Shown: positions 1 through 64,000 of the stretch, one piece after another
How positions within the stretch are numbered: position 1 is the stretch's first letter
Layout of the letters: the number at the start of each line of letters is the position of its first letter
UHGV virus genome: UHGV-1363143
Strand: one strand, 5' to 3'
Length of the DNA stretch: 64,000 bases
Source: a virus
The notes under the pieces: generated by a model
What the model saw: only the letters and a program-made list of their open reading frames with translations
What the model was told of the DNA's origin: nothing
The model's database searches: none
Translations under genes and position numbers: made by a program

Positions 1-303
1 CCATCCATTAGGATACTCAGGTATATTAGATTCATCTAATTTAACTACTTTGATGTGAGGCATATCTATAAGCTCTTGAGATAACCATTGTATTCTAAGG
101 TTAACATTAATTTCAGGAATGCCTGATTCTTTACAGATTCTTCTGCTTCTTTCTATATTGTCACTTACTACTACATAAAGTTTTTGAACCTTTGTGGCAG
201 CATTTAATATAGCTGTTAAATGTCCTCTATGTGGAGGAAGGAATTTACCAAAGTAAACTCCAACCTTAGGCATATCATTTAAATTGAAAATTGAACCACT
301 CAT
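1..303 (-). CDS. NMN/NaMN adenylyltransferase domain protein (NadR-like), C-terminus beyond window edge
   Basis: Minus-strand ORF starting with ATG at 303..301. Translation MSGSIFNLNDMPKVGVYFGKFLPPHRGHLTAI... carries the GxFxPxHxGH nucleotidyltransferase motif. Its start directly abuts the pnuC stop. Confidence 0.55.
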   Translation of the reverse strand, partial: MSGSIFNLNDMPKVGVYFGKFLPPHRGHLTAILNAATKVQKLYVVVSDNIERSRRICKESGIPEINVNLRIQWLSQELIDMPHIKVVKLDESNIPEYPNGW

Positions 304-984
304 TTATTTCACCTCTTTTATTTGAGCCTTTTTCCATGAATATAATCCAAATATAGAATTGCATAGGTAAACTATCCACATAATTAATGTAGCCATCTCT
401 CCTACACCATTTATTAAAGAGAATGCCCACATGATTATTGATACTACATTGATAATAACCCATATCACCCATTGCTCCATAAATTGTTTAACCATTAATA
501 TCATTGCAATGATAGATAGAATTGTTGAAGTTGAATCTAAGAATGGTAGATAATTACCTAAAGACTTTAAGAAGAATCCATAGAAAATAACTAAGGAAAC
601 TGATATTCCGACTAATCTAATTCTTCCTTCTGTGCTAAGACTTTTTGATTCTATTTCTCCATCATTCTCTTCCTTAGCTTTCTTCCACATATAAAGACCT
701 ATAAATTGCATAGGCAAGTAATATAACGCATTTAACATTACTTCTCCATAGAAGCTAGCTTGGTAAGATAAAATAGCATAAGTAGAAACATTAATAGCAC
801 CAAATAAATAATTTAATGACATTCTCTTAGCTACTAGGATTACAGATAAGATACCTGTTAATGAAGATACAATCGCTAAGGGACTATCTCCCCAATAAAG
901 GCTTAAACCTAGTGTAGATAATGTCGCAACTGTTACCCATAAAATTTCATAAAGCTTCCAGTTTTTAAATATTGTTTTGTTCAT
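304..984 (-). CDS. pnuC: PnuC-family nicotinamide riboside transporter
   Basis: 226 aa, multi-pass membrane protein rich in Trp and Tyr. Size and hydropathy pattern are typical of PnuC, and it is operonic with the NMNAT-like gene. Confidence 0.55.
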   Translation of the reverse strand: MNKTIFKNWKLYEILWVTVATLSTLGLSLYWGDSPLAIVSSLTGILSVILVAKRMSLNYLFGAINVSTYAILSYQASFYGEVMLNALYYLPMQFIGLYMWKKAKEENDGEIESKSLSTEGRIRLVGISVSLVIFYGFFLKSLGNYLPFLDSTSTILSIIAMILMVKQFMEQWVIWVIINVVSIIMWAFSLINGVGEMATLIMWIVYLCNSIFGLYSWKKAQIKEVK

Positions 985-1082
985 ATACTTTTCTCCTTCG
1001 ATTTTTGTTTCAAAATTATGTTATGTCTTAAAAAATAAAAAGACTACTTTTACGAAAAGCTTCGCAAAAATAGTCATATTTT

Positions 1083-1112
1083 ATTTATAAAAATAGAGAC
1101 TGCTATGCAGTC
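1083..1112 (-). terminator. rho-independent terminator candidate (GACUGC-AUA-GCAGUC then U-rich tract)
   Basis: A 6-bp perfect inverted repeat overlaps the stop codon of the SNF2 helicase gene and is followed by a U-rich tract on the minus strand. Confidence 0.4.
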
Positions 1113-2944
1113 CCTTTAGCTAAACTCTTAATTAGCTCTAAATCATAATTTTCTTTTTTAGCAACAACTTTTAGTTGAATTTCATCCCAACTCTCTTGTG
1201 CTATTAGTTGATATACAAATACGTTATCATGAACGCTATCAGCTCTTTCTAGTCTACCATGTCTCTGTGTCTGAATAGCATAACTACCAGCTATATCATA
1301 TTCAATTAGATATTTGCATTTAGATAAATTTAAACCTTCAGCTCCAGCATCAGATAACAATAATACCTTATAATCTGGATTATCTCTAAATTTATCATAT
1401 ACTTCAACACTTCTTTCTTGTGATGATAATGTTCCATTAACATATGCTATTTTAATGTTTTTATTGTATTTATGGATCCTCTCAGTTATAACGTGTTGCA
1501 TTCTTTCAAATTTTGAAAATACAGCAACCTTTTCTCCTGATTCAACAATTTCTTCTATTAAATCCATAAATAAATCCATCTTAGGATTCTTCTTTGTTTT
1601 CACTACATACTTTTTAGCAAATTCAGAATCACTATCCTCTAAAAGCTTTGGTTCGTTTGCAATTTCTTGAGCAAATGTTTGTAGTGCTAATATTTGAGCT
1701 CCTATTTTTTGAAGCTCAGGATTTAATTTAGCTTCTAGCTCTGTTCTACATTTAGATCTTATTGCGAAATCTTGTTCCTTCAATTCATCTAATTGTTGCA
1801 TGATTGTATTATTCATATCATACTGTTCTTCTGTAAGTGTAACATACCTTTGAATGACCTGTAATTTAGGTAATTGATCACTTATTTCTTCTTTTGATTT
1901 AATCATAATATATGGTCCAATAGTTTTAGTAAGTTTATTGCCGTTACGCACTCCTGCAATCCTGCCTCTCCCTGCCCATTTAATAAATTCAGATGAGAAT
2001 TTACTCCATGAAGGAAATAAGTCTGGTTTAATAAATTTAAAAATTGAATAAACGTTTTCAGGATTTTTTGTAATAGGAGTAGCTGTTGCTCCAACCTTTA
2101 TTTTTGCTTGGAACTCTTGTAACGCTTTTGATCTTTTACTATCTTTTGAACCTATCATGTGAATTTCATCAGCAAAGATAAAATCTAATTTCATTGAATG
2201 AAGTTGTTGACGAATAGTATCATCAAGTAAGGCTTCATAATTAACTACAAACAAATCATGTCCTTCAAACTGTTCTTTAAACTTAGAGGATATCTTTTCT
2301 TCTAATCTTAAATTCTCAAGTTTAATATCACTGATTTTATCTTTGTCTTTTATCTTGTCTAGTGTTTTAATTAACTTTTTATTCTTGTTAATTTTAGACT
2401 TTGTGTATGCTGAAATACTTGATGGCGATTCAACTGCTACAGCTTTTAAGTCACTAAACTTGCTAACTTCATTAACCCATTGAGTTTTTAATGAAGCTTT
2501 TACAACAATTAAGCCTTTTCCTGAAATCATTCCTCTTTCAGTGGCCTCGATAAACATTCCTATTCCTGATGGAGTTTTACCAGCTCCACAAGGCAATACT
2601 AGTAAAGCATTATTATTATCAAGTACGAATTTAATAGCCTCTCTCTGATATATATATGGCTTTAATTTCATGGATAAGCCTATTTCATCAAGTGATTTAT
2701 CGTATCTTCGTATTTTAGGTAAACTGTGTTCTACACTTATGTTTAAATAACTATAAGCATTGATAAAAGATTGAAGATCTTCTTCATACAGTTCCCATTG
2801 TTTAGTGATAAAATTGAAGTGTACAAATGGATTGTACACAACAATATTTAAAAATTCACTAAGTTCAGTTTTTTTGCCCAAGAATTTCAACCTATATTTT
2901 CTAGAAATAACTCTTTCTATTTTTAATAGTTCCATAGGTTGCAT
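1103..2944 (-). CDS. SNF2/DEAD-DEAH family ATP-dependent helicase
   Basis: Walker A LVLPCGAGKT, DEIH box (FADEIHMIG) and C-terminal helicase motif VI QTQRHGRLER. Confidence 0.75.
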   Translation of the reverse strand: MQPMELLKIERVISRKYRLKFLGKKTELSEFLNIVVYNPFVHFNFITKQWELYEEDLQSFINAYSYLNISVEHSLPKIRRYDKSLDEIGLSMKLKPYIYQREAIKFVLDNNNALLVLPCGAGKTPSGIGMFIEATERGMISGKGLIVVKASLKTQWVNEVSKFSDLKAVAVESPSSISAYTKSKINKNKKLIKTLDKIKDKDKISDIKLENLRLEEKISSKFKEQFEGHDLFVVNYEALLDDTIRQQLHSMKLDFIFADEIHMIGSKDSKRSKALQEFQAKIKVGATATPITKNPENVYSIFKFIKPDLFPSWSKFSSEFIKWAGRGRIAGVRNGNKLTKTIGPYIMIKSKEEISDQLPKLQVIQRYVTLTEEQYDMNNTIMQQLDELKEQDFAIRSKCRTELEAKLNPELQKIGAQILALQTFAQEIANEPKLLEDSDSEFAKKYVVKTKKNPKMDLFMDLIEEIVESGEKVAVFSKFERMQHVITERIHKYNKNIKIAYVNGTLSSQERSVEVYDKFRDNPDYKVLLLSDAGAEGLNLSKCKYLIEYDIAGSYAIQTQRHGRLERADSVHDNVFVYQLIAQESWDEIQLKVVAKKENYDLELIKSLAKGTA

Positions 2945-2952
2945 TCCTCCAT

Positions 2953-3792
2953 TTAGTCATGAACTCCAATTATATCTAGCATTTCTTTACAGATATTAAC
3001 TGTTTCTAGCTCAAGATCGTATTTTTCGCAGATATAAATAGCTGATTTTCTGCTCAACAGGTCTTTAGCCAACGAATCTCTTTCTTCTTTATCTATATAG
3101 CATTGTTCATCTAAAGAATCATATAGTAATTTAAATTTCTTACCAAGTCTTTTGTATACCTTAGGAATATACGATTTTGATACCTCTGCTTCCTCGGCTA
3201 TTTCCGCTTGGCTTTTCCCTTTTATTTTAAGAAGATAAACTCTTCTTTCTTTATCTGTGCAGGCATCTATTAGTTCTAATAAAAGGTAAATAAAGTCAAG
3301 CAAGAACTCTTGAAATACTACTACATCATCTATATCACAATTATCTCCCACTAAATTCAAGAGTTCTATACTTTTCTTATCCGAAGAAGGATTAGGAATT
3401 ATAGAATCTAGCGAATAATTCATCTCATTTCTTAATATGTTATTTTTTTGAGCCTCTAAAGAACGTTTAATCATTCCAAGCTTGGACTCACATACTATAA
3501 ATATCCATGATGACAATCCAGATCTATCTAGATCACATTTATTTACATTTTTAAATATGTGCGCCCATAGCTCATTATGCATATCTTCTAGATCGTATTG
3601 ACCTTTACTCAAAGTATTAATGGCTGGATACCACTTTTTAGATATATCCCACACTAATCTATCATACTCTTCATAAAATATAGTTGTTTCCGGTTCTTTA
3701 CCATCAATAACACACTTCAGAAATTCTTTATTGCTATTAATATTTTTTAAATTCATAATTCTCCTCCCCATTTTACAGACACTATTCTGCAT
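2953..3792 (-). CDS. sigma-70 family RNA polymerase sigma factor-like protein
   Basis: The C-terminus (RVYLLKIKGKSQAEIAEEAEVSKSYIPKVYKRL) resembles the region 4.2 helix-turn-helix. A region-2-like segment lies upstream. Confidence 0.5.
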   Translation of the reverse strand: MQNSVCKMGRRIMNLKNINSNKEFLKCVIDGKEPETTIFYEEYDRLVWDISKKWYPAINTLSKGQYDLEDMHNELWAHIFKNVNKCDLDRSGLSSWIFIVCESKLGMIKRSLEAQKNNILRNEMNYSLDSIIPNPSSDKKSIELLNLVGDNCDIDDVVVFQEFLLDFIYLLLELIDACTDKERRVYLLKIKGKSQAEIAEEAEVSKSYIPKVYKRLGKKFKLLYDSLDEQCYIDKEERDSLAKDLLSRKSAIYICEKYDLELETVNICKEMLDIIGVHD

Positions 3793-5032
3793 ATCTATAC
3801 ATATATTGCTTGTCTATTTCTGTAACAAATCTCGACTCTTGAGTCCTGATATAGCTTCCTTGCTTAAGCGTATAAATAGGCCTTGTAATAAAAAGGAGTT
3901 TTTTTGCTCGTGTAACGGCAACATACATTAACCTTCGTTCTTCTTCGTAATCTGCCTCTGTAGTTGCTCTATATGAAGGTATTACTCCCTCATTTGATCC
4001 TGCAATAATAACAATATTCCATTCCAATCCTTTACTGCTATGCATAGTTAATAACTGTACGCAGTTCTCTTCATCCTGATTTTGTTCTGCAATAGTGCTA
4101 TCTAAATTTATATTGTCGGATAATTCTTCCATACTTTCAAAGTGAGTGGCTAATTCTATTAGCTCTTGAATATTTTCTATTCTATCGTCAGCAATGTTTT
4201 TCTTTTCACTCTCTCTGATATAAGGAATATAACCTGTTATTCTTAGCATAGTCTCTATTGCAATGTCTGGAGTGTTAGTCTCCATTTCTACAGATAGTTC
4301 CCCTACTATATCAAGAAAATCTTTAGCACTTGACTTTGCTTTTCCTGTTAAATTTATTTGCTCTAATGCTTCAATTAAATTACATGAATTTGTTTTTGCA
4401 AAGTCAATTATTTTCTCGACTGTTTTGTCTCCTAGTCCTCTTTTTGGTGTGTTTATTGCTCTTGAGAAAGCAATTGTATCATTAGGGTTTATTATTAACC
4501 TAAAATAAGAAATTATATCTTTAATTTCTTTTCTACTATAAAAGTTGGTTCCTCCTACAATTTTATAAGGAATTCTATATTTAAGAAGAGCATCTTCTAT
4601 TTGTCTAGATAGATAGTTCATTCTATATAAAATAGCTATATCACTGTACTTGTAACCATATTTTTTAACTGATAATTCAATTAATTTAACTATTCTTGCT
4701 GATTCTGCCATAGGATCTTTTTCAGGAAAAAATATAATTGGATTACCTTTTTCATTATTAGATCTTAAGCTTTTTTCTACTAGCTGTTTATTATTACTTA
4801 TTAAACTTTTAGAAGCGTCAACTATCATTGAAGTACTTCTATAATTAGTATTTAATAGATGTACTCTCATGCCAGTAAATATGTTTCTCATATTCATTAC
4901 AGCTTCTATCTTAGCACCTCTAAAAGCATAAATGCTCTGGTCATTATCAGCAATCATACAAATATTTTGGTTTTCTCCTGTAAGAAGATATATTAATCTT
5001 AAATCCATTACAGAAGAATCATGACTCTCATC
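3782..5032 (-). CDS. UvrD/PcrA-family helicase, exon 2 (motif II D-E onward, motifs III-VI)
   Basis: DESHDSSVMDLRLIYLLTGENQNICMIADNDQSIYAFRGA aligns with UvrD DEFQDTN...GDDDQSIYGWRGA, and NTNYRST is also present. Reading frame is continuous with exon 1 after removal of 5033..5613. Confidence 0.75.
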   Translation of the reverse strand, partial: DESHDSSVMDLRLIYLLTGENQNICMIADNDQSIYAFRGAKIEAVMNMRNIFTGMRVHLLNTNYRSTSMIVDASKSLISNNKQLVEKSLRSNNEKGNPIIFFPEKDPMAESARIVKLIELSVKKYGYKYSDIAILYRMNYLSRQIEDALLKYRIPYKIVGGTNFYSRKEIKDIISYFRLIINPNDTIAFSRAINTPKRGLGDKTVEKIIDFAKTNSCNLIEALEQINLTGKAKSSAKDFLDIVGELSVEMETNTPDIAIETMLRITGYIPYIRESEKKNIADDRIENIQELIELATHFESMEELSDNINLDSTIAEQNQDEENCVQLLTMHSSKGLEWNIVIIAGSNEGVIPSYRATTEADYEEERRLMYVAVTRAKKLLFITRPIYTLKQGSYIRTQESRFVTEIDKQYMYRYAE

Positions 5033-5613
5033 CTTTTTTGTAAATCTAATTAATAATATAATGTTTCATCTTTTTAGAATAATCTCCTTTCAACACGAAC
5101 TTACGTTCTTATCATATTTTAGCATATTTCCAATATATACTCAATAATAAATACATTTAACAAAAGTATTTATTATTCACAAAAAAAGCGTAACATTAAC
5201 AATAATATTAGATTTTTCTTACTTTCGCAAGTGTGGACTATATCATCATCTCATAATTACTAATTTTAGCCCTATTGCTAGTTCTAGTTTTATGAGAATG
5301 CCTCTTGTTTCACGCAGAGTTACCTTTCGGCACTTTGCTAGTCTCTGAACCTTCTTCCACCCTGGCATATAATTATATGTTACATTGGAAGCTTGGCTGC
5401 TGATTCCCCATTATTAAGGTCCTTAGCACCATCATATTTAATGATAGCTTTTATTTCAGCTTAGACTATCCTTAGTTATTTTTTCTGCCTTTCGGCGACA
5501 TTCACGCTTGTCCTTACGGACTACGTTGTAGTTAACTTAGGCTTTAGGGATTGTTCCAGCAATTAAAGAGGTACGCACACTACGTCACCGTAATATGGGC
5601 CGATGAGTTCAGC
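5033..5613 (-). mobile_element. ORF-less group I self-splicing intron (581 nt) interrupting the UvrD-like helicase gene
   Basis: The 5' exon ends in U and the intron ends in G. On the minus-strand RNA I can read a P element UUAAUUGCUGGAA, a Q element GGGAAUCAGCAGCC, P7 GUUCAGAGACUAGCA and P7' GAUAUAGUCC. GC content is raised relative to flanks, and an in-frame stop falls shortly after the 5' splice site. Confidence 0.75.
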
Positions 5614-6258
5614 AACGATATATTGGTATTGTCTATTGATTTCAGATTTGACTTCAGGGAATTGTTCTAACAATCTAACCGTCTTATAAATTAAATCATC
5701 AAAATCTACACAGTTATCTTGCATCATTCTGGAATGATAGAGTTGATAGAGTTCTGCGAATTGTCTTTCTATTGTATTGGTTGATTCTCTCAACGCTTGA
5801 CTTGGACTTATTAGCTGACATTTATAATCTGATATTTTCCATAATACCTTATCAGCTTCAAAATTGTAACCAGATGTTTTAATGATTTCTTTCATTAATT
5901 TCTTGCAATCTTCAGTATCGCATATACTAAAAGATTTAGTAAGTCCAATATAATTTGCATATTTTCTTAAAAATCTACTGCATACACTATGGTATGTACC
6001 GACCATTATACTATTTGCTTCAGGTCCTATAGTAGCAGTTACTCTTTCTTTGATTTCCATAGCTGCTTTCTTAGTAAATGTAAATAATATAATTTTATCA
6101 GCCGGTATTCCGCTTTTAATCATGTTAGCTGTTCGAACTACTAAGGTAAAAGTCTTACCAGCTCCTGGACCAGCTATAACCATTGAAGGTCCATGAATAT
6201 CTATTGCGGCTTCCTTTTGTTCATCATTAAGTCTATTAAATAATTCTGATAGTTCCAT
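5614..6258 (-). CDS. UvrD/PcrA-family helicase, exon 1 (Walker A, motif Ia, up to motif II ...QYQYIV)
   Basis: AGPGAGKT Walker A, TFTKKAAMEI motif Ia. Ends with ...RQYQYIV, matching UvrD ...RFTNILV immediately before the DE of motif II. Confidence 0.75.
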
Positions 6259-6307
6259 TTTAAGCCTCCAAATAAAAAAGGGGAGTTGTTTAATACTCCC
6301 TCAATAC

Positions 6308-6511
6308 TTAATTCAATTTTATAGTAACTGGTGATGAGGGATCTGCTTCATAAAATTCTTTTGTTTTTTCTTTTGATACAATTGTTCCACCTAATGCAAG
6401 CTCTAAATCTTTAGTTCTTTCTATACATGAAGTACCTGCAAATCCTTCCTTAGCTTGAAATGTATATCCACCTTTTTCATTTATTCTTATTTCAACTGTT
6501 TCTTTTCTCAT
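6308..6511 (-). CDS. hypothetical small protein
   Basis: 67-aa ORF, operonic with neighbours. Confidence 0.4.
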   Translation of the reverse strand: MRKETVEIRINEKGGYTFQAKEGFAGTSCIERTKDLELALGGTIVSKEKTKEFYEADPSSPVTIKLN

Positions 6512-6520
6512 GATTGCCTC

Positions 6521-7243
6521 CTAGTTTTCAATATCTTTTAATATTGCCTCAACAGTTTCTTTTGCTATTGACGCAAGATTGATATCATAAGAAATAGTAT
6601 TAAAATAATCATCATCATTTAATACATTTCTATTTGGATATCTTTTTAAAACAAGTTTATTCTCTCCAATATTGTTTTCTATTTCTTCTAGTAAAATTAT
6701 TGGAGCATTATCTAGCTTCACTACTACTCCATTTGGAAAATTATCATCATTTCTTTTGAAAGTTAATTCTCCTACTATAGTATTAATTACTAATTCTTTT
6801 ACCTCTGCCATATTTTCAATATAATTTTCAAGATCTGTTTTAAATTTTTGCAACTGTTTTGTTCTATCTTCTGTATTTAGTTGCAAAAACATTAATAGGC
6901 TATCAAAATCATATTTATCAATATAACTCATAGTATTGCTCATAATATTGTATGGCAATATTATCATTTTCACATTATCATAACCATCTTCTTTGTTTTT
7001 CGATTTAATTGCATCCTCTATATTATTTGTATATAAGAATTTAGATAAATCACTATATTTATCATAATATATTAGTGCAGTTGCTTTTGGTAACTCATCT
7101 GATTTATTAACTAATTGTTTAACTATAAATTCAATACTATCGTTTAAATATACTGACAGAGTATGAACGTTATTAATTTTTTGTTTAAGTATAGTAACTG
7201 TTCCTATATCTGTATATAATTTCATCTCGATTTTATCTATCAT
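6521..7243 (-). CDS. hypothetical protein
   Basis: 240-aa ORF. Confidence 0.5.
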   Translation of the reverse strand: MIDKIEMKLYTDIGTVTILKQKINNVHTLSVYLNDSIEFIVKQLVNKSDELPKATALIYYDKYSDLSKFLYTNNIEDAIKSKNKEDGYDNVKMIILPYNIMSNTMSYIDKYDFDSLLMFLQLNTEDRTKQLQKFKTDLENYIENMAEVKELVINTIVGELTFKRNDDNFPNGVVVKLDNAPIILLEEIENNIGENKLVLKRYPNRNVLNDDDYFNTISYDINLASIAKETVEAILKDIEN

Positions 7244-7296
7244 GTATTCGCTCCCCCAATATCTTTAAGGTTATCACTTCAGTCTTTTAAATTATA

Positions 7297-7707
7297 TTAT
7301 ACTACATAACGACTTGCTTGTATAACAATTTCCTTTGTCTTACTATCTATGGATATATCTTCCTTGTTTATTGTCCATCCTTGTTTTTCACATTGAAAAA
7401 TTACATCATGCTTTTTATAAGCTTGTGATAATCTATCTATAAAAGTCTTTTCATCTATTCCTGTACAGAAGAAATCACCAGCTACTTCTAGGTTAGTGTT
7501 TTTTCCTTCTTTTATGAATTTTATTCCTATTGATAATGGCTTCCCATCTCTAACGAATCCAGCGTCAACTTTTTCTGTTATCCAAGTATTTTGAATTAAC
7601 TTAATATCATGGTCTATAGTTAATCCTAAATCTTTTGCTGCTCTTGATAATAATGTTTTTTTACAGTTTACTAATACTTTTGAATTATAAGTTGTTAAAT
7701 GTGACAT
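7297..7707 (-). CDS. hypothetical protein
   Basis: 136-aa ORF. Confidence 0.45.
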   Translation of the reverse strand: MSHLTTYNSKVLVNCKKTLLSRAAKDLGLTIDHDIKLIQNTWITEKVDAGFVRDGKPLSIGIKFIKEGKNTNLEVAGDFFCTGIDEKTFIDRLSQAYKKHDVIFQCEKQGWTINKEDISIDSKTKEIVIQASRYVV

Positions 7708-8033
7708 TGAGATCTCTCCTTTTGTTTTAAAAAATATTTATATTTCTTCCCATTTAGGGATACATACATATTATTATGACTTGTTTTACTTAAGTGAAGT
7801 TTTAAAGCTGGTATATAATGTTTAGCAGCAAATACTTCTCTTAAACCATTTTTCGAATTATAGAATATTGGCATATATTCTATTTGATTACTTTCTAAAT
7901 AATCTAAAATTATTACTTTTGTTAATGTGCTATGAGGTTTCCCATTCATACTATATAATCCAAATGCTTCAGCTATTTCTTTTGGATATAACATATGCTC
8001 TTCAGTTTTTATTTCTAAATAAAACTTATACAT
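7695..8033 (-). CDS. hypothetical protein
   Basis: 112-aa ORF. Confidence 0.45.
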   Translation of the reverse strand: MYKFYLEIKTEEHMLYPKEIAEAFGLYSMNGKPHSTLTKVIILDYLESNQIEYMPIFYNSKNGLREVFAAKHYIPALKLHLSKTSHNNMYVSLNGKKYKYFLKQKERSQCHI

Positions 8034-8410
8034 TAGAATGGATCATCTTTTTGATTAGATATATATTTATTGATTAAATCTTTATACATATCTTCTCTCA
8101 TAGCTAAATAATCTTGTTCAGAAATAAATGGTGGTCTATTTCCTTCAAAAATAGGTTTTACTAATGATTCTAATATTTCTTTTACAAGAAAAAATCTTAC
8201 TTGTTCTCCCATAACATCATTAAATATTTTTTTAAATGCAGCTAAACTCGATACCTTTTTCACAAATTCATTTGCAAGATTTTCATATTCTTTGATTTCT
8301 TTATATCCATTTGCTTGTACTATTTTTAACTTATTTAATGCTTCTGGATTATCAGCATTAGCTACTGGCTCTGTTTTTTTTAAGCTTATGTTAATAACAT
8401 TTGATGACAT
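8033..8410 (-). CDS. hypothetical protein
   Basis: 125-aa ORF. Confidence 0.45.
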   Translation of the reverse strand: MSSNVINISLKKTEPVANADNPEALNKLKIVQANGYKEIKEYENLANEFVKKVSSLAAFKKIFNDVMGEQVRFFLVKEILESLVKPIFEGNRPPFISEQDYLAMREDMYKDLINKYISNQKDDPF

Positions 8411-8420
8411 ACATTACCTC

Positions 8421-10079
8421 CTAACCTCTTTTTAAATCATCTATTGAAAGAATTCTTGATATTTCTTTATTATTGTTAATATTACAACCATATTCATTGA
8501 TTAATTGATTACTAAATCTAGCTCTACTTTTTGCATATTCATTTAGTGCTGCAATTTTTTCTCTAGATGATTTGGCTACAGGAATAACTTCAACACAAGC
8601 TTTTTGAATATCTTCTTGTGTAATTTCTTTATTGCCATCTTTTCTGTATCTAGAAAAAGCTTTCTTTAATGTATTCTTAACAGCTTCTTTGATTTCTGCT
8701 CCAGTAAAATCATTTGTTATGTCAGCAGCATAAGTTAATAAAGAATCGTCTAAACTTTTTCCTAACTTATTAAAATGTATATTAAATATATCTTTTCTTT
8801 CATCCTTTTCAGGTAATCCAAAATACCATATAGCATCTAATCTACCAGCTCTAGTAAGTTCAGGTGGTAATTGTGACACATCATTTGATGTCATAACCAC
8901 AAATACTCCATGATCTTCTGCTAAGAATTCTAATATAGCTCCTATTGATCTTGCCATAGTACCTGCATCACTTGAACCACTTGATTGCATACCTGATAAA
9001 GTTTTTTCTACTTCGTCAATCAATAATACACATGGAGCTGTAGCCTTTATCATTCTAATAGCTTGAGCCATATTTTTTTCTGAACTACCCACTTTTGAAT
9101 CTAAAATTTTTGACATATCTAATTTTAAAAATGGAAGGCTCATTGATGTAGCTAAAGCTTCAGCTAATAAAGTTTTTGCAGATCCTGGTACACCTAATGC
9201 TAAATATCCTTTTGGTTTTACACACCCAAATTCCATTGCCTCTGGTGTCATAGCATCCATTACTTCATCAATCCAAGATTTAAAACCAGCATTTCCTCCA
9301 ATTTCATCAAGACTTGAATTTGGGATTTTATAATCTAGCACATTTGATTTTTTTACCAGCTCTATCTTATAATTGCTAATTTCATCTACAGAGATTGTTT
9401 TATTTTTAACCAATGATATTCTAAAACTACACGCTATTTCTTCCAATGTCAATCCTTTACAGGAATTTATTATCAATTCTTTATCCTCTTCACTGACTGG
9501 AATGAAGCCTGGTGTTCGTTGACCTGCCATTAAAGCTGCATTAAGAATGTTCCTAATTAAATTTTCGTCAGGTGTATTATAATCAACTACTGAGAAGATT
9601 TTTTCATGTTCTATTGGTATCTCTGTTACTGGAGAAATTATAATAATTGTATTATAGTTTAGGTACTTTCCTTCAACTATATCTCTAAGCATTCTTTTTA
9701 TATTTGGATTATCTATCATAAGATGAAAGTCTTTTAATATGAAGATATTATTTTTATCTTCAATTACAGTTTGTCCATCCTCTTTCATCATTTCAATAGT
9801 TTCATCATCCATTTCTATACCTCTAGTAATGTCGTATATAGTTTTTAATAATTTATCGACACCAATAGAAGGATCTAGTTTATTTTCTCTATTTGAAGTT
9901 AATTCTACCTTCTTTATACCAGTAGCAAATGAATGAACATATATTGGCATAGGTATTCTTAAAGCTGTAGAAACTTCTTTTATGTCATTAATAACTGCTT
10001 CTTCTTCATATGTATTTATCCAAATACATTTTGCCTTAGCGTTTATTAAATTTAAAACTTCGTTCATACACTCTCTCAT
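8421..10079 (-). CDS. AAA+ family ATPase with large N-terminal domain
   Basis: Walker A GVPGSAKT, Walker B LLIDEVEK, sensor region MTSNDVSQLPPELTRAGRLD. Confidence 0.7.
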   Translation of the reverse strand: MRECMNEVLNLINAKAKCIWINTYEEEAVINDIKEVSTALRIPMPIYVHSFATGIKKVELTSNRENKLDPSIGVDKLLKTIYDITRGIEMDDETIEMMKEDGQTVIEDKNNIFILKDFHLMIDNPNIKRMLRDIVEGKYLNYNTIIIISPVTEIPIEHEKIFSVVDYNTPDENLIRNILNAALMAGQRTPGFIPVSEEDKELIINSCKGLTLEEIACSFRISLVKNKTISVDEISNYKIELVKKSNVLDYKIPNSSLDEIGGNAGFKSWIDEVMDAMTPEAMEFGCVKPKGYLALGVPGSAKTLLAEALATSMSLPFLKLDMSKILDSKVGSSEKNMAQAIRMIKATAPCVLLIDEVEKTLSGMQSSGSSDAGTMARSIGAILEFLAEDHGVFVVMTSNDVSQLPPELTRAGRLDAIWYFGLPEKDERKDIFNIHFNKLGKSLDDSLLTYAADITNDFTGAEIKEAVKNTLKKAFSRYRKDGNKEITQEDIQKACVEVIPVAKSSREKIAALNEYAKSRARFSNQLINEYGCNINNNKEISRILSIDDLKRG

Positions 10080-10106
10080 ATGTTTGTCTCCTTTCCTGTG
10101 TGTTAA

Positions 10107-10982
10107 CTAAAAATCAAAATCAGCAAATAAATTATTTACAATATCTTGATCTGCGTTATTGGTATTAAACATAGATTCTCTACTAGCAAGCAATTCTGCT
10201 CTTTCATCAAAATAGAAATCATAATCTAATATATTATTGTTTGTTTCTGCTATTATTGGTTCATCACAAGGAACAGAATAGCAATTAGTTACTTTAAGTT
10301 TATACTGTCTTATTATTCCTTCTGTATTACTTATGATATCAAAATCATTAATTACGAAATTATAATGACCAGTAAAAAATTCTATTTTTGATACATTTAT
10401 ATCTTTTAATGAGATATAAGATACTACATCATTTAAGTTAATTAGAAATTCATTATCATCACTTAATGAAGTTTCAAAGCTATTAATAATTGCTACAACT
10501 TCATTATTTGTATTTATGATTCTTCCAACAAAATCATATTTTTTATCTGCAAGAATCTCTCCAGTGAATGCGAAGAAATCTCTCATTAATTCGTCTATTG
10601 CCTTTCTTTTAACTTCTAATATTAATTCATGTTCTTCAAAAGAACGATTTTGGTATATAGTTTCACATAATGCATCTGTAAAATCCTGAATTTCTATCTT
10701 TGCTGCAGTAGCTTTATGATCATTAATTATTGCAGATACATTAACATTAATAGGATCTATATCTTTATTGAATTCACATACAAACGATATTTCTGTTTTA
10801 CCATTTTTGCATGTAGCTTTATTAATAGTATCTACTTTTATAGGAACTATAACTGCTTTAGACACTTCTTCTAGTAGCAAATAATCATATGTTCCATCAT
10901 CTTCACATACAAAACTAGCATAAACACCTTCTTTACCAGTCAAATCTACTTGTTGTATACTATTTCTTTCATATAAAGCCAT
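10107..10982 (-). CDS. hypothetical protein
   Basis: 291-aa ORF. Confidence 0.5.
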   Translation of the reverse strand: MALYERNSIQQVDLTGKEGVYASFVCEDDGTYDYLLLEEVSKAVIVPIKVDTINKATCKNGKTEISFVCEFNKDIDPINVNVSAIINDHKATAAKIEIQDFTDALCETIYQNRSFEEHELILEVKRKAIDELMRDFFAFTGEILADKKYDFVGRIINTNNEVVAIINSFETSLSDDNEFLINLNDVVSYISLKDINVSKIEFFTGHYNFVINDFDIISNTEGIIRQYKLKVTNCYSVPCDEPIIAETNNNILDYDFYFDERAELLASRESMFNTNNADQDIVNNLFADFDF

Positions 10983-10992
10983 ACTGTACCTC

Positions 10993-11673
10993 CTATCCTA
11001 TAAAATAAGTCTTACATTCTAAATCTTTTAAGATATATTGCAAGTCATTGCTATTAGTTAAGAACATGCTATCTATATCTCTCATGGCAAATCCATACTT
11101 CTTTTTTGTATTCCATATAATTTGATTTCCTGAGCCTACTGAACTTAATAATCCATCTTCTTTTTCTCCATCCCATAGTCTTTCATCTTGCTTATACTCC
11201 CCATCAACTATAATATCTACGATTTTAGCTAATCTTCCTAGCTTATCTCTGAATATACTTTCTGGAGTTAAAGCTGAATTAACTATAAGACCTTTACCTA
11301 TATACTTCTTTAGTTCTAAATGAGTATAAATCATAATGTGAAATCCATATTTTTTAAGTTCTTCACACAAAATTAGTAGATTATCTATTTGATCAGTTGG
11401 TTCACCTCCACCAATAGTTATATATTTATTAGGAGCAAATTCATTTATATGTTTAGCCATATCTATTGGATTGTGACTAATTTCTGCTTTTGAAACATCC
11501 CATGTACTGCTGTTAAAACAACCTTTACATGGATTACCTAGCATAGCCTTTTTACATCCTAATAAAAATATCTCTGTTCTATTATTATCATCTGGACTAG
11601 GGCCTGCAGTTTTTACACTCCATCTTACATCCCTCAATAATAATCCATTTAAATCATTGTTAGCCTTGTACAT
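10993..11673 (-). CDS. nrdG: anaerobic ribonucleoside-triphosphate reductase activating protein (NrdG-like radical SAM)
   Basis: GCKKAMLGNPCKGCFNSSTW resembles E. coli NrdG GCVHECPGCYNKSTW. IGGGEPT resembles LSGGDPL, and IIVDGEYKQD...GNQIIW resembles VLVDGKFVQD...SNQVV. Confidence 0.65.
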   Translation of the reverse strand: MYKANNDLNGLLLRDVRWSVKTAGPSPDDNNRTEIFLLGCKKAMLGNPCKGCFNSSTWDVSKAEISHNPIDMAKHINEFAPNKYITIGGGEPTDQIDNLLILCEELKKYGFHIMIYTHLELKKYIGKGLIVNSALTPESIFRDKLGRLAKIVDIIVDGEYKQDERLWDGEKEDGLLSSVGSGNQIIWNTKKKYGFAMRDIDSMFLTNSNDLQYILKDLECKTYFIG

Positions 11674-11686
11674 AGTTTGTTCCTCC

Positions 11687-11896
11687 TTATATTATTGAAT
11701 ATTTCACTATTTGATTTGTTACATCCGTTTCACATGCTGAACAAACATAGATAGTTTTTTTATTACCCTTAGTTAATTTAATTCCTGATGGTGTATTAGT
11801 TCTTCTTAAAGTAAACACATCATTCTCTTTGAATACTACACCTTTACATTTAGGGCATTGTATATATTCATTTTCATTAAGCATATTGATTGCCAT
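11687..11896 (-). CDS. zinc-ribbon small protein
   Basis: 69 aa with CPKC...CSAC pairs. Confidence 0.4.
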   Translation of the reverse strand: MAINMLNENEYIQCPKCKGVVFKENDVFTLRRTNTPSGIKLTKGNKKTIYVCSACETDVTNQIVKYSII

Positions 11897-11947
11897 TGAA
11901 ACTACCTCTTTTCTCTAAATCTTGATAGCAAAAATAGGGAGGAGCTA

Positions 11948-12703
11948 TTAAGCTCCTTGTGCTTGCTCTTGAGCAGAAACTAACCCTTTTAAGTAATTTA
12001 CAAACTCTGAAATGTTTTCAGGCATTAAATAGTTTGTTGTTGGTAAAGCACCATTTGAGAAAGTATTTATATAATTATCCATATCTGCTTCAACTAATCC
12101 ATATTTCTTTTTGAACTCATCTAAATAAGCAAAATCTTCTTTATGTTCATCTAATGCTTCTTCAGTCCATGGATCTTCATAATTCATTAAATTAAAGAAA
12201 TAAGCTTCATTTTCATCTCTGTATAATTCTAAGCCTATACCAAACATAGTAGCAGCTTTTTTAAGAGCATCAGTATTGGCACCTTTAAAGATATTTTCTT
12301 GCTCAGATTGTCCTCCAACTAAACATTGTGCTCCAGGAGCTGTTTTTGAAATTTGATAAAAGCGTCCAGAATCATCTTGTAGATGAACTGTTAATCTACC
12401 TATTACATGAGCAACTGGTTGTTGTGGTTCATATTCAGGTGAATCAAGATTTACTTTCTTTCCATTTACGTACTTTACTTTTATCATCTTAGGCTCACTT
12501 TGTTGGATAAATCTTTCGATTATATCCCATGACCATCCTGTATACCCAAAAGTAGCGTTTAATTTATCAATAACTGCTTGTCCACTTACATATGTTAAGC
12601 TAGTTTTTCCCGCAGGCTTTTGTTTGTGGATATACTCTGGTAATGGAGTTGCAAGAGCTACTTTTAATTCTTTAGGTGTGTTTATTACTTGTAATTCTGA
12701 CAT
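11948..12703 (-). CDS. Rad52/Sak-like single-strand annealing protein (candidate)
   Basis: TDALKKAATMFGIGLELY resembles the Rad52-family TDALKRAxxxFG motif. Confidence 0.5.
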   Translation of the reverse strand: MSELQVINTPKELKVALATPLPEYIHKQKPAGKTSLTYVSGQAVIDKLNATFGYTGWSWDIIERFIQQSEPKMIKVKYVNGKKVNLDSPEYEPQQPVAHVIGRLTVHLQDDSGRFYQISKTAPGAQCLVGGQSEQENIFKGANTDALKKAATMFGIGLELYRDENEAYFFNLMNYEDPWTEEALDEHKEDFAYLDEFKKKYGLVEADMDNYINTFSNGALPTTNYLMPENISEFVNYLKGLVSAQEQAQGA

Positions 12704-12715
12704 AAATTTGCCTCC

Positions 12716-13171
12716 TTAAGTTTCAATAATTAAATTTGGATTATACTCAGTCAATGTCAAGCTGTCTATATCATCGTTTTCGATGTTGATTTTAAACATT
12801 TTTATATCATTTTCTATCATGAATTTAGTCATAGTTGGCTCAAACTTATCTGATATAACACATACAAATGCTAAATTACCTGCTACATCAACATAGAAAT
12901 TTCTGAATTCTAGCTGCTTTTTTAATTCATAAACAAGATCTCTCATTTCTGAATTATATTTAACTTCGAAGAATACAGGGGCCACATGTTTAAATGGACT
13001 TGGTTTAAGTCCGTAGGCCTCCCTGTCTACTTCTAAGTTAGCAGCTATATCAACTCTAAAATTTCTAAAACTATATTCAGTTCGCCAAAAACGTAGTTGA
13101 GGGAAGTAATCTTCCCATGAATCAACTATTTTTTTTACTATGTCTTTTTCCTTTAATTTGGTTTTAGACAT
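12716..13171 (-). CDS. hypothetical protein
   Basis: 151-aa ORF. Confidence 0.45.
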   Translation of the reverse strand: MSKTKLKEKDIVKKIVDSWEDYFPQLRFWRTEYSFRNFRVDIAANLEVDREAYGLKPSPFKHVAPVFFEVKYNSEMRDLVYELKKQLEFRNFYVDVAGNLAFVCVISDKFEPTMTKFMIENDIKMFKINIENDDIDSLTLTEYNPNLIIET

Positions 13172-14277
13172 TAATTATTAGAATGACTTTTCTCCATTTT
13201 TATTGCTGAAGACATTGTAATAAGTACATCTGATTTATATTTAATAGTGTCCATAACACTCTTTAAGAAATAGAATCTATTTTTAGTTTCATCATAAACT
13301 TCATATAGATTTACATTTTCTCCTTCTGGAGTAACATAATTCATTACTGCAAGAACTCCAGCTTTCTTTCTAATAGTTTCATTAGCACCTTCTAGGCTAG
13401 CAAATTTAACTCTTTCAATTAAACCTTCAGTATCCTTATTTGATAAGCTTTCGAATAAAGACTTAGTATCTACAAAGTTAACCCATATTTTTTCTCTTAA
13501 AGCATTTAATTTGGCTATAGTTTTTTTCATAGCTCCTTCTTGCATGTCTGATTCAATAACTATCTTATCTGATTCTTCAATAACTTCTTTTCTGAAGTTT
13601 TCCCATTCTTCATCTACAAACTTACTTTTAATAGCTTGTATAGCTTCAGAATACTTTATACTAGTAGTTGGCATCTTAAATAAAGTTTCTATTGTTTCAG
13701 TAACTTCTGGAGTATCAACTACTTCTTTTGTAGTAGCTTCTTCTGCTTTCTTTCTAGTTGAAGTTTTTCTACTCTTTGTTTTAGTCTCTTTTTTAGTTTC
13801 AGCTTTAGCTTTAGTAGCCTTCTTTTCTTCAACTGCTTCTTTTTTAGTTTCAGCTTGAGCTGCAGTTGGTTCTTCAACTTTAGTTTCTTTTATATCCTTA
13901 ATCATTTCTTCAGTAGAAACTTCTTTAGCCTTTTCCTTAACTTCTTCCTTAGTGTCAGCTTTAGCTTCAACTGGTGCTGGAGTTGGAGAAGTCGCTGGCT
14001 TTACTGGTGCTGGTACTGCCCCTGGTTTTGGTACGGCCATTCCTGGTGCTTTAGGTACTCCTGGGAAACTTGGTTTACCTATAGGTGCAGCTGGTTTACT
14101 TGGTACTGCTCCTGGTGCTACAGCTATATTGAATGGTGCTGCTGGTGCAGGTGTTCCCTTAGGTGCAAATGGATTATTCGTGCTATTAGTCATCTTAGTT
14201 CCTCCTGATGTTGCGAATGGATTAACTCCTCCGCCGATTCCTGGTTTATTTGCTTTAACGTTATCTAAAAAACTCAT
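13171..14277 (-). CDS. hypothetical protein with Pro/Ala/Lys-rich low-complexity N-terminal half
   Basis: 368 aa with PAPAAP, VPKPGAVPAPVKP and K/E-rich linker segments ahead of a structured C-terminal domain. Confidence 0.5.
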   Translation of the reverse strand: MSFLDNVKANKPGIGGGVNPFATSGGTKMTNSTNNPFAPKGTPAPAAPFNIAVAPGAVPSKPAAPIGKPSFPGVPKAPGMAVPKPGAVPAPVKPATSPTPAPVEAKADTKEEVKEKAKEVSTEEMIKDIKETKVEEPTAAQAETKKEAVEEKKATKAKAETKKETKTKSRKTSTRKKAEEATTKEVVDTPEVTETIETLFKMPTTSIKYSEAIQAIKSKFVDEEWENFRKEVIEESDKIVIESDMQEGAMKKTIAKLNALREKIWVNFVDTKSLFESLSNKDTEGLIERVKFASLEGANETIRKKAGVLAVMNYVTPEGENVNLYEVYDETKNRFYFLKSVMDTIKYKSDVLITMSSAIKMEKSHSNN

Positions 14278-14335
14278 AATTCTTGTCTCCTTTATCTTAA
14301 TTTTTATATAATATTTCTTGTCTTAAATTTACTGT

Positions 14336-14950
14336 TTATATAATTATGTCAAGCATCTTACTAGCTGCTTCCTCGGCTGTTATGTTTGTAGTATCAATTA
14401 TTTCTACCTTAGCCTTTCTAGGCTTATAAATATGAATCATATTTAAATAGTTTAGATTGGCTCCTAATAGATCAACTTTTTCAGAATCTTTGTCCAATCT
14501 ATTCACTTCATTTCGAAGTTGCATTCTTCTCTTCTTTTCTTCTTCTGATACCGTAAAGAAGAAAATAATATTTGGCTCAACTCCATTTAAAGCCTCTTTA
14601 TTTAAATTGAAGACTTTTTTATGGCCAATACCTTTCATTACACCTTGGTAATATAGTGAAGAATATATAAATCTATCACATATAACTGTTTTACCTTGGT
14701 CTAATAAATCTTTAATTTTTTTAGTATGCTCTGCTCTACTTGAAGCAAAAAGATAAGCTTCAGTTAGTGGATCCATATTGTTTTTAAATATTAGCTCTCT
14801 AATATCTTCTGCCACAACATTATCTAGTCCACCTGGTTCTCTTGTGAAAACTACATTATCATCTGAACCATATAATTCTTTAAGCTTACTAAGTGCTAAA
14901 GTCTTACCAGCAAAGTCCATACCTTCGGCTATAATGAATTTCCCAGCCAT
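14336..14950 (-). CDS. tmk: thymidylate kinase
   Basis: IIAEGMDFAGKT P-loop and FTREPGG motif, as in Tmk. Confidence 0.8.
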   Translation of the reverse strand: MAGKFIIAEGMDFAGKTLALSKLKELYGSDDNVVFTREPGGLDNVVAEDIRELIFKNNMDPLTEAYLFASSRAEHTKKIKDLLDQGKTVICDRFIYSSLYYQGVMKGIGHKKVFNLNKEALNGVEPNIIFFFTVSEEEKKRRMQLRNEVNRLDKDSEKVDLLGANLNYLNMIHIYKPRKAKVEIIDTTNITAEEAASKMLDIII

Positions 14951-14986
14951 GCTATCTCACCTCTTCATATTTAAATTATGTTTAAA

Positions 14987-15012
14987 AATAAAAAAAAGCG
15001 AATTACTTCGCT
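14987..15012 (-). terminator. rho-independent terminator (AGCGAA-UUAC-UUCGCU then U8)
   Basis: Inverted repeat agcgaa/ttcgct with a 4-nt loop. The plus-strand A-run at 14987-14996 gives a U-run after the hairpin on the minus strand, downstream of ORF 15127..15507. Confidence 0.55.
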
Positions 15013-15126
15013 AAAAATTTGAATATTTTAAATGTAAACCTTTTCTTGTACTTTGTACCAAAGCAACTATTAGTGCATTTCGGTACATTTTTACATGTAT
15101 TACAATCTTGAATCATATCTATCACC

Positions 15127-15507
15127 TTACTGAAATATTGAAACCCCTTCATTAAATTCTTCTGCAATATCTCTGAAGAAGTCTTTAAATTCAATTTTTT
15201 CATTTGTTATTATTGTACAATCAGCTCCAAGGTAATTTAACTTTTCATGTCCTACTGATGATACAAAAGCTTTTTCTCCATCTTTGATATGCTTTTTAAT
15301 TAAATTATAGTAATCATTTTCCGAAAATTCTTCGTCACCATCTTCGTCTATTGTGCTAAATAATGGTCCATAAATAGCTACTGTCACTTTATTATTAGAA
15401 ATGTTAAAGAATTCAGTGCCATTAACTCTTTCTAATTCATCCTTAAATGAATCTATATCCTTAACTTCAAACCAATTTGATGTTGTATAACTATTATAAT
15501 CTGCCAT
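15127..15507 (-). CDS. hypothetical protein
   Basis: 126-aa ORF. Confidence 0.45.
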   Translation of the reverse strand: MADYNSYTTSNWFEVKDIDSFKDELERVNGTEFFNISNNKVTVAIYGPLFSTIDEDGDEEFSENDYYNLIKKHIKDGEKAFVSSVGHEKLNYLGADCTIITNEKIEFKDFFRDIAEEFNEGVSIFQ

Positions 15508-15521
15508 GTTAAATCTCTCCC

Positions 15522-15824
15522 TTAATCTAGATTTTCATTATTCTCTATTCTTAATCTCAACTCTTCTTTTAATAATCTATAAATCCTAAATTCTTCAGGC
15601 CATATGTAAGCTTCATATGCTTCCCTTTCAATTTTCTTTATAGTATTAATTAGATGAGTATAGTCAAATTCATTTGGAAAAAGCTTTCTTCCATTTTGTG
15701 AAACCCAATAACCTTTATTTTGGCGTATACTATACTCTATATCTCTTCCGTCTTTCATCCTTATTCTAGATCTCATATCAAAGCTATTTCTTAATGATTC
15801 ATAGTAGCTATTCTCTCTACTCAT
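15522..15824 (-). CDS. hypothetical protein
   Basis: 100-aa ORF. Confidence 0.45.
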   Translation of the reverse strand: MSRENSYYESLRNSFDMRSRIRMKDGRDIEYSIRQNKGYWVSQNGRKLFPNEFDYTHLINTIKKIEREAYEAYIWPEEFRIYRLLKEELRLRIENNENLD

Positions 15825-15833
15825 AGTTATCTC

Positions 15834-16571
15834 CTAAAAAGGTAACTGTATATTGCCTATCCCACAATTAGGATTTTTAGCTAAAGCAATATTAAAAGCA
15901 TTATATAAATCAGTTAAGAAATTATCTTTATACATATTTAAGATTTCTTCATCAAATTTCTCAGCCATTTGTCTAAAAAATCCTGGATGGAAAGTTGGGA
16001 TTACAGGATATCCTCTATATTCAAATCCTTGTCCCCTACTTTCTAATATAGATATCTTTGTTGTACTTAACGCATTTGATGAAACACTACCAAGAGTTAT
16101 GATAACCGCTGGATTAAGTGCGTCAATAACTTTATCTATATGAGCTTTACAAGTAGTACGTTCTTTTACACTAGGAATTCTTTTATTTATAGATCCTTTA
16201 ACTTCTCTAGCTGGATAACAATTAACACTATTCATCATATAAATAGCATTTCTATTTGCATTGATTACTCCAAGGGCCCTATTTAGAGTATCACCATCTG
16301 TATCCATTAGAGGTAATGTTACTGCATTTCTTTGAAGGTATTGTTCTTCAGAAACATCATCACTAATCATAAGAATAGATGAATTTATATCTCCATAAGT
16401 TATTGTTTTTACTCCGAAGTTACAAAGTTCACAATTATTACAAGATTTAATGTCGTTATTAATTTTTTCTAATGCATAGCCTTTAACTATGTTTTGTGTA
16501 TACTTTATAGGATCTTCAGGGTTAGTCATTTTAACTAAAGCCAAAATTTTATCTTCTACTGTAATATTCAT
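15834..16571 (-). CDS. family-4-like uracil-DNA glycosylase (UDG superfamily)
   Basis: N-terminal CNNCELC, LMISDDVSEEQ in the position of the GEAPG motif, and an IPTFHPGFF HP(S/A)-like motif near the C-terminus. Confidence 0.5.
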   Translation of the reverse strand: MNITVEDKILALVKMTNPEDPIKYTQNIVKGYALEKINNDIKSCNNCELCNFGVKTITYGDINSSILMISDDVSEEQYLQRNAVTLPLMDTDGDTLNRALGVINANRNAIYMMNSVNCYPAREVKGSINKRIPSVKERTTCKAHIDKVIDALNPAVIITLGSVSSNALSTTKISILESRGQGFEYRGYPVIPTFHPGFFRQMAEKFDEEILNMYKDNFLTDLYNAFNIALAKNPNCGIGNIQLPF

Positions 16572-17231
16572 CTATAGGCCTCCTTCAGCTAATTTAAATT
16601 CTAATTCTTTTATTTTTGCTTTTAATAATTCATTCTCCGCAAACAACTTAGCTGATTCTGCTTCTTTTAGCATTGCCTTTTTCTCTGCAATGTTTATCTT
16701 GTACTCTGCACCTTTTGCTACTCTTCTATCTTCAACCATTGTTTTAACCATTGACATTATAGTGTCAGATTCTACTACAATATAGTGGTCACGATCTTCA
16801 TCCTTAAATGCAAACTTTAAGTACCAAAATTCTTTATCAGCTTCTTTAGCTTCTTTGTTCAGTTTAATTAACCAACTTTTTTGAATAGTGAATGATTCCT
16901 TACCTGGTTGTCTACCTTCATTTTTCTTTTGGTGAGTTTTTAATTCTTCCATTATGTTAATAATTCCTCGAATTTCTTCATCACCTTTGATATTACCAGC
17001 TCCACTGTTAGGAGTCATTCTTGAGGATACATCACTAAGTAGGTCATGGTTATTTACATGATTCCTTGCTTCAAATAATGATCCTTGTCTTTTAGTAACC
17101 TTAGCCTTGGCCATAGTCTGTTTTTTCTTAAACTTCGGTTCATAATGATAGTCTGGTGCTGTACATAAATGGCACTTACTATCTTCATTCTTACAATCTG
17201 TTCTACCCCAATCGCAACTCATTTCTTGCAC
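16572..17231 (-). CDS. hypothetical protein (Cys-rich N-terminus, coiled-coil C-terminus)
   Basis: 219-aa ORF. Confidence 0.45.
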   Translation of the reverse strand: MQEMSCDWGRTDCKNEDSKCHLCTAPDYHYEPKFKKKQTMAKAKVTKRQGSLFEARNHVNNHDLLSDVSSRMTPNSGAGNIKGDEEIRGIINIMEELKTHQKKNEGRQPGKESFTIQKSWLIKLNKEAKEADKEFWYLKFAFKDEDRDHYIVVESDTIMSMVKTMVEDRRVAKGAEYKINIAEKKAMLKEAESAKLFAENELLKAKIKELEFKLAEGGL

Positions 17232-17856
17232 CTCCTATTAAATTTGGTTGTAGCTTATGTGACAATAATTTAAAATCATTTTTTCCATAAAACCCTACTC
17301 TTACTGTACAATACATTTGAAACATATTATTCCATCTTGGTACTGTTTCCTCATTTTTATATATTAAGTGATTAACAGCTATTAAAGTTGCTTCTTCACC
17401 ATACATAATTGTATTTAGATTTCTTAATAACTTTGGAACATTTTGATTTACTTTCATATCAAAACCATTCTTCTCATTCTCAGTTAATATTTCTGGAATA
17501 GAATCTATAATAAAAAGATCTACTACATTAATAGTACTTTTTACAAAATTGATAATCTCAGTTTCGTCATTAGTAACACAAAGTATTAGTTTTTCATCTT
17601 TTGTTAAGCCTCTTGCTTCTAAAAAACCTAATGATTTAGTAGAAGTAGCTATATAAGCTACAACTACTTCTTCATTTTTTAAATTTTCTATAATATCAAA
17701 TAAGAAGCTAGTTTTACCTATGTCTGGCTCACCAGTTATTTCTGTTATCTTTCCTATAGGTAATCCTCCTCCTATTAAATTGTCAAATGCATTTATATTT
17801 GTTTTTAAGCATTTAAAAGGTCTTTTATTAAGAGGCAATGGAAATCTTGTTAACAT
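17203..17856 (-). CDS. Sak4-like RecA-core ATPase (candidate annealase/recombination mediator)
   Basis: GGGLPIGKITEITGEPDIGKTSF Walker A in a roughly 215-aa RecA-fold-only protein. Confidence 0.5.
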   Translation of the reverse strand: MLTRFPLPLNKRPFKCLKTNINAFDNLIGGGLPIGKITEITGEPDIGKTSFLFDIIENLKNEEVVVAYIATSTKSLGFLEARGLTKDEKLILCVTNDETEIINFVKSTINVVDLFIIDSIPEILTENEKNGFDMKVNQNVPKLLRNLNTIMYGEEATLIAVNHLIYKNEETVPRWNNMFQMYCTVRVGFYGKNDFKLLSHKLQPNLIGGARNELRLG

Positions 17857-18181
17857 TTAATTCACCCACTTGTCTTATAAAATTGTATATAATTTTTTGC
17901 TCTGACTTAAATTGATTTGGTTTTAATGTATTTAAGTTTATTGATATAGCTTTAGTGTTTTCATTTATAACGTCTTGAAGATCAATTGAACTCAATACGT
18001 TATTCTTTAATTTAGTTTCTGCAGATTTGAATACAAAGAAGTATATTTCTTGGCCTATGGCAAAATCAATTAATACAATATCATTTAGGAATAAGTCTTT
18101 AGATGTGAAAGGTCTATCAAGCATAGCTATATTTTTAATATTATTTCTTTTAAGAATTAACGCTCTATCAAAAATATTCAT
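17828..18181 (-). CDS. hypothetical protein
   Basis: 117-aa ORF. Confidence 0.4.
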   Translation of the reverse strand: MNIFDRALILKRNNIKNIAMLDRPFTSKDLFLNDIVLIDFAIGQEIYFFVFKSAETKLKNNVLSSIDLQDVINENTKAISINLNTLKPNQFKSEQKIIYNFIRQVGELNVNKISIAS

Positions 18182-18215
18182 TAAGAGAAAAGGGAGATAT
18201 TACTCCCTAAACCTC

Positions 18216-19412
18216 CTATTTTTTCTTTTTCTTAGCTTTGCTAGCTATTGCTATAACATCTTCTGGATCTAATACTTCTTCCATCTCTTTTTCTATATCT
18301 GCTTCCTCGATCTTAGCTTCTTCTACTTCTTCATCAGACATAGCTACTATGTCTCCTTTAATCATTGACTGTAAATTAGCAAAGAATTGAGGATTATTCA
18401 TACAATATTGTCTGAACTTTGCAGCACCTTGCCATTGCATTTTTTCTCCATTAATAATTCTTGCTTCGCCATTTTCATCAGGTAATCTTATAAATGCCCC
18501 AGCCTTAGCCAGTATTCCTTGGCTTACTGCTAAGTCCAATGCTTCAAGATAAATTTCGGTACCTTGTCCATAGATTGCATAATATTGAGTCTTAACGTAA
18601 GGGAATCTATCAGTAACAACGTGGTTCTTTCTAACAGTAACTCCTATTTTTACTCCATCTTCTCTTTTGATAGGATCAGCTTCTTGTATTGATAACCTTC
18701 TTAAGTCAACAATTAGCATAGCTCCATATTTAATAGCTACTCCACCAGAAAGAGTAAGTGGATCACCCATAACCATTCCTCCAATTTGAGTTGTTAGATG
18801 TTGAACGATTACCATGGCAACTTCATTTTCTTCTACTATAGAAGTTATTTTTCTCATCATCTTAGCATTCATTCTTGATTGAGCACCTACTTGTAAAGAA
18901 TTCATATCTTTCTTGAATTCTTCTGATGGTACTAAGCATTTTAATGAATTGATTACTACCATATCTGCAACACCTGCAGCAAGATATGCTTCAATTCTAT
19001 TTATTGCTTCTTCACCAGCACCATCTCTATCATGCTCAATTAAAATGAATCTTTCTCTATCTATGCCAAACATATCAAGAGTTTTTTCTTTTAATGATGC
19101 TTCTGATTCTAGCCATATTGCAACGAAGTCTGGATTCTCTCTATGATGTTTACCAATAGTTTCAAGTAAGATTGCAGTCTTACCACTATCTTCTTTTCCT
19201 GTAACTATTGATATATTACCTACAGGCCATCCTCCACCTATAGCTTCATTAACATTCATAGAAGGAGTTGCTATGAATTTAGCTTTTAACTTTTCTTGCA
19301 TAGCTTCACTCTTACTAACTCTACCTACTATGTCCTTACCTGCCTTGTCATTGATCTTCTTTGAAATATTGTCAACCATTTTTAATCTTTCTGCTAAGCT
19401 CTTTTTTGCCAT
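18216..19412 (-). CDS. recA: RecA/UvsX-family recombinase
   Basis: AIGGGWPVGNISIVTGKEDSGKTAILLE...FVAIWLESEASL...MFGID is collinear with RecA [22 protein letters not shown]...FIDAEHAL...LGVD. Confidence 0.8.
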   Translation of the reverse strand: MAKKSLAERLKMVDNISKKINDKAGKDIVGRVSKSEAMQEKLKAKFIATPSMNVNEAIGGGWPVGNISIVTGKEDSGKTAILLETIGKHHRENPDFVAIWLESEASLKEKTLDMFGIDRERFILIEHDRDGAGEEAINRIEAYLAAGVADMVVINSLKCLVPSEEFKKDMNSLQVGAQSRMNAKMMRKITSIVEENEVAMVIVQHLTTQIGGMVMGDPLTLSGGVAIKYGAMLIVDLRRLSIQEADPIKREDGVKIGVTVRKNHVVTDRFPYVKTQYYAIYGQGTEIYLEALDLAVSQGILAKAGAFIRLPDENGEARIINGEKMQWQGAAKFRQYCMNNPQFFANLQSMIKGDIVAMSDEEVEEAKIEEADIEKEMEEVLDPEDVIAIASKAKKKKK

Positions 19413-19423
19413 ACTACACGCTC

Positions 19424-19771
19424 CTATAACTTTGTATTCTTTAGGATTTTTTCTAAACTCTCAGAAATAAACTTATAAGATTCTATTTGTCCTATTACAT
19501 CTGGAGTCTTAGGTAATTCTGATAGTAGATTAATCCTTTGTTTTGCTATACCTGAAACTAATCTTAAGATCGGTTTACAAGTATACATATCAAATAGCCC
19601 ATCTTGATCTTTGCATAATGTAGCAGCTTCCTCTAAAAGGATTGCTACTACACTATGCTTTACTGCTTTTTCATTATCAAATTTGGAAGATGATAACATT
19701 GCCCCAATATAATTAACTAATCCAGCTCTAATTTGAGTTTGGTCATTTGAATAAGCCATCTTATTCTTCAA
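19424..19771 (-). CDS. hypothetical protein
   Basis: 115-aa ORF. Confidence 0.4.
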
Positions 19772-22235
19772 CCTCCTCTGAATTATAAGAACTTACCGAG
19801 ATTCCTACTATTGCATCTCCTTCATTTAAAGTTAATAGCTTAACTCCTGAAGCAGATCTTCCAGTAATAGAAATATCTTCAGCCTTAACTCTAATCATTA
19901 AGCCTTGTTCAGTAACTATAAATATGTCATCTTCATTATTGACTGTATCGGCTGCTATGATATAACCTGTTCTTTCATTAATCTTATGAGAAACTATACC
20001 TTTTCCTCCACGACCTTGAATTGTATACTCATCTATAGCAGTTCTCTTACCTAATCCTGATGAAGTTAAAGTAAATAAGTAAGCCTTATTACATAAACTC
20101 ATGCCTACAACATAATCATTTTCATTTTTGAACTTCATACCAGTAACTCCAGTAGCAGTTCTACCCATTGGTCTTATGCTCTTTTCATCAACTGTAGTTC
20201 TTAATGATAAACCTGTTGCAGTATTTAAAATAACAGTATCTCCTTCTGATACAAGAAGTACTGCTGTTAAGCTATCTCCTTCTCTAAACTCAATTATCTT
20301 AGTAACAGATAATCTTGTTGATAGCTTATCAAGTGGTAATCTTTTAATAACACCTTTTTGTGTAGCTATTAATAAACTCTTAGAGGTATCATTTGTGTTT
20401 GCTGCTATTACATTTACAATATGTTCTCCATTTTCAGTATCTAAAGATAAGAAATTAAATATAGACTTACCTCTAGCGCCCTTATTGCTCTTTGGTATCT
20501 TATAAGCTTTTAATAGATGAACTTTACCTAAATTAGTAAAGAACATTATGTTATCCTTACTATTAGTAGTAAACATATACTTAATGATTTCATCTTCCTT
20601 AGTATTAGCCGCCTTAGTTCCCTTACCGCCTCTTCTTTGAGTGTTATATTCATCTTCACTTACACTCTTAATTAAACCAGTATCAGTAATTGTTATAACT
20701 AAAGCTTCATCTTTTATAAGATCCTCTTCATTTATTGATGAAGAATCATTTGTAATGCTAGTTCTTCTTTCATCTGAGAACTTATTTCTTAAAGCATTAA
20801 ATTCTATCTTCATGGTTTGAAGTAAAGCATTATTATCAGTAAGTATTTGGTACCAAGCTGACATATTAGCTTCAATAGAAGCTTTTTCTGCATTTAACTT
20901 CTCCTCAGAAGCTTTGCTTAAAGTCTTAATCTTCATTTCAGCAATATATTCTGCTTGTTCTTGATTAAAACCTAATTCTACTAATGCTTGTACAGCATTA
21001 TCTGAATGTCTAATAGCGTAAATAACTCTATCAAGCATATCTCCCTCAAAACACATTAAGATACCATTGACAATGTTATATCTCTTTTCTGCTTTTGCAT
21101 AATCATATTGTGTTCTTCTAATGATTACATTAGCAGCATGAGCTAAAAAGCTATTTAATATTTCATATATGTTTAAAACCTTAGGTTCACCATTTATAAT
21201 TACAGTATTATTAATAGAGAAATTGCATTGTAGATCTGTATGTTTTAATAGCTTATTGATTGCTAATTGAGGATTAGCATCTTTTTTAAGTTCAACAACT
21301 ATTCTTATACCTGTTTTATCAGATTCATCTCTAACTTCTTTAATTTCTCCTATAATAGCAGGTTTATCTGGCTTACCTTTTTCTTTAGTTACTCTAGATA
21401 AGGCATCCATTCTTTCTACTAATTTAGCTTTATTAACCTTATAAGGAATTTCTGTGATGATAATATTATTTTTTTCATCAGCTTCAAAAACACCTCTTAC
21501 AGTAACTCTGCCGTTACCTGTCTTATATGCTTCTTTAACTGTATCAATATTTACAATAGTTCCTCCTGTTGGAAAATCAGGAGCTTGTAATAATTCAATT
21601 ATTCTATCTATTGATATTGATTCTTCAGTCATAGTGCAATCAATCATATAATCTAATGCATTATAAACATCATTTACATTATGAGGTGCCATATTAGTAG
21701 CCATGCCGACTGCTATACCCATATTTCCGTTAAGTAACAAATTAGGTACAAGTGAAGGCAGTACAGCTGGTTCAACTTCTTCTCCATCAAAGTTTGGAAC
21801 TAAATCTATGGTGTTTTTATTTATATCTTCCATCATAGTTTGACCATATACAGATAACTTAGCTTCTGTATATCTCATTGCAGCTGCTCCATCACCATCA
21901 ATAGATCCAAAGTTTCCATGTCCAGCTATCATTGGATATCTCATAGTAAAATCTTGAGCCATTTTTACCATCGCTTCATATACTGATGAATCACCGTGAG
22001 GATGATATTTACCTAATACATCCCCTACGATTCTTGCACTCTTTTTATATGGCTTATCAAATGTTAATCCTAGTCCATTTGTTCCATATAATATTCTTCT
22101 TTGAACTGGCTTTAAACCATCATATACATCAGGTAAAGCTCTTTCGGTAATTACACTCATAGCATAATCTACAAAATGTTTTTTCATAGAATCTGCTATA
22201 CTTACCTTATCAATTCTTTCAATTACATCTGACAT
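19761..22235 (-). CDS. gyrA: type IIA topoisomerase subunit A (GyrA/ParC-like)
   Basis: [12 protein letters not shown] and [11 protein letters not shown], the latter carrying the active-site Tyr. Confidence 0.85.
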
Positions 22236-22262
22236 GTTTATACCACCTTTTTCTTATAGTAT

Positions 22263-22886
22263 TTATTTGTTTACAGCTATCACTTGAGATGAACTTATTT
22301 CATAAGCTAACCTTTCTTGCTTATTGCCATCTGCATCTCTTTTGAAATATTTTCTTGATTGAAATCTTCCTGTAATTTCAAACTCTGTAGAGATATCTTT
22401 ACCAAATACATACTTAGAATCCTTACCCCAAGCTAGTATTGCTAGATAGTCTGACTTATTGAAAGGTCTATTAACAGCTAATATAAAATCAATTACTTTT
22501 CTTCCTGAATAGGTAGTTCTATGCTTACCTTTCTTACATAAGTAACCTCTTAGCTTAACTTCATTCACAAACGTGCCTTCTTTTGACACTTCTGCGTCTT
22601 TTGCAAATAAATAAGTTTCTACGCTTCCGTCAGCTTTATTAAAAGTTCTTATTTGACCTTCAAAACTAACGTAAGCCGCTGATTTTATTTCAGCGTCTAG
22701 TAATTTTTCTGAGACTACAACTGGAAGTATGTCTATTTCTCCACTTTTTCTCTCAACATCAACATCAACTATTAAGAAATCTTCTCCTAGTGTACTGTGA
22801 TACTTTCTATAATCGCTTGATATTTTTCCAGATAATCTTGCTATATTATTGTTCATTAATTCCATTTCTTCTTCCTCCGTTAACAA
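22263..22886 (-). CDS. SSB-like OB-fold protein (candidate)
   Basis: SSB-like pattern LAWGKDSKYV...GKDISTEFEITGRFQSRKY...KQERLAYEISSSQVIAV. Confidence 0.45.
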   Translation of the reverse strand: MLTEEEEMELMNNNIARLSGKISSDYRKYHSTLGEDFLIVDVDVERKSGEIDILPVVVSEKLLDAEIKSAAYVSFEGQIRTFNKADGSVETYLFAKDAEVSKEGTFVNEVKLRGYLCKKGKHRTTYSGRKVIDFILAVNRPFNKSDYLAILAWGKDSKYVFGKDISTEFEITGRFQSRKYFKRDADGNKQERLAYEISSSQVIAVNK

Positions 22887-24820
22887 TCAATATTTGCTTC
22901 TAATGCATGTTGCATAATAAATTCTCTTCTTGGAATTACTTCTTCACCCATGCATAAACTTAGCATATATTCATCTTTTTCTATGTCATCTATAGTTATT
23001 TGCTCTAATGTTCTAGTAGCAGGATTCATAGTTGTTTCCCATAATTCTTCAGGATTCATTTCTCCTAATCCCTTAAATCTTTGAACGTTAGTTACTTTAT
23101 TTCCATATTGAGCTATAAGAGCGTCTCTTTCTTGTTCATCTTTAGCAAAATAATTTTGCTTATTAATAACAAGCTTATATAATGGTGGGCAACTAAAATA
23201 CATATAGCCATTTTCTATAAGTGGCTTCATATATCTGTAAATATAAGTTAACCATAATGTTTTGATGTGAGATCCATCAACATCGGCATCACTCATAATT
23301 ATGATTTTGTGATATTTTAATTTAGATATATCAAATTCTTCACCTAATCCACATCCACAAGCTCTTACTAAATCCATAAGTCTTTCATTTTTAACTACAT
23401 CATGCAATCTTTTCTTCTCAACATTTAGAGGTTTACCGAAGATTGGTAATATAGCTTGAAAGTATCTATCTCTTGCTTGTTTTGCAGATCCACCCGCTGA
23501 ATCACCTTCAACTATATAGATTTCACATTCTTCAGCTTTTCTGCTTGTACAGTTACTTAACTTTCCAGCTAAACCTGTAGGATTATCAGAATTCTCTTTT
23601 ATCTTTCTTACAGCCTCTCTTGCTTTTTGAGCAGCTAGTCTAGCTTTAGATGCGTTTGCAACTTTATCAACTAGAGCTTTTGCTATAGCTGGATTATGGT
23701 CAAATAGCTCGGCCAAGTTTTCTTCAACAATCTTTTTAACAGCTTGTCTTACAGATGTCATTTTTATCTTTGCCTTACCTTGCCCATCAAAGAATGGATC
23801 TTGAACTCTAATGCTAACAATCGCTGTTAACCCTTCTAATGCATCTGATGAATCAAATTTTATATTTAATTTTCTTTCATTAATGCAATCTGTAACTACT
23901 TTTGTAATTGCTGTTTTTAATCCTGTTACATGGTCCCCATGTTCTGTTGTAGCAGCATTATTACAGAAACTTAATATATGTTCAGTATCATAAGTATCTG
24001 TATATGTCATTCCTACATATACCTCTACGCCATTGTGTTCACCTTGAATAGTAAAGGTATCAACTATCTTTGTCTTACCATTAACCTTACTTTCAACCAG
24101 TTCTCTTATACCTTCATCAAATTGATATGTTTCTTCTAATTTAACTTCATCACCTTCTGATACATATAGGTAATTCATTAATCCTGGATTTAAGTAAGCA
24201 AGAGTTTTTAATCTACTTGCAACATCATTAACATTAATAATGTCATCTTCTTTCCATATAGTTCTGTCTGGTTTAAAGATAACCTCTGTTCCTGTATCAG
24301 CTGGATCTAATCCTTCTTCTATTATTGTTAAATCTTGAGCTTTAATACCTTGTTGGAAAGCTATTTCATATTTCTTTCCTCCAGTTTTTACTCTTATAAC
24401 TAACCATTCTGATAAAGCATTAACAACTGATAAACCAACTCCATGTAATCCTGTAGTTTTAATTCCATTTTCTTTAGATTTAAAACCACCCTTTCCATCA
24501 TCTTCTACATTGAACTTACCACCACCATGTAGAGTAGCTGCAGCAATTTCAACTTGTGATATATTTGGATTCTTTTTAGAAGGTGCGACAGGTATTCCTC
24601 TACCATTATCTAAAACAGTGATAATTTCATCTTGGATGTAAACTGCTATTCCAGTAGCATACCCTGATGTATATTCATCTAATGAGTTATCTGCTATTTC
24701 AGTTATCATATGAGTTATATGAGGTAAATACATTCCAGGTCTAATTCTGACGCAATGCGGGAATTCTAGTTCAATTACTTCTGCTTGTTGTATTTCTGAC
24801 ATTCTTATCTTTCCTTTCAA
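22880..24820 (-). CDS. gyrB: type IIA topoisomerase subunit B (GyrB/ParE-like)
   Basis: GHKL ATPase motifs EIADNSLDE and DNGRGIP, GLHGVGLSVVNALS, Toprim EGDSAGGSAKQ. Confidence 0.85.
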   Translation of the reverse strand: MKGKIRMSEIQQAEVIELEFPHCVRIRPGMYLPHITHMITEIADNSLDEYTSGYATGIAVYIQDEIITVLDNGRGIPVAPSKKNPNISQVEIAAATLHGGGKFNVEDDGKGGFKSKENGIKTTGLHGVGLSVVNALSEWLVIRVKTGGKKYEIAFQQGIKAQDLTIIEEGLDPADTGTEVIFKPDRTIWKEDDIINVNDVASRLKTLAYLNPGLMNYLYVSEGDEVKLEETYQFDEGIRELVESKVNGKTKIVDTFTIQGEHNGVEVYVGMTYTDTYDTEHILSFCNNAATTEHGDHVTGLKTAITKVVTDCINERKLNIKFDSSDALEGLTAIVSIRVQDPFFDGQGKAKIKMTSVRQAVKKIVEENLAELFDHNPAIAKALVDKVANASKARLAAQKAREAVRKIKENSDNPTGLAGKLSNCTSRKAEECEIYIVEGDSAGGSAKQARDRYFQAILPIFGKPLNVEKKRLHDVVKNERLMDLVRACGCGLGEEFDISKLKYHKIIIMSDADVDGSHIKTLWLTYIYRYMKPLIENGYMYFSCPPLYKLVINKQNYFAKDEQERDALIAQYGNKVTNVQRFKGLGEMNPEELWETTMNPATRTLEQITIDDIEKDEYMLSLCMGEEVIPRREFIMQHALEANIDC

Positions 24821-24847
24821 TACTATTTTTTATCTTAAATGTATCTC

Positions 24848-25156
24848 CTATTGCTCTTTGGCAATGTTTTTTTGAATTTTGTCTGCTATATTAATTAAAT
24901 TATTAGGTAAATTAATAACAGTTATTAAAACTGTTCCCCTGAATAAATAAATTTTTCTATTGTACACCCTTAAATTATTAGCATTCTTATGTGTGAGATA
25001 CAATTTATCAAGATAGTGTCTAAGATTACCTTTTGCTTGTGCATGAGTAATACCATGTTCTAATGCTTTATTTGCAATCTTATCTGCTATCTTTTTACTT
25101 ACACCAAGTCTATCTTTTGTTCTTTGCTTGGCGTGATTAGTAACTATAGCTTCCAA
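24848..25156 (-). CDS. hypothetical protein
   Basis: 102-aa ORF. Confidence 0.4.
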   Translation of the reverse strand: MEAIVTNHAKQRTKDRLGVSKKIADKIANKALEHGITHAQAKGNLRHYLDKLYLTHKNANNLRVYNRKIYLFRGTVLITVINLPNNLINIADKIQKNIAKEQ

Positions 25157-25158
25157 AG

Positions 25159-25545
25159 TTACTCTAATACCTCTGGTTTAATACAACCTGTAATATGACC
25201 AAGAATAGCCTTTATCCCTGCGATCAAATTCTCTTCTTTGGTAAAGTTTGTATCTATAGTTAAATCTGCTTTAATAATTTTTGCTTCAGGTGTTACTATA
25301 GCTAGTTTCTCTCTAGCAACTAATTGAATCTTTGGTTCTCCTTTAGGCCCTTTATGAGTAGCAGCTACTATTATAAAATCACGATTTTGTATAGTGAATG
25401 GAGCCATAGGATTGTTAGCTAATGATTTAGCTGTATATAAAGCAACTTCTTGAATTTCTTCTTCTAAAGCAACTTCATCATCTATTTGCTTTGTTAAAGC
25501 TTTCTCTGCTTCATCAAATTTCTTTAATTCTTCATTAATATTCAT
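25159..25545 (-). CDS. hypothetical protein
   Basis: 128-aa ORF. Confidence 0.45.
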   Translation of the reverse strand: MNINEELKKFDEAEKALTKQIDDEVALEEEIQEVALYTAKSLANNPMAPFTIQNRDFIIVAATHKGPKGEPKIQLVAREKLAIVTPEAKIIKADLTIDTNFTKEENLIAGIKAILGHITGCIKPEVLE

Positions 25546-25589
25546 TTGCTATACCTCCAGTTGACATAAATAAGGCTAACAGCCCTAGA

Positions 25590-26138
25590 TTAAAATCTAG
25601 GGTTGCTAGCACCTGTTGGTACTCCTGGCATTGCTGGAGCTCCTGGTCTACCTGCTGGCATTCCTCCTGGTACTCCTGGCATTGCTGGAGCTCCAGGTCT
25701 ACCTGTTGGAGAACCTGGTACCCCTGGTCTACCCATTGGACTTGCTGGTGTTGCTGGTGCAAATGCTTGATCTCCTGCATTGTTTTGAGGTAATCTCTTA
25801 GTAAATGTAAATTCTGATACATCTAAGCTAACATTGTTTTGTATGTTACCATCTTTATCTTTATATCCAGCATTGAATCTTGCTGTAACTTCAATACTTG
25901 AGAATTCTTTTCTCATAGGATCATTCTTATCTAATTGACTAATTTGTTGTAATTGATCTGCATAGTATCCCCATGCTGTGAAGTTAATTAAAGCTTCATC
26001 ATAATATCCTTGGTCATTCTTTGTATTTAATTGAACATTCATTGCCCAGTTCATTCTTGATTTTTTATCTCCATTTGCTGGAGTATATTTCCCTTCAAAC
26101 ATTGGTAATCTTCCTGCTAAAATTACTAAATTCTTCAT
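25590..26138 (-). CDS. SSB-like protein with Pro/Gly-rich repeated C-terminal tail
   Basis: N-terminal MKNLVILAGRL plus an OB-like core (FTAWGYYAD...ARFNAGYKDKDGN). C-terminal GRPGAPAMPGVPGGMPAGRPGAPAMPGVP is encoded by a DNA tandem repeat. Confidence 0.5.
   Translation of the reverse strand: MKNLVILAGRLPMFEGKYTPANGDKKSRMNWAMNVQLNTKNDQGYYDEALINFTAWGYYADQLQQISQLDKNDPMRKEFSSIEVTARFNAGYKDKDGNIQNNVSLDVSEFTFTKRLPQNNAGDQAFAPATPASPMGRPGVPGSPTGRPGAPAMPGVPGGMPAGRPGAPAMPGVPTGASNPRF
25620..25735. repeat. imperfect ~45-bp tandem duplication inside the SSB-like gene
   Basis: cctgctggcattcctcctggtactcctggcattgctggagctcc recurs with small changes and encodes repeated GRPGAPAMPGVPG units. Confidence 0.55.
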
Positions 26139-26260
26139 AATTAATTTCTCCTTCGATTTATATATTTTTTGTTATTCATTTTCTTAATAATAAAAAAATG
26201 ATTCGCATGCCTTTATATTATGCGAACCATTTAAAAAAACCTATTTGTATCGTAAATTTT

Positions 26261-27319
26261 TTATGCTGTTTGAGCCATTGATTGTTGTATGAAGTAAATT
26301 AATCCTACAACATTAGTGTCATCAATATTGTCTATAGTTAATGTAGCATTATCAAAGTATTGTCTTACATATCCATTTAATTGATCAGCTGACATTTCTG
26401 CTTTATAAGAATTTAACCAAGCATTAGCATTGTATAACTCAACGCAATCTAAGAACCAGAATATGTTTCCATCACTAACATACGTATCAATAGTTGCTCC
26501 TGGAGTTTGATATGCTTCAGCTATTAAATTATTTAAACCTTCTTTTGTTAACCAGCTATTTTCCCATTCTTGTAATCTCACTCTAGCTTTAGCCAATTCA
26601 TCTTGAATAAAGTATAAGAATGCTTCTATTGTAGATGGATTAATTTCAGCTAATGTTGCAGAAGTTCCATCTGTAAAGTTATGATATAAAGTATCTAATT
26701 GGGCTGGATTGTTTGCGTAATCAAATGAAACCTTATAAGCCTCTAATTGATCTAAATGTTCTTGCTTGTATTCTGCAACTGGAGCAGTAGCTTGTGGAGC
26801 TGGAGCAGGTGCAGTAGCTTGTGGAGCTTCAGCTACAGGTGCAACTGGTGCTTCGTTCATTATAGCTTGTCCTTGTGCATTAGCAATTTCTTGCTTCTTA
26901 GCTTCTAATTCTGGAGTCATTGCATTATTATATGCCAAAACTCTTTCTGGAATAGCGAAATCCTCATCATTTAAATATGGTATACCATGTTGATCATACG
27001 GTAATGTCCATTGATCTCCTGCAATAGCATTATCTATAGCAGCAGCTACCTTTTGATTATTAGCTTGTAATTGTTCAATTCCTTCATTTAATGTAGATTC
27101 TCCTACTTTTTCTGGAGTACCTAAATCAATTCCTGTAGCATTAACAGCTTCATGTTCTTGAGGTAGATTAATTACTGAAGTATTTCCTTGTAAATATACA
27201 GCTAATGCATGTGCAATAGAAGCATATGCCATTGGTTTTGCATTAATATCACTCATTACATCTGCTGCTGTAATTGCCTTGTTTATATTATTCACAAATA
27301 ATTCATTTAATTTACTCAT
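26261..27319 (-). CDS. hypothetical protein with internal APxA repeats
   Basis: 352-aa ORF containing APVAPVAEAPQATAPAPAPQATAPVAE. Confidence 0.5.
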   Translation of the reverse strand: MSKLNELFVNNINKAITAADVMSDINAKPMAYASIAHALAVYLQGNTSVINLPQEHEAVNATGIDLGTPEKVGESTLNEGIEQLQANNQKVAAAIDNAIAGDQWTLPYDQHGIPYLNDEDFAIPERVLAYNNAMTPELEAKKQEIANAQGQAIMNEAPVAPVAEAPQATAPAPAPQATAPVAEYKQEHLDQLEAYKVSFDYANNPAQLDTLYHNFTDGTSATLAEINPSTIEAFLYFIQDELAKARVRLQEWENSWLTKEGLNNLIAEAYQTPGATIDTYVSDGNIFWFLDCVELYNANAWLNSYKAEMSADQLNGYVRQYFDNATLTIDNIDDTNVVGLIYFIQQSMAQTA

Positions 27320-27344
27320 GTTTTTTATCTCCTTTATAATCCTT

Positions 27345-28115
27345 TTATTTTAATTCAGATTCTATTTTTATAAATTTATCGTTTATTTCATCGAACAATT
27401 TTTGCTCGAATTGTTTGTCTGTAAATTCAAATTCAGAACTCTCCATGTAATCCATATTATTTAAATATAATTTAGGTCTACCTGGGTTTTCATCATCATT
27501 TGGTAGTACATATGGTTTTATGCCAATTTTAATCTTGTTTAAAAGATTGCTGATATGCAAATTAGTCAACCAATTACTATCTTCATAGTTAAGTGGATAT
27601 ACTTTTTGATCATCTAAATATTCTATGGCCATATGTTTGCTATCTAAATTCTCTAGTTCTAAAATATTTGAATCTTCTATGCCCTTTTCTGAAACTGTTA
27701 AGTCTGCTTCTTGAGATAAGTCTTTATGTTGTATCACAAAAACTACCTCTCCTTTTTCATTAACTGTTAATTTTCTTACATAATCATATGTGTCAATGTA
27801 TAGGTTATTTAACTTCACAACGTCATATTTTCTTTGTCCCGCAAGAATATTATTTCTTTTTAGAACAGTAACTGTTAGCTTAACATCTGGAGTTATTATA
27901 TTGCACTGATAAAACCTATCAGGCTCAACAGGAGGTATGACTCCAAAGTTTTGAAGCCACATTTCCTTTGCCTTATTTTCTTCTATTCCTTGAGCTTTCA
28001 TATTGTTTAAGAAATCATCAAGTATTTCTCTTGTTTCCACATGCTCATTTCTCCATTCAACCAAGCTTGGATTATTAATTGGTCTTGTAATAGGCTGAAT
28101 GTAATTCACTGTCAT
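27345..28115 (-). CDS. hypothetical protein
   Basis: 256-aa ORF. Confidence 0.5.
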   Translation of the reverse strand: MTVNYIQPITRPINNPSLVEWRNEHVETREILDDFLNNMKAQGIEENKAKEMWLQNFGVIPPVEPDRFYQCNIITPDVKLTVTVLKRNNILAGQRKYDVVKLNNLYIDTYDYVRKLTVNEKGEVVFVIQHKDLSQEADLTVSEKGIEDSNILELENLDSKHMAIEYLDDQKVYPLNYEDSNWLTNLHISNLLNKIKIGIKPYVLPNDDENPGRPKLYLNNMDYMESSEFEFTDKQFEQKLFDEINDKFIKIESELK

Positions 28116-28123
28116 CTCCTCCT

Positions 28124-29371
28124 TTAACTAGCTTCATCTACATATTCTAATTGAGGATCTCCTTCTTTAGTTAAACACTCTTTAGTCAATGTAATCTTAG
28201 ATACTTTTGTATCAGGTAAATCAAACATGTAATCTGTCATGAATTCTTCCATAACTGATCTTAATGCTCTAGCCCCTGTACCTGATTCTATTGCCTTATC
28301 AGCTATAGCTTCTAAGCATTCTTTTTCAAATTCTAACTCTATACCATCAACTTCAAATAGAGTTTTGTATTGTCTTACTATAGAATCTACAGGTTCAGTA
28401 AGAATACTTACTAATGCATCTCTATCAAGTTCTTCTAAAGTACATATAACTGGTAATCTACCAAGTATTTCAGGCATCATACCAAACTGTCTTAAATCTT
28501 TTGGAGTTATTTTGTGAATTAACTCATTATAAGAATGTTCTTTAGAAGCTACTTCTTTATTTTGAGTAAGACCTATTTTAGATTTCTTATAAATTCTTCT
28601 TTGAATGATTTTTTCTATATTCTCAAATGCGCCCCCACAAATGAATAATATATTAGAAGTATCTATTTGATAACATTCTTGATTTGGATGTTTTCTATTC
28701 CCTGACATAGGTACAGATACAACATTTCCTTCAAGCATTTTTAATAGTGCTTGTTGCACACCTTCACCAGAAACGTCTCTAGTAATAGATACATTTTCTC
28801 CTTTACGACCAATCTTATCTATTTCATCTAAAAAGACGATTCCATTTTCAGCTGCTTTGATATCACCATTAGCATTATCTATTAACTTCTTTAGAACTGT
28901 TTCTACATCATCACCTACATAGCCTGATTGAGTTAAACTAGTTGCATCTTGTATTGCATAAGGTACGCCCATTTTCTTTGCCATAGTTTCAACAAATAGT
29001 GTCTTACCACTACCAGATGGTCCTACCATAAGTACATTAGACTTTTTCAACTTCATATCTGTAGCTACATTATTATTGTAGAAAGTTCTCTTATAGTGAT
29101 TATAAACTGCTACTGCTATAACTTTCTTAGCTCTTTCTTGATTAATAATATAATCATCAAAGTGCTTTTTCATATCTGATGGTTTTAATCCAACTTCTAA
29201 TTCTCTGCTATTAACTTTATAGTTAGCCATAGCAGTTTCTATTGCATCGTTACATATTTTCACGCAATGTTCACATATAAGTAATTCAGAATTTATATCT
29301 GATCTTAGTAATAATGTACTTCCATCAATGTCGTATGAACTCCCGCAATATCCGCATGTTAATTTATCCAT
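28124..29371 (-). CDS. clpX: ClpX ATP-dependent protease ATPase subunit
   Basis: N-terminal C4 zinc-binding region (CGYCGS...CEHC), Walker [11 protein letters not shown], Walker [12 protein letters not shown]. Confidence 0.85.
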
Positions 29372-29392
29372 AAGTCATTCCTCCATTTTTGT

Positions 29393-30361
29393 CTATCTGT
29401 ATTCAATATTGAGTTTATCTAGCACATGTGCCATTCCTAGTCCCTTTTCAGGAACCCATATTCCTTCATCATTATATGTTCCGCCTCTCATACAGTAATC
29501 GTACATTTCAGGATGTGATTCTTTCATTCTCTGAAATCTATTTTTACCTTTTTCCATATGACAGCCGAAAATACACCCAACACAGCCTGTACGCTTTTCT
29601 CCTGTTGTTTTGAATTTCTTTTCATTATTATCATAAACAACTTCACCATACACTTCTGCTATGTCAAGTTTATATTCATAAATGTATTGAAGAATGTCTT
29701 GTTCTGTCCAAAAACCTAATGGATTGGACTTAGGCTCACTGCAATTAAATGCATTACAGCCACCATTATTTAAATATCTTATTTGCCTGTTTTGACTTTC
29801 ATCGGCCATAACTCCAGTTATAGGAATTCGGCCAGTTTTTTTATTATATTTTTTGAAAGGTCTTTTTTTCATAACATCGCAACACTTCTCACTTATTTTG
29901 AAGTCAGCTGAATTTAATAAGTAATGCCACTTATCACTCAGTTTACCTGCTCTGCCTTTTTCATCTCCATGCAATAACTTATTTCTATAAGCTGAGCTTA
30001 AATTTTGGGTAGTAAGTTTTCTAAATGCCATAGCTTGAGATTTAGAAATGCAAGGATACCCATAATGAGTTATTGTTTGAGCATAATTCATATCAGGTCT
30101 TATAACTTCATCAGCAATTTCTTTCGCTTTGTCAATTACTTCTCTATATTCCAAAGTAGTATTACAAAATACACTAGGTATATCTGGATATCTATTTTTT
30201 ACTATATGATGTAAAACTGAACTATCTTTACCTCCACTTATAGATGTATATAATCCATTAGTAGTAAATTGATATACAGCTTCATCAAGTCGCCTTTCAG
30301 TTTTTGCAATCTTAAGCTCTAATGGCAATGCTTGTGCCATCTTTAGTTCTCCTATATTCAT
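29393..30361 (-). CDS. PAPS-reductase-like PP-loop protein with Cys-rich DUF3440-like C-terminus
   Basis: SGGKDS PP-loop and C-terminal Cys clusters (CCDVMKK...GCNAFNC...GCVGCIFGCHMEKGKNRFQ). Confidence 0.6.
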   Translation of the reverse strand: MNIGELKMAQALPLELKIAKTERRLDEAVYQFTTNGLYTSISGGKDSSVLHHIVKNRYPDIPSVFCNTTLEYREVIDKAKEIADEVIRPDMNYAQTITHYGYPCISKSQAMAFRKLTTQNLSSAYRNKLLHGDEKGRAGKLSDKWHYLLNSADFKISEKCCDVMKKRPFKKYNKKTGRIPITGVMADESQNRQIRYLNNGGCNAFNCSEPKSNPLGFWTEQDILQYIYEYKLDIAEVYGEVVYDNNEKKFKTTGEKRTGCVGCIFGCHMEKGKNRFQRMKESHPEMYDYCMRGGTYNDEGIWVPEKGLGMAHVLDKLNIEYR

Positions 30362-30577
30362 TCCCGCTTCACCTATTAATTACGTATTGCCGTATGTTAA
30401 TAGGAAAATCGTGATTTCAGTTATATAACTATAACCTTCAGCTCATTAGCTTAGGAGGGGATTTTTTAACGTCTTTACCTCATCGCTTTTTTCGCAACTA
30501 TTCAAATGGCTAATCGGAATAATTACTATGACAACCTTGGTTAGCCAAGGACTTGAAGCGTTTTGGGAATGTATATT

Positions 30578-30865
30578 TTAAGCAACTATTTTAAGATCTG
30601 CATATCCCTCATGCTTTGAACTTAGAATTTCAACATTAAGCAAAGCTCTATGAGGGTATTGTTCATTATATTCATTGATAGCTAAAAGCATTTTTCTTTC
30701 TGCTTCCTCTTTACTAGATGCAACAATGTATCTATAATCTTTCTTTTCATTATTTCTTCTAGTAAAATACTTAAGTTTAACCTTATAAACTGGTTCACTT
30801 AAGTTCGAGGACATTAATCTTCTGTTAACTTCATCTAAATAATTAATATCTATAACAGCTTTCAT
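30578..30865 (-). CDS. hypothetical protein
   Basis: 95-aa ORF with an AGGAGG RBS. Confidence 0.45.
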   Translation of the reverse strand: MKAVIDINYLDEVNRRLMSSNLSEPVYKVKLKYFTRRNNEKKDYRYIVASSKEEAERKMLLAINEYNEQYPHRALLNVEILSSKHEGYADLKIVA

Positions 30866-30875
30866 AAAGTACCTC

Positions 30876-30988
30876 CTATATTCTTTTATTTTCTTTTGAT
30901 GTATCTATATTAGAACTATTGCATTTTGGACACTTTGAGCCTTTGCTACCACCATAAACGCAATATATACATCCACAATTTAAACATC
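30876..30988 (-). CDS. small Cys-rich (zinc-ribbon-like) peptide, 37 aa, not in ORF track
   Basis: ATG preceded by GAGAGG at spacing 8. Translation MARCLNCGCIYCVYGGSKGSKCPKCNSS... Confidence 0.3.
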
Positions 30989-31000
30989 TCGCCATAGTTA

Positions 31001-31168
31001 TTACCTCTCATCATTTAAGCAATCTTGGCATATTCCATTTGGAGTAGAATGATGAAAGTCCCCATAGCTATCCTTATAACAAAAATCAAAAGACTTACAT
31101 TCAATGCAAGTTTCTAAAGCTATTAAAACTTTACCTGTAGGTGAATCAATATAAAAATTTTGCTTCAT
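31001..31168 (-). CDS. small Cys-rich protein, 55 aa, not in ORF track
   Basis: ATG at 31168 preceded by AAGGAG at spacing 7. Carries CIEC...CQDC pairs. Confidence 0.35.
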   Translation of the reverse strand: MKQNFYIDSPTGKVLIALETCIECKSFDFCYKDSYGDFHHSTPNGICQDCLNDER

Positions 31169-31260
31169 ATATATTCTCCTTACTTTCTACTTGGTTTTGG
31201 ATAAGTAGCTGGTTTACACCTAACTACTCCACCTCCACCATTGTATGTTTTTTATTTGAG

Positions 31261-31875
31261 CTAGATAATCTCATCAATCAATCCCATTTCTAATGCCCTT
31301 TCAGGTGAAAGAAAGTTATCTCTCTCACATTCATTCCACATTGTAGCAGGATCTGTCTTTCCATTAGTCGAATTGGCCATCATCTCAGTAAGCTTTTTCT
31401 TCATTTCCATAATTCTAGCAGCATGAATTTGAATATCTGTAGCTTGTCCTTGATAGCCACCTAATGGTTGATGAATCATAACTTCTGAATTAGAAGTACA
31501 ATATCTATGTCCTGGTTCTCCTTGAGATAATAAAAATGCACCCATAGATGCTGCCATTCCCATACACACTGTATGAACTGGTGATTTAACTTTATTCATT
31601 GCATCAAGTATTGCCATTCCATCTGTAATAGATCCTCCTGGACTATTAATATACATAGTTATTGGATCATTACTTTCTGAATCTAGGAATAAAAGCTGTG
31701 CTTGAATTAACACAGCCATTCTAGATTCTACTTGTCCAGTAAGCATAATTACCCTATCCTTTAATAGCCTAGAGAATATGTCCATTGATCTTTCTACTCT
31801 TCCATCTTGTTCTATAACCATTGGAACTGTTAATGATCCTATTGGTTGTAATGTTGTACCATAAAAATTATTCAT
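31261..31875 (-). CDS. clpP: ClpP ATP-dependent Clp protease proteolytic subunit
   Basis: Catalytic Ser in GMAASMG, catalytic His in MIHQP, INSPGGS motif. Confidence 0.85.
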
Positions 31876-31907
31876 AATCTTGTCTCCTTTGTATATAAAA
31901 TTGTTTA

Positions 31908-32762
31908 TTATTCTGCTGAGTTTCCTCTCATATCTATGATTGCATCAGAACCTGAAACAGTAGGTAACTTTCCGTCCCACTTTTCAATCTTCTTGTATTC
32001 AACCATTTCACTTGTTATAGATTTTTGTAATTCTTCATTTGCTCTAGCTTCACCTTGAGCTTTAATTAATTGAGCATCAGCTTCACCTTGAGCTTCTACT
32101 TTTTTTCTTTCAGCTTCAACGATTGCTTTTTCCTTTTTTTGTTTCTCAGCTTCTAACTCTTGAGCTGCCTTACTTCTTTCTGTTATAGCAGCTTCAATAG
32201 TTGAATCAACTCTAGTTTGAGTTAAGTTAGCACTTTCAACTACAACTCCAAATTCAGCTAATGATTTCTTTAAATGTTCAGTAATGGCTCTATTAAGCTC
32301 ACCCTTCTTTTCCATATGAGCTTCAAGAACACTATATTGAGAAGTCACTTCATTAACTAATGTCTTTATTTTTCCTATAACAATGTTATTGATTATATCT
32401 TCTCCACTCATTCCTCTGTATCTGCTATATAAATCTGGAACTTTATCAGCATCAAATGAATATGACATTTCAAAATCAACATTCATTTTTCCATCTCTAG
32501 CGATTACATCAAATGAGTTATCTTTTTTTTCATCTCTTTGCATATATAGTTGTTCTGTAGCTACACTGTATTCAGTTACTTTTTTTGTTGGAGATATCAA
32601 ATGCCACCCTTGAGGCAAGATTTCATCTTGGACTCCACCATTCATAGAATACTGTACTCCAACATATCCAGCAGGTATTCTTTCTATACATATAAATGTA
32701 CCTGCTGCTCCACCCAATACTAATACTCCTGCAATAATTGCACCTATCATACTTTTTTTCAT
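31908..32762 (-). CDS. SPFH/band-7 (HflK/C, prohibitin-like) membrane protein
   Basis: N-terminal TM helix, SPFH core, and a C-terminal E/A/K-rich coiled coil ([29 protein letters not shown]). Confidence 0.65.
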
Positions 32763-32943
32763 TTTGTTACTCCTATCTATTCATATTATTTTTGAATTTA
32801 TTTGATATTTTTATTGCCAGCAATCCTATCCAATAAAATAAATTTGATAACAAGAAGAATAAAATTGCTAGTACACATAAAACTAGCACATAAAATACTA
32901 TATTCATTTAGTCCTCCTACCTTAGTTATCTATACTGCTATAT

Positions 32944-33165
32944 TTAAAACCCTGTATTAAATTTTGCTGTTATTTTAGCTTTCTTAAATCCATATTTGTC
33001 AGTTAAATGTTTAATTATTAACTCATCAGTTGTATAAAAGTATTCCGAATCCTCTTGTAATGATGGAGCTTCATCACACATGTTTTTGAATTCTTCTTTT
33101 GTATATTCTTTTTCATTGGATAAAATGCAATGACACTCATATCCATATACATCATATAAAAACAT
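32944..33165 (-). CDS. hypothetical protein
   Basis: 73-aa ORF. Confidence 0.4.
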   Translation of the reverse strand: MFLYDVYGYECHCILSNEKEYTKEEFKNMCDEAPSLQEDSEYFYTTDELIIKHLTDKYGFKKAKITAKFNTGF

Positions 33166-33196
33166 ATTTTATGTCTCCTTTTTTAGTAGTTCCTCT

Positions 33197-33472
33197 TTAC
33201 AGTCCTAAAGATAGTTTTATAATTTCAATAGCTTCAGCTGTAATAGTAACTATCATCCAATCATTTTTACGTTCACAGTAAATCTCATTAGGATTTTTTA
33301 ATATTGCTCCACCTTTTAAAAGAATGTAGTAATCATCTTTATACATAAAATGTACTCCATCCCATTCTGGTCTTGTTATAAAACTTTTAGCATCTCCATC
33401 TAATAAATGTGATTCCTTTACTGCTTTGTCGTATGTTAATTCTCCTAATAAAATTTCCTCCCAGTATTTCAT
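33197..33472 (-). CDS. hypothetical protein
   Basis: 91-aa ORF. Confidence 0.4.
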   Translation of the reverse strand: MKYWEEILLGELTYDKAVKESHLLDGDAKSFITRPEWDGVHFMYKDDYYILLKGGAILKNPNEIYCERKNDWMIVTITAEAIEIIKLSLGL

Positions 33473-33492
33473 TAGTTTATCCTCCTAATATA

Positions 33493-33705
33493 TTAATTTT
33501 GTAAATCCCAATCTATATAGTTAAAGCATGTATAGCCAATCCATATAGATATATCTAAACACTTGTCTCCGTTTTTTTTCTTAGCTCCATTGGAGTGAAT
33601 AGTAAACATAGGTTTACCTCCCCATTCTTTATGAGCTTTTTTGTAGTTATTTATTTGAAATACTTTTGTTTCATTATCCCACCATTTTTCAAAAATACGT
33701 TTCAT
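33493..33705 (-). CDS. hypothetical protein
   Basis: 70-aa ORF. Confidence 0.4.
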   Translation of the reverse strand: MKRIFEKWWDNETKVFQINNYKKAHKEWGGKPMFTIHSNGAKKKNGDKCLDISIWIGYTCFNYIDWDLQN

Positions 33706-33753
33706 ATATGTCTCCTTATCTTAATAGCCCATACTAAGATGGGCAAAGTATAA

Positions 33754-34419
33754 CTATTCTAAAGTCCAAGTACCTTTAAATAATGCCATAATAACAATGA
33801 TTTCTGGTCTTATTCCTGGTGACGCTTCAGTTATAGCGAATCCTGGTACACCATCTTTAGAAGTAATGTAACCTGTTGCTTCTGTACCAAACATATCTAC
33901 TGTAAAGAAAACCTTATTACCTGCGATCGCCATTTCTAATGCTTTTGGACCATTTATTGTTTCAGATTTCTTTTTCTTAAACTCTAAATTTACAAAATGA
34001 GAATCTATTGAAGCTGGGAATACAGCATTTTCTGTTACTATAAGTAAAGTCTTACTGTCGATGTCATATCTAATTACATCTCCTTCTTCACTGATAAAAG
34101 TTCCTCTATAACCATTATCAAATTCATCTACCATTTCAATAAAATTATAAGTTAACTCTGATTCATCTACTTTTTCTTTTATATCCTTTAAAATCATTTT
34201 CATGAACTCTGGGAATGAAGATTCTCTGTTTGATTCAACTTCTTCTTTCATTGATTCACTTATTCCATCACAGAATTCTTTCTTATCACAGTTATCACAA
34301 TCACATTCATGTTCTTCTCTATTTGTTTCCTCAGCTGTAATAGCTCCTAGTATCATTTTTATTGCATCTTCCCCTGATATCTCTCTCATTCTTACTTCAC
34401 TCATTTTATATTTCCTCAC
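33754..34419 (-). CDS. hypothetical acidic protein with a CDCDNC Cys cluster
   Basis: 221-aa ORF. Confidence 0.45.
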   Translation of the reverse strand: MRKYKMSEVRMREISGEDAIKMILGAITAEETNREEHECDCDNCDKKEFCDGISESMKEEVESNRESSFPEFMKMILKDIKEKVDESELTYNFIEMVDEFDNGYRGTFISEEGDVIRYDIDSKTLLIVTENAVFPASIDSHFVNLEFKKKKSETINGPKALEMAIAGNKVFFTVDMFGTEATGYITSKDGVPGFAITEASPGIRPEIIVIMALFKGTWTLE

Positions 34420-34894
34420 TTTCGCTTTTTCTCTTTATATCCTTGTCTATCATCAAACATCCAAATAAATGATCTAATTCATGTTGAAATACTACTGCTT
34501 CTAGGTCTTTAAGTAGTTTCTTTACTTTTTGTCCATTTTCATTAATGTACGCTACTTTTAACATCTTGTATCTTCTTGTAAGACTTTTAGTCTCTGGTAT
34601 GGATAAACAAGATTCACTAAAGAAACCTATTTTATTTGGATACATCTTAATGATTTCTGGATTTATGCAAACAGTAATCTCTTCTATATTTCTTGGATTA
34701 ACCATTGCAAAAGCCATCTTATTTACTCCAATTTGTGGAGCTGCTATTCCAAGACTTGTATTTCCTTCACCGAAATGAGCTTTTAATGAAGTAATCAATT
34801 CTTGTTCTTTTTCTACAGATTCAATAGGTTCAGAAATTTTTCTTAACACCTTTAAATCTTCTTCTGATTCAATAGTTAGTATTCTATTATTCAT
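34406..34894 (-). CDS. def: peptide deformylase
   Basis: GIAAPQIG motif 1, ESCLS motif 2, HELDHLFG motif 3. Confidence 0.8.
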   Translation of the reverse strand: MNNRILTIESEEDLKVLRKISEPIESVEKEQELITSLKAHFGEGNTSLGIAAPQIGVNKMAFAMVNPRNIEEITVCINPEIIKMYPNKIGFFSESCLSIPETKSLTRRYKMLKVAYINENGQKVKKLLKDLEAVVFQHELDHLFGCLMIDKDIKRKSESEEI

Positions 34895-35002
34895 CCTTCC
34901 TCCTTATACTGACCAAAACTTTTTTCGTTTCGGTTCGATATTTTATATTATGTTTTTATAAAAAAAGAGCCTACTAATGTAGACTCAAAATTATAAACTT
35001 TT

Positions 35003-35371
35003 TTATGCAGCTCTTTTTACAACTAATAAATCCCTTGCTCCTCCTAGAGGATCGTTGCCTTGGTACTCTATACCAAAAGCTAAGTATTTAGTATTTGAGC
35101 TTTCTTTTAATTTATTAAGATTATGAACTATTCTTTCTAGTCCTTCACTATTTATAGGCTCTTTTATTGTAGATGACTTCTTACCACAGATAGGTTTATC
35201 ATAAGAAGCATATATGTATAAACTTTCTATTTTAGTATGAGGACACTTTAATTCTTTTTTAATTTCATTTATTTCTTTTTCTAAATTTCCTAATGTTAAA
35301 TCACTAATATTTTTTATCATAGCGAAACCTCCAATACGAAACATAAAAAAGCACAAAAGGACACCAACCAT
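35003..35371 (-). CDS. hypothetical protein
   Basis: 122-aa ORF. The true start is probably the internal MIKNIS. Confidence 0.4.
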   Translation of the reverse strand: MVGVLLCFFMFRIGGFAMIKNISDLTLGNLEKEINEIKKELKCPHTKIESLYIYASYDKPICGKKSSTIKEPINSEGLERIVHNLNKLKESSNTKYLAFGIEYQGNDPLGGARDLLVVKRAA

Positions 35372-35880
35372 ACGAAGATATCCTGTTATGCTTTAATTTG
35401 CTTATAGTTTAAAATTAATTATTCTTTATTTCTCTTTGAGTAATTCTTTTAATTCTTGACCTAGATATCTTATGTAACATTCTTTTATCTTTTGATCTGA
35501 GCTTTGTATTTTGAACTACTATCTTTTCATAAAAATCTAAAGCAGTTGCTTCTTTCGAATTATTCTGTTTAAATAAATCCATAATGCTATCAATCCTTTC
35601 TTTATTCAGAAATTAATTTTGCATTTACATATTTATTATCTAACTTTTTCGTCATTTACCTCATAAATATAGTTAAACTTCTTTTACAAATATTTTTCCA
35701 TTGGGAGCAGTATAAAATATATCTCTTTTAAATGACATAAGATAAGAAACTCCTGGAATAACTAATACATTCATATCTGTAATAATAGTATTTAATTCAA
35801 AAGTTGCAATCACTTCTCTTGTATCTTTTTTAAAAATAACTAAAATTTGCATTATTCAACCTCAATTTATAATTATTCTC

Positions 35881-35909
35881 TTTTATATAAAAAACCCAGG
35901 GCCTTTCGG
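35881..35909 (-). terminator. rho-independent terminator closing the tRNA array (CCCAGG...CCUGGG then UUUU)
   Basis: GC-rich 6-bp stem immediately 3' of tRNA-Asn on the minus strand, followed by U4. Confidence 0.6.
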
Positions 35910-35915
35910 ACACCT

Positions 35916-35990
<75 letters not shown>

Positions 35991-36785
35991 CTGTAGTTCC
36001 ATAATTCCAGCGTCCGTATGGACCTGGAGATCTCCTTCTATCTTAGATAGATGAGCTAATGTAAGCACCACATTTTATAATCCCTTGCATGGATTGGGCA
36101 GGCACCATTATTTTTACATGCATGGTTGCATTGACCTAGCTTACTTTTTGTTCTTTCGGTCTTATTGATTATTACTATCCCACTCGTGAATAGCATATTT
36201 GTTTGAAACAATCGCCTGCACAATGCAAGCCCCAGAAAGAGTTTATCTTTCAAAATTAATGCAAGGTGGGGTGGCGTATCCCACATCTCTAACCATAACA
36301 ATATATGTAGTATAGACTGCCTGTTTCTACTTCTTGCATTTTTATATCTAATTGCTTACTTGAAAAACACGAGCTAATTACATTAGCTACTAAAACTCAT
36401 AAGCATAAATATACCTTCTTATAAGAGTTCCTAATCTATGTCTAAATAAGAAGTATATTAGTTTCATAAGGATATAGATTAGGTTTCACCTTACTTTTTA
36501 TTATTGCTTGAAAAAACCCTAAAAATTACTAAGCAATATATATATTCTTCTCACTTCCGAAACCAGCACTCCATGTCCTTCGAATATATAGTTTTTTTGT
36601 TTCGCTGATCTGGTCCTCTATGCAAAACTTTAAAGGGAAATTTGCTTACCGCCACAGTTCCTTCCTGCTCGTCCATAAGCTATTAAGTAGATAAATTACT
36701 CCTACTTAACTAGTGCGTCTCCAGTGAGCATAGTAAATCAGGCCAATCAAATCAGCTAAATACCAGAGGCTTGAGAGGTTCTATT
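35991..36785 (-). ncRNA. ~0.8-kb ORF-free, GC-enriched structured spacer between tRNA-Asn and tRNA-Thr; candidate large ncRNA (GOLLD/ROOL-like class hypothesis)
   Basis: No credible ORF. The only track ORF, 36056..36301, is Cys/His-poor and has no RBS. GC content is well above that of the coding background. The block is embedded in a co-directional tRNA array. Confidence 0.3.
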
Positions 36786-36859
36786 TGGAGCTCCTACTCA
36801 GAATCGAACTGAGAACAGAAGATTACAAGTCTACCGTTTTACCTTTAAACTATAGGAGC
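36786..36859 (-). tRNA. tRNA-Thr (UGU)
   Basis: Acceptor GCUCCUA/UAGGAGC, T-arm CUCAG-UUCGAUU-CUGAG, anticodon loop CUUGUAA. There is one U-U mismatch in the anticodon stem. CCA encoded. Confidence 0.6.
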
Positions 36860-37015
36860 ATATAATACTTTCGGTGTGCTACAGAAATCTAAGTTTCTGT
36901 TAATAGGCAAGGCTGTCTATATCAGGTATTCAGTAATTATGTACACTTTTAACTGAACCATACTATATATCCCTACACGCTACTCTTAACTATAAGAACA
37001 CCGAAAATATTATAA

Positions 37016-37090
37016 TGGTACTCCATGGGGGACTCGAACCCCCGATACACGATAGAAAGTCGTGTGGCTTAACCACTTGCCGAATGGAGC
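37016..37090 (-). tRNA. tRNA-Glu (UUC), tentative
   Basis: Acceptor GCUCCAU/AUGGAGU, T-arm GGGGG-UUCGAGU-CCCCC, perfect anticodon stem CACGA/UCGUG, loop CUUUCUA. Position 37 is an unusual U. CCA encoded. Confidence 0.55.
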
Positions 37091-37169
37091 ATAATTTGTG
37101 CTATCTCTTTTAGCTTGTACTTCGCCAAGGATGATAGCTATCCTTATCTGTACAAATTACAGATTTCTC

Positions 37170-37240
37170 TGGTGCAGATTGCTGGAATCGAACCAACCCT
37201 TATAATCTTATAGAAAACGCTCTACCTTGAGCTAATCTGC
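37170..37240 (-). tRNA. tRNA-like gene with intact acceptor, D- and T-arms but no foldable canonical anticodon arm
   Basis: Acceptor GCAGAUU/AAUCUGC plus ACCA, D-arm GCUC-AAGGUA-GAGC, T-arm GUUGG-UUCGAUU-CCAGC. The anticodon region UUUUCUAUAAGAUUAUAAGG contains a UAUAAG duplication, and no 5-bp stem with a 7-nt loop can be formed. Confidence 0.4.
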
Positions 37241-38269
37241 ATATTATATTTCCAGAGCTTTCAGATCCTATCTCTGGTACTCAACTTTTGCAGCATTATT
37301 GATTCTCTGCTTATCCACATTCTCTTGAATGTATTGAGTTATGCCTGCCTTGTTTAATGAGTGGCTTATCTCATCTAATAGTACACTACTCTACACCATT
37401 GATTATATCAACCTTGCGGGCTGTTCAGGCTGCTACCCCTTATACGCTCTCCGATATAGAACAATCAAGCTTTTGCGAAGCTATCATGCGCTTCATTCAC
37501 TTTTCAGTGTGAAGCATTAAGACACTTTCATGCACTACGAGGATGAACTTTCGCTTTTATATAGAATTAATATCTGTAAATTCTTAAATATTGTTTTATT
37601 TCCCAAAACATATAGCTTAAATTCATCATTCATTAAATTTTCAAACTGTAGATGTGTCATCCTATCAGCTCGCTTCCCTTTTGAGGAAGTAAATACTGGA
37701 CACCTACATAGCTTTCACTCAACTAAGTTACTAACTGGTAATAAATCATACTCTAGGATACCTCCGTCTCTCAACTTCTAAGGTCCTATTTCATTTTTAT
37801 TACTGGCCAATGCTCTTGCCTGTTAAACTCGAACTACTAACCTTCTGCTATAAATAGTTTATTTCATTAGTTTTGGTGTGTGCTATCTGATTACCAGTCA
37901 GAAACTCCTTCAGAGAGTATATCCCCTACTTTCTTACCAGCGTTGCCCATAAGCGAGCTTTCGCACCTAACTTATAAAACCTTATCCAATAATCGTCTTT
38001 ATCTCTTCCGCCTACTGAATAACATTTAAATTTATGCAGATTGCTTGAATTAACCTAATATTTCAAGGCGAGAATTTGTTAAATTCCCTTTACGCACATC
38101 ACTGTACGCTATTCATGTCAAGCCATGTTTACTTATTTTTTTTATAGAACCTAGTACAGATTCTTGTATGTAATTCCTACCTCTATTACATACTAGGCTC
38201 TTGCCTACCGATGTTTTCCTTATTTAAAACTAAGTACTGAAAAGAAAACTCATAACCAAAAATCGTACT
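37241..38269 (-). ncRNA. ~1.0-kb ORF-free GC-enriched structured spacer between tRNA-like gene and tRNA-Lys; candidate large ncRNA(s)
   Basis: Only a weak 83-aa plus-strand ORF with no RBS falls here. Composition matches the other large spacer and lies within the tRNA operon. Confidence 0.3.
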
Positions 38270-38345
38270 TGGTGAAGGTAGAAGGGTTTGAACCTTCGGC
38301 CCCAGCATTAAAAGTGCTATGCTCTACCAACTGAGCTATACCTTC
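38270..38345 (-). tRNA. tRNA-Lys (UUU)
   Basis: GAAGGUAUAGCUCAGUUGGUAGAGC..., anticodon loop CUUUUAA, T-loop UUCAAAC, CCA encoded. Confidence 0.9.
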
Positions 38346-38352
38346 ATATTAT

Positions 38353-38429
38353 TGGTAGTGGATATAAGAGTCGAACTTATCACCTTCTGCGTATCAGGCA
38401 GATGCTCTAACCAAATGAGCTAATCCACT
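38353..38429 (-). tRNA. tRNA-Ile (GAU)
   Basis: AGUGGAUUAGCUCAUUUGGUUAGAGC..., anticodon loop CUGAUAC, CCA encoded. Confidence 0.9.
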
Positions 38430-38435
38430 ATATTA

Positions 38436-38520
38436 TGGTGGGAACTGATGGAGTCGAACCACCCGAGCTAAAGCAACAGATTTACAGTCTGCCCCGCTAC
38501 CATCTACGGTATAAATTCCC
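38436..38520 (-). tRNA. tRNA-Tyr (GUA), type II with long variable arm
   Basis: Acceptor GGGAAUU/AGUUCCC, anticodon loop CUGUAAA, long variable arm, T-loop UUCGACU, CCA encoded. Confidence 0.8.
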
Positions 38521-38547
38521 GTATTGACATTGTTAATTGGCTAAATT

Positions 38548-38577
38548 ATTATAATTGTAAATGTACTATACTTACAA
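38548..38577 (-). promoter_or_regulatory. candidate sigma-A-type promoter (TTGTAA, 18-nt spacer, TATAAT) reading into tRNA-Tyr/Ile/Lys
   Basis: Minus strand -35 TTGTAA (plus 38572-38577) and -10 TATAAT (plus 38548-38553), located 30-60 nt upstream of tRNA-Tyr. Confidence 0.35.
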
Positions 38578-38614
38578 AGAACTAGATCAATCTTCGGATT
38601 GGTCTTTTTCTTAT

Positions 38615-38701
38615 TGGCAGGGGCTGTAGGATTCGAACCTACGTGGTGTTGTGCACAATGGTTTTGGAGACCACCGCCCTCGACCTCTAGGCAAAACCCC
38701 T
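38615..38701 (-). tRNA. atypical 87-nt tRNA: type II (long variable arm) architecture but anticodon CCA (Trp reading)
   Basis: Acceptor AGGGGUU/AGCCCCU plus G plus CCA, T-arm GUAGG-UUCGAAU-CCUAC, anticodon stem GUGGU/ACCAU with loop CUCCAAA. A 15-nt extra arm (UGUGCACAACACCAC) follows. Alternatively GUGGU pairs with the distal ACCAC. Confidence 0.45.
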
Positions 38702-38836
38702 GTAAATCTCCCGATTAGTTTAAAGACATTTATGGGACTGGTCATTAGAGAGGTCTTATGTATAAATTAAAACGTTATGCATAAATATATTATGTTAACA
38801 TCTATAAAAAGACTACTGATTTGAAAAACTTTTTTA

Positions 38837-38923
38837 TGGCGGAGAGTCTGGGACTCGAACCCAGAAGCCATTACTGACCAACAGTTTTCAAGACTGTCTG
38901 ACTACCAATTATCACAACTCTCC
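38837..38923 (-). tRNA. tRNA-Ser (UGA), type II
   Basis: Acceptor GGAGAGU/ACUCUCC plus G plus CCA, anticodon arm ACAGU-CUUGAAA-ACUGU, long variable arm, T-loop UUCGAGU. Confidence 0.85.
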
Positions 38924-39021
38924 ATGTTTATAGGAGAAAACGAAATAGGTGATAGGAATTGAACCTACACTTACTGCCATCCCTATCTCTAGCTGGCCTT
39001 GCTTCATTCTCCTGTTGCAAC

Positions 39022-39096
39022 TGGCGGAGGTGGAAGGGATTGAACCTTCGAATGATGGAATCAAAATCCATTGCCTTACCACTTGGCGACACCTCT
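39022..39096 (-). tRNA. tRNA-Gln (UUG)
   Basis: AGAGGUGUCGCCAAGUGGUAAGGC, closely matching the bacterial tRNA-Gln D-arm. Anticodon loop UUUUGAU, T-loop UUCAAUC, A1-C72 mismatch, CCA encoded. Confidence 0.8.
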
Positions 39097-39297
39097 ATAT
39101 AAAATGGCAATTTTACCGTTTGCCAAACGTTCTATGGTTTATACAAAAACTCATATCGTAAAATTTAAACGGGCTTAAGTGCCCTAAATTCTGGCATTTC
39201 ACCACGGGTATTTAGCAACCCAGGATTTTTATTATTGAATCTAATAAATTAAGATCCGTTCTAAGCACTGCAAAAAAATCTTAAAAAAATTTCGCTT

Positions 39298-39373
39298 TGG
39301 TCGGAGTTACAGGACTCGAACCTGTGATCTCATGGTCCCAAACCATGCACCTTACCATCTAGGCCAAACTCCG
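39298..39373 (-). tRNA. tRNA-Pro (UGG)
   Basis: CGGAGUUUGGCCUAGAUGGUAAGG..., anticodon loop UUUGGGA, T-loop UUCGAGU, CCA encoded. Confidence 0.9.
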
Positions 39374-39382
39374 ATATATAAA

Positions 39383-39474
39383 TGGCGGAGGACACAGGAT
39401 TCGAACCTGCGGAGGAACTTTCGTCCCTCGAATGCTTAGCAAGCACCTGCCTTAAACCTCTCGGCCAATCCTCC
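39383..39474 (-). tRNA. tRNA-Ser (GCU), type II
   Basis: Acceptor GGAGGAU/GUCCUCC plus G plus CCA, anticodon loop UUGCUAA, long variable arm CGAGGGACGAAAGUUCCUCCG, T-loop UUCGAAU. Confidence 0.85.
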
Positions 39475-39564
39475 ATATTAATAGCTCATTTTGGTCAGTT
39501 GAGCTAAACTGTAGTCTATAAGACTAAAAAATGAACATTGGAATTTAATATTGAATTGAATTAG

Positions 39565-39641
39565 TGGCGACTCACAAGGGGATCGAACCCTCGACCTCTG
39601 GCGTGACAGGCCAGCACTCTAACCATCTGAGCTAGTGAGCC
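39565..39641 (-). tRNA. tRNA-Asp (GUC)
   Basis: GGCUCACUAGCUCAGAUGGUUAGAG..., anticodon loop CUGUCAC, T-loop UUCGAUC, CCA encoded. Confidence 0.9.
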
Positions 39642-39647
39642 ATATTA

Positions 39648-39736
39648 TGGTGTCGTGAGAAGGATTCGAACCTCCAACCACCTGAGTCTTGTTAATGGAG
39701 CTCCCTCAGTGCGTATACCAATTCCGCCACCACGAC
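39648..39736 (-). tRNA. tRNA-like gene with 18-nt anticodon loop (11-nt insertion); anticodon undetermined
   Basis: Acceptor GUCGUGG/UCACGAC plus A plus CCA, D-arm GCG-GAAUUGGUAUA-CGC, T-arm GGAGG-UUCGAAU-CCUUC. A perfect 5-bp stem CUGAG/CUCAG encloses GGAGCUCCAUUAACAAGA. Confidence 0.4.
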
Positions 39737-39860
39737 ATATCTATGTTTCTATATTATGTGCCTTCTAAAAAAAAGACTACTCCTGAAAAATGTTTTTTAG
39801 ATTTTTCGTCGTACTTCATTATTACAAGCTATATTTTTCTTATACACATTTGAAAATAAA

Positions 39861-39893
39861 AAAGCTGGGAATTTTTTATCCCAGCCTTATATT
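39861..39893 (-). terminator. rho-independent terminator after the peptidoglycan hydrolase gene (GCUGGGA-loop-UCCCAGC then U-run)
   Basis: 7-bp GC-rich stem, 8-nt loop, then a U8 tract on the minus strand immediately after the stop codon of 39892..40869. Confidence 0.6.
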
Positions 39894-40869
39894 ACAGCTT
39901 TGCTAATAAATCATTAGCTATTGCATTAATGTTTCTTGACCATGTGGTACCTTCGCAATATTTTGTATTTACATTCCATATGCTAGGTCCATTATAATGA
40001 GCTCCTCCTTCAGTAAGGTAAGCAGTATTAATAAGATTAGCTATATAATTTAAGCTCTCTCCCCAATTATCAAATCTTCTCCATGAGTTACCTTTTTTAA
40101 CTCCACCAATATTATTATATGTTCTAGCTAAATAAGATCTTCCATGTCCTGATTCTTCCGAGTTAAGTGCTATTAAGAATATTGCATTTACATTGTATTT
40201 CTTTTCTGCATAATAATATGCTTTTGATAATGATTGTAATGCACTGCCCTCTAACATTTTATGAATTTGAGACTCTGATAAATTACTTAATTCTCTCAAG
40301 TTATAAGGATTATAATGAGGAATTCCATCTACTTGTTTTTGTACTTTTGGTTCCTTATATACTTCATATGGTGGGTTTTCTTGATATTGTTCAACTAATG
40401 ACATATCAATAAAACCTTCTTTGCCATTATAATTAATTTTTAACCAGTTCCATTGTCTTTCAATTATCTCAAAAGTCATACCTTTTCTAAATAAAAGAAT
40501 TACTTCTGAATCATAATTAGGTTCTGTTCTAAAACGAGAATAGTCAGCGATAACTTGTCCATATTTTTGATGTTCAGTTTTTAATCTTTGCTCTTCTTCT
40601 AACCTTTCTTGCTCTAGTCTTTTTTGTTCAACCATTTCTAAATGTTTCTCATAAATGTTTTTGGGACTCATAAAAATAGGATTTGTAAGAGATTGGTCTT
40701 CTATTGATAGCTCTATTGCTGCAGGTTCTAATTTATTATTAATACGCATGTTATTACTTGCAGTATCAAAACAATGTACTGGCAAAAATGTAGATGTATA
40801 TGCATATAAACCAGCTAAGCATTTAGCTAAATGTGTCATAAAAACACTCCTTTCTGATTTCTCCCTCAT
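39892..40869 (-). CDS. peptidoglycan hydrolase (glucosaminidase-domain plus SH3-like; endolysin or virion lysin candidate)
   Basis: C-terminal FLIALNSEESGHGRSYLARTYNNIGGVK resembles the glucosaminidase AxxESGxG motif. A central SH3-like segment GMTFEIIERQWNWLKINYNGKEGFID is present, and the N-terminus is coiled-coil. Confidence 0.6.
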   Translation of the reverse strand: MREKSERSVFMTHLAKCLAGLYAYTSTFLPVHCFDTASNNMRINNKLEPAAIELSIEDQSLTNPIFMSPKNIYEKHLEMVEQKRLEQERLEEEQRLKTEHQKYGQVIADYSRFRTEPNYDSEVILLFRKGMTFEIIERQWNWLKINYNGKEGFIDMSLVEQYQENPPYEVYKEPKVQKQVDGIPHYNPYNLRELSNLSESQIHKMLEGSALQSLSKAYYYAEKKYNVNAIFLIALNSEESGHGRSYLARTYNNIGGVKKGNSWRRFDNWGESLNYIANLINTAYLTEGGAHYNGPSIWNVNTKYCEGTTWSRNINAIANDLLAKL

Positions 40870-40894
40870 ATCCTGTATTACTATTTAGGATAAT

Positions 40895-41515
40895 TTATTT
40901 AATATTCTTTCTTCTTTTGTAATCTGCTAGGCTAATTACATTATTTTTATTCTGTTTAAATCCAGACACTATAAAGGCTAGTGTATATAAAATTGCATCT
41001 GTTTCGTCATCTGAATAAGTGTTATCCATGATTATATCTTCGTACAAATCCAATATCAGAATTCTTTCTTGATCTTGAATAATGATAAGAGACAATTCAT
41101 TGTCGAATAGCACTTCGTATTCAAATGTTTTATTTTTTATATCAAAATTGACTTCCCCATATACTCTTATAATGTTGAAATCAGGTAAGTAAATGTTAGG
41201 CATATAATCAGTTCTTAAATAAGAGCAATTTTCTGTTTCAATTACTTCTGCACTTAAACAAGTAAGAAGTTTATTAAATTCTTTTGCTTTGTTTAATGAA
41301 ATGATTGCTTTGCCTTTTTCTAATAATCCTGTATATGTATCATGAAAATAATTAGATATTTCTTTTAATACTTTAGCTACAGCATTATCTTTTGCTAGCA
41401 TAATTTCATAGTCATATTCATCGAATACATCATCAAATATGCTTTCATTTGCATTTACTTTAAATACACAGTTATTTTTCATTTGCATCCCTCCTATATA
41501 TACATAAAGCGGCAA
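40895..41515 (-). CDS. hypothetical protein
   Basis: 206-aa ORF. Confidence 0.5.
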   Translation of the reverse strand: MPLYVYIGGMQMKNNCVFKVNANESIFDDVFDEYDYEIMLAKDNAVAKVLKEISNYFHDTYTGLLEKGKAIISLNKAKEFNKLLTCLSAEVIETENCSYLRTDYMPNIYLPDFNIIRVYGEVNFDIKNKTFEYEVLFDNELSLIIIQDQERILILDLYEDIIMDNTYSDDETDAILYTLAFIVSGFKQNKNNVISLADYKRRKNIK

Positions 41516-41575
41516 TTAAGCCGCTATTTTTTAACTCAACAATATATTTTATGTTGAGCTATGTAGAAATGAATA

Positions 41576-41839
41576 CTATTTAAGGTATTCAAGTATATCT
41601 TTATGGGATTGGATAGTATTTTTTGATTTAAAGTATTTGATATAATTCTCTCCATATGATTTGAATATGGACTGTAATCTTATGTGTCTTGAACTTATAT
41701 ATTTTTCTTTTCCTGTTCCTTTACATCTAGGACAATCTTCTTGAACATAGTAATCAGTTCCTCCAATAAATGGATTGAATTCATTGCCTTTTTTAAATAC
41801 TAAAAAACTCTTCCTCCCCTTACATAATGAACATTTCAT
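41576..41839 (-). CDS. zinc-ribbon protein
   Basis: 87 aa with CSLCKG...CPRCKG. Confidence 0.45.
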   Translation of the reverse strand: MKCSLCKGRKSFLVFKKGNEFNPFIGGTDYYVQEDCPRCKGTGKEKYISSRHIRLQSIFKSYGENYIKYFKSKNTIQSHKDILEYLK

Positions 41840-41943
41840 GTTAGGTCCTTTCTTTTATAGAGATTAGGAGTTGCTAGATGATAAAACTGTTTAAAGCTAA
41901 TACATAAAACAATGACGAAACAGTTTATGCTATTTTATTACAT

Positions 41944-41972
41944 AAAAAAAAGATTATAAAAAATATAATCTT
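41944..41972 (-). terminator. rho-independent terminator (9-bp perfect inverted repeat AAGAUUAUA/UAUAAUCUU then U8)
   Basis: Perfect 9-bp stem with a 5-nt loop, followed by a U-run on the minus strand. It lies downstream of the 42070-42440 structured block and of gene 42600..42794. Confidence 0.5.
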
Positions 41973-42069
41973 AGTAATTCTGTGCTTTTCCCTTGTATTT
42001 CGAAAGAATCTTTTATTTTTTTTTATTCACAAGTAGTCTATTATTTTTTAGCAACATAATATAAAAACG

Positions 42070-42440
42070 TTAAGCGATTAACAGTACATATTATGGAGCA
42101 TACACCAAAGATGAATGCAGTTGCCCTATTACTTAAACATGGGAACCTTGCAAAAGGAGTCTTGCGAAGACTATAAAGATTTCCTACCGAAAGGTAAGGA
42201 TACAGAAAGCACAGCTGATGCAAAATAGTGCCTCTGGACAGTAAATGGCCATTCCCCTAGCACATGGTCGTTCAGGTTGAGACGTGATGACGACGTAATG
42301 GTCAGGAGGGAGTTCTGGGTGCATAGATGCACGGGAACTATAAGCAATTACATGGACAGAACCAATGTAGCAAAAGCTTATAGGTGTTTAACACATAACT
42401 GCTAGGGTGTAAGATAGTGATACGATTGACATATACGAAG
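42070..42440 (-). ncRNA. GC-enriched ORF-free structured element, ~370 nt, at the divergent junction; candidate ncRNA or long structured 3' UTR
   Basis: GC content is roughly twice the local background. Local hairpins include AGUCUU-GCG-AAGACU and a GNRA-capped CCUACC-GAAA-GGUAAGG. The minus-strand terminator at 41944-41972 is immediately distal. Confidence 0.3.
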
Positions 42441-42599
42441 CACAGATTATAGTTATTCTTTATTGATTGTAAAATTATATAGTATTTTGTATTTTTTTAC
42501 AATTGGTAAGGAAATAACTATATCCGTTCCACTCCGAGCATGCCGAAGTACAGGTGCTTTTCGCTTCTCTATACAAAACGTTCATAATTTTAAACGCTC

Positions 42600-42794
42600 C
42601 TACTCATCGACTGTATCATACGCCTTGGTTCTCTCCCAACCGTACTCTTTCCCACTAACGACTTCTAGTTTTTCTGTTTCAGCTATCTCAAGTATAGAGT
42701 TGCTGATCCTTCTCATAATATCTTCTCTCTGAGATTCTGTCTTATCAGCAAAATCAATCTCAACAAGAAGCTGGTATATTGGTTGTTTTGCCAT
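42600..42794 (-). CDS. hypothetical small acidic protein
   Basis: 64 aa. An AGGAGG RBS sits 7 nt upstream of the ATG. Confidence 0.45.
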   Translation of the reverse strand: MAKQPIYQLLVEIDFADKTESQREDIMRRISNSILEIAETEKLEVVSGKEYGWERTKAYDTVDE

Positions 42795-42987
42795 TTAAAA
42801 GCCTCCTACTTTTTTATTTTTAAAGTAGTCTTCTTCTTTAGCTTCTTAAATAACTTATCTAATTCTTTATCCTTATTATTCATTATTGCTTGTACCTCTC
42901 TTTTTAAAATATTTATTTAGATTGTTGACATAATAATAAATTCTTATACATATAATTTTACATAACACTATTGAAAGGGGTACGCTT

Positions 42988-43551
42988 ATGTTAAATACAG
43001 TTAAAAAGCCATCATTATTATGTAGAGTAGCAATCGGAATTGATAATTTCATAGAGAGACTATTTGCAGTAGAAAGTGATCCTGAATTCGAATTATGCAT
43101 ACCAGATAGTATTCTTCATAGAACTGAACTTATATGTGAATACATTAAAACTGAAAAAGGATATGATTTCGAAGTTGAAGGATTTCTTATGCTTTTATAT
43201 TTAGACTTCATAAAGAATTGTATTAAAAGCTACAATCCACGCAAAGTATTTAAGCAATTAACTAAGGAACACTATCAAGATCAATATTTGACTGCTGTTA
43301 ACTGTGGTGTCCCTGAGATAATACCTATTATTAAATACAGCAAAACTAATCTAGTTATCAGTATGGCCGAAGAAGACGTTAGGAAGGGCCAACTAATACT
43401 AGATGAATTATATGACTTATATGGATATAGAATTCCTTTCTCCAAACTTCTTGAAAACCTATGGATAGGATTCATTGAAGATTACAAAACTGGAGAAAAT
43501 AAAAGAGCTTATTACTCAATAGTAAAAATTCTTAAAGAATGCATTGATTAA
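42988..43551 (+). CDS. hypothetical protein (first gene of plus-strand block)
   Basis: 187-aa ORF with RBS AAAGGGG. Confidence 0.5.
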   Translation: MLNTVKKPSLLCRVAIGIDNFIERLFAVESDPEFELCIPDSILHRTELICEYIKTEKGYDFEVEGFLMLLYLDFIKNCIKSYNPRKVFKQLTKEHYQDQYLTAVNCGVPEIIPIIKYSKTNLVISMAEEDVRKGQLILDELYDLYGYRIPFSKLLENLWIGFIEDYKTGENKRAYYSIVKILKECID

Positions 43552-43665
43552 GCTCCCTTGAATATGCGTTGTATTTTTCGATTCTTTTCGAAAAAACATT
43601 GCTTTTATAATAATTTATAGGTACAATGTAGATACAACGTATATGCAAAAAAGCTTAGGGAGGTA

Positions 43666-44670
43666 ATGTTAATGTCAAAGAATTCTAAGAAGTATGTTTT
43701 AGTACTTGACTTGGGTAAAGGTGTAGCGAAAGGTTTAGGCTGTGAAATCACAGATAGTATACCTAATCCAGAATCATTAAAAAAATCTATGTTTGAAACA
43801 AAGAGTTATGATTTAAATAAAGGTTATACTGAATTACAAGGAAATTCTCATAAAGTAGATTTCAATGGTAGCTCAGTAATTTTAGGTGAACAAGGCGTAG
43901 ATCGTAGCTTTGAAACTAGTAAAACTACTCCACTTCATCAAATGTGTGCTTACACATTAATTAGCCAATATCTTGAACCTGATACTAAGGATAATGAAAT
44001 ATATCTTGTTCTTGCTTGTCCTATAACAGTATTAAAGAGTGATAAAGCTAAGCAAGAATATAAAAACCTTATTAAGGGTGATGGACCTATATCAATAACT
44101 GTTAATGATAAATATTATGAATTTGAAATTAAAGATATCTTAATTAAGGCTGAAAGTTCAGGAGTATTATATTTAATGCCTGAAGAATTTAAAGATAAAA
44201 AAATTCTAGTGGTAGACTTTGGTGGTCTTAATATGACTAATACTATCTTTACTAATGGAGTATGTGTTAATCCTGAAAATGATAGATTTGCTGAAGAATG
44301 GGGATCTGTTGAATTAATCAATAAAGTAAGTAAACACTTAACAGATTATTCTAAAGGTAATATTGTAGATTTCCAAACTTCTGAAGAAGCTTTAAATAGA
44401 GGTCACTTATTAGAATATGGAAAACCTGATTTAGCTTCTACTGAATATATAGAAAGAGCTAAACAAGAGTTTATAGATGACTCTCTTAAAAAATTAGCTA
44501 GACATAATGTAAGAACAAAGAACTTAGATAAAATAATCTATATTGGAGGAACTAGTTCTTACTTAAAAGACCAAATAAAAGCGTTACCTAATGGTCAAAT
44601 CACAGATAATCCTCAATGGTCTTCCGTAGAAGGCTTATTAAAAATCGCTATTAAAAAATATATTAAATAA
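43666..44670 (+). CDS. parM: actin-like ATPase of the ParM/StbA/Alp family (type II partition NTPase)
   Basis: Phosphate-1-like KYVLVLDLGKG, phosphate-2-like LVVDFGGLNMTNTIF, adenosine-like IIYIGGTSSY. The likely start is ATG at 43672, after the AGGGAGG RBS. Confidence 0.65.
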   Translation: MLMSKNSKKYVLVLDLGKGVAKGLGCEITDSIPNPESLKKSMFETKSYDLNKGYTELQGNSHKVDFNGSSVILGEQGVDRSFETSKTTPLHQMCAYTLISQYLEPDTKDNEIYLVLACPITVLKSDKAKQEYKNLIKGDGPISITVNDKYYEFEIKDILIKAESSGVLYLMPEEFKDKKILVVDFGGLNMTNTIFTNGVCVNPENDRFAEEWGSVELINKVSKHLTDYSKGNIVDFQTSEEALNRGHLLEYGKPDLASTEYIERAKQEFIDDSLKKLARHNVRTKNLDKIIYIGGTSSYLKDQIKALPNGQITDNPQWSSVEGLLKIAIKKYIK

Positions 44671-44672
44671 CC

Positions 44673-44990
44673 ATGTCTAAAAGACCAGGCTCATTTGTTT
44701 TCACATTTAGTAAAAAGAACGAAGATGTGAAAAATATCATTGACAATAAAAAGAAATCCGATAAAAATTTTGTAAAAACTGACTACATGTGTGCTGCAGT
44801 TAGATTTTATGAAAAATATAAGGATAACTTTAATGATAACTCTTCTCTTAGCGAGAATGATGTAATAAGAATAGTCAATGAAATATTAAAAAACAATCAA
44901 ATTAGTGTTGATAGTGATGTGAATGTAATTAATACTTCACTTAATTTAAACACAGATCACATATCAGATAGCGATTTAGAGGAAGATTAA
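44673..44990 (+). CDS. small protein immediately downstream of parM-like gene; ParR-like centromere-binding adaptor candidate
   Basis: 105 aa. Sits 2 nt after the parM stop, with a basic N-terminus and an acidic C-terminus. Confidence 0.35.
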   Translation: MSKRPGSFVFTFSKKNEDVKNIIDNKKKSDKNFVKTDYMCAAVRFYEKYKDNFNDNSSLSENDVIRIVNEILKNNQISVDSDVNVINTSLNLNTDHISDSDLEED

Positions 44991-45018
44991 AGCACTGTAT
45001 AATTCAGTGCTTTTTTGA
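44991..45018 (+). terminator. rho-independent terminator (AGCACUG-loop-CAGUGCU then U6)
   Basis: 7-bp stem, 7-nt loop and a T-run directly after the ParR-like stop codon. Confidence 0.6.
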
Positions 45019-45025
45019 TATAATT

Positions 45026-46351
45026 ATGAATAATAGAGAGGTGATAAATGTGGACGAATACTTATTTAGTTTTATTATAGAAAATATAAATAAAGATAAG
45101 GAACTTAAAGAATTTTATGATAAATATTATTATGAATATTCTGAGATACCTTATGAGGATTACATAAAAGAATTATGCATTGATAATCCTGAATTCTTTA
45201 AATCTGAATTTGATGAGCATAGAAAAAAGATTTTAAAAGCCTATATAAACACTCGCTCAAGATTAAATAAAAAAGCGGTAGTTATAGGTAGACTTATAAA
45301 CTTTCCTTTAGCATCTGAATCTAAAAAAACTACCTTGAAATCAATTGTTGACAACGAATTGAAGTTATTACTAATTGAAAATATAAAAGAATTTTTTGAA
45401 GTAAATTCTAAAATCACTGAAAGACCTTTATCTTTAGATGGAATGTACACTACTAAAGAAAAAATGACTTTATATGATGCTGATTCTACATTAGATATTA
45501 ACGATAGAAAAGCCTATATGAGTGAAGAGAAATATAAACGTCAGATAGGCATTGTTCAACCTCTATTCTTTGCAAACCCTACTACTGAAGTAATATTTGT
45601 AAAAAAAGGTGAAAAGTCATATCTTAAGTCAAAATCAATGGATACTAAAGACCAAAAGATAATGGACTTTTTAATAGAAGAATATAAACAAGTAATGTAC
45701 TATCCAGATCAAGTTTTAATTTATCCTATTCATCAAATATCAAAGCTGATATATAACAGAAAGGGTAAACAATATTTAGACTTAACTAGGGATAGATTAG
45801 CTAAAATAGGTAACTTAGGTCAGATAGTTTTTAATGATTCTATAATTAATAAAAAAGATGCACAAGGTAAGTTAATAGATCCTAAAGATAATTACGAAAT
45901 AGTAAGTTTTTTCGATATTCAATTCTTCACTAATGAATTAGGTGTACGTTTTTGTAAAATACTTATGTCTAGATCTATTGAATATGATTTAAAAACTAGC
46001 AATACAATAAAGCTATACAAACATAAGATTGAGCAAATAAAAAATGACTTTACAGCTATCTTTGTAAACTTTATTCAGTCTCAGCGTATTAACTCTTTAA
46101 TTTCTGATGAAGATGAGGCTATAGTACCATATAAAGTAATTAAAACTGGAATAAGACTTCCTAATGCAAGAAGTAAAGTTAAGAATTTAAAAGTAATTGA
46201 AGAATCTTTAGAAGAACTAGTTAATATGAACTTCTTAATTGATTCTTATGAAGTTAAAAATACTTATATTAAATTGCATTTCATACCATTTGGATATATA
46301 GAGCTAAAAGAACTTAAACTTGATTCTAAGGCTAAAGAGTTAGAAATCTAA
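45026..46351 (+). CDS. hypothetical protein upstream of iteron array
   Basis: 441-aa ORF. Confidence 0.5.
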   Translation: MNNREVINVDEYLFSFIIENINKDKELKEFYDKYYYEYSEIPYEDYIKELCIDNPEFFKSEFDEHRKKILKAYINTRSRLNKKAVVIGRLINFPLASESKKTTLKSIVDNELKLLLIENIKEFFEVNSKITERPLSLDGMYTTKEKMTLYDADSTLDINDRKAYMSEEKYKRQIGIVQPLFFANPTTEVIFVKKGEKSYLKSKSMDTKDQKIMDFLIEEYKQVMYYPDQVLIYPIHQISKLIYNRKGKQYLDLTRDRLAKIGNLGQIVFNDSIINKKDAQGKLIDPKDNYEIVSFFDIQFFTNELGVRFCKILMSRSIEYDLKTSNTIKLYKHKIEQIKNDFTAIFVNFIQSQRINSLISDEDEAIVPYKVIKTGIRLPNARSKVKNLKVIEESLEELVNMNFLIDSYEVKNTYIKLHFIPFGYIELKELKLDSKAKELEI

Positions 46352-46371
46352 TTTTCTAGCTCTTTTATTTT
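46336..46371 (+). terminator. rho-independent terminator (9-bp stem AGUUAGAAA/UUUCUAGCU then U-run)
   Basis: Imperfect palindrome overlapping the stop of 45026..46351, followed by tcttttatttttt. Confidence 0.45.
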
Positions 46372-46701
46372 TTAAATTACAGATGCATTTTTTAGGTACT
46401 ATATTTAAATTACAGATGCATTTTTTAGGTACTATATAAAAAAGAGATGCACTTTTTTGGTGCTATATCGACACAGAAGTGCATTTTTTAAGTGCTATAT
46501 TGATACTTTTTTTATAAGTGCATTTTTATCAATTATTTAACCTTTAAAAAGTTTTTTAAAATTTATGATTTTAAAACTAGAGATGCATTTTTTAGGTACT
46601 ATATTAATATAGAAGTGCATTTTTTTGGTGCTATATTAAAACTAGAGATGTATTTTTTAGGTACTATATCAACATAGAAGTGCATTTTTTTGGTGCTATA
46701 T
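46372..46701. repeat. iteron array: ~9 direct repeats of consensus AGA(T/A)GTGCATTTTTT(A/T)GGT(A/G)CTATAT around an AT-rich core; candidate plasmid-type origin or partition centromere
   Basis: A perfect 33-bp tandem duplication at 46372-46404 and 46405-46437. Further copies lie at ~46438, 46473, 46514 (partial), 46579, 46609, 46644 and 46674. Two alternating subtypes (..gatgcattttttaggtactatat and ..gaagtgcatttttttggtgctatat) recur at about 31-35 bp spacing, flanking the AT-rich tract 46531-46578. Confidence 0.75.
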
Positions 46702-46787
46702 TAATACTTTTCACAAATTAGACATAATAATTTTTTTAATATAAACTATGTTTATAATTAGAATATTATGTGAAAGGAGTGAAAACT

Positions 46788-47786
46788 ATGGTAACAAAAC
46801 AGATGATTAAATTAAGTAAGCAACTACTTTTAGACTTATCTTCTCTTAAATATACTCAAGATGACAGTGTAAACCTTCAACCAGAGTATAGAGATTATAA
46901 GAAATGTAGTGCTAATTGTCCGTTTTATAAAAATAAGGATGTTTCATTGTTTTGTCAAAAAGAGTGTGTATTTGTTTTATCTACTAGCTCATTAATAAAG
47001 CCTAGAGAAAACATACTTACTTATACTCAAATAAAACAGTTATTATATTATAACTCAACTGTATTTGAAAACAATGGAATAACCATAGAGCTTTCACATA
47101 AGGATGTAGCTAAAGCTATTAACTGTTCGGAAAGAACAGCTAGAGATAATATTAATGCTTTAGTTAAAGCTGGTTACATTGTAATATCTTCATATAATGA
47201 TAATAAATACAAGGTGTTTATCAGGGATTATCATAAGTATCATGAAAATGGTAATCGTGGACATCTTTATTTGAGCAATAAATGTTTTAAAGCTTTAATA
47301 AAAATAGATAACATAAATACATTAAGATTAGCTTTAGTTGGATTAGTGCGTCTTGATGATATGCGTGCATCTAAAGATAAAAATCCTTCTAAAGAATTAT
47401 CTTATAAAGCTCTAATTAACTTATTGCCTTCAAATATAACTTGCCCTAAGCAAATAGTTAAAATATTTACTAAGGCTAAAGAATTATTTAAAATGACATT
47501 CAAAGACGAATCTATATCTATATCTTTTAATAAGGACATAGATTCATTGGCATACGCAAAAAGCCTTAATAAAAATAATAAGAAGGCATTATCTAAATTC
47601 CTTAAAAGATTTGAATTAACTGTAACTAATAAGGATAAAGAAGATCTTCTTCAAATGTCTATCCAATATAATATTCATATTGTAACAAAGGCGTTTAATT
47701 ATATAAAGGATAAAAATCCTGATGAGTTAGGATCATATTTAAGAACAGTTATAAGAAATAACTTCAATTCTTTAATTTCTTGTTAA
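46788..47786 (+). CDS. helix-turn-helix DNA-binding protein immediately downstream of iterons; candidate replication initiator or iteron-binding protein
   Basis: HTH segment LSHKDVAKAINCSERTARDNINALVKAGYIV. The ATG at 46788 has RBS GAAAGGAG at spacing 8, whereas the ORF-track start at 46770 is GTG. A terminator follows at 47790-47816. Confidence 0.45.
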   Translation: MVTKQMIKLSKQLLLDLSSLKYTQDDSVNLQPEYRDYKKCSANCPFYKNKDVSLFCQKECVFVLSTSSLIKPRENILTYTQIKQLLYYNSTVFENNGITIELSHKDVAKAINCSERTARDNINALVKAGYIVISSYNDNKYKVFIRDYHKYHENGNRGHLYLSNKCFKALIKIDNINTLRLALVGLVRLDDMRASKDKNPSKELSYKALINLLPSNITCPKQIVKIFTKAKELFKMTFKDESISISFNKDIDSLAYAKSLNKNNKKALSKFLKRFELTVTNKDKEDLLQMSIQYNIHIVTKAFNYIKDKNPDELGSYLRTVIRNNFNSLISC

Positions 47787-47789
47787 ATT

Positions 47790-47816
47790 AGGGCTTTTTT
47801 GTTGTGCCCTTTTTTA
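47790..47816 (+). terminator. rho-independent terminator (AGGGC-loop-GCCCU then U-run)
   Basis: agggcttttttgttgtgcccttttttatt directly after the stop codon. Confidence 0.55.
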
Positions 47817-48216
47817 TTATTTTTACCTATTTGGGATATAAAACTAATGATAGCTATTACATTTTATATTATTTTTGTTGATAACCTGTTGATAATATGT
47901 GAGTAATAGCTTTTTTATTCACAAGTCAAGGAAAAAAAGATTGTTAGTAATTAAAAATAAACTGTTTATAAGTAAAAAAAATTTGTTACTAAAATTTTTT
48001 AATATCTTAATAACAAAAAAATATATGTATATAGTTTTAAAAAGATGTGTTGATAAGAATTTATTAAATCGAAGTTAATTCCATGAGTCAAGTATTTATC
48101 CTATCTAACACATCCTTGAAGCATAAATTTATTAACACTAACTTCTCTCCTATAACTTCTGTTTTATAACCTCTGCTCTATTAACGACTGGAGAGATAAC
48201 TACTAATATATATATG

Positions 48217-48399
48217 TCATAATTTTTTAAGTATGCTTCTATTTATTTTATTTAAAGTATTCCCTACTGTTTTTCTTTTAGCTCTTTTGATAATCTTTTT
48301 GGGATTACCAGTAAGTACAGTTTCTATATCATTAATTGTAGAAGCTATTTTATTAATAGTTCTAGATGTATCGTAAAAAACTTTAGATATTTTTTTCAC
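48217..48399 (-). CDS. small basic protein (GTG start), divergent from parA
   Basis: 60 aa, Lys/Arg-rich. An AAGGAGAG RBS sits 6 nt upstream of the GTG. Confidence 0.35.
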   Translation of the reverse strand: MKKISKVFYDTSRTINKIASTINDIETVLTGNPKKIIKRAKRKTVGNTLNKINRSILKKL

Positions 48400-48538
48400 T
48401 TAATACTCTCCTTTCATATTAAGGTTTTAATATTCAAAATTCAAGATATTTTATAATATATTTTCAATTTTAAATATTATTAAATTTCCTATTAGTAAAT
48501 CTAATATACTCTATATTATAGAATAAAATAGATTTTCG

Positions 48539-48566
48539 TTGTATATCGAAAAAAATGTGCTATAAT
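48539..48566 (+). promoter_or_regulatory. candidate promoter for parA operon (TTGTAT, 16-nt spacer, extended -10 TGcTATAAT)
   Basis: -35 at 48539-48544, TG motif, and -10 TATAAT at 48561-48566. The parA start lies about 30 nt downstream. Confidence 0.45.
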
Positions 48567-48595
48567 TTTCTTATAACTATAAAAAAGGGAGATGA

Positions 48596-49411
48596 ATGTT
48601 TATGCCTAAAACTATAGCTATAGGTACCTTTAAAGGTGGAGTTGGAAAAACAATGACTACTTTTAATTTAGCAGGTATATTAGCTGAGAGAAATTACAAA
48701 GTATTGTGTATAGATGTAGATCCTCAAGGAAATCTAACAAGTAATCTTGGAATTAATAGAGCTAATAATGGCTTAGTTGGTGTTGAAGCTATATTTAGTG
48801 AAAACTCTACAGTTAATCTTAACGATATAATAATAAAAAGTCCAATAGAGCAACTACCAACATTAGATCTTTTACCTAGCACAGTTTTGCTTCATAAATC
48901 TGAATTATTTATGGCATTAGCTCCTGCTAGAGAACTAAAGTTAAAGTATTTCATGATGGATAATAAAGAGGTTCTTGATAACTACGATTATATTTTAATA
49001 GATACTAATCCTAGTATGGGATATCTTAATCAAAATGCATTTGTAGTTGCAGATAAAATTATTATGCCAGCAACTGCAGATTTATCAGATTTAGATGGAA
49101 TACATCTATTCTGTGCATTATGGGATGATTTAAGAGAAAAATTACGTATAGACGATAATATAGCTGCTGTAGTTACTACTAAGAATGACAAAAGAGTTTC
49201 TCTTGATAGAAGTTTTATTGAACATATTAAAACTACAGAAGATAATGAAGATATAGCAGAATTATTAGTAGATACAATAATTCCTGTCAATGTTACTCTT
49301 AAGGAAGCAGCAATGAGCTGTCAACCTATTAATCTTTATAATAAGAATTGTATTGGTTATCAAGCTTATAAAAAATTGGTAGATGAGCTATTCGAAAGAG
49401 GTGTATTCTAA
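48596..49411 (+). CDS. parA: ParA/Soj-family partition ATPase (type I)
   Basis: Deviant Walker A KGGVGKT in IAIGTFKGGVGKTMTTFNLA. About 270 aa, typical of small ParA. Confidence 0.8.
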   Translation: MFMPKTIAIGTFKGGVGKTMTTFNLAGILAERNYKVLCIDVDPQGNLTSNLGINRANNGLVGVEAIFSENSTVNLNDIIIKSPIEQLPTLDLLPSTVLLHKSELFMALAPARELKLKYFMMDNKEVLDNYDYILIDTNPSMGYLNQNAFVVADKIIMPATADLSDLDGIHLFCALWDDLREKLRIDDNIAAVVTTKNDKRVSLDRSFIEHIKTTEDNEDIAELLVDTIIPVNVTLKEAAMSCQPINLYNKNCIGYQAYKKLVDELFERGVF

Positions 49412-49917
49412 TGGCCAGAAAGTCTACAGGTAATAAATTCAGTTCCATTGCTAATTCAACTCCTCGTAATTTACCATTTAGAGAAACTCTTACCATAGAA
49501 GATAGAATTGCATATGATAAGCTTAGTCCTGAGGAACAAAGTGGATATGAGCAGTTTTGTATTGATAATGTAAATAATAATAGTATTGAAGATTATCTTC
49601 ACTATAGTAAATCAAAGTCTACTCCTAAAATAGTAACTAAAGCTACTAAAAATACAACTAAACCTATTGAACAGCCAGTAGAAATAAATATATCAGAAAC
49701 TAATATAAAAACTGATATAACTGATTATAATCCAGTTCAAAGTGTTCAAAGTATGATAAATAAAAACTTATCTATTGAAGAAGAAGCTGGTAAAAATATA
49801 TCTGTTTATTTAAGTGCTGAAGCATTAAACGTAGTTTCTGTATATATGAAAAAGCATAAAATTAAAAACAGATCTAAATTAATAGAAACAGTATTATTAA
49901 GCGTACTTAAAGAATAA
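49411..49917 (+). CDS. ParB/ParG-like centromere-binding partner of ParA (candidate)
   Basis: Translationally coupled through a TAATG overlap with parA. 168 aa with a basic N-terminal tail. Confidence 0.4.
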   Translation: MARKSTGNKFSSIANSTPRNLPFRETLTIEDRIAYDKLSPEEQSGYEQFCIDNVNNNSIEDYLHYSKSKSTPKIVTKATKNTTKPIEQPVEINISETNIKTDITDYNPVQSVQSMINKNLSIEEEAGKNISVYLSAEALNVVSVYMKKHKIKNRSKLIETVLLSVLKE

Positions 49918-49945
49918 GCTCCCCAATACTAGGGAGCTTTTTGCT
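49918..49945. terminator. bidirectional rho-independent terminator (AGCUCCC-loop-GGGAGCU) between convergent genes
   Basis: 7-bp GC-rich stem followed by T5 on the plus strand. It sits between the plus-strand partner gene and the minus-strand gene 49946..50257. Confidence 0.55.
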
Positions 49946-50257
49946 TTATACAGCTTGTTTCATATTTTTTATTATTTTCATTTGAATAACTCTTAAAGTA
50001 CGTTTGTAGCTATATAATATTTCACATGATGGAGCTTTTTCAAAAATTGCCGAAACCTCTTCTGCTAATTTATTAACTACAGATTCTAATCCTATAGCTA
50101 TAGGTATTTGATGAATTTTATTTCCATCTATAAAAGTATTAAATAAGGCTAAACTACCATTCATCTCAGATAAATCTAAACCTACTATGTCAGCTATTTC
50201 ATTCATAATCATAGCTTCTTCTAACGTTAAAATATTTAATATAAAGTTATTAAACAT
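49946..50257 (-). CDS. hypothetical protein
   Basis: 103-aa ORF. Confidence 0.45.
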   Translation of the reverse strand: MFNNFILNILTLEEAMIMNEIADIVGLDLSEMNGSLALFNTFIDGNKIHQIPIAIGLESVVNKLAEEVSAIFEKAPSCEILYSYKRTLRVIQMKIIKNMKQAV

Positions 50258-50275
50258 ATATGGATCCTCCTAAAA

Positions 50276-50839
50276 TTAATATCTTAAATCTATTTCTTCG
50301 CCTTCTGCTATTCTTATGACTCTATCTTCTTCAAATTTTCCATAAAGAATTGCATATACTCTTACTACTTCAGGAATAGTAAGACCATGGATTTTTAGAG
50401 ATTCTAAATTTTCTCCAATTATTACATCATGTCTTTCATGTTCTTCTATTATTGCTTCAACTACGTCATCTACTGTAGGTTTACAATCAAAAGTGACTCC
50501 ATCTAAAGTTTCTAAATAAACATTAGGCTTACTGTAAGTTATAGGTTCTAATGTGTTAAAATCAATAAGCTGAATGTTTTGAGAACCGCTATAATCAATA
50601 TGTCCTTTAACTTTATAGAACTTATTGTATTGTGTTAATATGTATAATTCTTCATTCCCAATTAATAAATCTATATCAGAACACTTCAAAGCAGTTTCTA
50701 AGTCTTCTTCGATTACAATGTAATGGCCATCAGTACATAGTCTTATTTCATCTTTCTCGTCCCTATACATTTTTAAAATTGTTTCGTTTCTAGATAAATA
50801 AGTTACCTTTAATAATTCTTCTAAATTGATTTTATTCAT
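50276..50839 (-). CDS. hypothetical acidic protein
   Basis: 187-aa ORF. Confidence 0.5.
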   Translation of the reverse strand: MNKINLEELLKVTYLSRNETILKMYRDEKDEIRLCTDGHYIVIEEDLETALKCSDIDLLIGNEELYILTQYNKFYKVKGHIDYSGSQNIQLIDFNTLEPITYSKPNVYLETLDGVTFDCKPTVDDVVEAIIEEHERHDVIIGENLESLKIHGLTIPEVVRVYAILYGKFEEDRVIRIAEGEEIDLRY

Positions 50840-50877
50840 GATTCCTCCTAAAGATTAAGGGGGCTATACACCCTCTT

Positions 50878-51810
50878 TTATTTGATTATACTATCTAATA
50901 TTTGTTTTCTTAATTCATAAGAAATTTGAGATCCTGCTGATTGAGGATGTCCTCCCCCACCATAATAAATAGCTACTTCATTACCAAGGTCTATGTCTTT
51001 TTTTACTGTTCTATAACTTACTGTACTTAATCCAGCAATCATAGCAATAAAATCTAAGTCAGGATTTCTCTCTGATAATTCATTGCCTAATTCACTTAGG
51101 TAATTATCTGCTACTACTATTCCGGCTCTAAACTTCTTACCATTAATAATTAATGTTTTTTTATAAATGAATTTATTTTTCTTATCAATATATTTTTGAA
51201 TCTTTTCATTCTCTAATTCCAATAAGAATTTATCTGTATCATTAATCATACAGAATACATCACTAGTAAGTCTTTTATAGTACTCTGTCTCGAATCTTTC
51301 TTGGCCATATATTTTAAATAAATCATTAAGATGTTTGGCTCTTAAGTCATTGTACTTTTCTTTCCATAGCCATGTATCATATCTTTTAACTGTATCAACA
51401 AATATTTTTATAGATACTTTTTTCTCTAACATATTGTTGTCAACAAGATAATTATAAAGTAAGCTTGTACCACATATTTTTTCAATTTCATCTTCTATTT
51501 GAACGGTACACCATTCATACTTATTTAATCCTATTGCTGTAGGATGATGGTCAAGTAAAATAGTCATATTTTTAAGTATGCTATTATTTTCAATAATTTG
51601 AGCTACTTCTTCAGTAATTGATATATCTGTTATAAAGATATAGTCATAAATTTCATATGATCTATTATCAATAAACTCCTTTATCTTCTCATTAATATTG
51701 TAATATCCGCAGTAATCTGCGTGTACATTTTCTCTACCTGCTGCTAATTGTGTAAGTATAGAACATGCATATCCATCTAAATCATTATGTGAAAAAATTT
51801 TTATTTTCAT
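50878..51810 (-). CDS. DHH-DHHA1 family phosphoesterase (NrnA-like nanoRNase / pAp phosphatase fold)
   Basis: Motifs HNDLDGY, LLDHHPT and GGGGHPQSAG (DHHA1). The start is set at the internal MKIKIF, which has a GGAGGA RBS. The track start at 51864 lacks an RBS. Confidence 0.65.
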   Translation of the reverse strand: MKIKIFSHNDLDGYACSILTQLAAGRENVHADYCGYYNINEKIKEFIDNRSYEIYDYIFITDISITEEVAQIIENNSILKNMTILLDHHPTAIGLNKYEWCTVQIEDEIEKICGTSLLYNYLVDNNMLEKKVSIKIFVDTVKRYDTWLWKEKYNDLRAKHLNDLFKIYGQERFETEYYKRLTSDVFCMINDTDKFLLELENEKIQKYIDKKNKFIYKKTLIINGKKFRAGIVVADNYLSELGNELSERNPDLDFIAMIAGLSTVSYRTVKKDIDLGNEVAIYYGGGGHPQSAGSQISYELRKQILDSIIK

Positions 51811-52029
51811 AATAAGTCCTCCATTAAATTTCATTTGTAATTTTATGATAAAGCATTCTTTCATACTTTCTTATCTTATGTTCTTTTTCATTTAAGGAGT
51901 GTTTTAAGCTGTTGCTATATCCTATAAAAATTAAGTTGCTAATTAGTAAAATTAATATTATTAATATCGTAAACAATGTTAAATCCCCTTTATCTTTTGA
52001 TTAGTATTTGTAAAATAATATAAGTTATA

Positions 52030-52338
52030 TTAGGCAAATGATAAATTGCCTACAGGAATGTTATCTAATTTATCTAATAAGCTAGAAATACCTATTTTCA
52101 TTTTTCTTCTTTTTCTGTTTGTGTCATATAAATTAGTGAAATATGAAGGATAATCTGTACCTTTTTTAGAAGACGTATCTTTTTGTACAGGTGAATTTAC
52201 ACTTCTTTCTGTAGTTTGTTGTGCAATTATATTATGAGCTCCAGTAGCATTAGCTGGGGCTGAACACCCGCTAAGCATTACAGAAACTCCTATTAGACTT
52301 GTTATTATTATTATTTTTTTTATAATTCCTCTATTCAT
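52030..52338 (-). CDS. small secreted lipoprotein
   Basis: Signal peptide followed by a lipobox LSGCSAP. Confidence 0.5.
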   Translation of the reverse strand: MNRGIIKKIIIITSLIGVSVMLSGCSAPANATGAHNIIAQQTTERSVNSPVQKDTSSKKGTDYPSYFTNLYDTNRKRRKMKIGISSLLDKLDNIPVGNLSFA

Positions 52339-52360
52339 TATATATACCTCCTTGAATAGC

Positions 52361-52807
52361 TCAATATTGTTTTACAATACAATTGATATTCATTCTTTTT
52401 GCGATTTCAATCATACTTTTAGTCCCCCTACTTATACCATCCCAAAATATTAAACAGCCACTTTTAAGTGCCTGTGATGCAAAAACGGCCATTTCATTAT
52501 TTCTTTTATATCCTGCACTTTTATCATAACTACCATCAGGTTGTCTATTCCATTTAGCAGGAAAACGGTATATTTTATAGCCTCTTTCTTTTGCATATCT
52601 TTCTCCTAATTTGTCTGCTCCATTAGCGGTACCAGAAATGATAGCAATTTTATGTGTCTTTACAACATTGCTTAAAACATAATCACATACTTCTTTTAAG
52701 TATTCATAATCATTAAAAGTTCTTGTGCCAGCTATTATTAATCGAAATTCATCCTTTTCTTTAGATTCATTTAAAGGAGAATATGTGTTACAAAAATCTG
52801 CACACAT
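52361..52807 (-). CDS. SLOG-superfamily nucleotide-binding protein (DUF2493/YpsA-like)
   Basis: IAIISGTANGADKLGERYAKERGYKIYRFPAKW...KRNNEM matches the SLOG Rossmann-like pattern. Confidence 0.5.
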   Translation of the reverse strand: MCADFCNTYSPLNESKEKDEFRLIIAGTRTFNDYEYLKEVCDYVLSNVVKTHKIAIISGTANGADKLGERYAKERGYKIYRFPAKWNRQPDGSYDKSAGYKRNNEMAVFASQALKSGCLIFWDGISRGTKSMIEIAKRMNINCIVKQY

Positions 52808-52808
52808 A

Positions 52809-53588
52809 TTATTTCACCTTCTTAAAAGCTTCACCTGCAAGTTGATCCGCAAGCTCATTATATGTATTTCCTGTATGGCCAAAAACATGAATAAATTCAG
52901 TAACTATACCAGGATTGCTATCTATAAACTCACAATAGGCCTTAGTGTATTGATTTTTACACTTCCATTCTTTAGTTGCCCATTTACCTATTCCTTCGTA
53001 GTCATGAAATATTCTACATGTTAGACCATGATCTCTTATCCAGCATATAGCATTCATTGCAGCTGATAATTCACCAGCGACATTTCTCATTGATGCAGCA
53101 CCAGAGTCTTTGCCAATATCTGAATCAGTATGTATAACCTTATTGTCTTGAACTACTACATAAGCATAACTATACATTCCATTTTTGAATGATCCATCTA
53201 CATATACATCAACTGTTTTATTTGAATTTGCAATTTCATTTTGAACAAAACCTTTGAATTTATCTGATTTTTTTAACATAGTCGATGCTAATACATCAGT
53301 TGTATATGCTAATGCATGAGCAGGACTAAAACCAGGATCTATTCCATCAAACATTTTTAAAGTACGCTTATCTAATGATTTTGGTTTAACGAATCTTTCA
53401 AAACTTGCATTTGAGCTTATTTGAAGATTTTCAACTCCAACATAGTTCACAGCTTCAGATAGTTGAGTTGATTTAAAACTTTTATATTCAGCACCAGAAT
53501 AACCATCTACTTGTGCTTTGCATTCGTCCCAAGAGCTATATAGTCCTGGTACTAATCCTTTTTTTACTGCATATATTTTACTTGCCAT
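52809..53588 (-). CDS. rnhA: ribonuclease H1 with N-terminal hybrid-binding domain
   Basis: N-terminal YAVKKGLVPGLYSSWDECKAQVDGYSGAEYKSF (HBD). C-terminal VYVDGS...AGELSAAMNA...FHDYEG...HTGNTYNELAD carries the RNase H catalytic D-E-D-H-N-D pattern. Confidence 0.75.
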   Translation of the reverse strand: MASKIYAVKKGLVPGLYSSWDECKAQVDGYSGAEYKSFKSTQLSEAVNYVGVENLQISSNASFERFVKPKSLDKRTLKMFDGIDPGFSPAHALAYTTDVLASTMLKKSDKFKGFVQNEIANSNKTVDVYVDGSFKNGMYSYAYVVVQDNKVIHTDSDIGKDSGAASMRNVAGELSAAMNAICWIRDHGLTCRIFHDYEGIGKWATKEWKCKNQYTKAYCEFIDSNPGIVTEFIHVFGHTGNTYNELADQLAGEAFKKVK

Positions 53589-53835
53589 TAAAAGTTCCTC
53601 CTAACAATTCTTCTATTGGAGATATAACAGGTTTGCATTTCTCCTTGTGTTTTCTAGTATTTTTTTTAAGTTCAGCCTGCATAACTAAAGATGCTTGCAT
53701 TTCTTGAATATATTCATGTTGACTTATTTTAGGAATAGCAGTTCTGTCATTTTCATTGCTGCTATTCTTTGTACGATTAAATGGCTTATAGTCATTAATA
53801 TAAAGATTGTCAACAACTCTATTGACAGTTAACAT
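53578..53835 (-). CDS. hypothetical protein
   Basis: 85-aa ORF. Confidence 0.4.
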   Translation of the reverse strand: MLTVNRVVDNLYINDYKPFNRTKNSSNENDRTAIPKISQHEYIQEMQASLVMQAELKKNTRKHKEKCKPVISPIEELLGGTFNGK

Positions 53836-53845
53836 ACTTTCACCT

Positions 53846-54247
53846 CTAAAAAATAAAACTTAAAATTTTATACATTATAAATAAAAAAGTAAATGCACCT
53901 ATAAATGCGATTACAGTAGTTTTAGAATCTTCTTGTTTTAATTGCTCCTGTTCTTTTATTTGCTGAGCTCTTATTTCTTCACCATGACCTTTTATGTTTT
54001 CAATATACTTTATTACATCTGGATCAGTAACTTTAGGAATTCTTCCTTTTACAGTTTGTTCATAGGATCTATTCCAATGAATACCTGTACGTTCTTCAAG
54101 TATATCTTTCATATGATCCTTAAACTCTATTACTTTAGGTTCATCATTGATGGATTCACTAATTCCATTTGCATCATCTATAAATTGAATAACATCAAAA
54201 GTTGATTTTATTATTTGTTTAGTTATCATACTTTTACTAGTACTCAT
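53846..54247 (-). CDS. hypothetical protein with C-terminal TM anchor
   Basis: 133-aa ORF. Confidence 0.45.
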   Translation of the reverse strand: MSTSKSMITKQIIKSTFDVIQFIDDANGISESINDEPKVIEFKDHMKDILEERTGIHWNRSYEQTVKGRIPKVTDPDVIKYIENIKGHGEEIRAQQIKEQEQLKQEDSKTTVIAFIGAFTFLFIMYKILSFIF

Positions 54248-54259
54248 TGAAATTCCCTC

Positions 54260-54709
54260 CTATTTATATCTAACTTCGTATCCTAAATTAGCGTAATAAT
54301 CTCCTAGTATTTTTCTATGGCAGTGTTCTAAACTACCGCAGAAACATACTAATAGAACATCTACACCTTGATTTAATAGCTCTATTATCCTAGCAAGATT
54401 AACTTGCATATAATTTTCATACATTTGTGCTATGAATTGCTCATAATATAATGACCACCAGGTAGCCCCTGGTCCTAGTTCTTTTAATCTAGTTTCTTCT
54501 TCTAAAGTGAACTCATTATATTTCCATCTAGTTATATATTTCTTATATAATTCAGGAGATGGAGCCAATTCAGGAACGTGTACCATTCCATATAACTCAC
54601 AATTTACTTTCATAGGATTTCTAACTATAAACAATTTCTTTGTATAGTTATCTTTATAATCCTTATATTTAGATAAAGAGCATAATTGAATATGCCCTTT
54701 ACTCATTTC
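54260..54709 (-). CDS. DUF488-family protein
   Basis: LAPSPELYKKYITRWKYNEF...VLLVCFCGSLEHCHRKIL matches the DUF488 pattern. The start is set at the internal MSKGH, which has a GGAGG RBS. Confidence 0.5.
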   Translation of the reverse strand, partial: EMSKGHIQLCSLSKYKDYKDNYTKKLFIVRNPMKVNCELYGMVHVPELAPSPELYKKYITRWKYNEFTLEEETRLKELGPGATWWSLYYEQFIAQMYENYMQVNLARIIELLNQGVDVLLVCFCGSLEHCHRKILGDYYANLGYEVRYK

Positions 54710-55031
54710 TTTCCTCCAATAAAAAATCATTTTGTAGATATTCTTGAATACATACTGGATACCAGCTATGTCCAAACTCTGGATTATTCTCGGCGTTTTC
54801 TTGAATGTAATTATCATAAGATTTAATTAACTTTATTAGAGTTTGTATATTTAAATCATCTATAGTCCTGTAATTCATCTTATAAGAATCACAGTCTTTA
54901 CATAAAATGTCTTGTGGATTGCCATTCTTATCAAAATTACAGCAATCAGGTGAACATGGAATTCTTTCGTCAAGCTCACACTTTTTAGTACACGATGAAC
55001 ATTCTTTTCCACACCATTCTGGATGAGTCAT
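54699..55031 (-). CDS. Cys-rich small protein
   Basis: 110 aa, with CGKECSSCTKKCELDERIPCSPDCC... Confidence 0.45.
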   Translation of the reverse strand: MTHPEWCGKECSSCTKKCELDERIPCSPDCCNFDKNGNPQDILCKDCDSYKMNYRTIDDLNIQTLIKLIKSYDNYIQENAENNPEFGHSWYPVCIQEYLQNDFLLEERNE

Positions 55032-55042
55032 AATTATCCCTC

Positions 55043-55363
55043 CTATGCAGCTTTCTTCATCACATAGTCAATTAATTCTTGTTGGATTTCTTCAGTAAAT
55101 AAAGCTTCAGCTCTAGCTTCAGCAACTTTAGATTTTCTCTTAACTGGATGTATTAATTTATATATACCAGTAAATGCTGTATAAGTTTCTGTAGTATAAC
55201 CATCATGTTTAGTTAATGTTACAGGTTGAACGCTGGCATAGTATCCTCTTTCCATCATTCGACCAGTTCCATAGTTGTAACCACCTAAATTATAATAAAG
55301 TTCTATCTTTAAAGTTTGTCCATTAATTTCCTTGTATTCCGTTGATACGTTATTTTTACTCAT
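55043..55363 (-). CDS. hypothetical protein
   Basis: 106-aa ORF. Confidence 0.45.
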   Translation of the reverse strand: MSKNNVSTEYKEINGQTLKIELYYNLGGYNYGTGRMMERGYYASVQPVTLTKHDGYTTETYTAFTGIYKLIHPVKRKSKVAEARAEALFTEEIQQELIDYVMKKAA

Positions 55364-55377
55364 GTATATCCCTCCGT

Positions 55378-55713
55378 TTATCTGTTTTCTAATAAATCGT
55401 GTATTCTGCTAGAAATCTCTTCCTGAATATAATTAGATAATTGGTCATCTGAGCACATATCGTCAGCTATAGTATCAATATCATCTTCAGATATTTCATC
55501 AGCATCTCCTTCATTAAGGTTATTTTCTATATATTGTTCTATTGAATAAACATAACCATCATATAGATTAGCTCTTTCAGGTTCATATGGAATAACTGTA
55601 ATATTTTCGCCTCCACAATAAACACATTTCTTTGGAGGTGTATCACTTCCACCATCAGCTATAATAAAAGTGCCTTCGCACCCTTGTTCATTACAAGCTA
55701 CATCATAGTTCAT
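55378..55713 (-). CDS. zinc-ribbon acidic protein
   Basis: 111-aa ORF with CNEQGCEG...CVYCGGEN. Confidence 0.45.
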   Translation of the reverse strand: MNYDVACNEQGCEGTFIIADGGSDTPPKKCVYCGGENITVIPYEPERANLYDGYVYSIEQYIENNLNEGDADEISEDDIDTIADDMCSDDQLSNYIQEEISSRIHDLLENR

Positions 55714-56022
55714 TTATATATCCTCCTTAGGTATAGACTTTCTCAATTCTTCTATATGTTCATCAGACATAAGCATAATTTTATATTTAGGTTGTTGAAA
55801 TTTAAGTAAGTCATATACAGATAGCATGATTGCGTATAATGCACCTATATTTGAAATTAAATCGCATATCCATTCAGTTATGCTCATAGGTTTCAAATTA
55901 AAACCAATTTCCGTACCAGCTCCTACTATTAGGCTTGAAACTAAATTGAATATTCCAAATCCAGCGAATACTAAAACTCCTCTGTAAGCTCTACACCATT
56001 TTAAAATTGCCTTTTTTAGCAT
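55714..56022 (-). CDS. small membrane protein (2 TM)
   Basis: 102-aa ORF. Confidence 0.45.
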   Translation of the reverse strand: MLKKAILKWCRAYRGVLVFAGFGIFNLVSSLIVGAGTEIGFNLKPMSITEWICDLISNIGALYAIMLSVYDLLKFQQPKYKIMLMSDEHIEELRKSIPKEDI

Positions 56023-56210
56023 GCTTCCTCCTTATATATGTACTTATTCTTTACTATTACACATGCATTAGAATCTCCATCTATCATGTCAATATTTACT
56101 AAAGATGCATCTATTCCTACATGATTTATAGTTCCATGACTTGCTACTCTGATCCATTTATCACCGTAATAAACTTCTCCCGATATACGTACTCTATCTC
56201 CAATATTCAT
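56016..56210 (-). CDS. hypothetical small protein
   Basis: 64-aa ORF. Confidence 0.35.
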   Translation of the reverse strand: MNIGDRVRISGEVYYGDKWIRVASHGTINHVGIDASLVNIDMIDGDSNACVIVKNKYIYKEEAC

Positions 56211-56246
56211 AGTGAGCCTCCTTTTATAATGTATTTAGATTGAGAA

Positions 56247-56567
56247 TTAATCATATAAATCGTCTAAACTTTCAATACCATCATCTAAATTTGGTATAAC
56301 ATCTTCTATATCATCCTCTGTTCCTATATATCTACCTTGTAAATAGTAATGGTTCGCTGGGCCTTCTTGTACTCCAAGCTCTTCTAATAAGCATGCACAG
56401 CAAAAATACTTTTCTTTGAAAAGATAATCTGAACCGTGCCCATTACATCCGCAACACTTGAAAGAATGTAAATGACATATATTTTTTTCTGGTTTTTTAG
56501 TTTTAAAGACGCATTCCCATTCATTTCTATTATTATTATGAGAACAATTTTCACAACTTTTTAACAT
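56247..56567 (-). CDS. Cys-rich small protein
   Basis: 106-aa ORF with CENCSH...CHLHSFKCCGCNGHG...CCAC. Confidence 0.45.
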   Translation of the reverse strand: MLKSCENCSHNNNRNEWECVFKTKKPEKNICHLHSFKCCGCNGHGSDYLFKEKYFCCACLLEELGVQEGPANHYYLQGRYIGTEDDIEDVIPNLDDGIESLDDLYD

Positions 56568-56681
56568 TCTAATTCCTCCGAATTAATCTAATATATTTGT
56601 TTTAAAAATATTGCAAATTACACTTCTTTATTTAAATTATGTAAATTAAGAAATAAAGAATACTGAAGTACAAGGGAAATA

Positions 56682-56957
56682 TTAAGCAACTTCTCTTGTA
56701 TCAATATTCTTCCACTTATTCTTATTACTAAAGCCACCACGTAGATGACGAATACTTTTATTGTAATCTAAGATTATTCTGGCTCCTTTAGCCATTGTTG
56801 GATTAATTGATTTAATCCTTTGAGTTAAATCTCTATGTACTGTACTTGTGCTCACTCCAAAGTACTTAGCAACAGTTCTAAGAGTTGACTCTGAACTAAT
56901 CATAAATTCAGCCTCAGCTCTAACTCTTTTTTCTATTCTTTCTTGTAATTTACTCAT
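56682..56957 (-). CDS. spoIIID: SpoIIID-like sporulation transcriptional regulator homologue
   Basis: VAKYFGVSTSTVHRDLTQRIKSINPTMAKGARIILDYNKSIRHLRGG is collinear with B. subtilis SpoIIID (FGVSKSTVHKDLTERL...ILDYHKSIRHLRGG). Confidence 0.7.
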   Translation of the reverse strand: MSKLQERIEKRVRAEAEFMISSESTLRTVAKYFGVSTSTVHRDLTQRIKSINPTMAKGARIILDYNKSIRHLRGGFSNKNKWKNIDTREVA

Positions 56958-57000
56958 ATATAAAACATCACCTTTCTTATAAAAAATAAAAACCTCTAGA

Positions 57001-57480
57001 TTAGTCTTCTAGAGGCACGTATATGTTATATTTAAAATCTTTTGGTATAGTTCTGTTTACTAATTTACTTTCAAATTTAGAAGAACAATAAATTTTACAT
57101 GAAAGGACTTTGTTCATTTCTGTGTCATAACTGCTATAAGTTTTTATCGCAATGTTAAGCTCTCGTATTTTATCTGCAAATTCCTTTCCTTCATTAAAAC
57201 TATTTGCTGTAACATCAAATATCCATAGCTTATCTCTTTCAGATTTTTTGATAAGTATTCCTGGTAAATAAGTACCTATAAATGTTGCTACACACATAGC
57301 TATAATACTTTCTAAACTATTATTTTTAGTAAGTTGTACTATAGCAACTAGATAGAAAAATGTAGAGAATGCACTAAGCAATGCTCCTAAGAAATATCTT
57401 TCCTTATTGATATAAATAGTCTTAGCTGTACTAAGTCCATTATCAAGGATCTTCAATATAAATGCTATTAATGGTGCCAT
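57001..57480 (-). CDS. membrane protein (2-3 TM plus cytosolic domain)
   Basis: 159-aa ORF. Confidence 0.45.
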   Translation of the reverse strand: MAPLIAFILKILDNGLSTAKTIYINKERYFLGALLSAFSTFFYLVAIVQLTKNNSLESIIAMCVATFIGTYLPGILIKKSERDKLWIFDVTANSFNEGKEFADKIRELNIAIKTYSSYDTEMNKVLSCKIYCSSKFESKLVNRTIPKDFKYNIYVPLED

Positions 57481-57483
57481 AAA

Positions 57484-58083
57484 TTAAAACTCCCTTTGTG
57501 CAAATTGTAATTTATGTTTATAATAAAGACTTCTCATGATTAGAGCAGTCTTAATTGAAACCATGTTTTCATCAATAAATTTTAATGCATCATTCATTTT
57601 AATTACTATAGGCTCTATATCTTCATGGCCTTCATTATGTTCTGTAGAGATCTCTCCAGTTACATTTGCAATATAAACCGCGCATGATTCATCACTCATA
57701 CCTACAGATGTATAGCTTGGCTTAAGTATTTGTTCTATACAATAACAAGATAAACCAACTTCTTCATAAAGTTCTCTTTTAACTGCAGCATTAGTTGATT
57801 CACCTACATCTACTAATCCAGCAGGAAATTCATAAATATAGTCATCTATCGCTGGTCTATACTGCTTTATCAACACAAGGTCTGAATTATCGAATATAGG
57901 CACTATAAGTACTGCATCAGCCTTATTATGGTCTTTAGATATACATGATAGTCTTCCTTTATTTTTCCTTCTTGAAGCGACATAATAAGGGTATATATCT
58001 CCTGTTTGATCATTAGTAACTTCTATGTTATATAAATTAAGAAAGTTATTATCTGTTATTTTTTTTACTCTATTTACTGACAT
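57484..58083 (-). CDS. NUDIX hydrolase (ADP-ribose pyrophosphatase-like)
   Basis: Nudix box GLVDVGESTNAAVKRELYEEVGL. The start is set at the internal ATG 58083, which has an AAGGAG RBS. The upstream extension overlaps ORF 58112..58339. Confidence 0.65.
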   Translation of the reverse strand: MSVNRVKKITDNNFLNLYNIEVTNDQTGDIYPYYVASRRKNKGRLSCISKDHNKADAVLIVPIFDNSDLVLIKQYRPAIDDYIYEFPAGLVDVGESTNAAVKRELYEEVGLSCYCIEQILKPSYTSVGMSDESCAVYIANVTGEISTEHNEGHEDIEPIVIKMNDALKFIDENMVSIKTALIMRSLYYKHKLQFAQREF

Positions 58084-58111
58084 GTTAATTGCTCCTTTAG
58101 AGCCAGCGGCC

Positions 58112-58339
58112 CTATAGCTGAATACTATTTTTGGCCGCAATAGCTTCTTCTTTTGAATTATATAGATTGTCCCAATCAATATTGTAGTAATTAGACCATG
58201 GCCCAATCTCTACATGCATTCCAGGACATTCTCCCATTTCTGTTGTAGCTAAAACGTCTTTAGCTTTTTCAACAGTTAAATCTGTAAAATCAAATGTAGT
58301 AACTTCTCCACATTTTTTACATTTACCTAATACGTACAT
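58112..58339 (-). CDS. small zinc-ribbon protein
   Basis: 75-aa ORF with CKKCGEV...ECPG. Confidence 0.4.
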   Translation of the reverse strand: MYVLGKCKKCGEVTTFDFTDLTVEKAKDVLATTEMGECPGMHVEIGPWSNYYNIDWDNLYNSKEEAIAAKNSIQL

Positions 58340-58366
58340 AACTAATCTCCTTGTCTACAAGTATTT

Positions 58367-58744
58367 TTACAATCTTTTAGTTGCTCTAACTAAATTACTA
58401 TATGTCCAAGGCTGTTTTTCTTCTTGATAGCTTATACTTAATTCTTGGCTACATTTAATACATAAACAGCCTTCTCTATTCCAAGGTTTTTGAGAGATGT
58501 TCGCTCCGCATCTCTCACAACCTAATTCTGCAGATGCATATTTTCGGCCCATTTTTATATATTTTCTATTTTGTTTATTGCCAACTAAAACTAATGAATC
58601 AGTTGTGATGGTAGAGAATGTTCCTTTATCCATATCCCAAGGATAGTTCTTTTTAATTAATAAATTTCTAAGACTGAATATATTTATTCTAGCTCTAGGA
58701 TTACTAAATATCATATCTTGGGTTAGATCCACATTGCTTTTCAT
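58367..58744 (-). CDS. hypothetical Cys-rich protein
   Basis: 125-aa ORF with CERCGAN...CLCIKC. Confidence 0.45.
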   Translation of the reverse strand: MKSNVDLTQDMIFSNPRARINIFSLRNLLIKKNYPWDMDKGTFSTITTDSLVLVGNKQNRKYIKMGRKYASAELGCERCGANISQKPWNREGCLCIKCSQELSISYQEEKQPWTYSNLVRATKRL

Positions 58745-59511
58745 TACTTTTTACATTTTAAAAAGCTCTTAACTTTTTTAAAAAAGCTCTTATTTTCCTG
58801 AGTATTTATATTAATAGTTCCTCCTCTAAGAGTAAAGTTATTATTTGATTCATCAAGATTAGCAAGTTGAGCCTTCAATTCTTCTATTGTTTCAGGAGTT
58901 GATATATGTACATCTATAGCCTTCTTTCTCTTGACTTTCATTTCATTAACAAGTTTATCAAGAGTTAAATCGCAATATTCATCTTCCCAATCTCCTAATA
59001 CATAGAACCTATCTACAATACTTCCAGTCTTTTTATCTTGGAATGTTCCAAATAGTATTGGATCCTTTTCTCTTCTTTCCTTCTCTATTTGCTTTTCTAT
59101 CTTTCCTGTGTAGTCAGTAAAGATAATATATAGTTGATCGAACTTATCTTTAGTGGCTTCAATAACATCAACTATTTCATCTGGAATTTCTCTTTCATAG
59201 TTCTCTAATTCGATTATCTTCACAACGTCATTTGCTACATTATCAATATAATCTTCTATATCATCCTTATAGATGAATGTATTAATACCTAATGAAACAA
59301 TTTCTCTTTCCTTTTCGATTGTTTCTAAGTGAAACATTAATTTCTTAGCACCTTTAACTTGTCCAGTTGTTACATACTTTTTCATTAATGTAAGACAATT
59401 AGAATATATTTTCTTTAACTCATCATCTGTTATTTCAGATTTTTTAGTTTTTAATAATTCAAAATACTCTTTTGGTGTTATTTCTTTTGTACCATTATTT
59501 TTGCTACTCAT
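58744..59511 (-). CDS. hypothetical protein
   Basis: 255-aa ORF. Confidence 0.5.
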   Translation of the reverse strand: MSSKNNGTKEITPKEYFELLKTKKSEITDDELKKIYSNCLTLMKKYVTTGQVKGAKKLMFHLETIEKEREIVSLGINTFIYKDDIEDYIDNVANDVVKIIELENYEREIPDEIVDVIEATKDKFDQLYIIFTDYTGKIEKQIEKERREKDPILFGTFQDKKTGSIVDRFYVLGDWEDEYCDLTLDKLVNEMKVKRKKAIDVHISTPETIEELKAQLANLDESNNNFTLRGGTININTQENKSFFKKVKSFLKCKK

Positions 59512-59589
59512 CGTATTTTCTCTCCTTTTGTATTGTCCATAAATATATTATGCTCATTACACAAAAAAGCATAATGAGCACAACATTTT

Positions 59590-59853
59590 TTAATATTCAT
59601 TTGGGAGTAGGATTTTAGTATGACGATCTGCGAATTCTGTTATGATATAAAATTTAACACCTTCTCTATCTATATATACACTGAATACATTATCAGTTTT
59701 GTTAGAGATAGCTTCGTTATTCATATTAATGGACTCTTGATCTATCAAACCAAAATCTCCTTTTCTATGATTTTCTAATGATGTCATAACATCATCTTTG
59801 TTTAAGGTGGTATTAGCACCTGGAGTAATTAGTATAGAGCCTAATTTAAACAT
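59590..59853 (-). CDS. hypothetical protein
   Basis: 87-aa ORF. Confidence 0.4.
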   Translation of the reverse strand: MFKLGSILITPGANTTLNKDDVMTSLENHRKGDFGLIDQESINMNNEAISNKTDNVFSVYIDREGVKFYIITEFADRHTKILLPNEY

Positions 59854-59983
59854 AATGATTCCTCCTAGATTGTTTTCTCCATAGTCTTTACTATGGCTAT
59901 TAAAAACATCATAACTATAACGAATATTATTACAGTTATTTTTTCTTGAGGACTTTTATTTCTTATATGCTCCATAGATCCTC

Positions 59984-60400
59984 CTAAGCCTTAAGATTAT
60001 CTCTTACTCTCATAAGAATTTTACCTAACTTATTTTGACCTATACCAGCACATACGCCCCAGTATCTATCATTCCATGTGTTGCCTTCAATAAGTTCAGC
60101 GTCACCTGTATCTAATAGCCGTTTGGCCAGCACAGGATTTTGTTCGAACTTAGCCTGTACTATTTCGTACATAATGCCATCTTTTACTTCTTCCCAGTCT
60201 TTTCTTAAAAGAACTCTTCTACCTAATCTCTTAGCATCGCTAGGATTTAAGTCTGCAAATTCTTTTCTACCTTCCCCAAATATTTTTTGAGCATGAAAAG
60301 CAGCTTCTGCATTTTTGTACGTTATATTTTTAAAAGTAATATCTGAATTATAGAAATTACTTAAAAAACGATATTTACCATTAAATGATGCTATTATCAT
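59984..60400 (-). CDS. NADAR-family (YbiA/DUF1768-like) ADP-ribose-processing protein
   Basis: FLSNFYNSDITFKNITYKNAEAAFHAQKI...AKRLGRRVLLRKDWEEVKDGIMYEIVQAKFEQNPVLAKRLLDTGDAELIEGNTWNDRYWG matches the NADAR pattern. Confidence 0.65.
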   Translation of the reverse strand: MIIASFNGKYRFLSNFYNSDITFKNITYKNAEAAFHAQKIFGEGRKEFADLNPSDAKRLGRRVLLRKDWEEVKDGIMYEIVQAKFEQNPVLAKRLLDTGDAELIEGNTWNDRYWGVCAGIGQNKLGKILMRVRDNLKA

Positions 60401-60868
60401 CTAATTGCCTCCTTCGTATTTATATAATGTTATGTGCACTGGCCAGAGAGGATTGTCAAAATATTCTTCAATCAATCTGTATACTTCTGACCAGTTAGCT
60501 CCGCCTCGTCCACATCCTATTCCATAAGGCATAGCAATCGAATAATTATGTCGAATTGCATAATCTCTTAACTTCATAAAACATGTTTCTAAGGCTTCTA
60601 TGTTTGTATATTGTTTGTCCCATCCATAAGAGTCTTGTCCAAATATATTACATATAACTTTGCCATTAGTCATAGTTAACATTTGTATTTTGCCAAGCAA
60701 TTCTGATCCCATAGTTTTGCAATACTTTTCGTAATTAGGGAATATTGATGGATAAGTTTCTCTAAGTTCTTTTGCTACACCTGAACCCATTACACCTTTA
60801 CAGTTAACTTGATGGGCGATAATATTCTCTGTAGCTTTAACTACATTTCCTTCAATAATATTAATCAT
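60401..60868 (-). CDS. Macro-domain protein (ADP-ribose binding/hydrolase fold)
   Basis: IIEGNVVKATENIIAHQVNCKGVMGSGVAKEL has a macro-domain-like N-terminus. The start is set at the internal MINII. The track alternative begins at 60937. Confidence 0.6.
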   Translation of the reverse strand: MINIIEGNVVKATENIIAHQVNCKGVMGSGVAKELRETYPSIFPNYEKYCKTMGSELLGKIQMLTMTNGKVICNIFGQDSYGWDKQYTNIEALETCFMKLRDYAIRHNYSIAMPYGIGCGRGGANWSEVYRLIEEYFDNPLWPVHITLYKYEGGN

Positions 60869-61049
60869 CTTCTTTTTCCTTTTCTGTTTCCTGTTTATCA
60901 GTTTCTGGTTGGCAAGCTCTACACCTACCCATATCATCTAAATTTTTGTTATTACAAAATCTAGAACAACATTTACATCGTGTAAGCATAATTCCTCCTA
61001 TAATATATATTATGTTATATATTCAATTAGAAACTATAATAGAAAAATA

Positions 61050-62108
61050 TTATTTATCATTTTCGTCTGCTCTTTCTAATTGAAGTAATAAATCATCAAT
61101 AGTAACACTTTCTCTATTGCACATAGCTACTGCTACTTTCAATGCTTTGTTCCATTCTTCTTTAGTTTCTATACAATCTATCTTACTCTTTTGCTTTCTT
61201 TCATATACGCTTAAAGAGTATCTTCTACCAGATAAATCTATATCATAATCATTTCTTAATATTGTATATAATTGTTTATAACATAAGTAAGGTGTATTAA
61301 AGTTCTTTTTTTCAGCTATTCTAATCATCATTGATATGATTACTCTTCTATATGTTTCAACAGTAGCAACAGTAGATATTTCTTCTGATAATGCTTTATT
61401 AGTTAATCTTAAACTATCAACTAAGTCGCCCATCTCTGCAATAGATTCTTTAAGTTCAAAGTTCTCTTTTTCAAGAGCTTTAAATGCTTCTTCACTATAT
61501 CTATTGTTGTATGATTTAAGGTCTTGCATAGCTTTTACGAATCCATCTATATCATTATTCATAAACGCTGCGCCTACTACTCTTTGTAATAGTTCCATTT
61601 CCTTATCTACTTCAGCTACTTTAACTTCTGGAGCAACTTTTTCTTCTATGTTAAGTAATTGAGTTCTTACCTCCATAGCAATATCACTATCTCTAAGTAA
61701 CATTCCTACTCTAAGAATAGCTCTTCTAGTAAATAATAAGTTTTTACCATTACCTACATTAATTGATGATCCATTGCCTAAAGGTATTTCTATATGAGAT
61801 TTATGTTTAACAACGCCGTTGTCATTTTGACAATATCGTTCAAGTACTTCTTTTCTAGATAGTACAATCATTCCATCGCTTTCTAATTCTGCTCTATGTC
61901 TCTTAACTACATTAGTCTTTATATTAGTAACATCTACTTCATAGAAGTCTGCTACTCCTTGAGCTGTAGTGAACTGCATTCCAGGTATAAGTAATAATTG
62001 TTTAACTTTATCCAATACTTCTACTCTGTTTATAAGTTCCTCTCTAACTCTTACATTCATTAATATTTCTTCAGGATCTTTTTTGTTTTTCATATATAAT
62101 GCCTCCAT
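61050..62108 (-). CDS. ORF6N-domain phage antirepressor/regulatory-like protein with coiled-coil C-terminus
   Basis: FTTAQGVADFYEVDVTNIKTNVVKRHRAELESDGMIVL resembles the ORF6N/KilA-type DNA-binding domain. Confidence 0.45.
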   Translation of the reverse strand: MEALYMKNKKDPEEILMNVRVREELINRVEVLDKVKQLLLIPGMQFTTAQGVADFYEVDVTNIKTNVVKRHRAELESDGMIVLSRKEVLERYCQNDNGVVKHKSHIEIPLGNGSSINVGNGKNLLFTRRAILRVGMLLRDSDIAMEVRTQLLNIEEKVAPEVKVAEVDKEMELLQRVVGAAFMNNDIDGFVKAMQDLKSYNNRYSEEAFKALEKENFELKESIAEMGDLVDSLRLTNKALSEEISTVATVETYRRVIISMMIRIAEKKNFNTPYLCYKQLYTILRNDYDIDLSGRRYSLSVYERKQKSKIDCIETKEEWNKALKVAVAMCNRESVTIDDLLLQLERADENDK

Positions 62109-62111
62109 TCA

Positions 62112-62142
62112 TAAATAAAAGCAGTGACCTTTCGGCCACCGC
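62112..62142 (-). terminator. rho-independent terminator (9-bp stem with GAAA tetraloop then U-run)
   Basis: GCGGUGGCC-GAAA-GGUCACUGC followed by UUUUAUUUAU on the minus strand, directly after the stop of 62149..62712. Confidence 0.6.
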
Positions 62143-62148
62143 TTAAAA

Positions 62149-62712
62149 TTATTGTAATGATTCTAATTCTTGTTCTAATTTATTTATTTCATTAGCTAAT
62201 TGAGTTTTTCTAAATTCTGTTTCTTGATCTATATTACTAAGAGCATTTTTCTTAAATTCAAGACTCTTTTTAAGTTGAGCAATATTCTTTTCCTTTTCAG
62301 AAGTATTTAATTCAGTTAATAGCTCTTCTAACGCTTCTGTCATCTCTTTCTTTATATCTTTATACATATCTTTACAGCTATGACTATAACTATATTCATC
62401 CGCAACATCGGACCAAGGCTTTTCGCACATTCCATAAAATCCGTCCCAAATGATATCTATGTACATTTTCTTGATTTCATCAATGTTCTTATCTTTAATA
62501 GCTTTTAATTCTATCTTAGCAATAAATGACTTTGCTCTATCATTAAGCTTAATTATATATTTTTGCTCTAATCCTTCTGAGCGTGAATCTAAGTAGTTAA
62601 AATAGTTATCTATGCAATTCTCCATAGGTAAGTTTGCTACTTTCTCCTTTAAGATGTTACTGTCGTTTATAAACATTTTATCTATTTCCATATCAATCGT
62701 CTCCTTACGCAC
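62149..62712 (-). CDS. hypothetical protein
   Basis: 187-aa ORF. Confidence 0.45.
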   Translation of the reverse strand: MRKETIDMEIDKMFINDSNILKEKVANLPMENCIDNYFNYLDSRSEGLEQKYIIKLNDRAKSFIAKIELKAIKDKNIDEIKKMYIDIIWDGFYGMCEKPWSDVADEYSYSHSCKDMYKDIKKEMTEALEELLTELNTSEKEKNIAQLKKSLEFKKNALSNIDQETEFRKTQLANEINKLEQELESLQ

Positions 62713-62947
62713 TCATTTTAAAATCATATATTTCATTAACTTCTTTATTGAATTCTTCAAAAGTATTATAGTATTCTGATTCTATGATTGTGGTCTTACT
62801 TAGATAGCAATCTTCTTCCATAGGTTCTTTAACTATTATACAATCTGGATATAAATAAAGAGCATACTTTTTTCTATAAGCATGCTCTATTGCCTTTGAT
62901 AATCCTTCTTTGTCTTTTTTATATTGTTTATATATCGCCTTTGTCAT
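62705..62947 (-). CDS. hypothetical protein
   Basis: 80-aa ORF. Confidence 0.4.
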   Translation of the reverse strand: MTKAIYKQYKKDKEGLSKAIEHAYRKKYALYLYPDCIIVKEPMEEDCYLSKTTIIESEYYNTFEEFNKEVNEIYDFKMSA

Positions 62948-63287
62948 AAGGTACCTCCATATTTTCTATTTTATCTTTTACTAAAGCCGATGCATCATCA
63001 ATCATCTTATCTAATGATTCTATTTGCTTAATTGCTTTAAAAACCTTGTATGCAGTGAAACTTAGTGATGATAGAATAAGAACCATCTTTATTACATCAG
63101 GTAACATTATAGCTACAGCAGTAACCAATAAATTAAATGTAGTAACTATTTGAGTCTTAGTAGCAAGTCTCCTTCTTTTTTCGGTCAATGAATCTATTTT
63201 AATTTCCAATAGCTTTATTTCATTGATAGTAGATATAGTTTTTTTAAAGTTTTTAAGATTAAGTTCTACTCTATCATATATGTTCAT
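62928..63287 (-). CDS. hypothetical protein with one TM segment
   Basis: 119-aa ORF. Confidence 0.4.
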   Translation of the reverse strand: MNIYDRVELNLKNFKKTISTINEIKLLEIKIDSLTEKRRRLATKTQIVTTFNLLVTAVAIMLPDVIKMVLILSSLSFTAYKVFKAIKQIESLDKMIDDASALVKDKIENMEVPYDKGDI

Positions 63288-63369
63288 GTCTTGTCCTCCT
63301 ATAAAAATGGCATATTTACCGCACCCTCTATATTATATATAATAGAGCGTGCGCTATTTCCGCCATTTT

Positions 63370-63663
63370 CTATATATCTTTAATGTTAAATTCTTGGTCA
63401 TAGAAAGTATAGTTTCTTTCACTGTTTAATATCAATGGTAAGAATACATCTAACTCATCTTCACTTAGCATAGCATTTAATGTATCTTCTACTACACTAG
63501 GTTTAATTAATGCCAATACATCTTCCATGTCTTGTACATCACCTATGTATGATGATAGTCCATCACAGTGTATGTATAATGATATACGTTCTTCTCCGGC
63601 GGGAGTAAAGTCCTTCTTTAAATTCTGTTCTTTTCTTAAACTAAATCTAACACGATTAGCCAT
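63370..63663 (-). CDS. hypothetical protein
   Basis: 97-aa ORF. Confidence 0.4.
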   Translation of the reverse strand: MANRVRFSLRKEQNLKKDFTPAGEERISLYIHCDGLSSYIGDVQDMEDVLALIKPSVVEDTLNAMLSEDELDVFLPLILNSERNYTFYDQEFNIKDI

Positions 63664-63973
63664 TATATGTTCCTCCTCTATCTATAACTAGTAGTGACTT
63701 ATTATATATTATGTTAATTGCTCTTTCGCAATCTACTTCTGTATCAAAGCATAAGCCTATACCCTTATAGTATTTGGCTTTTAATATATGCTTCATAAGA
63801 TAAGTGAAATCTTTGCTGGTCATATTTAATGCCTTTGCTATATGACTATCATGAATGTAGATCCATCCATCAGTCCTTCTCTTTTTAGCTAATTGCTTGT
63901 CTCTTTTTTCATAATCATACATCTTCAATCTATATACTCTCTCAAATGTATGTAAGTCTTTATATATAGGCAA
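63656..63973 (-). CDS. hypothetical protein
   Basis: 105-aa ORF near the window edge. Confidence 0.4.
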   Translation of the reverse strand: MPIYKDLHTFERVYRLKMYDYEKRDKQLAKKRRTDGWIYIHDSHIAKALNMTSKDFTYLMKHILKAKYYKGIGLCFDTEVDCERAINIIYNKSLLVIDRGGTYNG

Positions 63974-64000
63974 TACTACTAAAGCCTTTTTCTTTTTAAA

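Follow-up and report, generated by a model that had tools for sequence, protein, structure and literature searches.

Textbooks and current reviews assign the class II tRNAs of bacteria to Leu, Ser, Tyr and Sec only. At positions 38615-38701 of the virus genome UHGV-1363143 (the window, in what follows, is the whole stretch of 64,000 nucleotides that we analysed) the minus strand carries a gene outside that list, in which a long variable arm, the mark of class II, occurs together with the CCA anticodon of tryptophan. The locus raises the question of whether such a gene is a real tRNA and, if so, which amino acid it would carry. ARAGORN, which the original prediction had named as a check, calls tRNA-Trp(cca) at this place, 87 nt long and with the anticodon at tRNA position 35; span and anticodon are those that had been proposed from the letters, together with the long extra arm. 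The Rfam model RF00005 matches the gene with 53.4 bits (gathering score 29, E=1.1e-9 in 6 kb) and its alignment has a 13-nt insertion within the variable region, and a family-specific model, R1, described below, finds the gene as well. Read directly, the sequence divides into AGGGGUU-UU-GCCU-AGAGGUCGA-GGGC-G-GUGGU-CUCCAAA-ACCAU-UGUGCACAACACCAC-GUAGG-UUCGAAU-CCUAC-AGCCCCU-G-CCA.

All the stems that the original prediction had folded by hand (acceptor, D-arm, anticodon and T-arm) and the encoded CCA are present in this reading. The 5' strand of the acceptor stem, AGGGGUU (tRNA positions 1-7, 38695-38701), begins with the same five bases as E. coli tRNA-Trp, and its 3' strand, AGCCCCU (38619-38625), is followed by G73 (38618) and by the encoded CCA (38615-38617). 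The D-arm, GCCU-AGAGGUCGA-GGGC (38676-38692), is supported by the Rfam alignment; its stem of 3-4 bp consists of three G-C/C-G pairs plus U13.G22, with a D-loop of class II type that contains G18 and G19. ARAGORN, the sequence and the Rfam alignment agree on the anticodon arm, GUGGU-CUCCAAA-ACCAU (38658-38674, anticodon CCA at 38665-38667), which has a 5-bp stem and a 7-nt loop identical to the loop of E. coli tRNA-Trp. The T-arm, GUAGG-UUCGAAU-CCUAC (38626-38642), is read from the sequence and from the Rfam alignment, and the acceptor/T branch is 7/5, that is, a 7-bp acceptor and a 5-bp T stem. The core bases are intact, namely U8, A14, G15 with C48, G18G19, U33 and the T-loop UUCGAAU. Between the anticodon arm and the T-arm lies the variable region, UGUGCACAACACCAC (38643-38657), with 15 nt against the 4-5 nt expected, and the prediction that this is not a textbook class I bacterial tRNA-Trp was borne out. 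The analysis confirms a real, intact-looking phage tRNA gene.

The variable region folds as U-GUG-CACAA-CAC-CAC, with one unpaired nucleotide, a 3-bp GUG/CAC stem, a 5-nt loop and three further unpaired nucleotides. The pairs of this stem have a probability of about 0.03 in the thermodynamic ensemble, and the stem is predicted to be barely stable by itself. A competing, non-tRNA fold had also been proposed, in which GUGGU pairs with the distal ACCAC. This pairing does exist, with an energy of -24.3 kcal/mol for the fold that contains it versus -24.9 kcal/mol for the cloverleaf, but it is a minor one, with a pair probability of about 0.06 versus about 0.9 for the anticodon stem. Thermodynamic folding by itself gives the cloverleaf no support against shuffled sequences (z=-0.65), as is usual for tRNAs. 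Since it does not separate the gene from shuffles and gives little weight to the 3-bp stem, it is the comparison with relatives, in which the homologous stem covaries, that argues for an arm.

The identity of bacterial tRNA-Trp has been ascribed to G73, the major determinant, the CCA anticodon and the first acceptor pair A1-U72; in B. subtilis G2-C71, G3-C70 and G4-C69 are strong determinants and G5-C68 a minor one, and U31-A39 is a predicted bacterial determinant (PMC9976931). The window tRNA has G73, A1-U72, G2-C71, G3-C70, G4-C69, G5-C68, U31-A39 and the CUCCAAA loop, and thus carries the complete published set. A comparison with the identity elements of Trp, Leu and Sec had been suggested by the original prediction; once made, it matched the Trp set and neither of the other two. 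We also compared the gene with E. coli tRNA-Trp, a class I tRNA whose reference sequence (trpT) was verified against 5,426 genomes. The acceptor end AGGGG/CCCCU-G is identical in both, and they share A1-U72 to G5-C68, G73, the CUCCAAA loop, the GGU/ACC inner pairs of the anticodon stem and the 7/5 branch. On the other hand, the variable region has 15 nt in the window tRNA and 5 nt in that of E. coli, and the D-arm is of class II type (GCC/GGC, with a longer D-loop) where E. coli has GUUC/GAGC.

Relatives were sought in IMG/VR with the pattern CTCCAAA(N18-32)GGTTCRAWTCC. It returned at least 119 loci, in which ARAGORN calls at least 75 CCA tRNAs of at least 80 nt, at least 60 of them distinct. 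Applied to one genome per bacterial or archaeal species, the same pattern yielded long-arm CCA tRNAs in 4 of 120 matches, three of them on MAG contigs that carry several tRNAs, while most of the pattern matches were not tRNAs and are due to chance; no organism whose sole tRNA-Trp is class II came out of this one-genome-per-species scan. In viral contigs, where they make up 75 of the 119 IMG/VR matches listed, as against these 4 of 120, long-arm tRNA-Trp genes are thus strongly enriched. When metagenomes were scanned with the D-arm motif taken from the closest members, 16 more loci appeared, several on contigs of 137-518 kb, and the family set comprised at least 74 distinct sequences after the metagenome and genome scans had been added. 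The window gene's own subfamily was found in the metagenome scan; an exact-pattern scan of IMG/VR for it gave nothing.

The extra arm of the family usually has 3-4 bp and a GNRA tetraloop, and its commonest layout has one unpaired nucleotide before the stem and three after it. Stems of 47 distinct sequences occur, most of them capped by a GNRA tetraloop, and the variable regions fold with a mean of -2.67 kcal/mol versus -0.43 kcal/mol for their shuffles (z=-24.7). In an alignment of the 13 sequences of the closest subfamily, all four pairs of the arm vary on both sides with 94% of the cells paired; over the whole cloverleaf of the same alignment 93.8% of the cells are paired versus 71.3% in shuffles, and the GCC/GGC D stem is invariant. 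These comparisons point clearly to selection on the arm, which would be an inherited trait of a tRNA-Trp lineage found mostly in viral contigs. A covariance model (R1), built from 16 other members with the window sequence left out, gives the window gene 86.6 bits (E=1.4e-22) and the next best window tRNA 54.2 bits; the gene ranks 9th of the 56 matches of this model in 958 kb, and it is about 76% identical to its nearest non-identical relative. By these comparisons of sequence it belongs to the long-arm tRNA-Trp family. Its arm has the register (1 nt, stem, loop, 3 nt) that is commonest there and pairs at three of the four homologous positions; the fourth is a C.A mismatch, and a pentaloop takes the place of the GNRA tetraloop, which makes the window gene a slightly degenerate member.

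One member of the family has been in the databases since 2012, in the genome of a cultured phage. The Caulobacter phage CcrColossus (JX100810, 59240-59325) has an 86-nt gene annotated as tRNA-Trp, the sole one in its annotated tRNA cluster, with the arm C-GGC-GCAA-GCC-UUC. The genome paper of that phage predicted its tRNAs with tRNAscan-SE 1.21 and Rfam and lists them with no comment on structure. In the searchable literature we came across no account of a class II tRNA-Trp, and the family is present in the databases without comment. The window gene shares with the CcrColossus type G73, CCA, the class II D-arm and an arm of 1 nt, a 3-4 bp stem, a loop and 3 nt; it differs from the other long-arm tRNA-Trp genes in its pentaloop, in having one pair fewer in the arm, and in host and phage lineage. 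Two further observations concern other phages: the tRNA-Trp of Brevundimonas jumbo phages measures 82 nt, 8 nt of which form the variable loop, and the Caulobacter phage CcrBL9 (L123, 2496-2582) has an 87-nt class II tRNA-Lys(CUU) with U73.

The arm geometry of the window tRNA (1 nt, about 3 bp, 3 nt on the 3' side) and its class II D-arm resemble those of bacterial and phage tRNA-Tyr, whereas its G73 and CCA contrast with the A73 and GUA of that tRNA. The enzymes that charge tRNA-Tyr and tRNA-Trp, TyrRS and TrpRS, are paralogues within synthetase class Ic. Long arms together with an anticodon that is not that of Leu, Ser or Tyr are also seen in allo-tRNAs, which have an 8/4 or 9/3 acceptor/T branch and Ser identity (Mukai et al., PMC5389517), and in the nev-tRNAs of nematodes, which are charged with Leu (Hamashima et al., PMC3333845). 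In both of these the identity contradicts the anticodon, whereas the window tRNA has a 7/5 branch and an identity that agrees with its anticodon. Because of this agreement, the body plan of tRNAs apparently passes between isotypes more freely than most accounts allow. The class II tRNA-Trp family, which is large, structurally conserved and borne mostly on viral contigs, provides a test set by nature of whether a class II body is accepted by TrpRS, EF-Tu and the ribosome. It might also serve genetic code engineering as an orthogonal scaffold, and it opens a testable line of inquiry into why phages have tRNA genes of their own.

We think it probable that the gene encodes a functional phage elongator tRNA-Trp on a class II body, charged with Trp by the host TrpRS and reading UGG. 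It would be transcribed together with the neighbouring tRNAs of its cluster and trimmed to the encoded CCA end; the host TrpRS would then attach Trp on reading G73, A1-U72, G2-C71, G3-C70, G4-C69 and the anticodon CCA, and the charged tRNA would decode UGG in a phage with the standard code. The extra arm would be a short hairpin with the arm geometry of bacterial tRNA-Tyr, and would not point to Leu, Ser or Sec identity. Having observed the fold, the identity elements, the family membership and the covariation of the arm, we infer charging by TrpRS and use in translation. Several points speak against this: the gene is absent from this site in a phage of about 90% identity, the stem of its arm is reduced to 3 bp, it shares elements with the Ser identity set of E. 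coli, so that some serylation may occur, and seven of 94 loci keep both a short and a long CCA tRNA.

The coding content of the window is that of a large phage. It is about 30% G+C and densely coding, with genes for topoisomerase II subunits, helicases, a RecA-like protein, a ClpX-like ATPase, a peptide deformylase and an endolysin; the deformylase lies at 34406-34894 (minus strand), and a protein with an actin-like (ALP_N) domain is encoded at 43666-44670 (plus strand). The endolysin combines SH3 and glucosaminidase domains, which suggests a Gram-positive host. No close cultured phage was found: the 87-nt gene gave nothing in blastn against GenBank phages, a megablast of the cluster against the same phages gave only short matches to other tRNAs, and a protein search for close GenBank phages gave only matches below 30% identity. 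No TrpRS was found among the 20 window ORFs that were scanned. UGG occurs 112 times in 16,480 codons, a Trp usage of 0.68%. The 70 ORFs of at least 100 aa in 1-64000 end in TAA (49), TAG (20) and TGA (1). An alternative code with TGA as sense was considered and set aside, as it would add only N-terminal extensions and spurious ORFs, and the standard code was kept. A missense or recoding tRNA, one of the possibilities raised in the original prediction, does not fit identity elements that agree with the anticodon in a phage with the standard code; for annotation, the label tRNA-Trp is correct for such genes, which are not evidence of recoding.

The arm could also serve an end other than decoding. 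A Trp-charged tRNA might in this way be a poor substrate for a tRNA-Trp-directed nuclease of the host or of a rival, serve as a decoy, or alter the action of modification enzymes, and although we consider this unlikely, it would account for an arm under selection, with covariation and conserved geometry, and for the concentration of the family in viruses noted above. It would also suit the side-by-side presence of class I and class II CCA tRNAs, and passages in three papers (PMC10264068, PMC11464382, PMC11555353) describe phage tRNAs that counter tRNA-targeting defences. On the other side, the loop is the canonical CUCCAAA, so the published route of evasion, mutation of the anticodon loop, is not used; the analysis linked no nuclease or defence gene to the Trp gene, and nothing in the window speaks directly to this possibility. 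The pairs of CCA tRNAs were seen at seven of 94 loci, where the short form measures 72-77 nt and the long one 83-89 nt (L100, L101, L126, L009/L084, L109, L125); in L100 (4444-4604) and L101 (5128-5290) the two are only 6 nt apart. Their co-occurrence hints that the two CCA forms may not be fully redundant. Among the matches listed for the loci with long-arm Trp (L001-L119), 56 of 572 tRNAs of other class I isotypes also have 80 nt or more, and the long versions, again among the matches listed, include His (16/39), Lys (8/60), Asn (7/31), Cys (6/22) and Met (6/43). As a wider and equally doubtful conjecture, tRNA-Trp, and apparently also the tRNAs for His, Asn, Cys, Lys and Met, might be maintained by phages as class II lineages of their own, in which the arm shields the tRNA from defence nucleases, modification enzymes or other host factors with a class I substrate, or gives a controlled dual Trp/Ser identity. 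If this were true, the arm would be a device for counter-defence or reprogramming and not a neutral relic.

What SerRS recognises is a long arm and G73, whatever the anticodon, and the window tRNA might accordingly be imagined as a missense tRNA that accepts Ser and places it at UGG, or as one with dual Trp/Ser identity. G73, G2-C71, C11-G24 and the long variable region are all present and all belong to the Ser identity set of E. coli, allo-tRNAs and nev-tRNAs are a precedent for long-arm tRNAs with non-cognate anticodons, and a tRNA-Ser(CGA) is one substitution away from CCA. We regard this reading as very unlikely, on the basis of a survey of distinct class II tRNAs from the loci analysed (44 phage tRNA-Leu, 24 tRNA-Tyr and 44 phage tRNA-Ser). 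The tRNA-Ser genes have G73 in 41/44, so that this discriminator is common to Ser and Trp, but they have G1-C72 in 41/44, G2-C71 in 42/44 and A3-U70 in 34/44; the window tRNA has only G2-C71 from this signature, with A-U at 1-72 and G-C at 3-70. Their arms have stems of 5-7 bp and mostly a single unpaired nucleotide before the T-stem, versus 3 bp and three unpaired nucleotides in the window tRNA. Leu tRNAs have A73 in 44/44, stems of 3-5 bp and mostly two unpaired nucleotides 3' of the arm, and Tyr tRNAs have A73 and the anticodon GUA in 24/24, stems of about 3 bp and mostly three unpaired nucleotides 3' of the arm. By this survey the window tRNA is not Leu-like, nor Ser-like in acceptor stem or arm geometry, and is Tyr-like in the shape of the arm only. 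The family as a whole points the same way against Ser. G73 is found in 66/74 distinct members, the 1-72 pair is A-U or G.U in 51/74 and G-C in only 5/74, and the 2-71 pair is C-G in 27/74, C2-G71 being an antideterminant for the SerRS of E. coli (PMC9976931). Further, the two tRNA-Ser genes of the window score 54 and 43 bits on the family model, well below the Trp gene, and UGG is a codon of the phage's own genes, which follow the standard code.

There is likewise little chance that the gene is a decaying or non-functional tRNA carried in a mobile tRNA block, a possibility that its neighbourhood brings to mind. ARAGORN finds 14 tRNA genes on the minus strand at 35926-39736. Six of them (Gln, Ser-tga, Trp, Tyr-gta, Ile and Lys) form a 1.4-kb block at 37800-39165 that is missing from IMGVR_UViG_3300014583_000001, a 241-kb jumbo-phage contig with DNA about 90% identical to ours, in which the matching site holds six tRNAs with no Trp and a tRNA-Met in place of the block. 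Queries with the neighbouring endolysin and peptide deformylase both led only to this contig. Since the block is absent there, the Trp gene is part of an accessory block, and since the matching site lacks the gene, it is dispensable in that phage. Decay would also agree with the arm stem of three pairs out of four, with the pentaloop where relatives have a GNRA tetraloop, and with two other tRNA-like genes of the cluster whose anticodon arms are defective. Against it, the remaining stems pair without a flaw and the conserved core is intact, the Rfam score exceeds those of four other tRNA genes of the cluster, and the gene stands high among the matches of the family model. In addition, a 3.4-kb contig from a separate assembly (L131) is 99.94% identical over 3.15 kb and carries an identical tRNA. 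In the 241-kb contig (L120) the segment that replaces 37800-39165 is 11722-12327, about 600 bp with the tRNA-Met, and the tRNA cluster is modular.

That a Leu-, Tyr- or Sec-type scaffold acquired its anticodon recently is scarcely credible, for although the class II D-arm, the long variable region and the Tyr-like arm geometry would fit, the acceptor is of Trp type with G73 in place of the A73 of every Leu and Tyr tRNA surveyed, the 7/5 branch excludes Sec and allo-tRNA architecture, and the nearest neighbours with the anticodon masked are all CCA tRNAs. The candidates were also considered one by one. tRNA-Leu is out by G73, which is an antideterminant for LeuRS (PMC9976931), tRNA-Tyr by G73 and CCA, and tRNA-Sec and allo-tRNA (8/5, 9/4, 8/4 or 9/3 branch, UCA for Sec) by the 7/5 branch and CCA. 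A recent duplication of another window tRNA was rejected at a top identity of 66%, to Ser-gct, and a recent copy of a Leu, Ser or Tyr tRNA was rejected because masking the anticodon still left long-arm CCA tRNAs in all 18 of the nearest places among 791 tRNAs. The Leu-type scaffold with a changed anticodon had been put forward in the original prediction, and falls with these results; the insertion it thought necessary from CAA to CCA is in fact a substitution.

The immediate surroundings of the Trp gene contain several candidate signals. A hairpin at 38584-38605, 10 nt downstream of the 3' end of the tRNA, has a terminator score on the plus strand and a weaker U-rich tail on the minus strand, and probably marks the end of a Ser(tga)-Trp transcription unit. 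After it, and ahead of tRNA-Tyr, comes a promoter-like site on the minus strand (38577-38548). The plus strand has its own, near-consensus promoter-like site in 38524-38613, TTGACA-17-TATTAT with 11/12 matches and antisense to all the tRNAs, and about 30 nt past it there is a 9-bp hairpin with a T-run. Site and hairpin may define an RNA of about 50 nt in the gap that separates tRNA-Tyr from tRNA-Trp, or they may reflect chance or a bidirectional terminator.

Other elements of the cluster were identified on the minus strand. A skipping-rope RNA (RF02924, 58.2 bits versus a gathering score of 36.7) lies at 36258-36340 between tRNA-Thr and tRNA-Asn, and a full-length GOLLD RNA (RF02032, 171.8 bits, E=1.5e-47) lies at 37263-37708 between tRNA-Lys and a degenerate tRNA-like element. 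The latter, directly 3' of the GOLLD RNA at 37170-37240, has 71 nt and is called tRNA-Tyr(ata) by ARAGORN; it has good acceptor, D and T arms and lacks a proper anticodon stem (34.5 bits with Rfam), and ARAGORN makes no such call in L120. The cluster had been thought to lack any tRNA-Leu, which does not hold, since ARAGORN calls a tRNA-Leu(gag) at 39648-39736, though with an irregular anticodon arm. This gene has a Leu-like D-arm and A73, aligns to Rfam in a class I-like manner (40.4 bits), and has a short variable region and a CUGA/UCAG stem that encloses about 20 nt versus the 9 expected, which could reflect either extra nucleotides inserted into the anticodon loop or a defect of the gene.

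Follow-up and report, generated by a model that had tools for sequence, protein, structure and literature searches.

The region described here is a block of genes at positions 42988–49917 of a viral DNA stretch of 64,000 nucleotides (UHGV-1363143), the whole of which is referred to as the window. Among window ORFs of at least 150 aa, only those of this block lie on the + strand, as a preliminary description of the sequence had claimed, and the GC skew flips sign here. All features listed in that description were recovered in place, and the block is made up as follows (strand in brackets where there is one).

42988–43551 (+): 187-aa protein that opens the block, part of the conserved core (homologs in relatives)
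43549–43657: alp12 promoter and candidate centromere/operator (repeats in the sequence)
43666–44670 (+): Alp12-family actin-like segregation ATPase, type II (PDB, Pfam and PHROG matches)
44673–44990 (+): 105-aa Alp12 partner, ParR-like adaptor candidate (synteny and 38–51% identity)
44989–45013 (+): terminator-like hairpin closing the alp12 operon
45026–46351 (+): 441-aa replicon protein of an uncharacterised family, putative second replication protein (profile match)
46334–46365 (+): terminator-like hairpin 3' of the 441-aa gene
46371–46708 (+): iteron array, eight direct 21-bp iterons in two clusters of four (TRF span, pattern count)
46770–47786 (+): 338-aa RepE-like iteron initiator candidate (predicted fold)
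47790–47815 (+): GGGC/GCCC hairpin with T-run, terminator-like, 3' of the rep gene (read by eye)
47876–48056: DnaA-box cluster in AT-rich DNA (motif matches)
48139–48180 (+): three 14-bp direct repeats, TAACTTCTNNNNTA (TRF)
48217–48399 (−): 60-aa basic protein (homolog in relative L012)
48533–48566 (+): parA promoter-operator (palindrome and extended −10)
48596–49411 (+): small ParA, type Ib deviant Walker ATPase, alternative start 48602 (Pfam, PHROG, PDB)
49411–49917 (+): 168-aa ParA partner, ParG/omega-like centromere-binding candidate (coupling, conserved termini)
49916–49939: bidirectional terminator at the block end

Separate terminators follow each unit of the block, in support of independent cassettes. 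The surrounding genome is phage-like, of clostridial type and about 240 kb long. On contigs of 238–241 kb there are phage-type topoisomerase II, UvsX and helicases, along with an endolysin-like gene and a tRNA/GOLLD array. The window itself holds a UvsX-like recombinase, a pair of topoisomerase II genes, an endolysin-like gene of glucosaminidase/SH3 type and a tRNA array that includes GOLLD RNA. The phage identity rests on IMG/VR membership (a 241-kb relative is an IMG/VR viral genome) and on one name in nr. Scanning 30 flanking ORFs of the window, which covers 64 kb of the ~240 kb, found no structural gene, be it for capsid, tail or terminase, and the structural context invoked earlier is therefore unconfirmed within the window. 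Searches for nucleotide similarity to deposited phages or plasmids, and for a host genome match, found none.

The replicon core and its DNA sites

Comparison with relatives shows a conserved core: the genes for the 187-, 441- and 338-aa proteins together with the iterons and the DnaA boxes. Relative L011 has the 187-424-348-aa genes alone with neither par cassette, L012 has the core and ParA without Alp12, and both cassettes are found in the window, L016 and L021. Both partition cassettes are thus accessory add-ons to this core. The 187-aa protein has no match in Pfam, PHROG or NCBIfam, and its homolog leads the block in all relatives with a 441-aa gene (71% identity in L011, 64% in L021, 36% in L012).

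The 441-aa ORF had been located correctly but left unassigned; it belongs to the conserved replicon core. Pfam, PHROG, NCBIfam and PDB sequence searches gave no match. Profile comparison, on the other hand, aligned it over its full length with a family of ~480-aa Bacillales plasmid proteins (hhalign 99.9%, E 4.8e-32, 395 columns), one member of which is named "replication initiator protein A" by PGAP. The family is rare, with 68 cluster representatives at E<=1e-3 among 1.84 billion. In the predicted model, which is poor (pLDDT 66), the C-terminal half is rich in winged helices and weakly matches RctB, Pi and RepA, these initiator-like matches being no better than generic winged-helix ones.

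The iteron array reported earlier is real: the pattern RTGCAYTTTTTWRGTRCTATA occurs eight times, always direct and confined to this array, against an expectation of 0.2, and none of 100 shuffles reached eight. The clusters (46383–46499 and 46583–46700, spacing 32–33 bp) are separated by an AT-rich spacer, and there is a half-site at 46513–46527. Relatives carry, at the same position, an array of different sequence with a 32-bp period (65-bp super-period). L007 has no cluster 1, which at 3.6x coverage could reflect a collapsed assembly.

The 338-aa ORF, which likely starts at ATG 46788, had been taken for an HTH protein and possible Rep-like initiator, and this holds. Its AlphaFold model (pLDDT 77, pTM 0.70) matches the RepE/Rep-iteron complexes 8ac8, 8aan and 7sgc in Foldseek (E 2.5e-5, probability 1.0), with a TM of 0.52 over 206 columns; on this one predicted fold of moderate TM the protein is an initiator candidate. 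At the sequence level there is a weak HTH_36 match, no match to Pfam Rep_3, and PHROG matches of 1e-4 to 1e-5 to replication initiation, lambda O-like and DnaD-like loader families. A 90%-identical homolog in nr is named "replication protein O [Caudoviricetes sp.]", and relatives 26–29% identical occur in phages of the phiCD211 group.

The hairpin behind this gene is kept in L011 and was unscored by the terminator scan. Further 3' lies the DnaA-box cluster, which the preliminary description had missed. Its matches are TTATCAACA at 47876, 47887 and 48048 (−) and TTATTCACA at 47915 (+), so that four of the 23 DnaA-box matches in the window fall within 180 bp (Poisson P ~1e-6 per 200 bp, ~3e-4 after the window scan). 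The positions are kept in L012 and L011 as perfect TGTGGATAA/TTATCCACA boxes, and the Rep proteins of these relatives are 45–55% identical. Repeats of the 14-bp type recur at the matching position in L012, L016 and L011, the last of which lacks ParA. The 60-aa basic protein has a counterpart in L012, a 74-aa ORF in the corresponding place (47% identity), and gene calling picks it up in both L007 and L012.

The two partition cassettes

The suspected ParM/StbA/Alp ATPase is clearly of the Alp12 family (PDB 4apw ALP12, E 9.6e-86; Pfam ALP_N, 3.2e-11; phrog_691 "partition protein", 4.3e-39). It is 45% identical to Alp12 of pE88 and keeps the DxGK, DFGGLN and IGGT motifs; ribosome-binding-site spacing favours a start at 43672 (332 aa). 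The small ParR-sized gene said to lie downstream is the 105-aa gene, which begins 2 nt past alp. Family and PDB searches gave it no match. It is 38–51% identical to the gene directly 3' of alp12 on the Clostridium plasmids pE88 and pCLOPA01 and the circular phage CWou-2020a, all of which carry the same two-gene module, and the conserved parts are an N-terminal F-S-K-x-N..KK segment and an acidic C-terminal L-E/D-E-D tail. The promoter region, a candidate Alp12 centromere/operator judging by its repeats, contains a 26-nt inverted repeat (arms 43549–43574 and 43632–43657), a palindrome TTTTCG-N8-CGAAAA at 43575–43594, and CGTTGTAT motifs at 43567 (+) and 43632 (−). The three other modules have their own 7–9-bp repeats around the corresponding promoter.

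The second cassette likewise agrees with what had been proposed. The ATPase matches AAA_31 (1.7e-40), CbiA (3.8e-19), phrog_164 (3.1e-56) and ParA/Soj in the PDB (1.3e-26), has the deviant Walker motif KGGVGKT at residues 13–19, and is without an N-terminal extension. The partner gene, of the ParB/ParG size claimed, overlaps the parA stop by 1 nt. In relatives it keeps an N-terminal peptide and the C-terminal 45 residues (AGKNISVYLS..NRSKLIE..LL.VLK) around a variable linker; Pfam and PDB searches gave no match, so that an RHH fold is presumed. The cassette does have its own extended −10 promoter (TGcTATAAT at 48558–48566), preceded by the palindrome TTTTCGTTGTATATCGAAAA. This arrangement is kept in L016, L008 and L021 and absent in L012. 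The palindrome is found at the two par promoters only.

Are both systems needed? It is conceivable that only one is, that Alp12 is a recent exchangeable module altering incompatibility or host range, and that the palindrome is a generic promoter element. The losses in L012 and L011 speak for this, as does the mosaic make-up of the cassettes: compared with L008, ParA is 92%, its partner 81% and Rep 100% identical, and compared with L021, ParA is 85.5% identical and the rest 39–67%. ParMRC specificity is reported to set plasmid incompatibility in C. perfringens (PMC9426499), and SCP1 is reported to have one dominant system of two (PMC13245405). However, both cassettes are intact and co-retained even in L021, whose 441-aa homolog shows 52% identity, and there the palindrome recurs at both promoters with co-varying sequence. 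This alternative is therefore considered unlikely.

Comparison with known systems

The gene order is matched in an uncharacterised replicon region of plasmid pMC1 of Exiguobacterium sp. S3-2, in which a 478-aa homolog, tandem arrays, a 355-aa homolog and ParA with a partner follow one another. The 355-aa protein aligns with the 338-aa protein (hhalign 96.4%, E 1.4e-9). pMC1 differs in that its repeats are 41 bp long and unrelated in sequence, its proteins are only ~21–26% identical, it is a mobilisable plasmid and not a phage, and it lacks Alp12. The presence of the same set of 441-like protein, repeats and 338-like protein on this plasmid shows it to be a genuine plasmid replicon type.

The plasmid-prophage region of P1 consists of oriR iterons, repA, incA iterons and parA-parB-parS. 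Similarly, the block has a tandem winged-helix initiator gene, in a phage, flanked by its putative DNA sites, with DnaA boxes, two iteron groups and a partition operon immediately 3'. There is no sequence relationship, and here both iteron clusters are upstream of rep with the DnaA boxes downstream, there is an additional large replicon protein (441 aa) and a type II Alp12 cassette, ParA is of the small type Ib with a non-HTH partner and not type Ia, and the genome is ~240 kb with a Gram-positive low-GC signature.

The 338-aa protein resembles the Rep_3 class (RepE, Pi, pPS10 RepA) in its predicted WH1-WH2 fold, which superposes on RepE-iteron complexes, in the direct iterons about three helical turns apart beside the gene, and in the DnaA boxes. 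Apart from lacking the Pfam match, it differs from the class in having a C-terminal helical domain (residues ~259–337) and a Cys-rich N-terminal segment; in addition, there is the conserved 441-aa partner, and the putative origin is bipartite around the gene.

With pE88 (CtParM, Clostridium tetani) the alp12 cassette shares the ATPase, the homologous small partner and the short repeats flanking the promoter, but here the module lies in a jumbo phage genome, where a replicon and a ParA system adjoin it, and its repeat is CGTTGTAT in place of TATACCTAA, with fewer copies.

A type I and a type II system side by side had been called unusual. This does not hold for plasmids: PLSDB has 971 plasmids on which type-I RHH and type II systems occur together, and of all plasmids that have a partition system ~19% have two or more (PMC13245405). 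The classic case is the double par locus of E. coli pB171, with type II par1, type Ib par2 and regulatory cross-talk. Like pB171, the block combines an actin-type with a small Walker-type system on one replicon and has a possible shared operator palindrome. In pB171, however, the loci are adjacent, divergent and share parC1, whereas the two loci of the block run in the same direction, with the replicon in the 3.9 kb that separates them. The two cases are unrelated in sequence, and cross-regulation in the block is putative.

Function of the block

What is the block for? It is probably the plasmid-mode (prophage) maintenance region of a ~240-kb phage-like genome, P1-like in layout and built on an uncharacterised two-protein replicon. 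Of the low-copy plasmid prophage proposed earlier, the plasmid-type maintenance function gains comparative evidence from pMC1 and the relatives. The analysis shows the homologies, the repeat statistics, the predicted fold and the conservation of synteny and of non-coding sites, whereas the DNA-binding specificities, the roles of the two par systems relative to each other, copy control and the episomal state are inferred. The further suggestion that one par system had been repurposed for the lytic cycle finds no evidence; both cassettes have a plasmid-style anatomy and are accessory in relatives.

In the mechanism proposed here, the 338-aa RepE-like tandem winged-helix protein most likely recognises the eight direct iterons immediately 5' of its own gene, and the conserved boxes immediately 3' of the gene are most likely bound by host DnaA. 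Melting of AT-rich DNA near these sites would be accompanied by loading of the host replicative helicase, perhaps aided by the C-terminal helical domain. The 441-aa protein is an obligatory second protein of this type of replicon, with co-initiator, loader or copy control as candidate roles, and the second cluster of iterons is likely to reduce copy number via titration or handcuffing. For segregation, Alp12 filaments would be linked to the DNA by the 105-aa adaptor at the short repeats around the alp promoter, and the small ParA, driven by the 168-aa partner, would be a second, independent machine. The two may be co-regulated via the palindrome beside both promoters.

Alternatively, the iterons and Rep could be a lytic, lambda O-like origin, with Alp12, ParA or both positioning or transporting phage DNA in lytic growth. 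AlpAC of the Corynebacterium prophage CGP3 and PhuZ of jumbo phages serve lytic DNA positioning and transport in this way. AlpAC is also cited as a phage actin for replication and transport in PMC5786514. The "replication protein O" homolog, the lambda O-like and DnaD-like PHROG matches and the resemblance of the surrounding genome to a large replication-autonomous phage, with relatives carrying Pol III alpha and beta, point the same way. On the other hand, a Bacillales plasmid that is not a phage has the same two-protein and repeat replicon followed by ParA, and the Alp12 module is what serves plasmid segregation in pE88. The block is transcribed against all other genes and has promoters and terminators of its own, relatives can do without the par cassettes, and the DnaA boxes imply host-dependent initiation. 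A lytic role is thus quite improbable. It is very improbable that we are dealing with a megaplasmid, or with a defective replicon derived from a phage, instead of a viable phage, with the block as ordinary plasmid backbone: the scanned ORFs lack structural genes, and the replicon and both par cassettes are plasmid-type, but the 241-kb relative is a viral genome, nr tags the homolog Caudoviricetes, and the window bears the phage hallmarks listed above.

Plasmid-mode maintenance has precedents in such phages. The 229-kb CMX of C. beijerinckii is an extrachromosomal jumbo prophage for which active partition was inferred (PMC10538166), and big plasmidial C. difficile phages with parM have been described, the phiCD5763 and phiCD211 group being ~130 kb (PMC5786514). 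Like the present genome, these are large low-GC phages, and they are kept as circular plasmids. Extrachromosomal jumbo Clostridium prophages and big parM-bearing C. difficile phages are thus already known, and all parts of the block are of known kinds, the replication module being uncharacterised. With this cassette the phage can most likely persist in the form of a low-copy plasmid.

The plus-strand block and the genome around it

The stretch at 42988-49917 had been described at first as the only plus-strand block in the window, and it is indeed the sole stretch on that strand when ORFs of 150 aa or more are counted; the sign change in GC skew coincides with it exactly. The gene products are also those of the preliminary description: an actin-like ATPase, a 105-aa protein, a 441-aa protein, a tandem array, a 338-aa protein (rep), a ParA and a 168-aa protein. 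RBS spacing favors starts a little farther downstream for alp (43672), rep (46788) and parA (48602), in agreement with the genes as called on identical metagenomic contigs. The features to which the text refers are the following.

Features in and beside the block (window coordinates)
~42150-42550, directly left of the block: conserved non-coding DNA
42988-49917, plus strand: the block as a whole
43666-44670, plus strand: gene for the actin-like ATPase (alp12)
46371-46708: tandem array
46383-46499 and 46583-46700: the two iteron clusters
47876-48056: AT-rich stretch with DnaA-box-like sites
48139-48180: three 14-15-bp direct repeats
48217-48399, minus strand: 60-aa ORF
48558-48566: extended -10 promoter of parA (TGcTATAAT)

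The 187-aa, 105-aa, 441-aa, 168-aa and 60-aa proteins have no match in Pfam, PHROG or NCBIfam. Sequence and profile searches of the PDB found nothing significant for the 441-aa, 105-aa and 168-aa proteins. Megablast of 42900-50000 against phage and plasmid collections gave no match, and none of the deposited phages or plasmids has nucleotide similarity to the block. A promoter scan returned 66 hits, not above the 52 +/- 8 expected by chance in such AT-rich DNA, and promoters are therefore cited only where they were read directly. (A TTGACA at 42925 was dropped as a promoter, the nearest TATAAT being 20 nt away.)

The non-coding DNA directly left of the block is GC-richer than its surroundings. 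It is 91% identical in two of the related contigs (L008 and L016) and 80% identical over 390 nt in a third (L021), where the neighboring proteins are only 52-67% identical. The minus-strand fold has a z-score of -2.6, and RNAalifold on four sequences gave 107 pairs, eight of them with two-sided changes, the sequences being too few to decide; an Rfam search of 41800-43000 returned nothing credible. This DNA is a candidate for a structured RNA or a regulatory leader, on either strand.

Proteins identical or near-identical to those of the block are found on contigs of 238-241 kb. The window encodes topoisomerase II subunits, a UvsX-like recombinase, helicases, a sigma factor, nucleotide-metabolism genes and a glucosaminidase/SH3 endolysin-like gene. 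Among the 30 window ORFs scanned there was no capsid, tail or terminase gene, so that the identification as a phage depends on the labels in IMG/VR and nr. When species-representative genomes were searched with the 441-aa and 338-aa profiles for a host, there was no match. Auxiliary metabolic genes of the four kinds present here are typical of large phages.

Auxiliary metabolic genes in the window
304-984: PnuC-like NMN transporter
10993-11673: anaerobic ribonucleotide reductase small subunit/activase
14336-14950: thymidylate kinase
29393-30361: PAPS-reductase-like protein

A cluster of 14 tRNA genes lies on the minus strand at 35926-39736, where GC climbs to 0.37-0.39. Two further RNAs lie inside it, a full-length GOLLD RNA (37263-37708; 171.8 bits, E 1.6e-46) and, with 58 bits, a skipping-rope RNA (36258-36340). 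One ARAGORN call there is odd, a tRNA-Tyr with anticodon ATA at 37170-37240, for which the Rfam score is weak (34.5 bits). Elsewhere in the window, two adjacent minus-strand ORFs (3782-5008 and 5563-6258), about 550 bp apart, match positions 380-696 and 151-367 of the phrog_1967 helicase profile, which suggests a single gene split by an intron, an intein or a homing element. A 255-aa ORF at 58744-59511 (minus strand) matches the phrog_10081 "transposase" at 4e-101 and may be an insertion sequence within the phage genome.

The iterons, their putative initiator and the 441-aa protein

The iteron RTGCAYTTTTTWRGTRCTATA is present in eight copies, all direct, and nowhere else in the 64 kb (0.2 copies expected; in 100 shuffles the count never came to eight). 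They are grouped in two clusters of four, spaced in helical phase at 32-33 bp, with an AT-rich spacer and its half-site between the clusters, and the last copy ends 70 bp upstream of the 338-aa gene. In every relative, the two rep genes enclose an array of about four copies that recur every 32 bp, often as two subtypes in alternation (super-period 65 bp); the sequence of the array differs from relative to relative. On one related contig (L007) the block's seven proteins are all 100% identical and exactly the first iteron cluster and the spacer are missing, a clean 200-bp iteron-to-iteron deletion (L007 11302-11538; the window counterpart is 46351-46769). The difference reflects either a copy-control element that varies naturally or repeats that collapsed in a 3.6x assembly.

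Is the 338-aa protein the initiator? A Rep-like function had been proposed from its HTH motif, and its HTH hits are weak. Its predicted model (pLDDT 77, pTM 0.70) matches RepE and Rep-iteron complexes with E 2.5e-5, a probability of 1.0 and a TM-score (target) of 0.52 over 206 columns, and the protein is therefore predicted to have the WH1-WH2 fold of iteron initiators, with an extra C-terminal helical domain beyond it. Neither the protein nor any of 14 homologs matched Pfam Rep3_N or Rep3_C, models that did detect the Rep of the Clostridium plasmid pCLOPA01, the positive control, at 1e-42. The proposal thus holds at the level of predicted fold and not at that of Pfam Rep_3 membership, and since there is no such match the protein is described as RepE-class-like in its working and is not filed in Rep_3.

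Beyond the 3' end of the 338-aa gene, four DnaA-box-like sites lie within 180 bp of AT-rich DNA, a local cluster with P about 3e-4 after a scan of the whole window; over the window as a whole such boxes are not enriched (23 compared with 21 expected). At the aligned positions of two related contigs, L011 and L012, the DnaA boxes are perfect or nearly so, with Rep proteins that are only 45-58% identical. On the 3' side of the boxes, the three direct repeats (TAACTTCT...) also have counterparts in L011 (12945-12995) and L012 (~12860-12915). These repeats are probably part of the origin rather than a ParA centromere, because L011 has them and no ParA. The very basic 60-aa ORF lies antisense in the interval from the origin region to parA; its counterpart in L012 is a 74-aa ORF, 47% identical and in the same place (12920-13144).

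The profile of the 441-aa protein aligns over its full length with a family of plasmid proteins of ~480 aa from Bacillales (hhalign 99.9%, E 4.8e-32). The family is small, with 68 representatives among 1.84 billion. By exact-protein look-up, the 441-aa form is found only on 2-kb contigs and a 433-aa form on long contigs. The predicted model is poor (pLDDT 66), and its matches to RctB, Pi and RepA WH1 are no stronger than those to generic winged-helix proteins. The name RepA_N ("replication initiator protein A") was considered and rejected: no family match was found for the window protein, nine homologs or 25 distant relatives, and the name comes from one automatic (PGAP) annotation of an Alkalihalophilus protein that itself has no family match. 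The second protein beside that Alkalihalophilus homolog is unrelated to the 338-aa family. For genes of 471-491 aa beside more distant rep homologs (L017 and L019), homology to the 441-aa protein could not be demonstrated (hhalign 8.9% and 0.4%).

The two partition cassettes

The first cassette encodes the actin-like ATPase, for which the preliminary assignment to ParM/StbA/Alp was upheld by HMM searches: Pfam ALP_N was matched at 3.2e-11 (44.1 bits, compared with a gathering score of 26.3) and the phrog_691 "partition protein" at 4.3e-39. In the PDB it matches ALP12 (4apw) with E 9.6e-86 over residues 7-332, that is, over its whole length, and it is 45% identical to Alp12 of the Clostridium plasmid pE88, the motifs D-x-G-K, DFGGLN and IGGT aligning identically. 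This homology places the protein in the Alp12 family. Alp12 (CtParM) itself is an actin that segregates the toxin plasmid pE88 in C. tetani and assembles into four-stranded filaments (PMC5193048). A tblastn search located the family on 44 plasmids, of which Clostridium accounts for 33, and in a single phage, the circular C. botulinum phage CWou-2020a.

The 105-aa gene begins 2 nt past the end of alp, and its product is 38-51% identical to that of the gene right after alp12 on pE88, pCLOPA01 and CWou-2020a, with the N-terminal segment and the acidic C-terminal tail kept. This homology makes the 105-aa protein a candidate for the cognate adaptor. A terminator-like hairpin lies 3' of its gene. 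Upstream of alp12 are a 26-nt inverted repeat, only three sites of the CGTTGTAT type and one palindrome, which together make a candidate centromere; pE88, pCLOPA01 and CWou-2020a each have their own short repeats around the alp12 promoter, in clearer sets than that of the window.

The second cassette begins with ParA, an assignment that also stood (AAA_31 1.7e-40, CbiA 3.8e-19, phrog_164 3.1e-56, and 1.3e-26 to ParA/Soj in the PDB), with the deviant Walker A motif KGGVGKT at residues 13-19. It is assigned to type Ib, since it is short (269-271 aa) and P1 and F ParA align with it only from their residues ~105-111 on. Both the extended -10 promoter and the translational coupling expected for this cassette were seen, the 168-aa ORF overlapping the parA stop by one base. 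In the 168-aa partner, an N-terminal peptide and the C-terminal 45 residues are conserved and the linker between them is variable, a layout that fits a candidate partner of the ParG/omega type. There is a conserved palindrome at the parA promoter, and no repeat set specific to the ParA-bearing relatives was found that could serve as a ParA centromere.

The window has just two copies of the palindrome TTTTCG-N8-CGAAAA (0.15 expected), one beside the alp12 promoter and one beside the parA promoter. L021, a relative with both cassettes, has its own versions at both par promoters, and in L012, which has no Alp, the palindrome is absent. The shared site hints that the two cassettes may be co-regulated in the manner of pB171.

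Relatives, known systems and the probable plasmid mode

How fixed is this arrangement? L011, a 119-kb contig with Pol III alpha and a 441-aa homolog that is 45% identical, has only the 187-aa, 424-aa and 348-aa genes. In L012 (441-aa homolog 54% identical), ParA and its partner are added. Both par cassettes are present in L016, a 241-kb IMG/VR genome (441-aa homolog 91% identical), and in L021 (52%). The Rep proteins of L008 are 100% identical to those of the block, its ParA 92% and the ParA partner 81%; compared with L021, ParA is 85.5% identical and everything else 39-67%. Judged by gene content, the par cassettes are accessory. On the Exiguobacterium plasmid pMC1 the order is a 478-aa homolog, 41-bp tandem arrays, a 355-aa homolog and ParA, the 355-aa protein matching the 338-aa protein by profile (hhalign 96.4%, E 1.4e-9). 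Since the same layout is found on this plasmid, the unit of two proteins plus repeats is taken as a true plasmid replicon type. (The neighborhood of a weak relative of the 338-aa protein in the phiCD211 group, large C. difficile phages, was uninformative.) On L021, a few kb from the block, a gene at 1-187 (contig ERR5773451_27) encodes Zn_dep_PLPC and PLAT domains, resembling phospholipase C (alpha-toxin), and may be toxin cargo of the phage lineage.

The plasmid-prophage region of P1 has an iteron initiator, DnaA boxes, two groups of iterons and an adjacent par operon, and the layout of the block is like it. It had been thought unusual that a type II system should stand beside a type I system, but this is not borne out for plasmids: in PLSDB, 971 plasmids combine type-I RHH with type II partition (PMC13245405), and more than one partition system is found on ~19% of the plasmids that have any (PMC13245405). 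Large extrachromosomal prophages occur in Clostridium, such as the 229-kb CMX, for which active partition has been inferred (PMC10538166), and the plasmidial big phages of C. difficile have parM-like genes (PMC5786514).

Taken as a whole, the block is probably a plasmid-mode maintenance region. What is new, as read from the DNA, is an uncharacterized two-protein, bipartite and probably DnaA-assisted iteron replicon that Bacillales plasmids also have, and a jumbo-phage genome that has that replicon together with two partition cassettes. A more detailed scheme, which we consider rather unlikely, is that the 441-aa and 338-aa proteins constitute an unrecognized two-initiator class of replicon in Bacillales plasmids and clostridial jumbo phages, being different winged-helix proteins that each read one of the alternating iteron subtypes (A and B, in super-repeats of 65 bp) in a bipartite origin assisted by DnaA, with both par cassettes under one palindromic operator.

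The core at 44991-48200 is a self-contained candidate mini-replicon of ~3.2 kb. The replicon family has no Pfam or NCBIfam model and is present on Bacillales plasmids, including some typed as mobilizable; with the family defined, plasmid typing would improve and clostridia might gain a new vector backbone. What is the benefit of a second partition system? Relatives with zero, one or two par cassettes on the same core allow this to be addressed directly. If the proposed function is right, a phage of ~240 kb that encodes DNA-metabolism genes of its own would persist as a segregated low-copy plasmid, a mode of life that, to our knowledge, has been described in very few jumbo phages. Such persistence would affect the reading of gut and anaerobe viromes, because the phage would be carried by its host rather than only infecting it.

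Follow-up and report, generated by a model that had tools for sequence, protein, structure and literature searches.

SpoIIID of Bacillus subtilis regulates the switch from sigma-E to sigma-K in the mother cell. The protein contains a helix-turn-helix (HTH) and a basic region (PMC3789822), and it both represses and activates sigma-E/sigma-K-dependent promoters (PMC517825; PMC3789822). The idealised high-affinity site of the monomeric protein is TAGGACAAGC (PMC11180830). In our study, a SpoIIID-like gene was found in the UHGV virus genome UHGV-1363143, in a stretch of 64,000 nucleotides that was analysed as a whole and is called the window. The B. subtilis protein and the window protein are 93 and 91 aa long, respectively, and can be aligned from end to end. 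They share the recognition helix S-x-STVH(K/R)DLT-x-R, the C-terminal segment ILDYxKSIRHLRGG and the alternating lysines, whereas the N-terminal helix and the extreme C-terminus of the phage protein have diverged and a K of the HTH is substituted by T. Unlike the B. subtilis gene, the phage gene is located in an accessory (non-structural) region of a phage, and regulation by sigma-E is not evident.

SpoIIID paralogues were also reported from phages of Clostridium. [quoted passage not shown] CP51 and phi6013 carry the SpoIIID homologue together with a sigma factor, and an effect of such homologues on sporulation was proposed but not demonstrated (PMC5027557). Identity between the three phage proteins and the window protein is only 38-39%. 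Their phages are temperate siphoviruses of 33-39 kb with integrases, whereas the phage of the window has a genome of about 240 kb. In the three phages, a sporulation-type sigma factor is encoded close to the gene, which belongs to a replication/regulation module; in the window phage, no sigma factor was seen in the vicinity, and the conserved neighbour is the gene for a 159-aa membrane protein.

Extra genes of the SpoIIID family are likewise present on large plasmids of C. botulinum/C. sporogenes such as pCLD, pCLJ, and pCLK, which are 57-275-kb elements of spore formers. These plasmids contain one or two annotated spoIIID copies, and spoIIID often shares the replicon with partition actins of the ParM/Alp type and with PspA (PMC2092393). 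The plasmid copies are 44-48% identical to the window protein, but the elements are annotated as plasmids and not as phages. In pCLD, spoIIID is followed by a gene for a protein with an RNA polymerase alpha-CTD domain, and the 159-aa membrane protein is not found ahead of it.

The available part of Schwartz et al. (2023, mBio) lists spoIIID among the sporulation genes that are enriched in phages with spore formers as predicted hosts, human-gut UViGs included (PMC10294663). The same gut setting and the same hypothesis are found there, and spoIIID is named explicitly, whereas that part of the text does not deal specifically with the present jumbo-phage lineage or its conserved gene pair. According to a review of 2025, only sigma factors have been tested experimentally among the sporulation genes of phages, and spoIIID is listed as not validated (PMC12713726). 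The sigma factors that were tested are sigF/sigG-like (Schwartz et al., 2022). SpoIIID of phages was thus already known from phi3626 (2002), CP51, phi6013, PHROG 11726, and the gut-phage catalogue of 2023; specific to the present case are a gut carrier of about 240 kb, a deep and conserved SpoIIID clade, and a fixed membrane-protein partner. The example does not alter the knowledge in kind, and its existence would not surprise a specialist. Sporulation is of central importance for the persistence and transmission of gut Firmicutes and is also a refuge from phages, and phage copies of sporulation regulators are recognised as a possible route to counter or exploit this refuge. With its host-type DNA-recognition surface intact and its partner gene fixed, the present lineage would be a sensible choice if the function of a phage SpoIIID is to be tested for the first time.

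The SpoIIID-like protein and its clade

The gene encoding the 91-aa protein is located at nucleotides 56682..56957 on the (-) strand, starts with ATG, and was identified from the list of open reading frames and from profile matches. The sequence-only reading had aligned its product with B. subtilis SpoIIID over the full length, including the HTH and the C-terminal basic region, and the profile searches agreed with this. The product matched the Pfam family PF12116 with 94.4 bits (E=4.7e-27; residues 6-84 on positions 2-80 of the 82-position profile), against a gathering score of 27 bits, which places it in the SpoIIID family. Residues 8-85 matched residues 5-82 of B. subtilis SpoIIID in PDB 2L0K (E=5.7e-21), and residues 5-84 matched positions 8-87 of 89 in PHROG 11726, 'sporulation stage III protein D' (E=3.7e-24). 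The identity to a representative of the B. subtilis type was 45%. Both segment pairs of the earlier alignment were reproduced against 2L0K, namely FGVSTSTVHRDLTQRI/FGVSKSTVHKDLTERL in the HTH and ILDYNKSIRHLRGG/ILDYHKSIRHLRGG in the C-terminal segment, which reads ILDY(N/H)KSIRHLRGG.

The HTH was located at about residues 23-49, and the C-terminal extension or basic region contained ILDYNKSIRHLRGG followed by K79, K81, and K83, all of which are conserved in sequence. The recognition helix was retained, with SKSTVHKDLTERL in B. subtilis and STSTVHRDLTQRI in the window protein. In the window phage alone, K was substituted by T at one position of the recognition region, VS(T)STVH; the other members of the clade retained K. 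According to Himes (2010) and Chen (2014), the SpoIIID monomer reportedly binds DNA with the help of the C-terminal helical extension or basic region. The AlphaFold model of the 91-aa product contained three N-terminal and two C-terminal helices at low confidence (pLDDT 60), and the C-terminal helices at residues 53-74 and 79-90 had pLDDT below 50 in this model, which was built from an alignment of six sequences. Judged from the sequence, the product is a protein of the SpoIIID family with both DNA-binding regions conserved, and it is probably a small, monomeric HTH transcription factor with a C-terminal DNA-binding extension.

The description of the protein as a SpoIIID homologue held for the family but not for the equivalog. 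Against NCBIfam TIGR02844, the SpoIIID equivalog, the window protein scored 89.0 bits, below the curated cut-off of 111.5 bits, and the nearest host SpoIIID was about 50% identical. In the same panel, representatives of the chromosomal type scored 118-153 bits, relatives from the phage clade 91-98, CP51 106, and phi3626 84. An exhaustive HMMER search of 1.84 billion representatives returned 1,720 relatives, none of them above about 50% identity. No relative more than 48% identical was found in a scan of 185,579 bacterial and archaeal species, with one genome per species, and the same scan found no prophage or plasmid copy of the phage clade and yielded no direct assignment of a host.

The window protein grouped with six relatives in a neighbour-joining tree; this group was monophyletic and set apart from all other sequences. 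The six relatives were 68-91% identical to the window protein and were encoded on contigs of 226-241 kb, whereas the sequences of the tree outside the clade showed a median identity of 45% and a maximum of 58% to it. The ratio dN/dS in the phage clade was 0.11-0.18. Residues invariant in the clade include S36, S38, T39, V40, H41, D43, L44, and T45 in the HTH, and Y65, N66, K67, S68, R70, H71, R73, G74, G75, and K79 in the C-terminal part. The canonical chromosomal context, Peptidase_M23 (SpoIIQ)-SpoIIID-MreB/Mbl, was confirmed in a Lentibacillus locus (L022). This spoIIQ-spoIIID-mbl context was absent at the window locus, where the neighbours were a NUDIX gene, the gene for the 159-aa membrane protein, and small uncharacterised ORFs. 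The score below the equivalog cut-off and the lack of the canonical context identify the phage gene as an old mobile-element paralogue, neither the orthologue of a host gene nor a recent capture of one. The gene has been kept long-term under purifying selection and in a fixed pair with the small membrane protein.

The carrier and its host

An identical SpoIIID-like protein was present on 11 contigs of human-gut metagenomes, the longest of which was 238 kb. The window corresponds to about 7.6-71.6 kb of an ENA scaffold of 238,204 bp (ERZ28636782 VOGT16-1 scaffold_19). The genes in the window encode gyrase-like topoisomerase II subunits, UvrD and SNF2 helicases, two RecA-like proteins, Rad52, SSB, UDG, thymidylate kinase, ClpP, a ClpX-like ATPase, and a cell-wall hydrolase; an array of 14 tRNAs is also present, and a partition island is located at 42988..49917 on the (+) strand. 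Mu Gam, an HU-type protein (Bac_DNA_binding), and other DNA-handling proteins were further found in the carrier. No virion gene was found in the 64-kb window. Neither a sigma-70-family domain nor another sporulation gene was found in about 115 of the roughly 240 kb, with the part of the window from 32 to 46 kb scanned partly. Among the other products, an AAA protein had its best matches in mycobacteriophage proteins of 29% identity.

One alternative places the window on a large plasmid or a bacterial chromosome, the gene then being a plasmid or host copy of spoIIID. This explanation would account for the window without virion genes and for the plasmid-type partition genes in it (an Alp12-like actin and ParA), and large C. 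botulinum/C. sporogenes plasmids do carry annotated spoIIID copies. The evidence from a syntenic relative makes it highly improbable. The IMG/VR UViG 3300014583_000001 (241,249 bp) has the same gene order, with proteins 89-95% identical to those of the window phage. It contains a portal protein (E=8.5e-56) and a large terminase that is split by a homing endonuclease (E=9.6e-25), both about 30 kb past the end of the window, and an amidase endolysin (E=8.5e-70); GroEL, a phage-type DNA polymerase, and a NAD-dependent ligase split by an HNH endonuclease were also found in it. The SpoIIID of this lineage, which is 80% identical, is labelled in nr as 'MAG TPA: Stage III sporulation protein D [Caudoviricetes sp.]'. 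The carrier showed no operons for ribosomal proteins or core housekeeping functions, and the canonical chromosomal gene order was lacking as described above. A phage-plasmid lifestyle is compatible with a phage protein that mimics the host regulator.

The portal, terminase, and endolysin of the syntenic relative, together with the Caudoviricetes label, support the earlier claim that the gene is phage-borne. Its carrier is identified by gene content as a tailed phage of about 240 kb, the hallmark genes being those of the close relative and not of the contig of the window itself. The phage has no close cultured relative. When 19 kb of the window were compared by megablast with the phages in GenBank, no match was returned, and neither did a scan of IMG/VR with SpoIIID peptide patterns.

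The GC content was 30%, and the carrier encodes the anaerobic ribonucleotide reductase NrdD/NrdG. The actin-like protein of the (+) strand island matched Alp12 of the Clostridium tetani plasmid pE88 (PDB 4APW, E=9.6e-86), and a gene for a ParA ATPase follows the actin gene. Among the homologues of the Alp12-like actin with 45-51% identity, 33 of the 44 records were located on Clostridium plasmids. The phage relatives of the amidase endolysin were almost all from phages of Bacillus and Paenibacillus. Because of the low GC content, the anaerobic ribonucleotide reductase, the human-gut source, the relatives of the endolysin, and the Alp12-type actin, an anaerobic, low-GC, Clostridium-like gut Firmicute is a plausible host, and an episomal (phage-plasmid) lifestyle is plausible from the gene content as well. 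The sequence-only reading went further and took the gene to pin the host to endospore-forming Firmicutes. This did not hold, since genes of the SpoIIID family were also found in chromosomal contexts of MAGs labelled Haloplasmataceae and Acholeplasmatales, so that a SpoIIID-like gene alone is no proof of an endospore-forming host.

Possible action on the mother-cell programme

The reading that we favour tentatively, and to which we give somewhat less than an even chance, is that the phage SpoIIID acts on sigma-E/sigma-K promoters of the host, uncoupled from the developmental timing of the host. The phage would have to be present in the sporulating cell, possibly as an episome partitioned by Alp12/ParA. 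The protein would most likely bind SpoIIID-type boxes (WWRRACAR-Y in general form) as a monomer, because it hardly differs from host SpoIIID in the segments that contact DNA. It would be a mimic of the mother-cell regulator that is produced at the wrong time or dose, and it would repress or activate sigma-E/sigma-K-dependent promoters of the host. Supply from a phage promoter would uncouple the SpoIIID activity from host timing, and mother-cell development would be shifted or derailed for the benefit of the phage, with sporulation either blocked or promoted. The homology, the invariant DNA-binding residues, the ratio dN/dS, the identity of the carrier as a phage, the host clues, and the phage precedents count for this reading. 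The gene is also conserved and looks like an expressed one, and both the recognition helix and the C-terminal DNA-binding segment of its product are intact. The identity of only about 45-50%, the K to T change, and the lack, in contrast to phi3626 and CP51, of a sporulation sigma factor or another sporulation gene in the roughly 115 kb inspected count against this reading. At this identity to chromosomal SpoIIID and with a score below the equivalog cut-off, the DNA specificity or the partners may have drifted.

A more elaborate version, which we consider unlikely, is that the phage is a phage-plasmid, maintained in a Clostridium-like spore former as an Alp12/ParA episome, in which the membrane protein and SpoIIID form a module that couples the fate of the phage to the mother-cell programme. 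If so, lysis might be held back, sigma-E/sigma-K expression might be redirected, or the carriage of phage DNA into the spore might be favoured; the module would then be a hijack of developmental timing by a jumbo phage and not a generic regulator.

The protein may instead be architectural, that is, a nucleoid-associated protein that coats or bends phage or host DNA at many sites of low specificity. SpoIIID of B. subtilis binds many sites of the chromosome without affecting transcription, and an architectural role was proposed for it (PMC517825). The phage SpoIIID is small, basic, and probably monomeric, and the phage also encodes other DNA-handling proteins including one of the HU type. The last point cuts both ways, since an HU homologue is already available for architectural functions, and the strongly conserved residues of the recognition helix point to sequence-specific contacts. 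We regard this explanation as a distant one.

The locus and a possible regulation of phage genes

An ancient HTH protein of the SpoIIID fold may instead have been domesticated by the phage lineage for the regulation of the phage's own genes, with no specific role in sporulation; for example, it may control neighbouring accessory genes through a conserved element of 53 nucleotides downstream of the gene. The clade is deep, monophyletic, confined to phages, and without a close bacterial relative, and its score below the equivalog threshold is shared with the other mobile-element copies, all of which is in line with such a role. Two further points agree with it: the Herelleviridae Bacillus phage YungSlug encodes a homologue that is annotated simply as a DNA-binding protein and adjoins lysis genes, and the gene of the window phage has a fixed synteny with the membrane protein and an adjoining conserved non-coding element. 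On the other side, a purely phage-internal role would not need a near-perfect recognition helix of the host type, and the 2023 study reports a statistical link between spoIIID homologues and phages of spore formers (PMC10294663). The remaining objections come from the binding sites described below. Regulation of phage genes is in our view the main, if somewhat doubtful, alternative to the mimicry of the host regulator.

The 53-nt non-coding element is located directly 3' of the stop codon, at 56629..56681 on the (-) strand, and was identified from a cross-lineage alignment. It is conserved across the lineages despite differing downstream genes, which vary between the lineages, and it occurs once in the window. 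No significant RNA fold (z=0.13) and no Rfam match were found for it. No good SpoIIID box was kept in the element in all lineages, and this speaks against the explanation by phage-gene regulation. The element may serve the downstream genes as promoter or operator.

The degenerate SpoIIID consensus is said to be WWRRACARNY, as given by Halberg and Kroos in 1994. In the window, 68 boxes of this consensus were observed against 69 expected, and this lack of enrichment is a further point against a regulator of phage genes. The shorter motif GGACAAG was observed 12 times against 3.8 expected, and AGGACAAGC 4 times against 0.2 expected, which ranked it first among 1,260 9-mers of the same composition. 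All 9 sense-strand coding occurrences of GGACAAG(C) were in codon phase 0 and encoded Gly-Gln-x, e.g., in the GQAT motif of ClpP. The excess was therefore rejected as a sign of self-regulation or of decoy sites, because occurrences that share the codon phase and encode Gly-Gln-x are an artefact of codon usage for Gly-Gln; it gives the explanation by phage-gene regulation no help. As to binding of SpoIIID-type boxes by the protein itself, the box counts in the window are uninformative. One exact copy of the idealised site was present at 44014..44023, antisense within the Alp12-like gene, and as a single site it carries no evidential weight.

Upstream of the start codon, a Shine-Dalgarno-like sequence, GAAAGGTGA, was read at 56968..56976 on the (-) strand, about 10 nucleotides from the ATG, and the purine-rich block at this site was kept in the alignment of related phages. 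A terminator scan found a terminator-like hairpin at 56981..57016 on the (-) strand, with the stem GCCTCTAGA-loop-TCTAGAGGT followed by a T-run. The hairpin overlaps the upstream gene's stop codon, and about 25 nucleotides lie between its end and the SpoIIID-like start codon. Its fold was -15.8 kcal/mol (z=-2.6), and it was kept in three diverged lineages. The promoter scan found no sigma-70-type promoter between the hairpin and the start codon, and no convincing -35/-10 spacing of the sigma-E/sigma-K type was seen by eye upstream of the gene. That the gene follows immediately on a terminator-like hairpin and that no promoter could be recognised for it counts against the reading as a mimic of the host regulator.

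The gene directly upstream was located by synteny at 57001..57480 on the (-) strand and encodes the predicted membrane protein of 159 aa. It immediately precedes the SpoIIID-like gene in all three lineages that were examined (P0001, P0004, and P0006). Three orthologues of the protein matched DUF5698, a UPF0316-type N-terminal domain, at the same position but below threshold (E=0.004, 0.038, and 0.13), and no relative of the protein was found in the PDB. A NUDIX hydrolase gene at 57484..58206 on the (-) strand (Pfam PF00293 in L001 and L015-L017) precedes the gene for the membrane protein in two of the three lineages, and this order is given as context only. In sister phages, genes for a P-type cation ATPase, TerD, and PspA are located just upstream of the pair of membrane protein and SpoIIID. 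Genes for NADAR and Macro proteins were observed a little beyond the NUDIX gene.

The gene had further been described as part of a block of small Cys-rich proteins. This was true of several small ORFs nearby but not of the two genes immediately upstream, which are not Cys-rich. The mean Cys content of the window is 1.5%, whereas it was 9.4% in the ORF at 56247..56567, about 10% in that at 54699..55031, 4.5% at 55378..55713, and 4% at 58367..58744; the small ORF at 58112..58339 was also Cys-rich.

Partition module and its parallels on Clostridium plasmids

The window phage was found to contain a partition module of plasmid type, located in a plus-strand island (42988..49917). The module contained an actin-like protein (43666..44670), which matched Alp12 of the Clostridium tetani plasmid pE88 (PDB 4APW, E=9.6e-86), and a ParA-family ATPase (48596..49411). 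The majority of the homologues of the actin-like protein were found on Clostridium plasmids. The combination of an Alp12-like actin with ParA suggests an episomal, phage-plasmid lifestyle for the window phage. Two plasmids of C. botulinum, NZ_CP014173.1 and NZ_CP014218.1 (~57 kb), each contained a SpoIIID-like gene (44% identity) as well as an Alp12-like ParM (about 47% identity), and paired the same two functions as the window. These plasmids may themselves be phage-plasmids.

SpoIIID-like gene: neighbourhood and wider family

A short distance upstream of the SpoIIID-like gene, enzymes that handle ADP-ribose were clustered on the minus strand (57484..60937). The cluster contained Macro (60401..60937), NADAR (59984..60400), and NUDIX (57484..58206) genes, and it may counteract ADP-ribosylating defence systems. 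In the sister phages (L018, 4804..9960; L015-L017, 1..2957), a P-type cation ATPase was present directly upstream of the pair formed by the 159-aa protein and SpoIIID, and one sister lineage additionally contained PspA and two TerD genes, whereas the window phage was devoid of the P-type cation ATPase, PspA, and TerD genes.

The top-scoring match of the exhaustive search of the representative library (P0008) was a protein of 337 amino acids containing five SpoIIID-like domains in tandem, and several further matches contained two such domains. These tandem repeats differ from SpoIIID, which is monomeric and contains a single domain. SpoIIID-family genes were also found in chromosomal contexts in metagenome-assembled genomes labelled as Haloplasmataceae or Acholeplasmatales (loci L024, L025, L029, and L032). 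In L024 the gene adjoined a Peptidase_M23 gene and ATP synthase, and in the other three loci it adjoined UPF0029, an ABC transporter, and a CCA-adding enzyme. Neither lineage is known to form endospores.

tRNA array, structured RNAs, and interrupted genes

An array of 14 tRNA genes was present on the minus strand of the window (35926..39736), across which the GC content rose to 38%. One of its genes gave an odd call, tRNA-Tyr with anticodon ATA. Two structured RNAs were found within the array, both on the minus strand: a full-length GOLLD RNA (37263..37708; Rfam RF02032, 171.8 bits against a gathering score of 150, model positions 1-416 of 416) and a skipping-rope RNA (36258..36340; RF02924, 58.2 bits against 36.7).

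A UvrD-type helicase of the window (3782..6258, minus strand) was encoded in two separate ORFs, one at 5563..6258 and the other at 3782..5008, with a gap of 554 nucleotides between them. The split could reflect an intron or a disrupted gene; the gap had no match at the Rfam gathering level. In the IMG/VR relative, the NAD-dependent DNA ligase (L012, 16841..20149) and the large terminase (L037, 13506..16686) were each broken up by an HNH-type homing endonuclease gene of phrog_4645.

NAD-related and protease genes

A PnuC-type nicotinamide riboside transporter adjoined a NadR-like AAA_28 protein (window 304..984, minus strand, and locus L007, 10682..11743), with Mu Gam, DnaG primase, HU, NrdD/NrdG, and a PemK-type toxin encoded close to the pair. 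A minus-strand segment of the window (28124..31875) encoded a phage ClpP (31261..31875) and a ClpX-like AAA+ ATPase (28124..29371), and it also contained genes for a Band_7 protein and for a protein resembling PAPS reductase. GroEL was encoded elsewhere in the IMG/VR relative.

Follow-up and report, generated by a model that had tools for sequence, protein, structure and literature searches.

A translationally coupled macrodomain-NADAR gene pair, predicted to remove ADP-ribose from DNA, and a lineage-specific NUDIX gene in an accessory array of a gut jumbo phage

In the 64,000-nucleotide stretch of phage DNA analysed here (the window), a macrodomain gene (Macro) and a NADAR gene form a translationally coupled, conserved pair. 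They lie in a densely packed minus-strand array of accessory genes at 57.0-62.1 kb, in a gut jumbo phage of about 240 kb whose host is probably Clostridium sensu stricto (Table 1). Judged by characterised homologs, the enzyme pair probably strips ADP-ribose marks from DNA. On balance, we lean towards a reading in which the array combines this coupled pair of ADP-ribosyl hydrolases for DNA with a lineage-specific NUDIX that degrades ADP-ribose (ADPR). Published work already describes phage anti-DarT factors of the NADAR and macro types and their co-occurrence with Nudix proteins, and ADP-ribose erasers now have direct experimental precedent as phage counter-defence: AdfN NADARs act against DarTG1 (PMC11825919), and the AdfM macrodomains of T4 and PhiKZ counter DarTG2 (PMC13309987; preprint 10.1101/2025.11.20.689424).

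The sequence-only reading had assigned a NUDIX, a NADAR and a macro protein to this region, and HMM searches bore the assignments out. All three minus-strand products exceeded their Pfam thresholds with intact active-site motifs, and every motif quoted earlier was present. The genes are real, but the NUDIX and Macro starts had been misplaced because coordinates were taken from the longest ORFs; NUDIX starts at 58083 (199 aa, with an AAGGAG ribosome-binding site) and Macro at 60868 (155 aa). The 57484-60937 span holds ten ORFs, and the whole array is probably a single transcription unit. Simple pattern matching placed terminator-like hairpins on both sides of it, at 62144 and 57016, the former being intergenic between ORFs 62149-62712 and 61050-62108.

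Table 1. Features of the accessory array and context genes in the window
Feature	Position	Strand	Remarks
Hairpin + T-run, terminator-like, GC-rich	62119..62144	-	upstream array boundary; 11-bp stem, 6 GC pairs; simple pattern match
352-aa protein	61050..62108	-	first gene of array; weak ORF6N-type N-terminal DNA-binding domain
42-aa Cys-rich zinc-ribbon-like peptide	60861..60989	-	CxCC...CxxC; AGGAGG ribosome-binding site
Macro, 155-aa orphan macrodomain	60401..60868	-	ALC1/TARG1/DarG class, Gln type
NADAR, 138-aa YbiA-fold protein	59984..60400	-	residues E32, K39, E105, D111, W114
36-aa hydrophobic peptide	59865..59975	-	from ORF list; also behind NADAR in closest relative (L008)
87-aa protein	59590..59853	-	kept with NADAR in closest relative (L008)
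255-aa phrog_10081 protein	58744..59511	-	PHROG E 4e-101; variable insert, missing in L008
125-aa phrog_10532 protein	58367..58744	-	C-terminal CxxC...CxCxxC zinc ribbon; missing in L008
75-aa small protein	58112..58339	-	CxxC...CxxxH; L008 homolog, 49% identical
NUDIX, 199-aa Nudix hydrolase	57484..58083	-	ADP-ribose/ADP-sugar pyrophosphatase (NudF/NUDT5/NudE) clade
159-aa membrane protein	57001..57480	-	last gene of array; weakly UPF0316/DUF5698-like
Hairpin + T-run, terminator-like	56992..57016	-	downstream array boundary; simple pattern match
SLOG (YAcAr) protein	52361..52807	-	context gene; NAD/ADPR-associated domain
PnuC-type NMN/NR transporter	304..984	-	context gene

The ATG of NADAR follows the Macro stop codon without a gap and is preceded by GGAGG at a distance of 8 nt, and both genes encode complete ADP-ribose-binding and catalytic motifs. 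In a lineage of ~150-kb gut phages, Macro and NADAR abut in this order in 39 of 55 loci. Two further lineages carry NADAR within 2 kb of Macro, and Bacillus phage PJN02 has the arrangement NADAR-x-Macro. Paenibacillus operons carry the pair as NrtR-NADAR-Macro-PARG, and such operons occur on the chromosomes of free-living Bacillota. Across phage lineages and bacterial operons, the pair recurs with different NADAR subfamilies and in both gene orders. NADAR lies within 10 kb in only 3 of 17 Macro lineages; the closest relative (L008), whose NADAR is 88% identical, lacks the Macro gene, and no Macro was present within 6 kb at four other NADAR loci (42-63% identity).

Macro scored 36.7 bits against Pfam PF01661 (E 4.6e-9; cutoff 22) and contains the motif residues H19, N22 and Q78 and the loops GVMGSG and GCGRGG. 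Its AlphaFold2 model (pLDDT 94) had Bt_1257, DarG, Poa1p, SCO6735 and TARG1 as top Foldseek hits, with TM scores of 0.76-0.85 (best entry each) and Bt_1257 the best at 0.85. These results support its placement in the DarG/TARG1 class. The NCBIfam and PADLOC DarG models match Macro over their N-terminal half only (positions 1-144 of 329), and Macro lacks the DarG C-terminal domain. Q78 aligns with K80 of DarG, the GQ motif of Bt_1257 and the Gln of T4 Tk.4/AdfM; the catalytic Lys of DarG is replaced by Gln in Macro, as it is in SCO6735, T4 AdfM and Adpp. A published structural alignment places Q85 of SCO6735 at the position of DarG K80 and TARG1 K84; Q85 is essential in SCO6735, which strips thymidine-ADPr and rescues cells from DarT (PMC9411070). 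Macro shares this Gln and the upstream His-x-x-Asn with the SCO6735/Bt_1257 ALC1-like subclass, of which SCO6735 hydrolyses thymidine-ADPr DNA efficiently. In contrast, K34 and K89 of SCO6735 are not obviously conserved, and the 'mobile loop' that follows the Gln has about three residues fewer than that of Bt_1257 and about three more than that of DarG. Like AdfM (PhiKZ gp104; T4 Tk.4), Macro is a stand-alone DarG/TARG1-class protein of ~155 aa that lacks the C-terminal domain for DarT binding, and T4 Tk.4 has the same His...Asn...Gln pattern. Identity to AdfM is only 26-29%, however, and PhiKZ AdfM keeps the DarG-type Lys. The Macro clade is separate from AdfM and occurs in Bacillota and their phages (293 matches at E <= 1e-5).

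The sequence-only reading had proposed counter-defence. The eraser domains and the AdfN and AdfM precedents uphold this idea, but Macro is as similar to Adpp, the ADPR-1''-phosphate phosphatase of the NARP1-AP pathway, as to DNA de-ADP-ribosylases. Against the Macro family profile, the Adpp ortholog gp178 of Vibrio phage Wyman (in an Adps-Macro-Namat operon) gave the top reference score (71.6 bits, compared with 70.8 for DarG and 65.3 for T4 AdfM), and its AHQCNC and YGQ motifs correspond to the His/Asn/Gln motifs of Macro; the function of Adpp is described in preprint 10.64898/2026.01.28.702374. Since Adpp scores as high as DarG and AdfM and shares these motifs, Macro could act on a soluble metabolite. 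In a possible but clearly less probable reading, the three enzymes would deal with soluble metabolites and not with DNA repair: Macro would be an Adpp/Poa1p-like ADPR-1''-phosphate phosphatase or another ADPR-derivative hydrolase, NADAR would cleave small N-glycosidic molecules derived from ADPR, the Nudix would cleave the pyrophosphate, and products or signals of NAD-consuming defences (aRES, Thoeris, SIR2, TIR) would be destroyed or recycled. The presence of Poa1p among the best PDB matches of Macro is consistent with this, as is the placement of the bacterial homologs under NrtR, an ADPR-sensing regulator. Iyer, Burroughs, Anand, de Souza and Aravind (Viruses 2022) reported that Macro, NADAR, SLOG and Nudix, all four of which this phage has, co-occur above chance in large DNA viruses, with tandem Macro-NADAR architectures, and favoured small, soluble ADPR derivatives as their main targets; for at least some members, subsequent experiments indicate de-ADP-ribosylation of DNA. 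However, Adpp sits between Adps and Namat, whereas NARP1 genes are absent from the vicinity of the window Macro, which has NADAR as its conserved neighbour. Every NADAR assayed to date acts on guanine-ADPr nucleic acid, phage NADARs counter DarTG1, and no small-molecule ADPR substrate has been demonstrated for any NADAR.

The window NADAR scored 104 bits against Pfam PF08719 (E 1e-29; cutoff 35.1). It matched YbiA (6e-18) and PnNADAR (1e-6) in the PDB with catalytic residues aligned, E32, K39 and E105 corresponding to E43, K50 and E125 of PnNADAR. Over its full length it is 48% identical to a NADAR of T5-like phages, which is also encoded by two T5-like phages of the BASEL collection, IrisVonRoten and HildyBeyeler; we infer these to be Bas32 and Bas33. 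AdfN-Bas32 of T5-like phages neutralises DarT1 and rescues phages from DarTG1 (PMC11825919). As in AdfN (T4 gp30.3; AdfN-Bas32; AdfN-Bas60), the window protein is an orphan NADAR without a toxin gene beside it, and its conserved Lys follows the conserved Glu by seven residues. It differs in carrying a Glu of the YbiA type (E105) at the position occupied by His in T4 AdfN and by Asp in DarG1, in lying directly behind a macrodomain gene and in an activity predicted from sequence. Neither YbiA nor the T4 NADAR rescued DarT1 toxicity in cells, though both are active in vitro.

It is unlikely, in our estimate, that the three genes make no functional unit and came close by chance as independent accessory genes of a hypervariable region, the Nudix being a housekeeping-type auxiliary metabolic gene and the NADAR an N-glycosidase like YbiA, clearing by-products of the riboflavin pathway. 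The region is indeed mosaic: besides Macro, L008 lacks the phrog_10081 and 125-aa genes and has PspA-TerD-TerD-P-type ATPase genes instead. NADAR also exceeds the cutoff of TIGR02464 ('riboflavin intermediates N-glycosidase'), in line with its YbiA-type Glu. However, the window showed no riboflavin genes, in-vitro hydrolysis of guanine-ADPr is a property of YbiA-type NADARs too, and the abutment with Macro, its internal Shine-Dalgarno sequence and the recurrence of the pair described above argue against chance.

For the favoured reading, on DNA, homologs suggest two orphan antitoxin-like hydrolases with complementary linkage specificity. NADAR would cleave guanine-N2-linked ADP-ribose, a mark made by DarT1, ScARP or pierisin-type transferases, and Macro would cleave thymidine-linked ADP-ribose (DarT2-type), as SCO6735 and the PhiKZ and T4 AdfM suggest. 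Acting together, the two erasers would allow phage DNA to be replicated in hosts that ADP-ribosylate incoming DNA, and would set ADP-ribose free. NUDIX, a putative host-derived NudF/NUDT5-like pyrophosphatase, would most likely convert this to AMP and ribose-5-phosphate. The pair parallels DarTG systems, in which the DarG2 antitoxin has the macro fold and the DarG1 antitoxin the NADAR fold; unlike these systems, it has no DarT or other ART gene nearby. The earlier statement that these are the two known folds removing ADP-ribose left out the ARH/DraG fold.

NUDIX scored 50.7 bits against Pfam PF00293 (E 2.4e-13; cutoff 21.1), with the Nudix box at G89-L111 (57751-57819) and an SVGMSDE motif containing E132. 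The top 20 of its 27 PDB matches are ADPR, ADP-sugar or ADP-compound pyrophosphatases. It resembles NudF, NUDT5 and NudE in the canonical box, the N-terminal extension and the downstream S-x-G-x-S-D-E motif, but V127 replaces the ADPRase signature Pro 16 residues past the box (Val throughout the Clostridium subfamily in a motif survey), and every NCBIfam equivalog cutoff was missed, that of the best match, NudE, included; the substrate is a prediction. The nearest cellular homologs, from Clostridium and Sarcina (50-55% identity), are stand-alone core genes, and their sequences indicate that the NUDIX gene derives from Clostridium. NUDIX lies 1.9 kb downstream of Macro-NADAR, possibly in the same transcript. 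The trio does not hold up as one module: the comparison of 80 related phage loci turned up no NUDIX within 10 kb of Macro, a point that, like the stand-alone homologs, also fits chance proximity. Elsewhere, this NUDIX was near NADAR only in L008, which is without Macro; there it is 5.4 kb downstream of NADAR behind a 4.7-kb insertion. By these comparisons, NUDIX is a lineage-specific add-on and not a conserved partner of the pair.

NUDIX fits a wider NAD/ADPR toolkit of the phage. A 353-aa NadR-like NMNAT+RNK enzyme follows PnuC just beyond the window, and the two genes are a NARP3-type pair (NARP3 is described in PMC13464706). In three fetched loci of the ~150-kb gut phages (L022, L033, L042), SLOG homologs lie within 10 kb of Macro-NADAR. 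The phage also encodes a second Nudix and a DHH phosphoesterase. NARP3, SLOG and DHH phosphoesterase would also suit enzymes acting on metabolites.

ParA-like and actin-like partition genes and a SpoIIID homolog, which the phage also encodes, suggest a persistent lifestyle. If the phage persisted as a phage-plasmid, the erasers might serve the lysogen or carrier cell as orphan immunity enzymes against ADP-ribosyltransferase toxins from competitors or other mobile elements. PARG enzymes give protective immunity against an RNA-ADP-ribosylating toxin (PMC11833690), and the chromosomal NrtR-NADAR-Macro-PARG operons point the same way. We nevertheless consider this role very improbable: the genes belong to a long run of co-directional genes, as is typical of early or accessory genes of the lytic cycle, and AdfN and AdfM, the direct phage precedents, work during infection. 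The window also holds a large tRNA cluster. Together with the similarity of Macro to Poa1p, this recalls the RNA-repair clean-up discussed by Iyer et al. (2022), in which Macro would dephosphorylate ADPR-1''-phosphate from KptA/Tpt1 tRNA repair and NADAR and Nudix would complete the degradation. This is scarcely credible here, as the gene-call tables of the window contain no KptA/Tpt1, RNA ligase or 2H phosphoesterase domains.

Small zinc-ribbon proteins had been described as interleaved with the three genes. Cys motifs fit this in ORFs 60861-60989, 58112-58339 and 58367-58744 but not in 59865-59975, 59590-59853 and 58744-59511, and the suggested membership of the zinc-ribbon ORFs in the module was not supported, conserved linkage being absent outside the phage's own lineage. 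The 42-aa ORF, partially conserved in L008, runs with its 3' end into the Macro start (ATGATTAA). The 87-aa protein had no match in Pfam, PHROG or PDB searches. For the phrog_10081 protein, the database label 'transposase' was unsupported, with no Pfam or PDB match; its homologs occur in SPbeta-like, phiCD211 and Herelleviridae phages. The last gene product matched Pfam at E 0.004, under cutoff, and the PRK04164 models of NCBIfam far under cutoff. The first matched ORF6N at E 0.0015 (under cutoff), phrog_2286 and PDC-M59A (1e-7), and is kept in L008 at 85% identity.

The span 57484-60937 sits within a long minus-strand gene run, in a sequence with a GC content of 30%, and holds ten ORFs. The NUDIX, NADAR, and Macro domains claimed there by the sequence-only reading were confirmed by Pfam (E 2.4e-13, 1e-29, and 4.6e-9, respectively), each HMM match exceeding the gathering threshold, and the motifs it had quoted were found in the sequence. 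The starts of NUDIX (58083, 199 aa) and Macro (60868, 155 aa) were set from ribosome-binding sites and from the genes called on metagenomic contigs of identical sequence. The three genes had also been described as interleaved with small zinc ribbons. This held for three small ORFs with zinc-ribbon-compatible Cys motifs, but not for the remaining intervening ORFs, which encode a 36-aa hydrophobic peptide, an 87-aa protein, and a 255-aa phrog_10081 protein. The latter two gave no match in a PDB search, and a nucleotide search of GenBank phages with the region gave none either. Homologs of the phrog_10081 protein, 45-60% identical, occur in SPbeta-like, phiCD211-like, and Staphylococcus and Enterococcus large phages, and its 'transposase' label is probably unfounded.

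Features of the window and of its flank (L100, a locus of the phage beyond the window start)
Feature	Position	Strand	Remarks
PnuC-type NMN/NR transporter	304-984	-	abuts NadR-like gene just outside window
NadR-like enzyme, 353 aa	L100:8682-9743		beyond window start; CTP_transf_like NMNAT + AAA_28 RNK
UvrD-like helicase ORFs	5563-6258 / 3782-5008		divided by group I intron
Group I intron	5216-5620	-	RF00028, 53.7 bits, E 1e-12
tRNA cluster	35926-39736		14 tRNAs
Skipping-rope RNA	36258-36340	-	RF02924, 58.2 bits
tRNA-Tyr	37170-37240		ARAGORN; anticodon ATA
GOLLD RNA	37263-37708	-	RF02032, 171.8 bits
Plus-strand block	42988-49917	+	window's only one; GC 25-27% (lower), skew inverted
Actin-like ALP_N protein	43666-44670	+	plasmid-type partition machinery, inside plus-strand block
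ParA-like AAA_31 ATPase	48596-49411	+	plasmid-type partition machinery, inside plus-strand block
DHH phosphoesterase	50878-51864	-	within 10 kb of Macro-NADAR pair
SLOG/YAcAr protein	52361-52807	-	within 10 kb of pair
RNase H with Cauli_VI domain	52809-53588	-	
DUF488-N3a protein	54260-54817	-	within 10 kb of pair
SpoIIID homolog	56682-56957	-	PF12116, E 4.7e-27; directly downstream of array
Terminator-like hairpin	57016-56992	-	
NUDIX	57484-58083	-	
phrog_10081 protein, 255 aa	58744-59511	-	'transposase' label in some records; no Pfam match
NADAR	59984-60400	-	
Macro	60401-60868	-	
Terminator-like hairpin	62144-62119	-	

NADAR scored 104.3 bits against PF08719 (cutoff 35.1) and 82.3 bits against TIGR02464 (cutoff 73.7), with E. 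coli YbiA (6e-18) and the Phytophthora NADAR 8BAU as its top PDB matches. Its residues E32, K39, E105, D111, and W114, the first two spaced by seven residues, align with E43, K50, E125, D130, and W133 of PnNADAR, which are ADPR-contacting and catalytic residues (Schuller et al., PMC11543638). With Glu at position 105 the protein matches the YbiA family, whereas DarG1-type NADARs have Asp and T4 AdfN has His there. Every NADAR subtype assayed hydrolyses guanine-ADPr and not thymidine-ADPr. Over its full length the window NADAR is 48% identical to a T5-like phage NADAR, whose gene is also carried by the BASEL phages IrisVonRoten and HildyBeyeler. AdfN-Bas32, the NADAR of two T5-like BASEL phages, neutralises DarT1 and rescues phages from DarTG1 (Johannesman et al., PMC11825919); we infer that IrisVonRoten and HildyBeyeler are those two phages. 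No ADP-ribosyltransferase (ART) domain was seen in the genes neighbouring NADAR or Macro; like AdfN, the window NADAR is an orphan, with no ART toxin encoded beside it. Homology at 48% identity to the T5-like NADAR suggests that it may remove guanine-ADPr and rescue plaquing on DarTG1 hosts as AdfN does. As a separate observation, in Bacillus phage SPbetaL3 (L014, 109720-114408 of the record) the annotated anti-Gabija gene Gad1 lies 3.4 kb downstream of a NADAR with 65% identity, so that a close homolog lies in a region with a known anti-defence gene.

Macro scored 36.7 bits against PF01661 (cutoff 22). An AlphaFold2 model, built with a 76-sequence alignment, reached a pLDDT of 94, and Foldseek ranks 1-17 for this model were taken by Bt_1257, DarG, Poa1p, SCO6735, and TARG1, the best entry per protein (Taq and Mtb DarG included) giving a TM of 0.76-0.85. 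By its predicted structure, Macro is in the ALC1/TARG1/DarG class. The DarG models covered Macro with their N-terminal macro half only (1-147 of 338 in NCBIfam, 1-144 of 329 in PADLOC), and therefore Macro is an orphan macrodomain and not a DarG; unlike DarG, the 155-aa protein has no C-terminal DarT-binding domain and no ART gene nearby.

The column of the catalytic Lys of DarG (K80, FPTKK) is occupied by Gln78 in Macro. This Gln is invariant in the 76 family members, within the motif N-x-F-G-Q-x-x-Y-G, and His19 and Asn22 are conserved within the family too. A Gln at the K80/K84 position with an upstream His-x-x-Asn (H19, N22, Q78) is common to Macro and SCO6735, Bt_1257, and T4 AdfM. The GQ motif of Bt_1257 is the same as that of Macro, and T4 Tk.4, lately named AdfM, which T4 needs in order to grow on DarTG2, carries AHGCNC and YTQ, whereas PhiKZ AdfM retains the DarG-type Lys. 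SCO6735 hydrolyses thymidine-ADPr DNA very efficiently and serves as a DarT antitoxin, but is inactive on guanine-ADPr; its Gln85 lies at the same position, and the Q85A mutant is inactive (PMC9411070). We dropped the change from Lys to Gln as an argument against DarG-like activity, since Q85 of SCO6735 is essential for thymidine-ADPr hydrolysis and Bt_1257 and T4 AdfM have the same Gln. The loop after the Gln is ~3 residues longer in Macro than in DarG and ~3 shorter than in Bt_1257; the mobile loop of Gln-type ALC1-like macros is extended by about 5 residues beyond that of DarG.

The main rival explanation is that Macro acts on soluble ADPR derivatives like Adpp, a macrodomain ADPR-1''-phosphate phosphatase that extends NARP1 against aRES defence (10.64898/2026.01.28.702374). 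We identified an Adpp ortholog in Vibrio phage Wyman, gp178, between Adps-like and Namat-like genes (gp177-179). This protein has AHQCNC and YGQ, sharing the His/Asn/Gln motifs of Macro, and its family-profile score was the highest among the references (71.6 bits, followed by Mtb DarG with 70.8, T4 AdfM with 65.3, Bt_1257 with 64.8, Taq DarG with 58.1, and PhiKZ AdfM with 54.7). Neither the motifs, nor the profile scores, nor pI discriminated DNA hydrolases from the Adpp phosphatase, and since sequence does not decide between DNA and a small molecule as substrate, genomic context must carry the argument. Adpp is embedded in the Adps-Namat (NARP1) operon, whereas the window Macro is not, and no PRPS-like or NAPRTase-like genes were seen near it. 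In practice, with macrodomains that work on DNA (AdfM, SCO6735) so hard to tell by sequence from the metabolite phosphatase Adpp, a phage 'Macro' annotation should not yet be taken to mean one function. The best-supported reading is that Macro and NADAR would be complementary orphan erasers of base-linked ADP-ribose.

The two genes are tightly coupled. The Macro stop codon and the NADAR ATG adjoin without a gap, a GGAGG inside the Macro gene precedes the ATG by 8 nt, and the Macro start is overlapped by a 42-aa Cys-rich ORF. A scan of IMG/VR with the single Macro sequence gave no match; with an alignment as the query, 535 loci with a member of this macro family were recovered. NADAR lay within 10 kb of Macro in 42 of the best 80 of the 535 loci; after clustering of these 80 at 70% identity, 3 of 17 lineages were NADAR-linked. 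In one of these three, a large about-150-kb gut-phage lineage, Macro runs a few bases into NADAR in 39 of 55 loci, with the gene order of the window, and homologs of DHH or SLOG likewise occur no more than 10 kb from the pair. The arrangement in Bacillus phage PJN02 is NADAR, one small gene, and Macro, with a NADAR 30% identical to that of the window.

Among GTDB genomes, the macro family was found mostly in Bacillota. At least ten Paenibacillus-type loci (L110, L113, L116, L117, L119, L127, L132, L142, L145, and L157, from Paenibacillus and related Bacillota) contain a family member within an operon headed by NrtR, an ADPR-sensing regulator composed of a Nudix domain and a winged helix, and followed by NADAR (7 of 10), Macro, and usually a bacterial-type PARG. 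The operon seems to unite three distinct ADP-ribosyl hydrolase folds under a response to ADP-ribose, and phages may have obtained their cassette from such a cellular locus. That the pair recurs in viruses as well as cells, in either order and with NADARs of different subfamilies, argues for its functional coupling. The linkage is not obligatory, since the closest relative locus, L008, has the 42-aa ORF, NADAR, and 36-aa, 87-aa, and 75-aa ORFs but no Macro, and Macro was absent within 6 kb of NADAR at four other NADAR loci.

NUDIX carries a canonical Nudix box, Gx5Ex7REUxEExGU, at G89-L111 (GLVDVGESTNAAVKRELYEEVGL). The top 20 of its 27 PDB matches are ADP-ribose, ADP-sugar, or ADP-compound pyrophosphatases, including Bacillus NudF/ACT, Mtb, NUDT5, Thermus, and NudE, and the alignments reach the N-terminal domain and the downstream catalytic loop (SxGxxxE Glu), where SVGMSDE of NUDIX aligned with SPGFADE. 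NudE and ADPRase models ranked first in NCBIfam, far under their equivalog cutoffs (62.7 bits versus 169 for NudE). Dunn et al. reportedly described in 1999 a signature Pro of ADP-ribose pyrophosphatases about 16 residues past the Nudix box; it is replaced by Val (V127) in NUDIX and throughout its Clostridium subfamily. Judged from these comparisons, NUDIX is ADPRase-like and a candidate ADP-ribose pyrophosphatase.

This NUDIX type is rare among phages (14 weak records). The proposal that NUDIX, NADAR, and Macro form one module was not borne out, as phmmer and a Nudix-box regular expression found a Nudix-box ORF within 10 kb of Macro in none of the best 80 loci. Between 50 and 64 kb, the minus strand has just two strong terminator-like hairpins in intergenic positions, and these bracket an 11-gene array, from a 352-aa gene to a DUF5698-like gene, a pattern that suggests co-transcription of Macro-NADAR with NUDIX as one remaining link. 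In L008, a 4.7-kb block (7084-11794) with a PspA/IM30-like gene, two TerD genes, and an 867-aa P-type cation ATPase gene sits just upstream of NUDIX in place of the phrog_10081 and 125-aa genes, which marks this site as a hotspot of accessory-gene exchange.

The phage carries further NAD- and ADPR-related genes. PnuC and the adjacent NadR-like NMNAT+RNK have the architecture of NARP3, which rebuilds NAD+ from imported nicotinamide riboside and is known so far mainly from Enterobacteriaceae phages (PMC13464706); the present case is in a jumbo phage of Clostridium type. Another Nudix, of 204 aa, adjoins NrdD, 5.5 kb further on from the NadR-like gene. Accessory genes associated with nucleotides and ADPR are clustered in the minus-strand stretch 50878-54817.

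The analysis established which domains are present, that their motifs are intact, the class of fold, the coupling of the two genes, and the conservation of the pair; the substrates, the timing, and any coupling to Nudix are inferred as follows. As complementary erasers, Macro and NADAR would be produced together, early in infection, and would keep phage DNA clear of thymine- and guanine-linked ADP-ribose from DarT2-like and DarT1-like host transferases. The released ADP-ribose might be converted to AMP and ribose-5-phosphate via Nudix, and NAD+ might be restored by NARP3. It is rather doubtful that the full scheme applies, in which a mobile dual-specificity cassette for thymine and guanine erasure was captured from an ADPR-inducible NrtR-NADAR-Macro-PARG operon of Bacillota and joined in one transcript with a host-derived ADPR pyrophosphatase, making with NARP3 a three-step 'erase, dispose, rebuild' response to DNA-ADP-ribosylating and NAD-depleting defences.

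[quoted passage not shown] New here are the Clostridium-type jumbo-phage example, the conserved, translationally coupled Macro-to-NADAR cassette, its apparent cellular counterpart under NrtR, and the lineage-specific ADPRase-like add-on. If the inferred activities are true, anti-DarT 'orphan antitoxin' counter-defence reaches past E. coli and Pseudomonas phages to uncultured gut-Clostridia jumbo phages, and a compact two-gene cassette spans both known DNA-base ADP-ribosylation chemistries. Such a cassette could be used in phage host-range prediction and phage engineering.

The element is a jumbo phage. Human-gut contigs of up to 238 kb carry the exact proteins, and a 241-kb IMG/VR genome encodes a NADAR 88% identical to that of the window. 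The window contains genes for gyrase A/B, RecA-like proteins, ClpP/ClpX, peptide deformylase, UDG, Rad52, SNF2 and UvrD helicases, and an endolysin-like glucosaminidase. The phage may live as a phage-plasmid in a spore-former: it has ParA-like and actin-like partition genes, and its SpoIIID homolog, a phage-borne sporulation transcription factor, points to a spore-forming host. The nearest cellular homologs of NUDIX, core chromosomal genes of Clostridium perfringens, Sarcina, and C. paraputrificum with 50-55% identity, suggest a host in Clostridium sensu stricto. Apart from these, the UvrD-like helicase divided by the group I intron has homologs that are single ORFs in three other phage loci (L016, L018, and L059). 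The tRNA cluster contains both the GOLLD and the skipping-rope RNAs, as well as the odd tRNA-Tyr.
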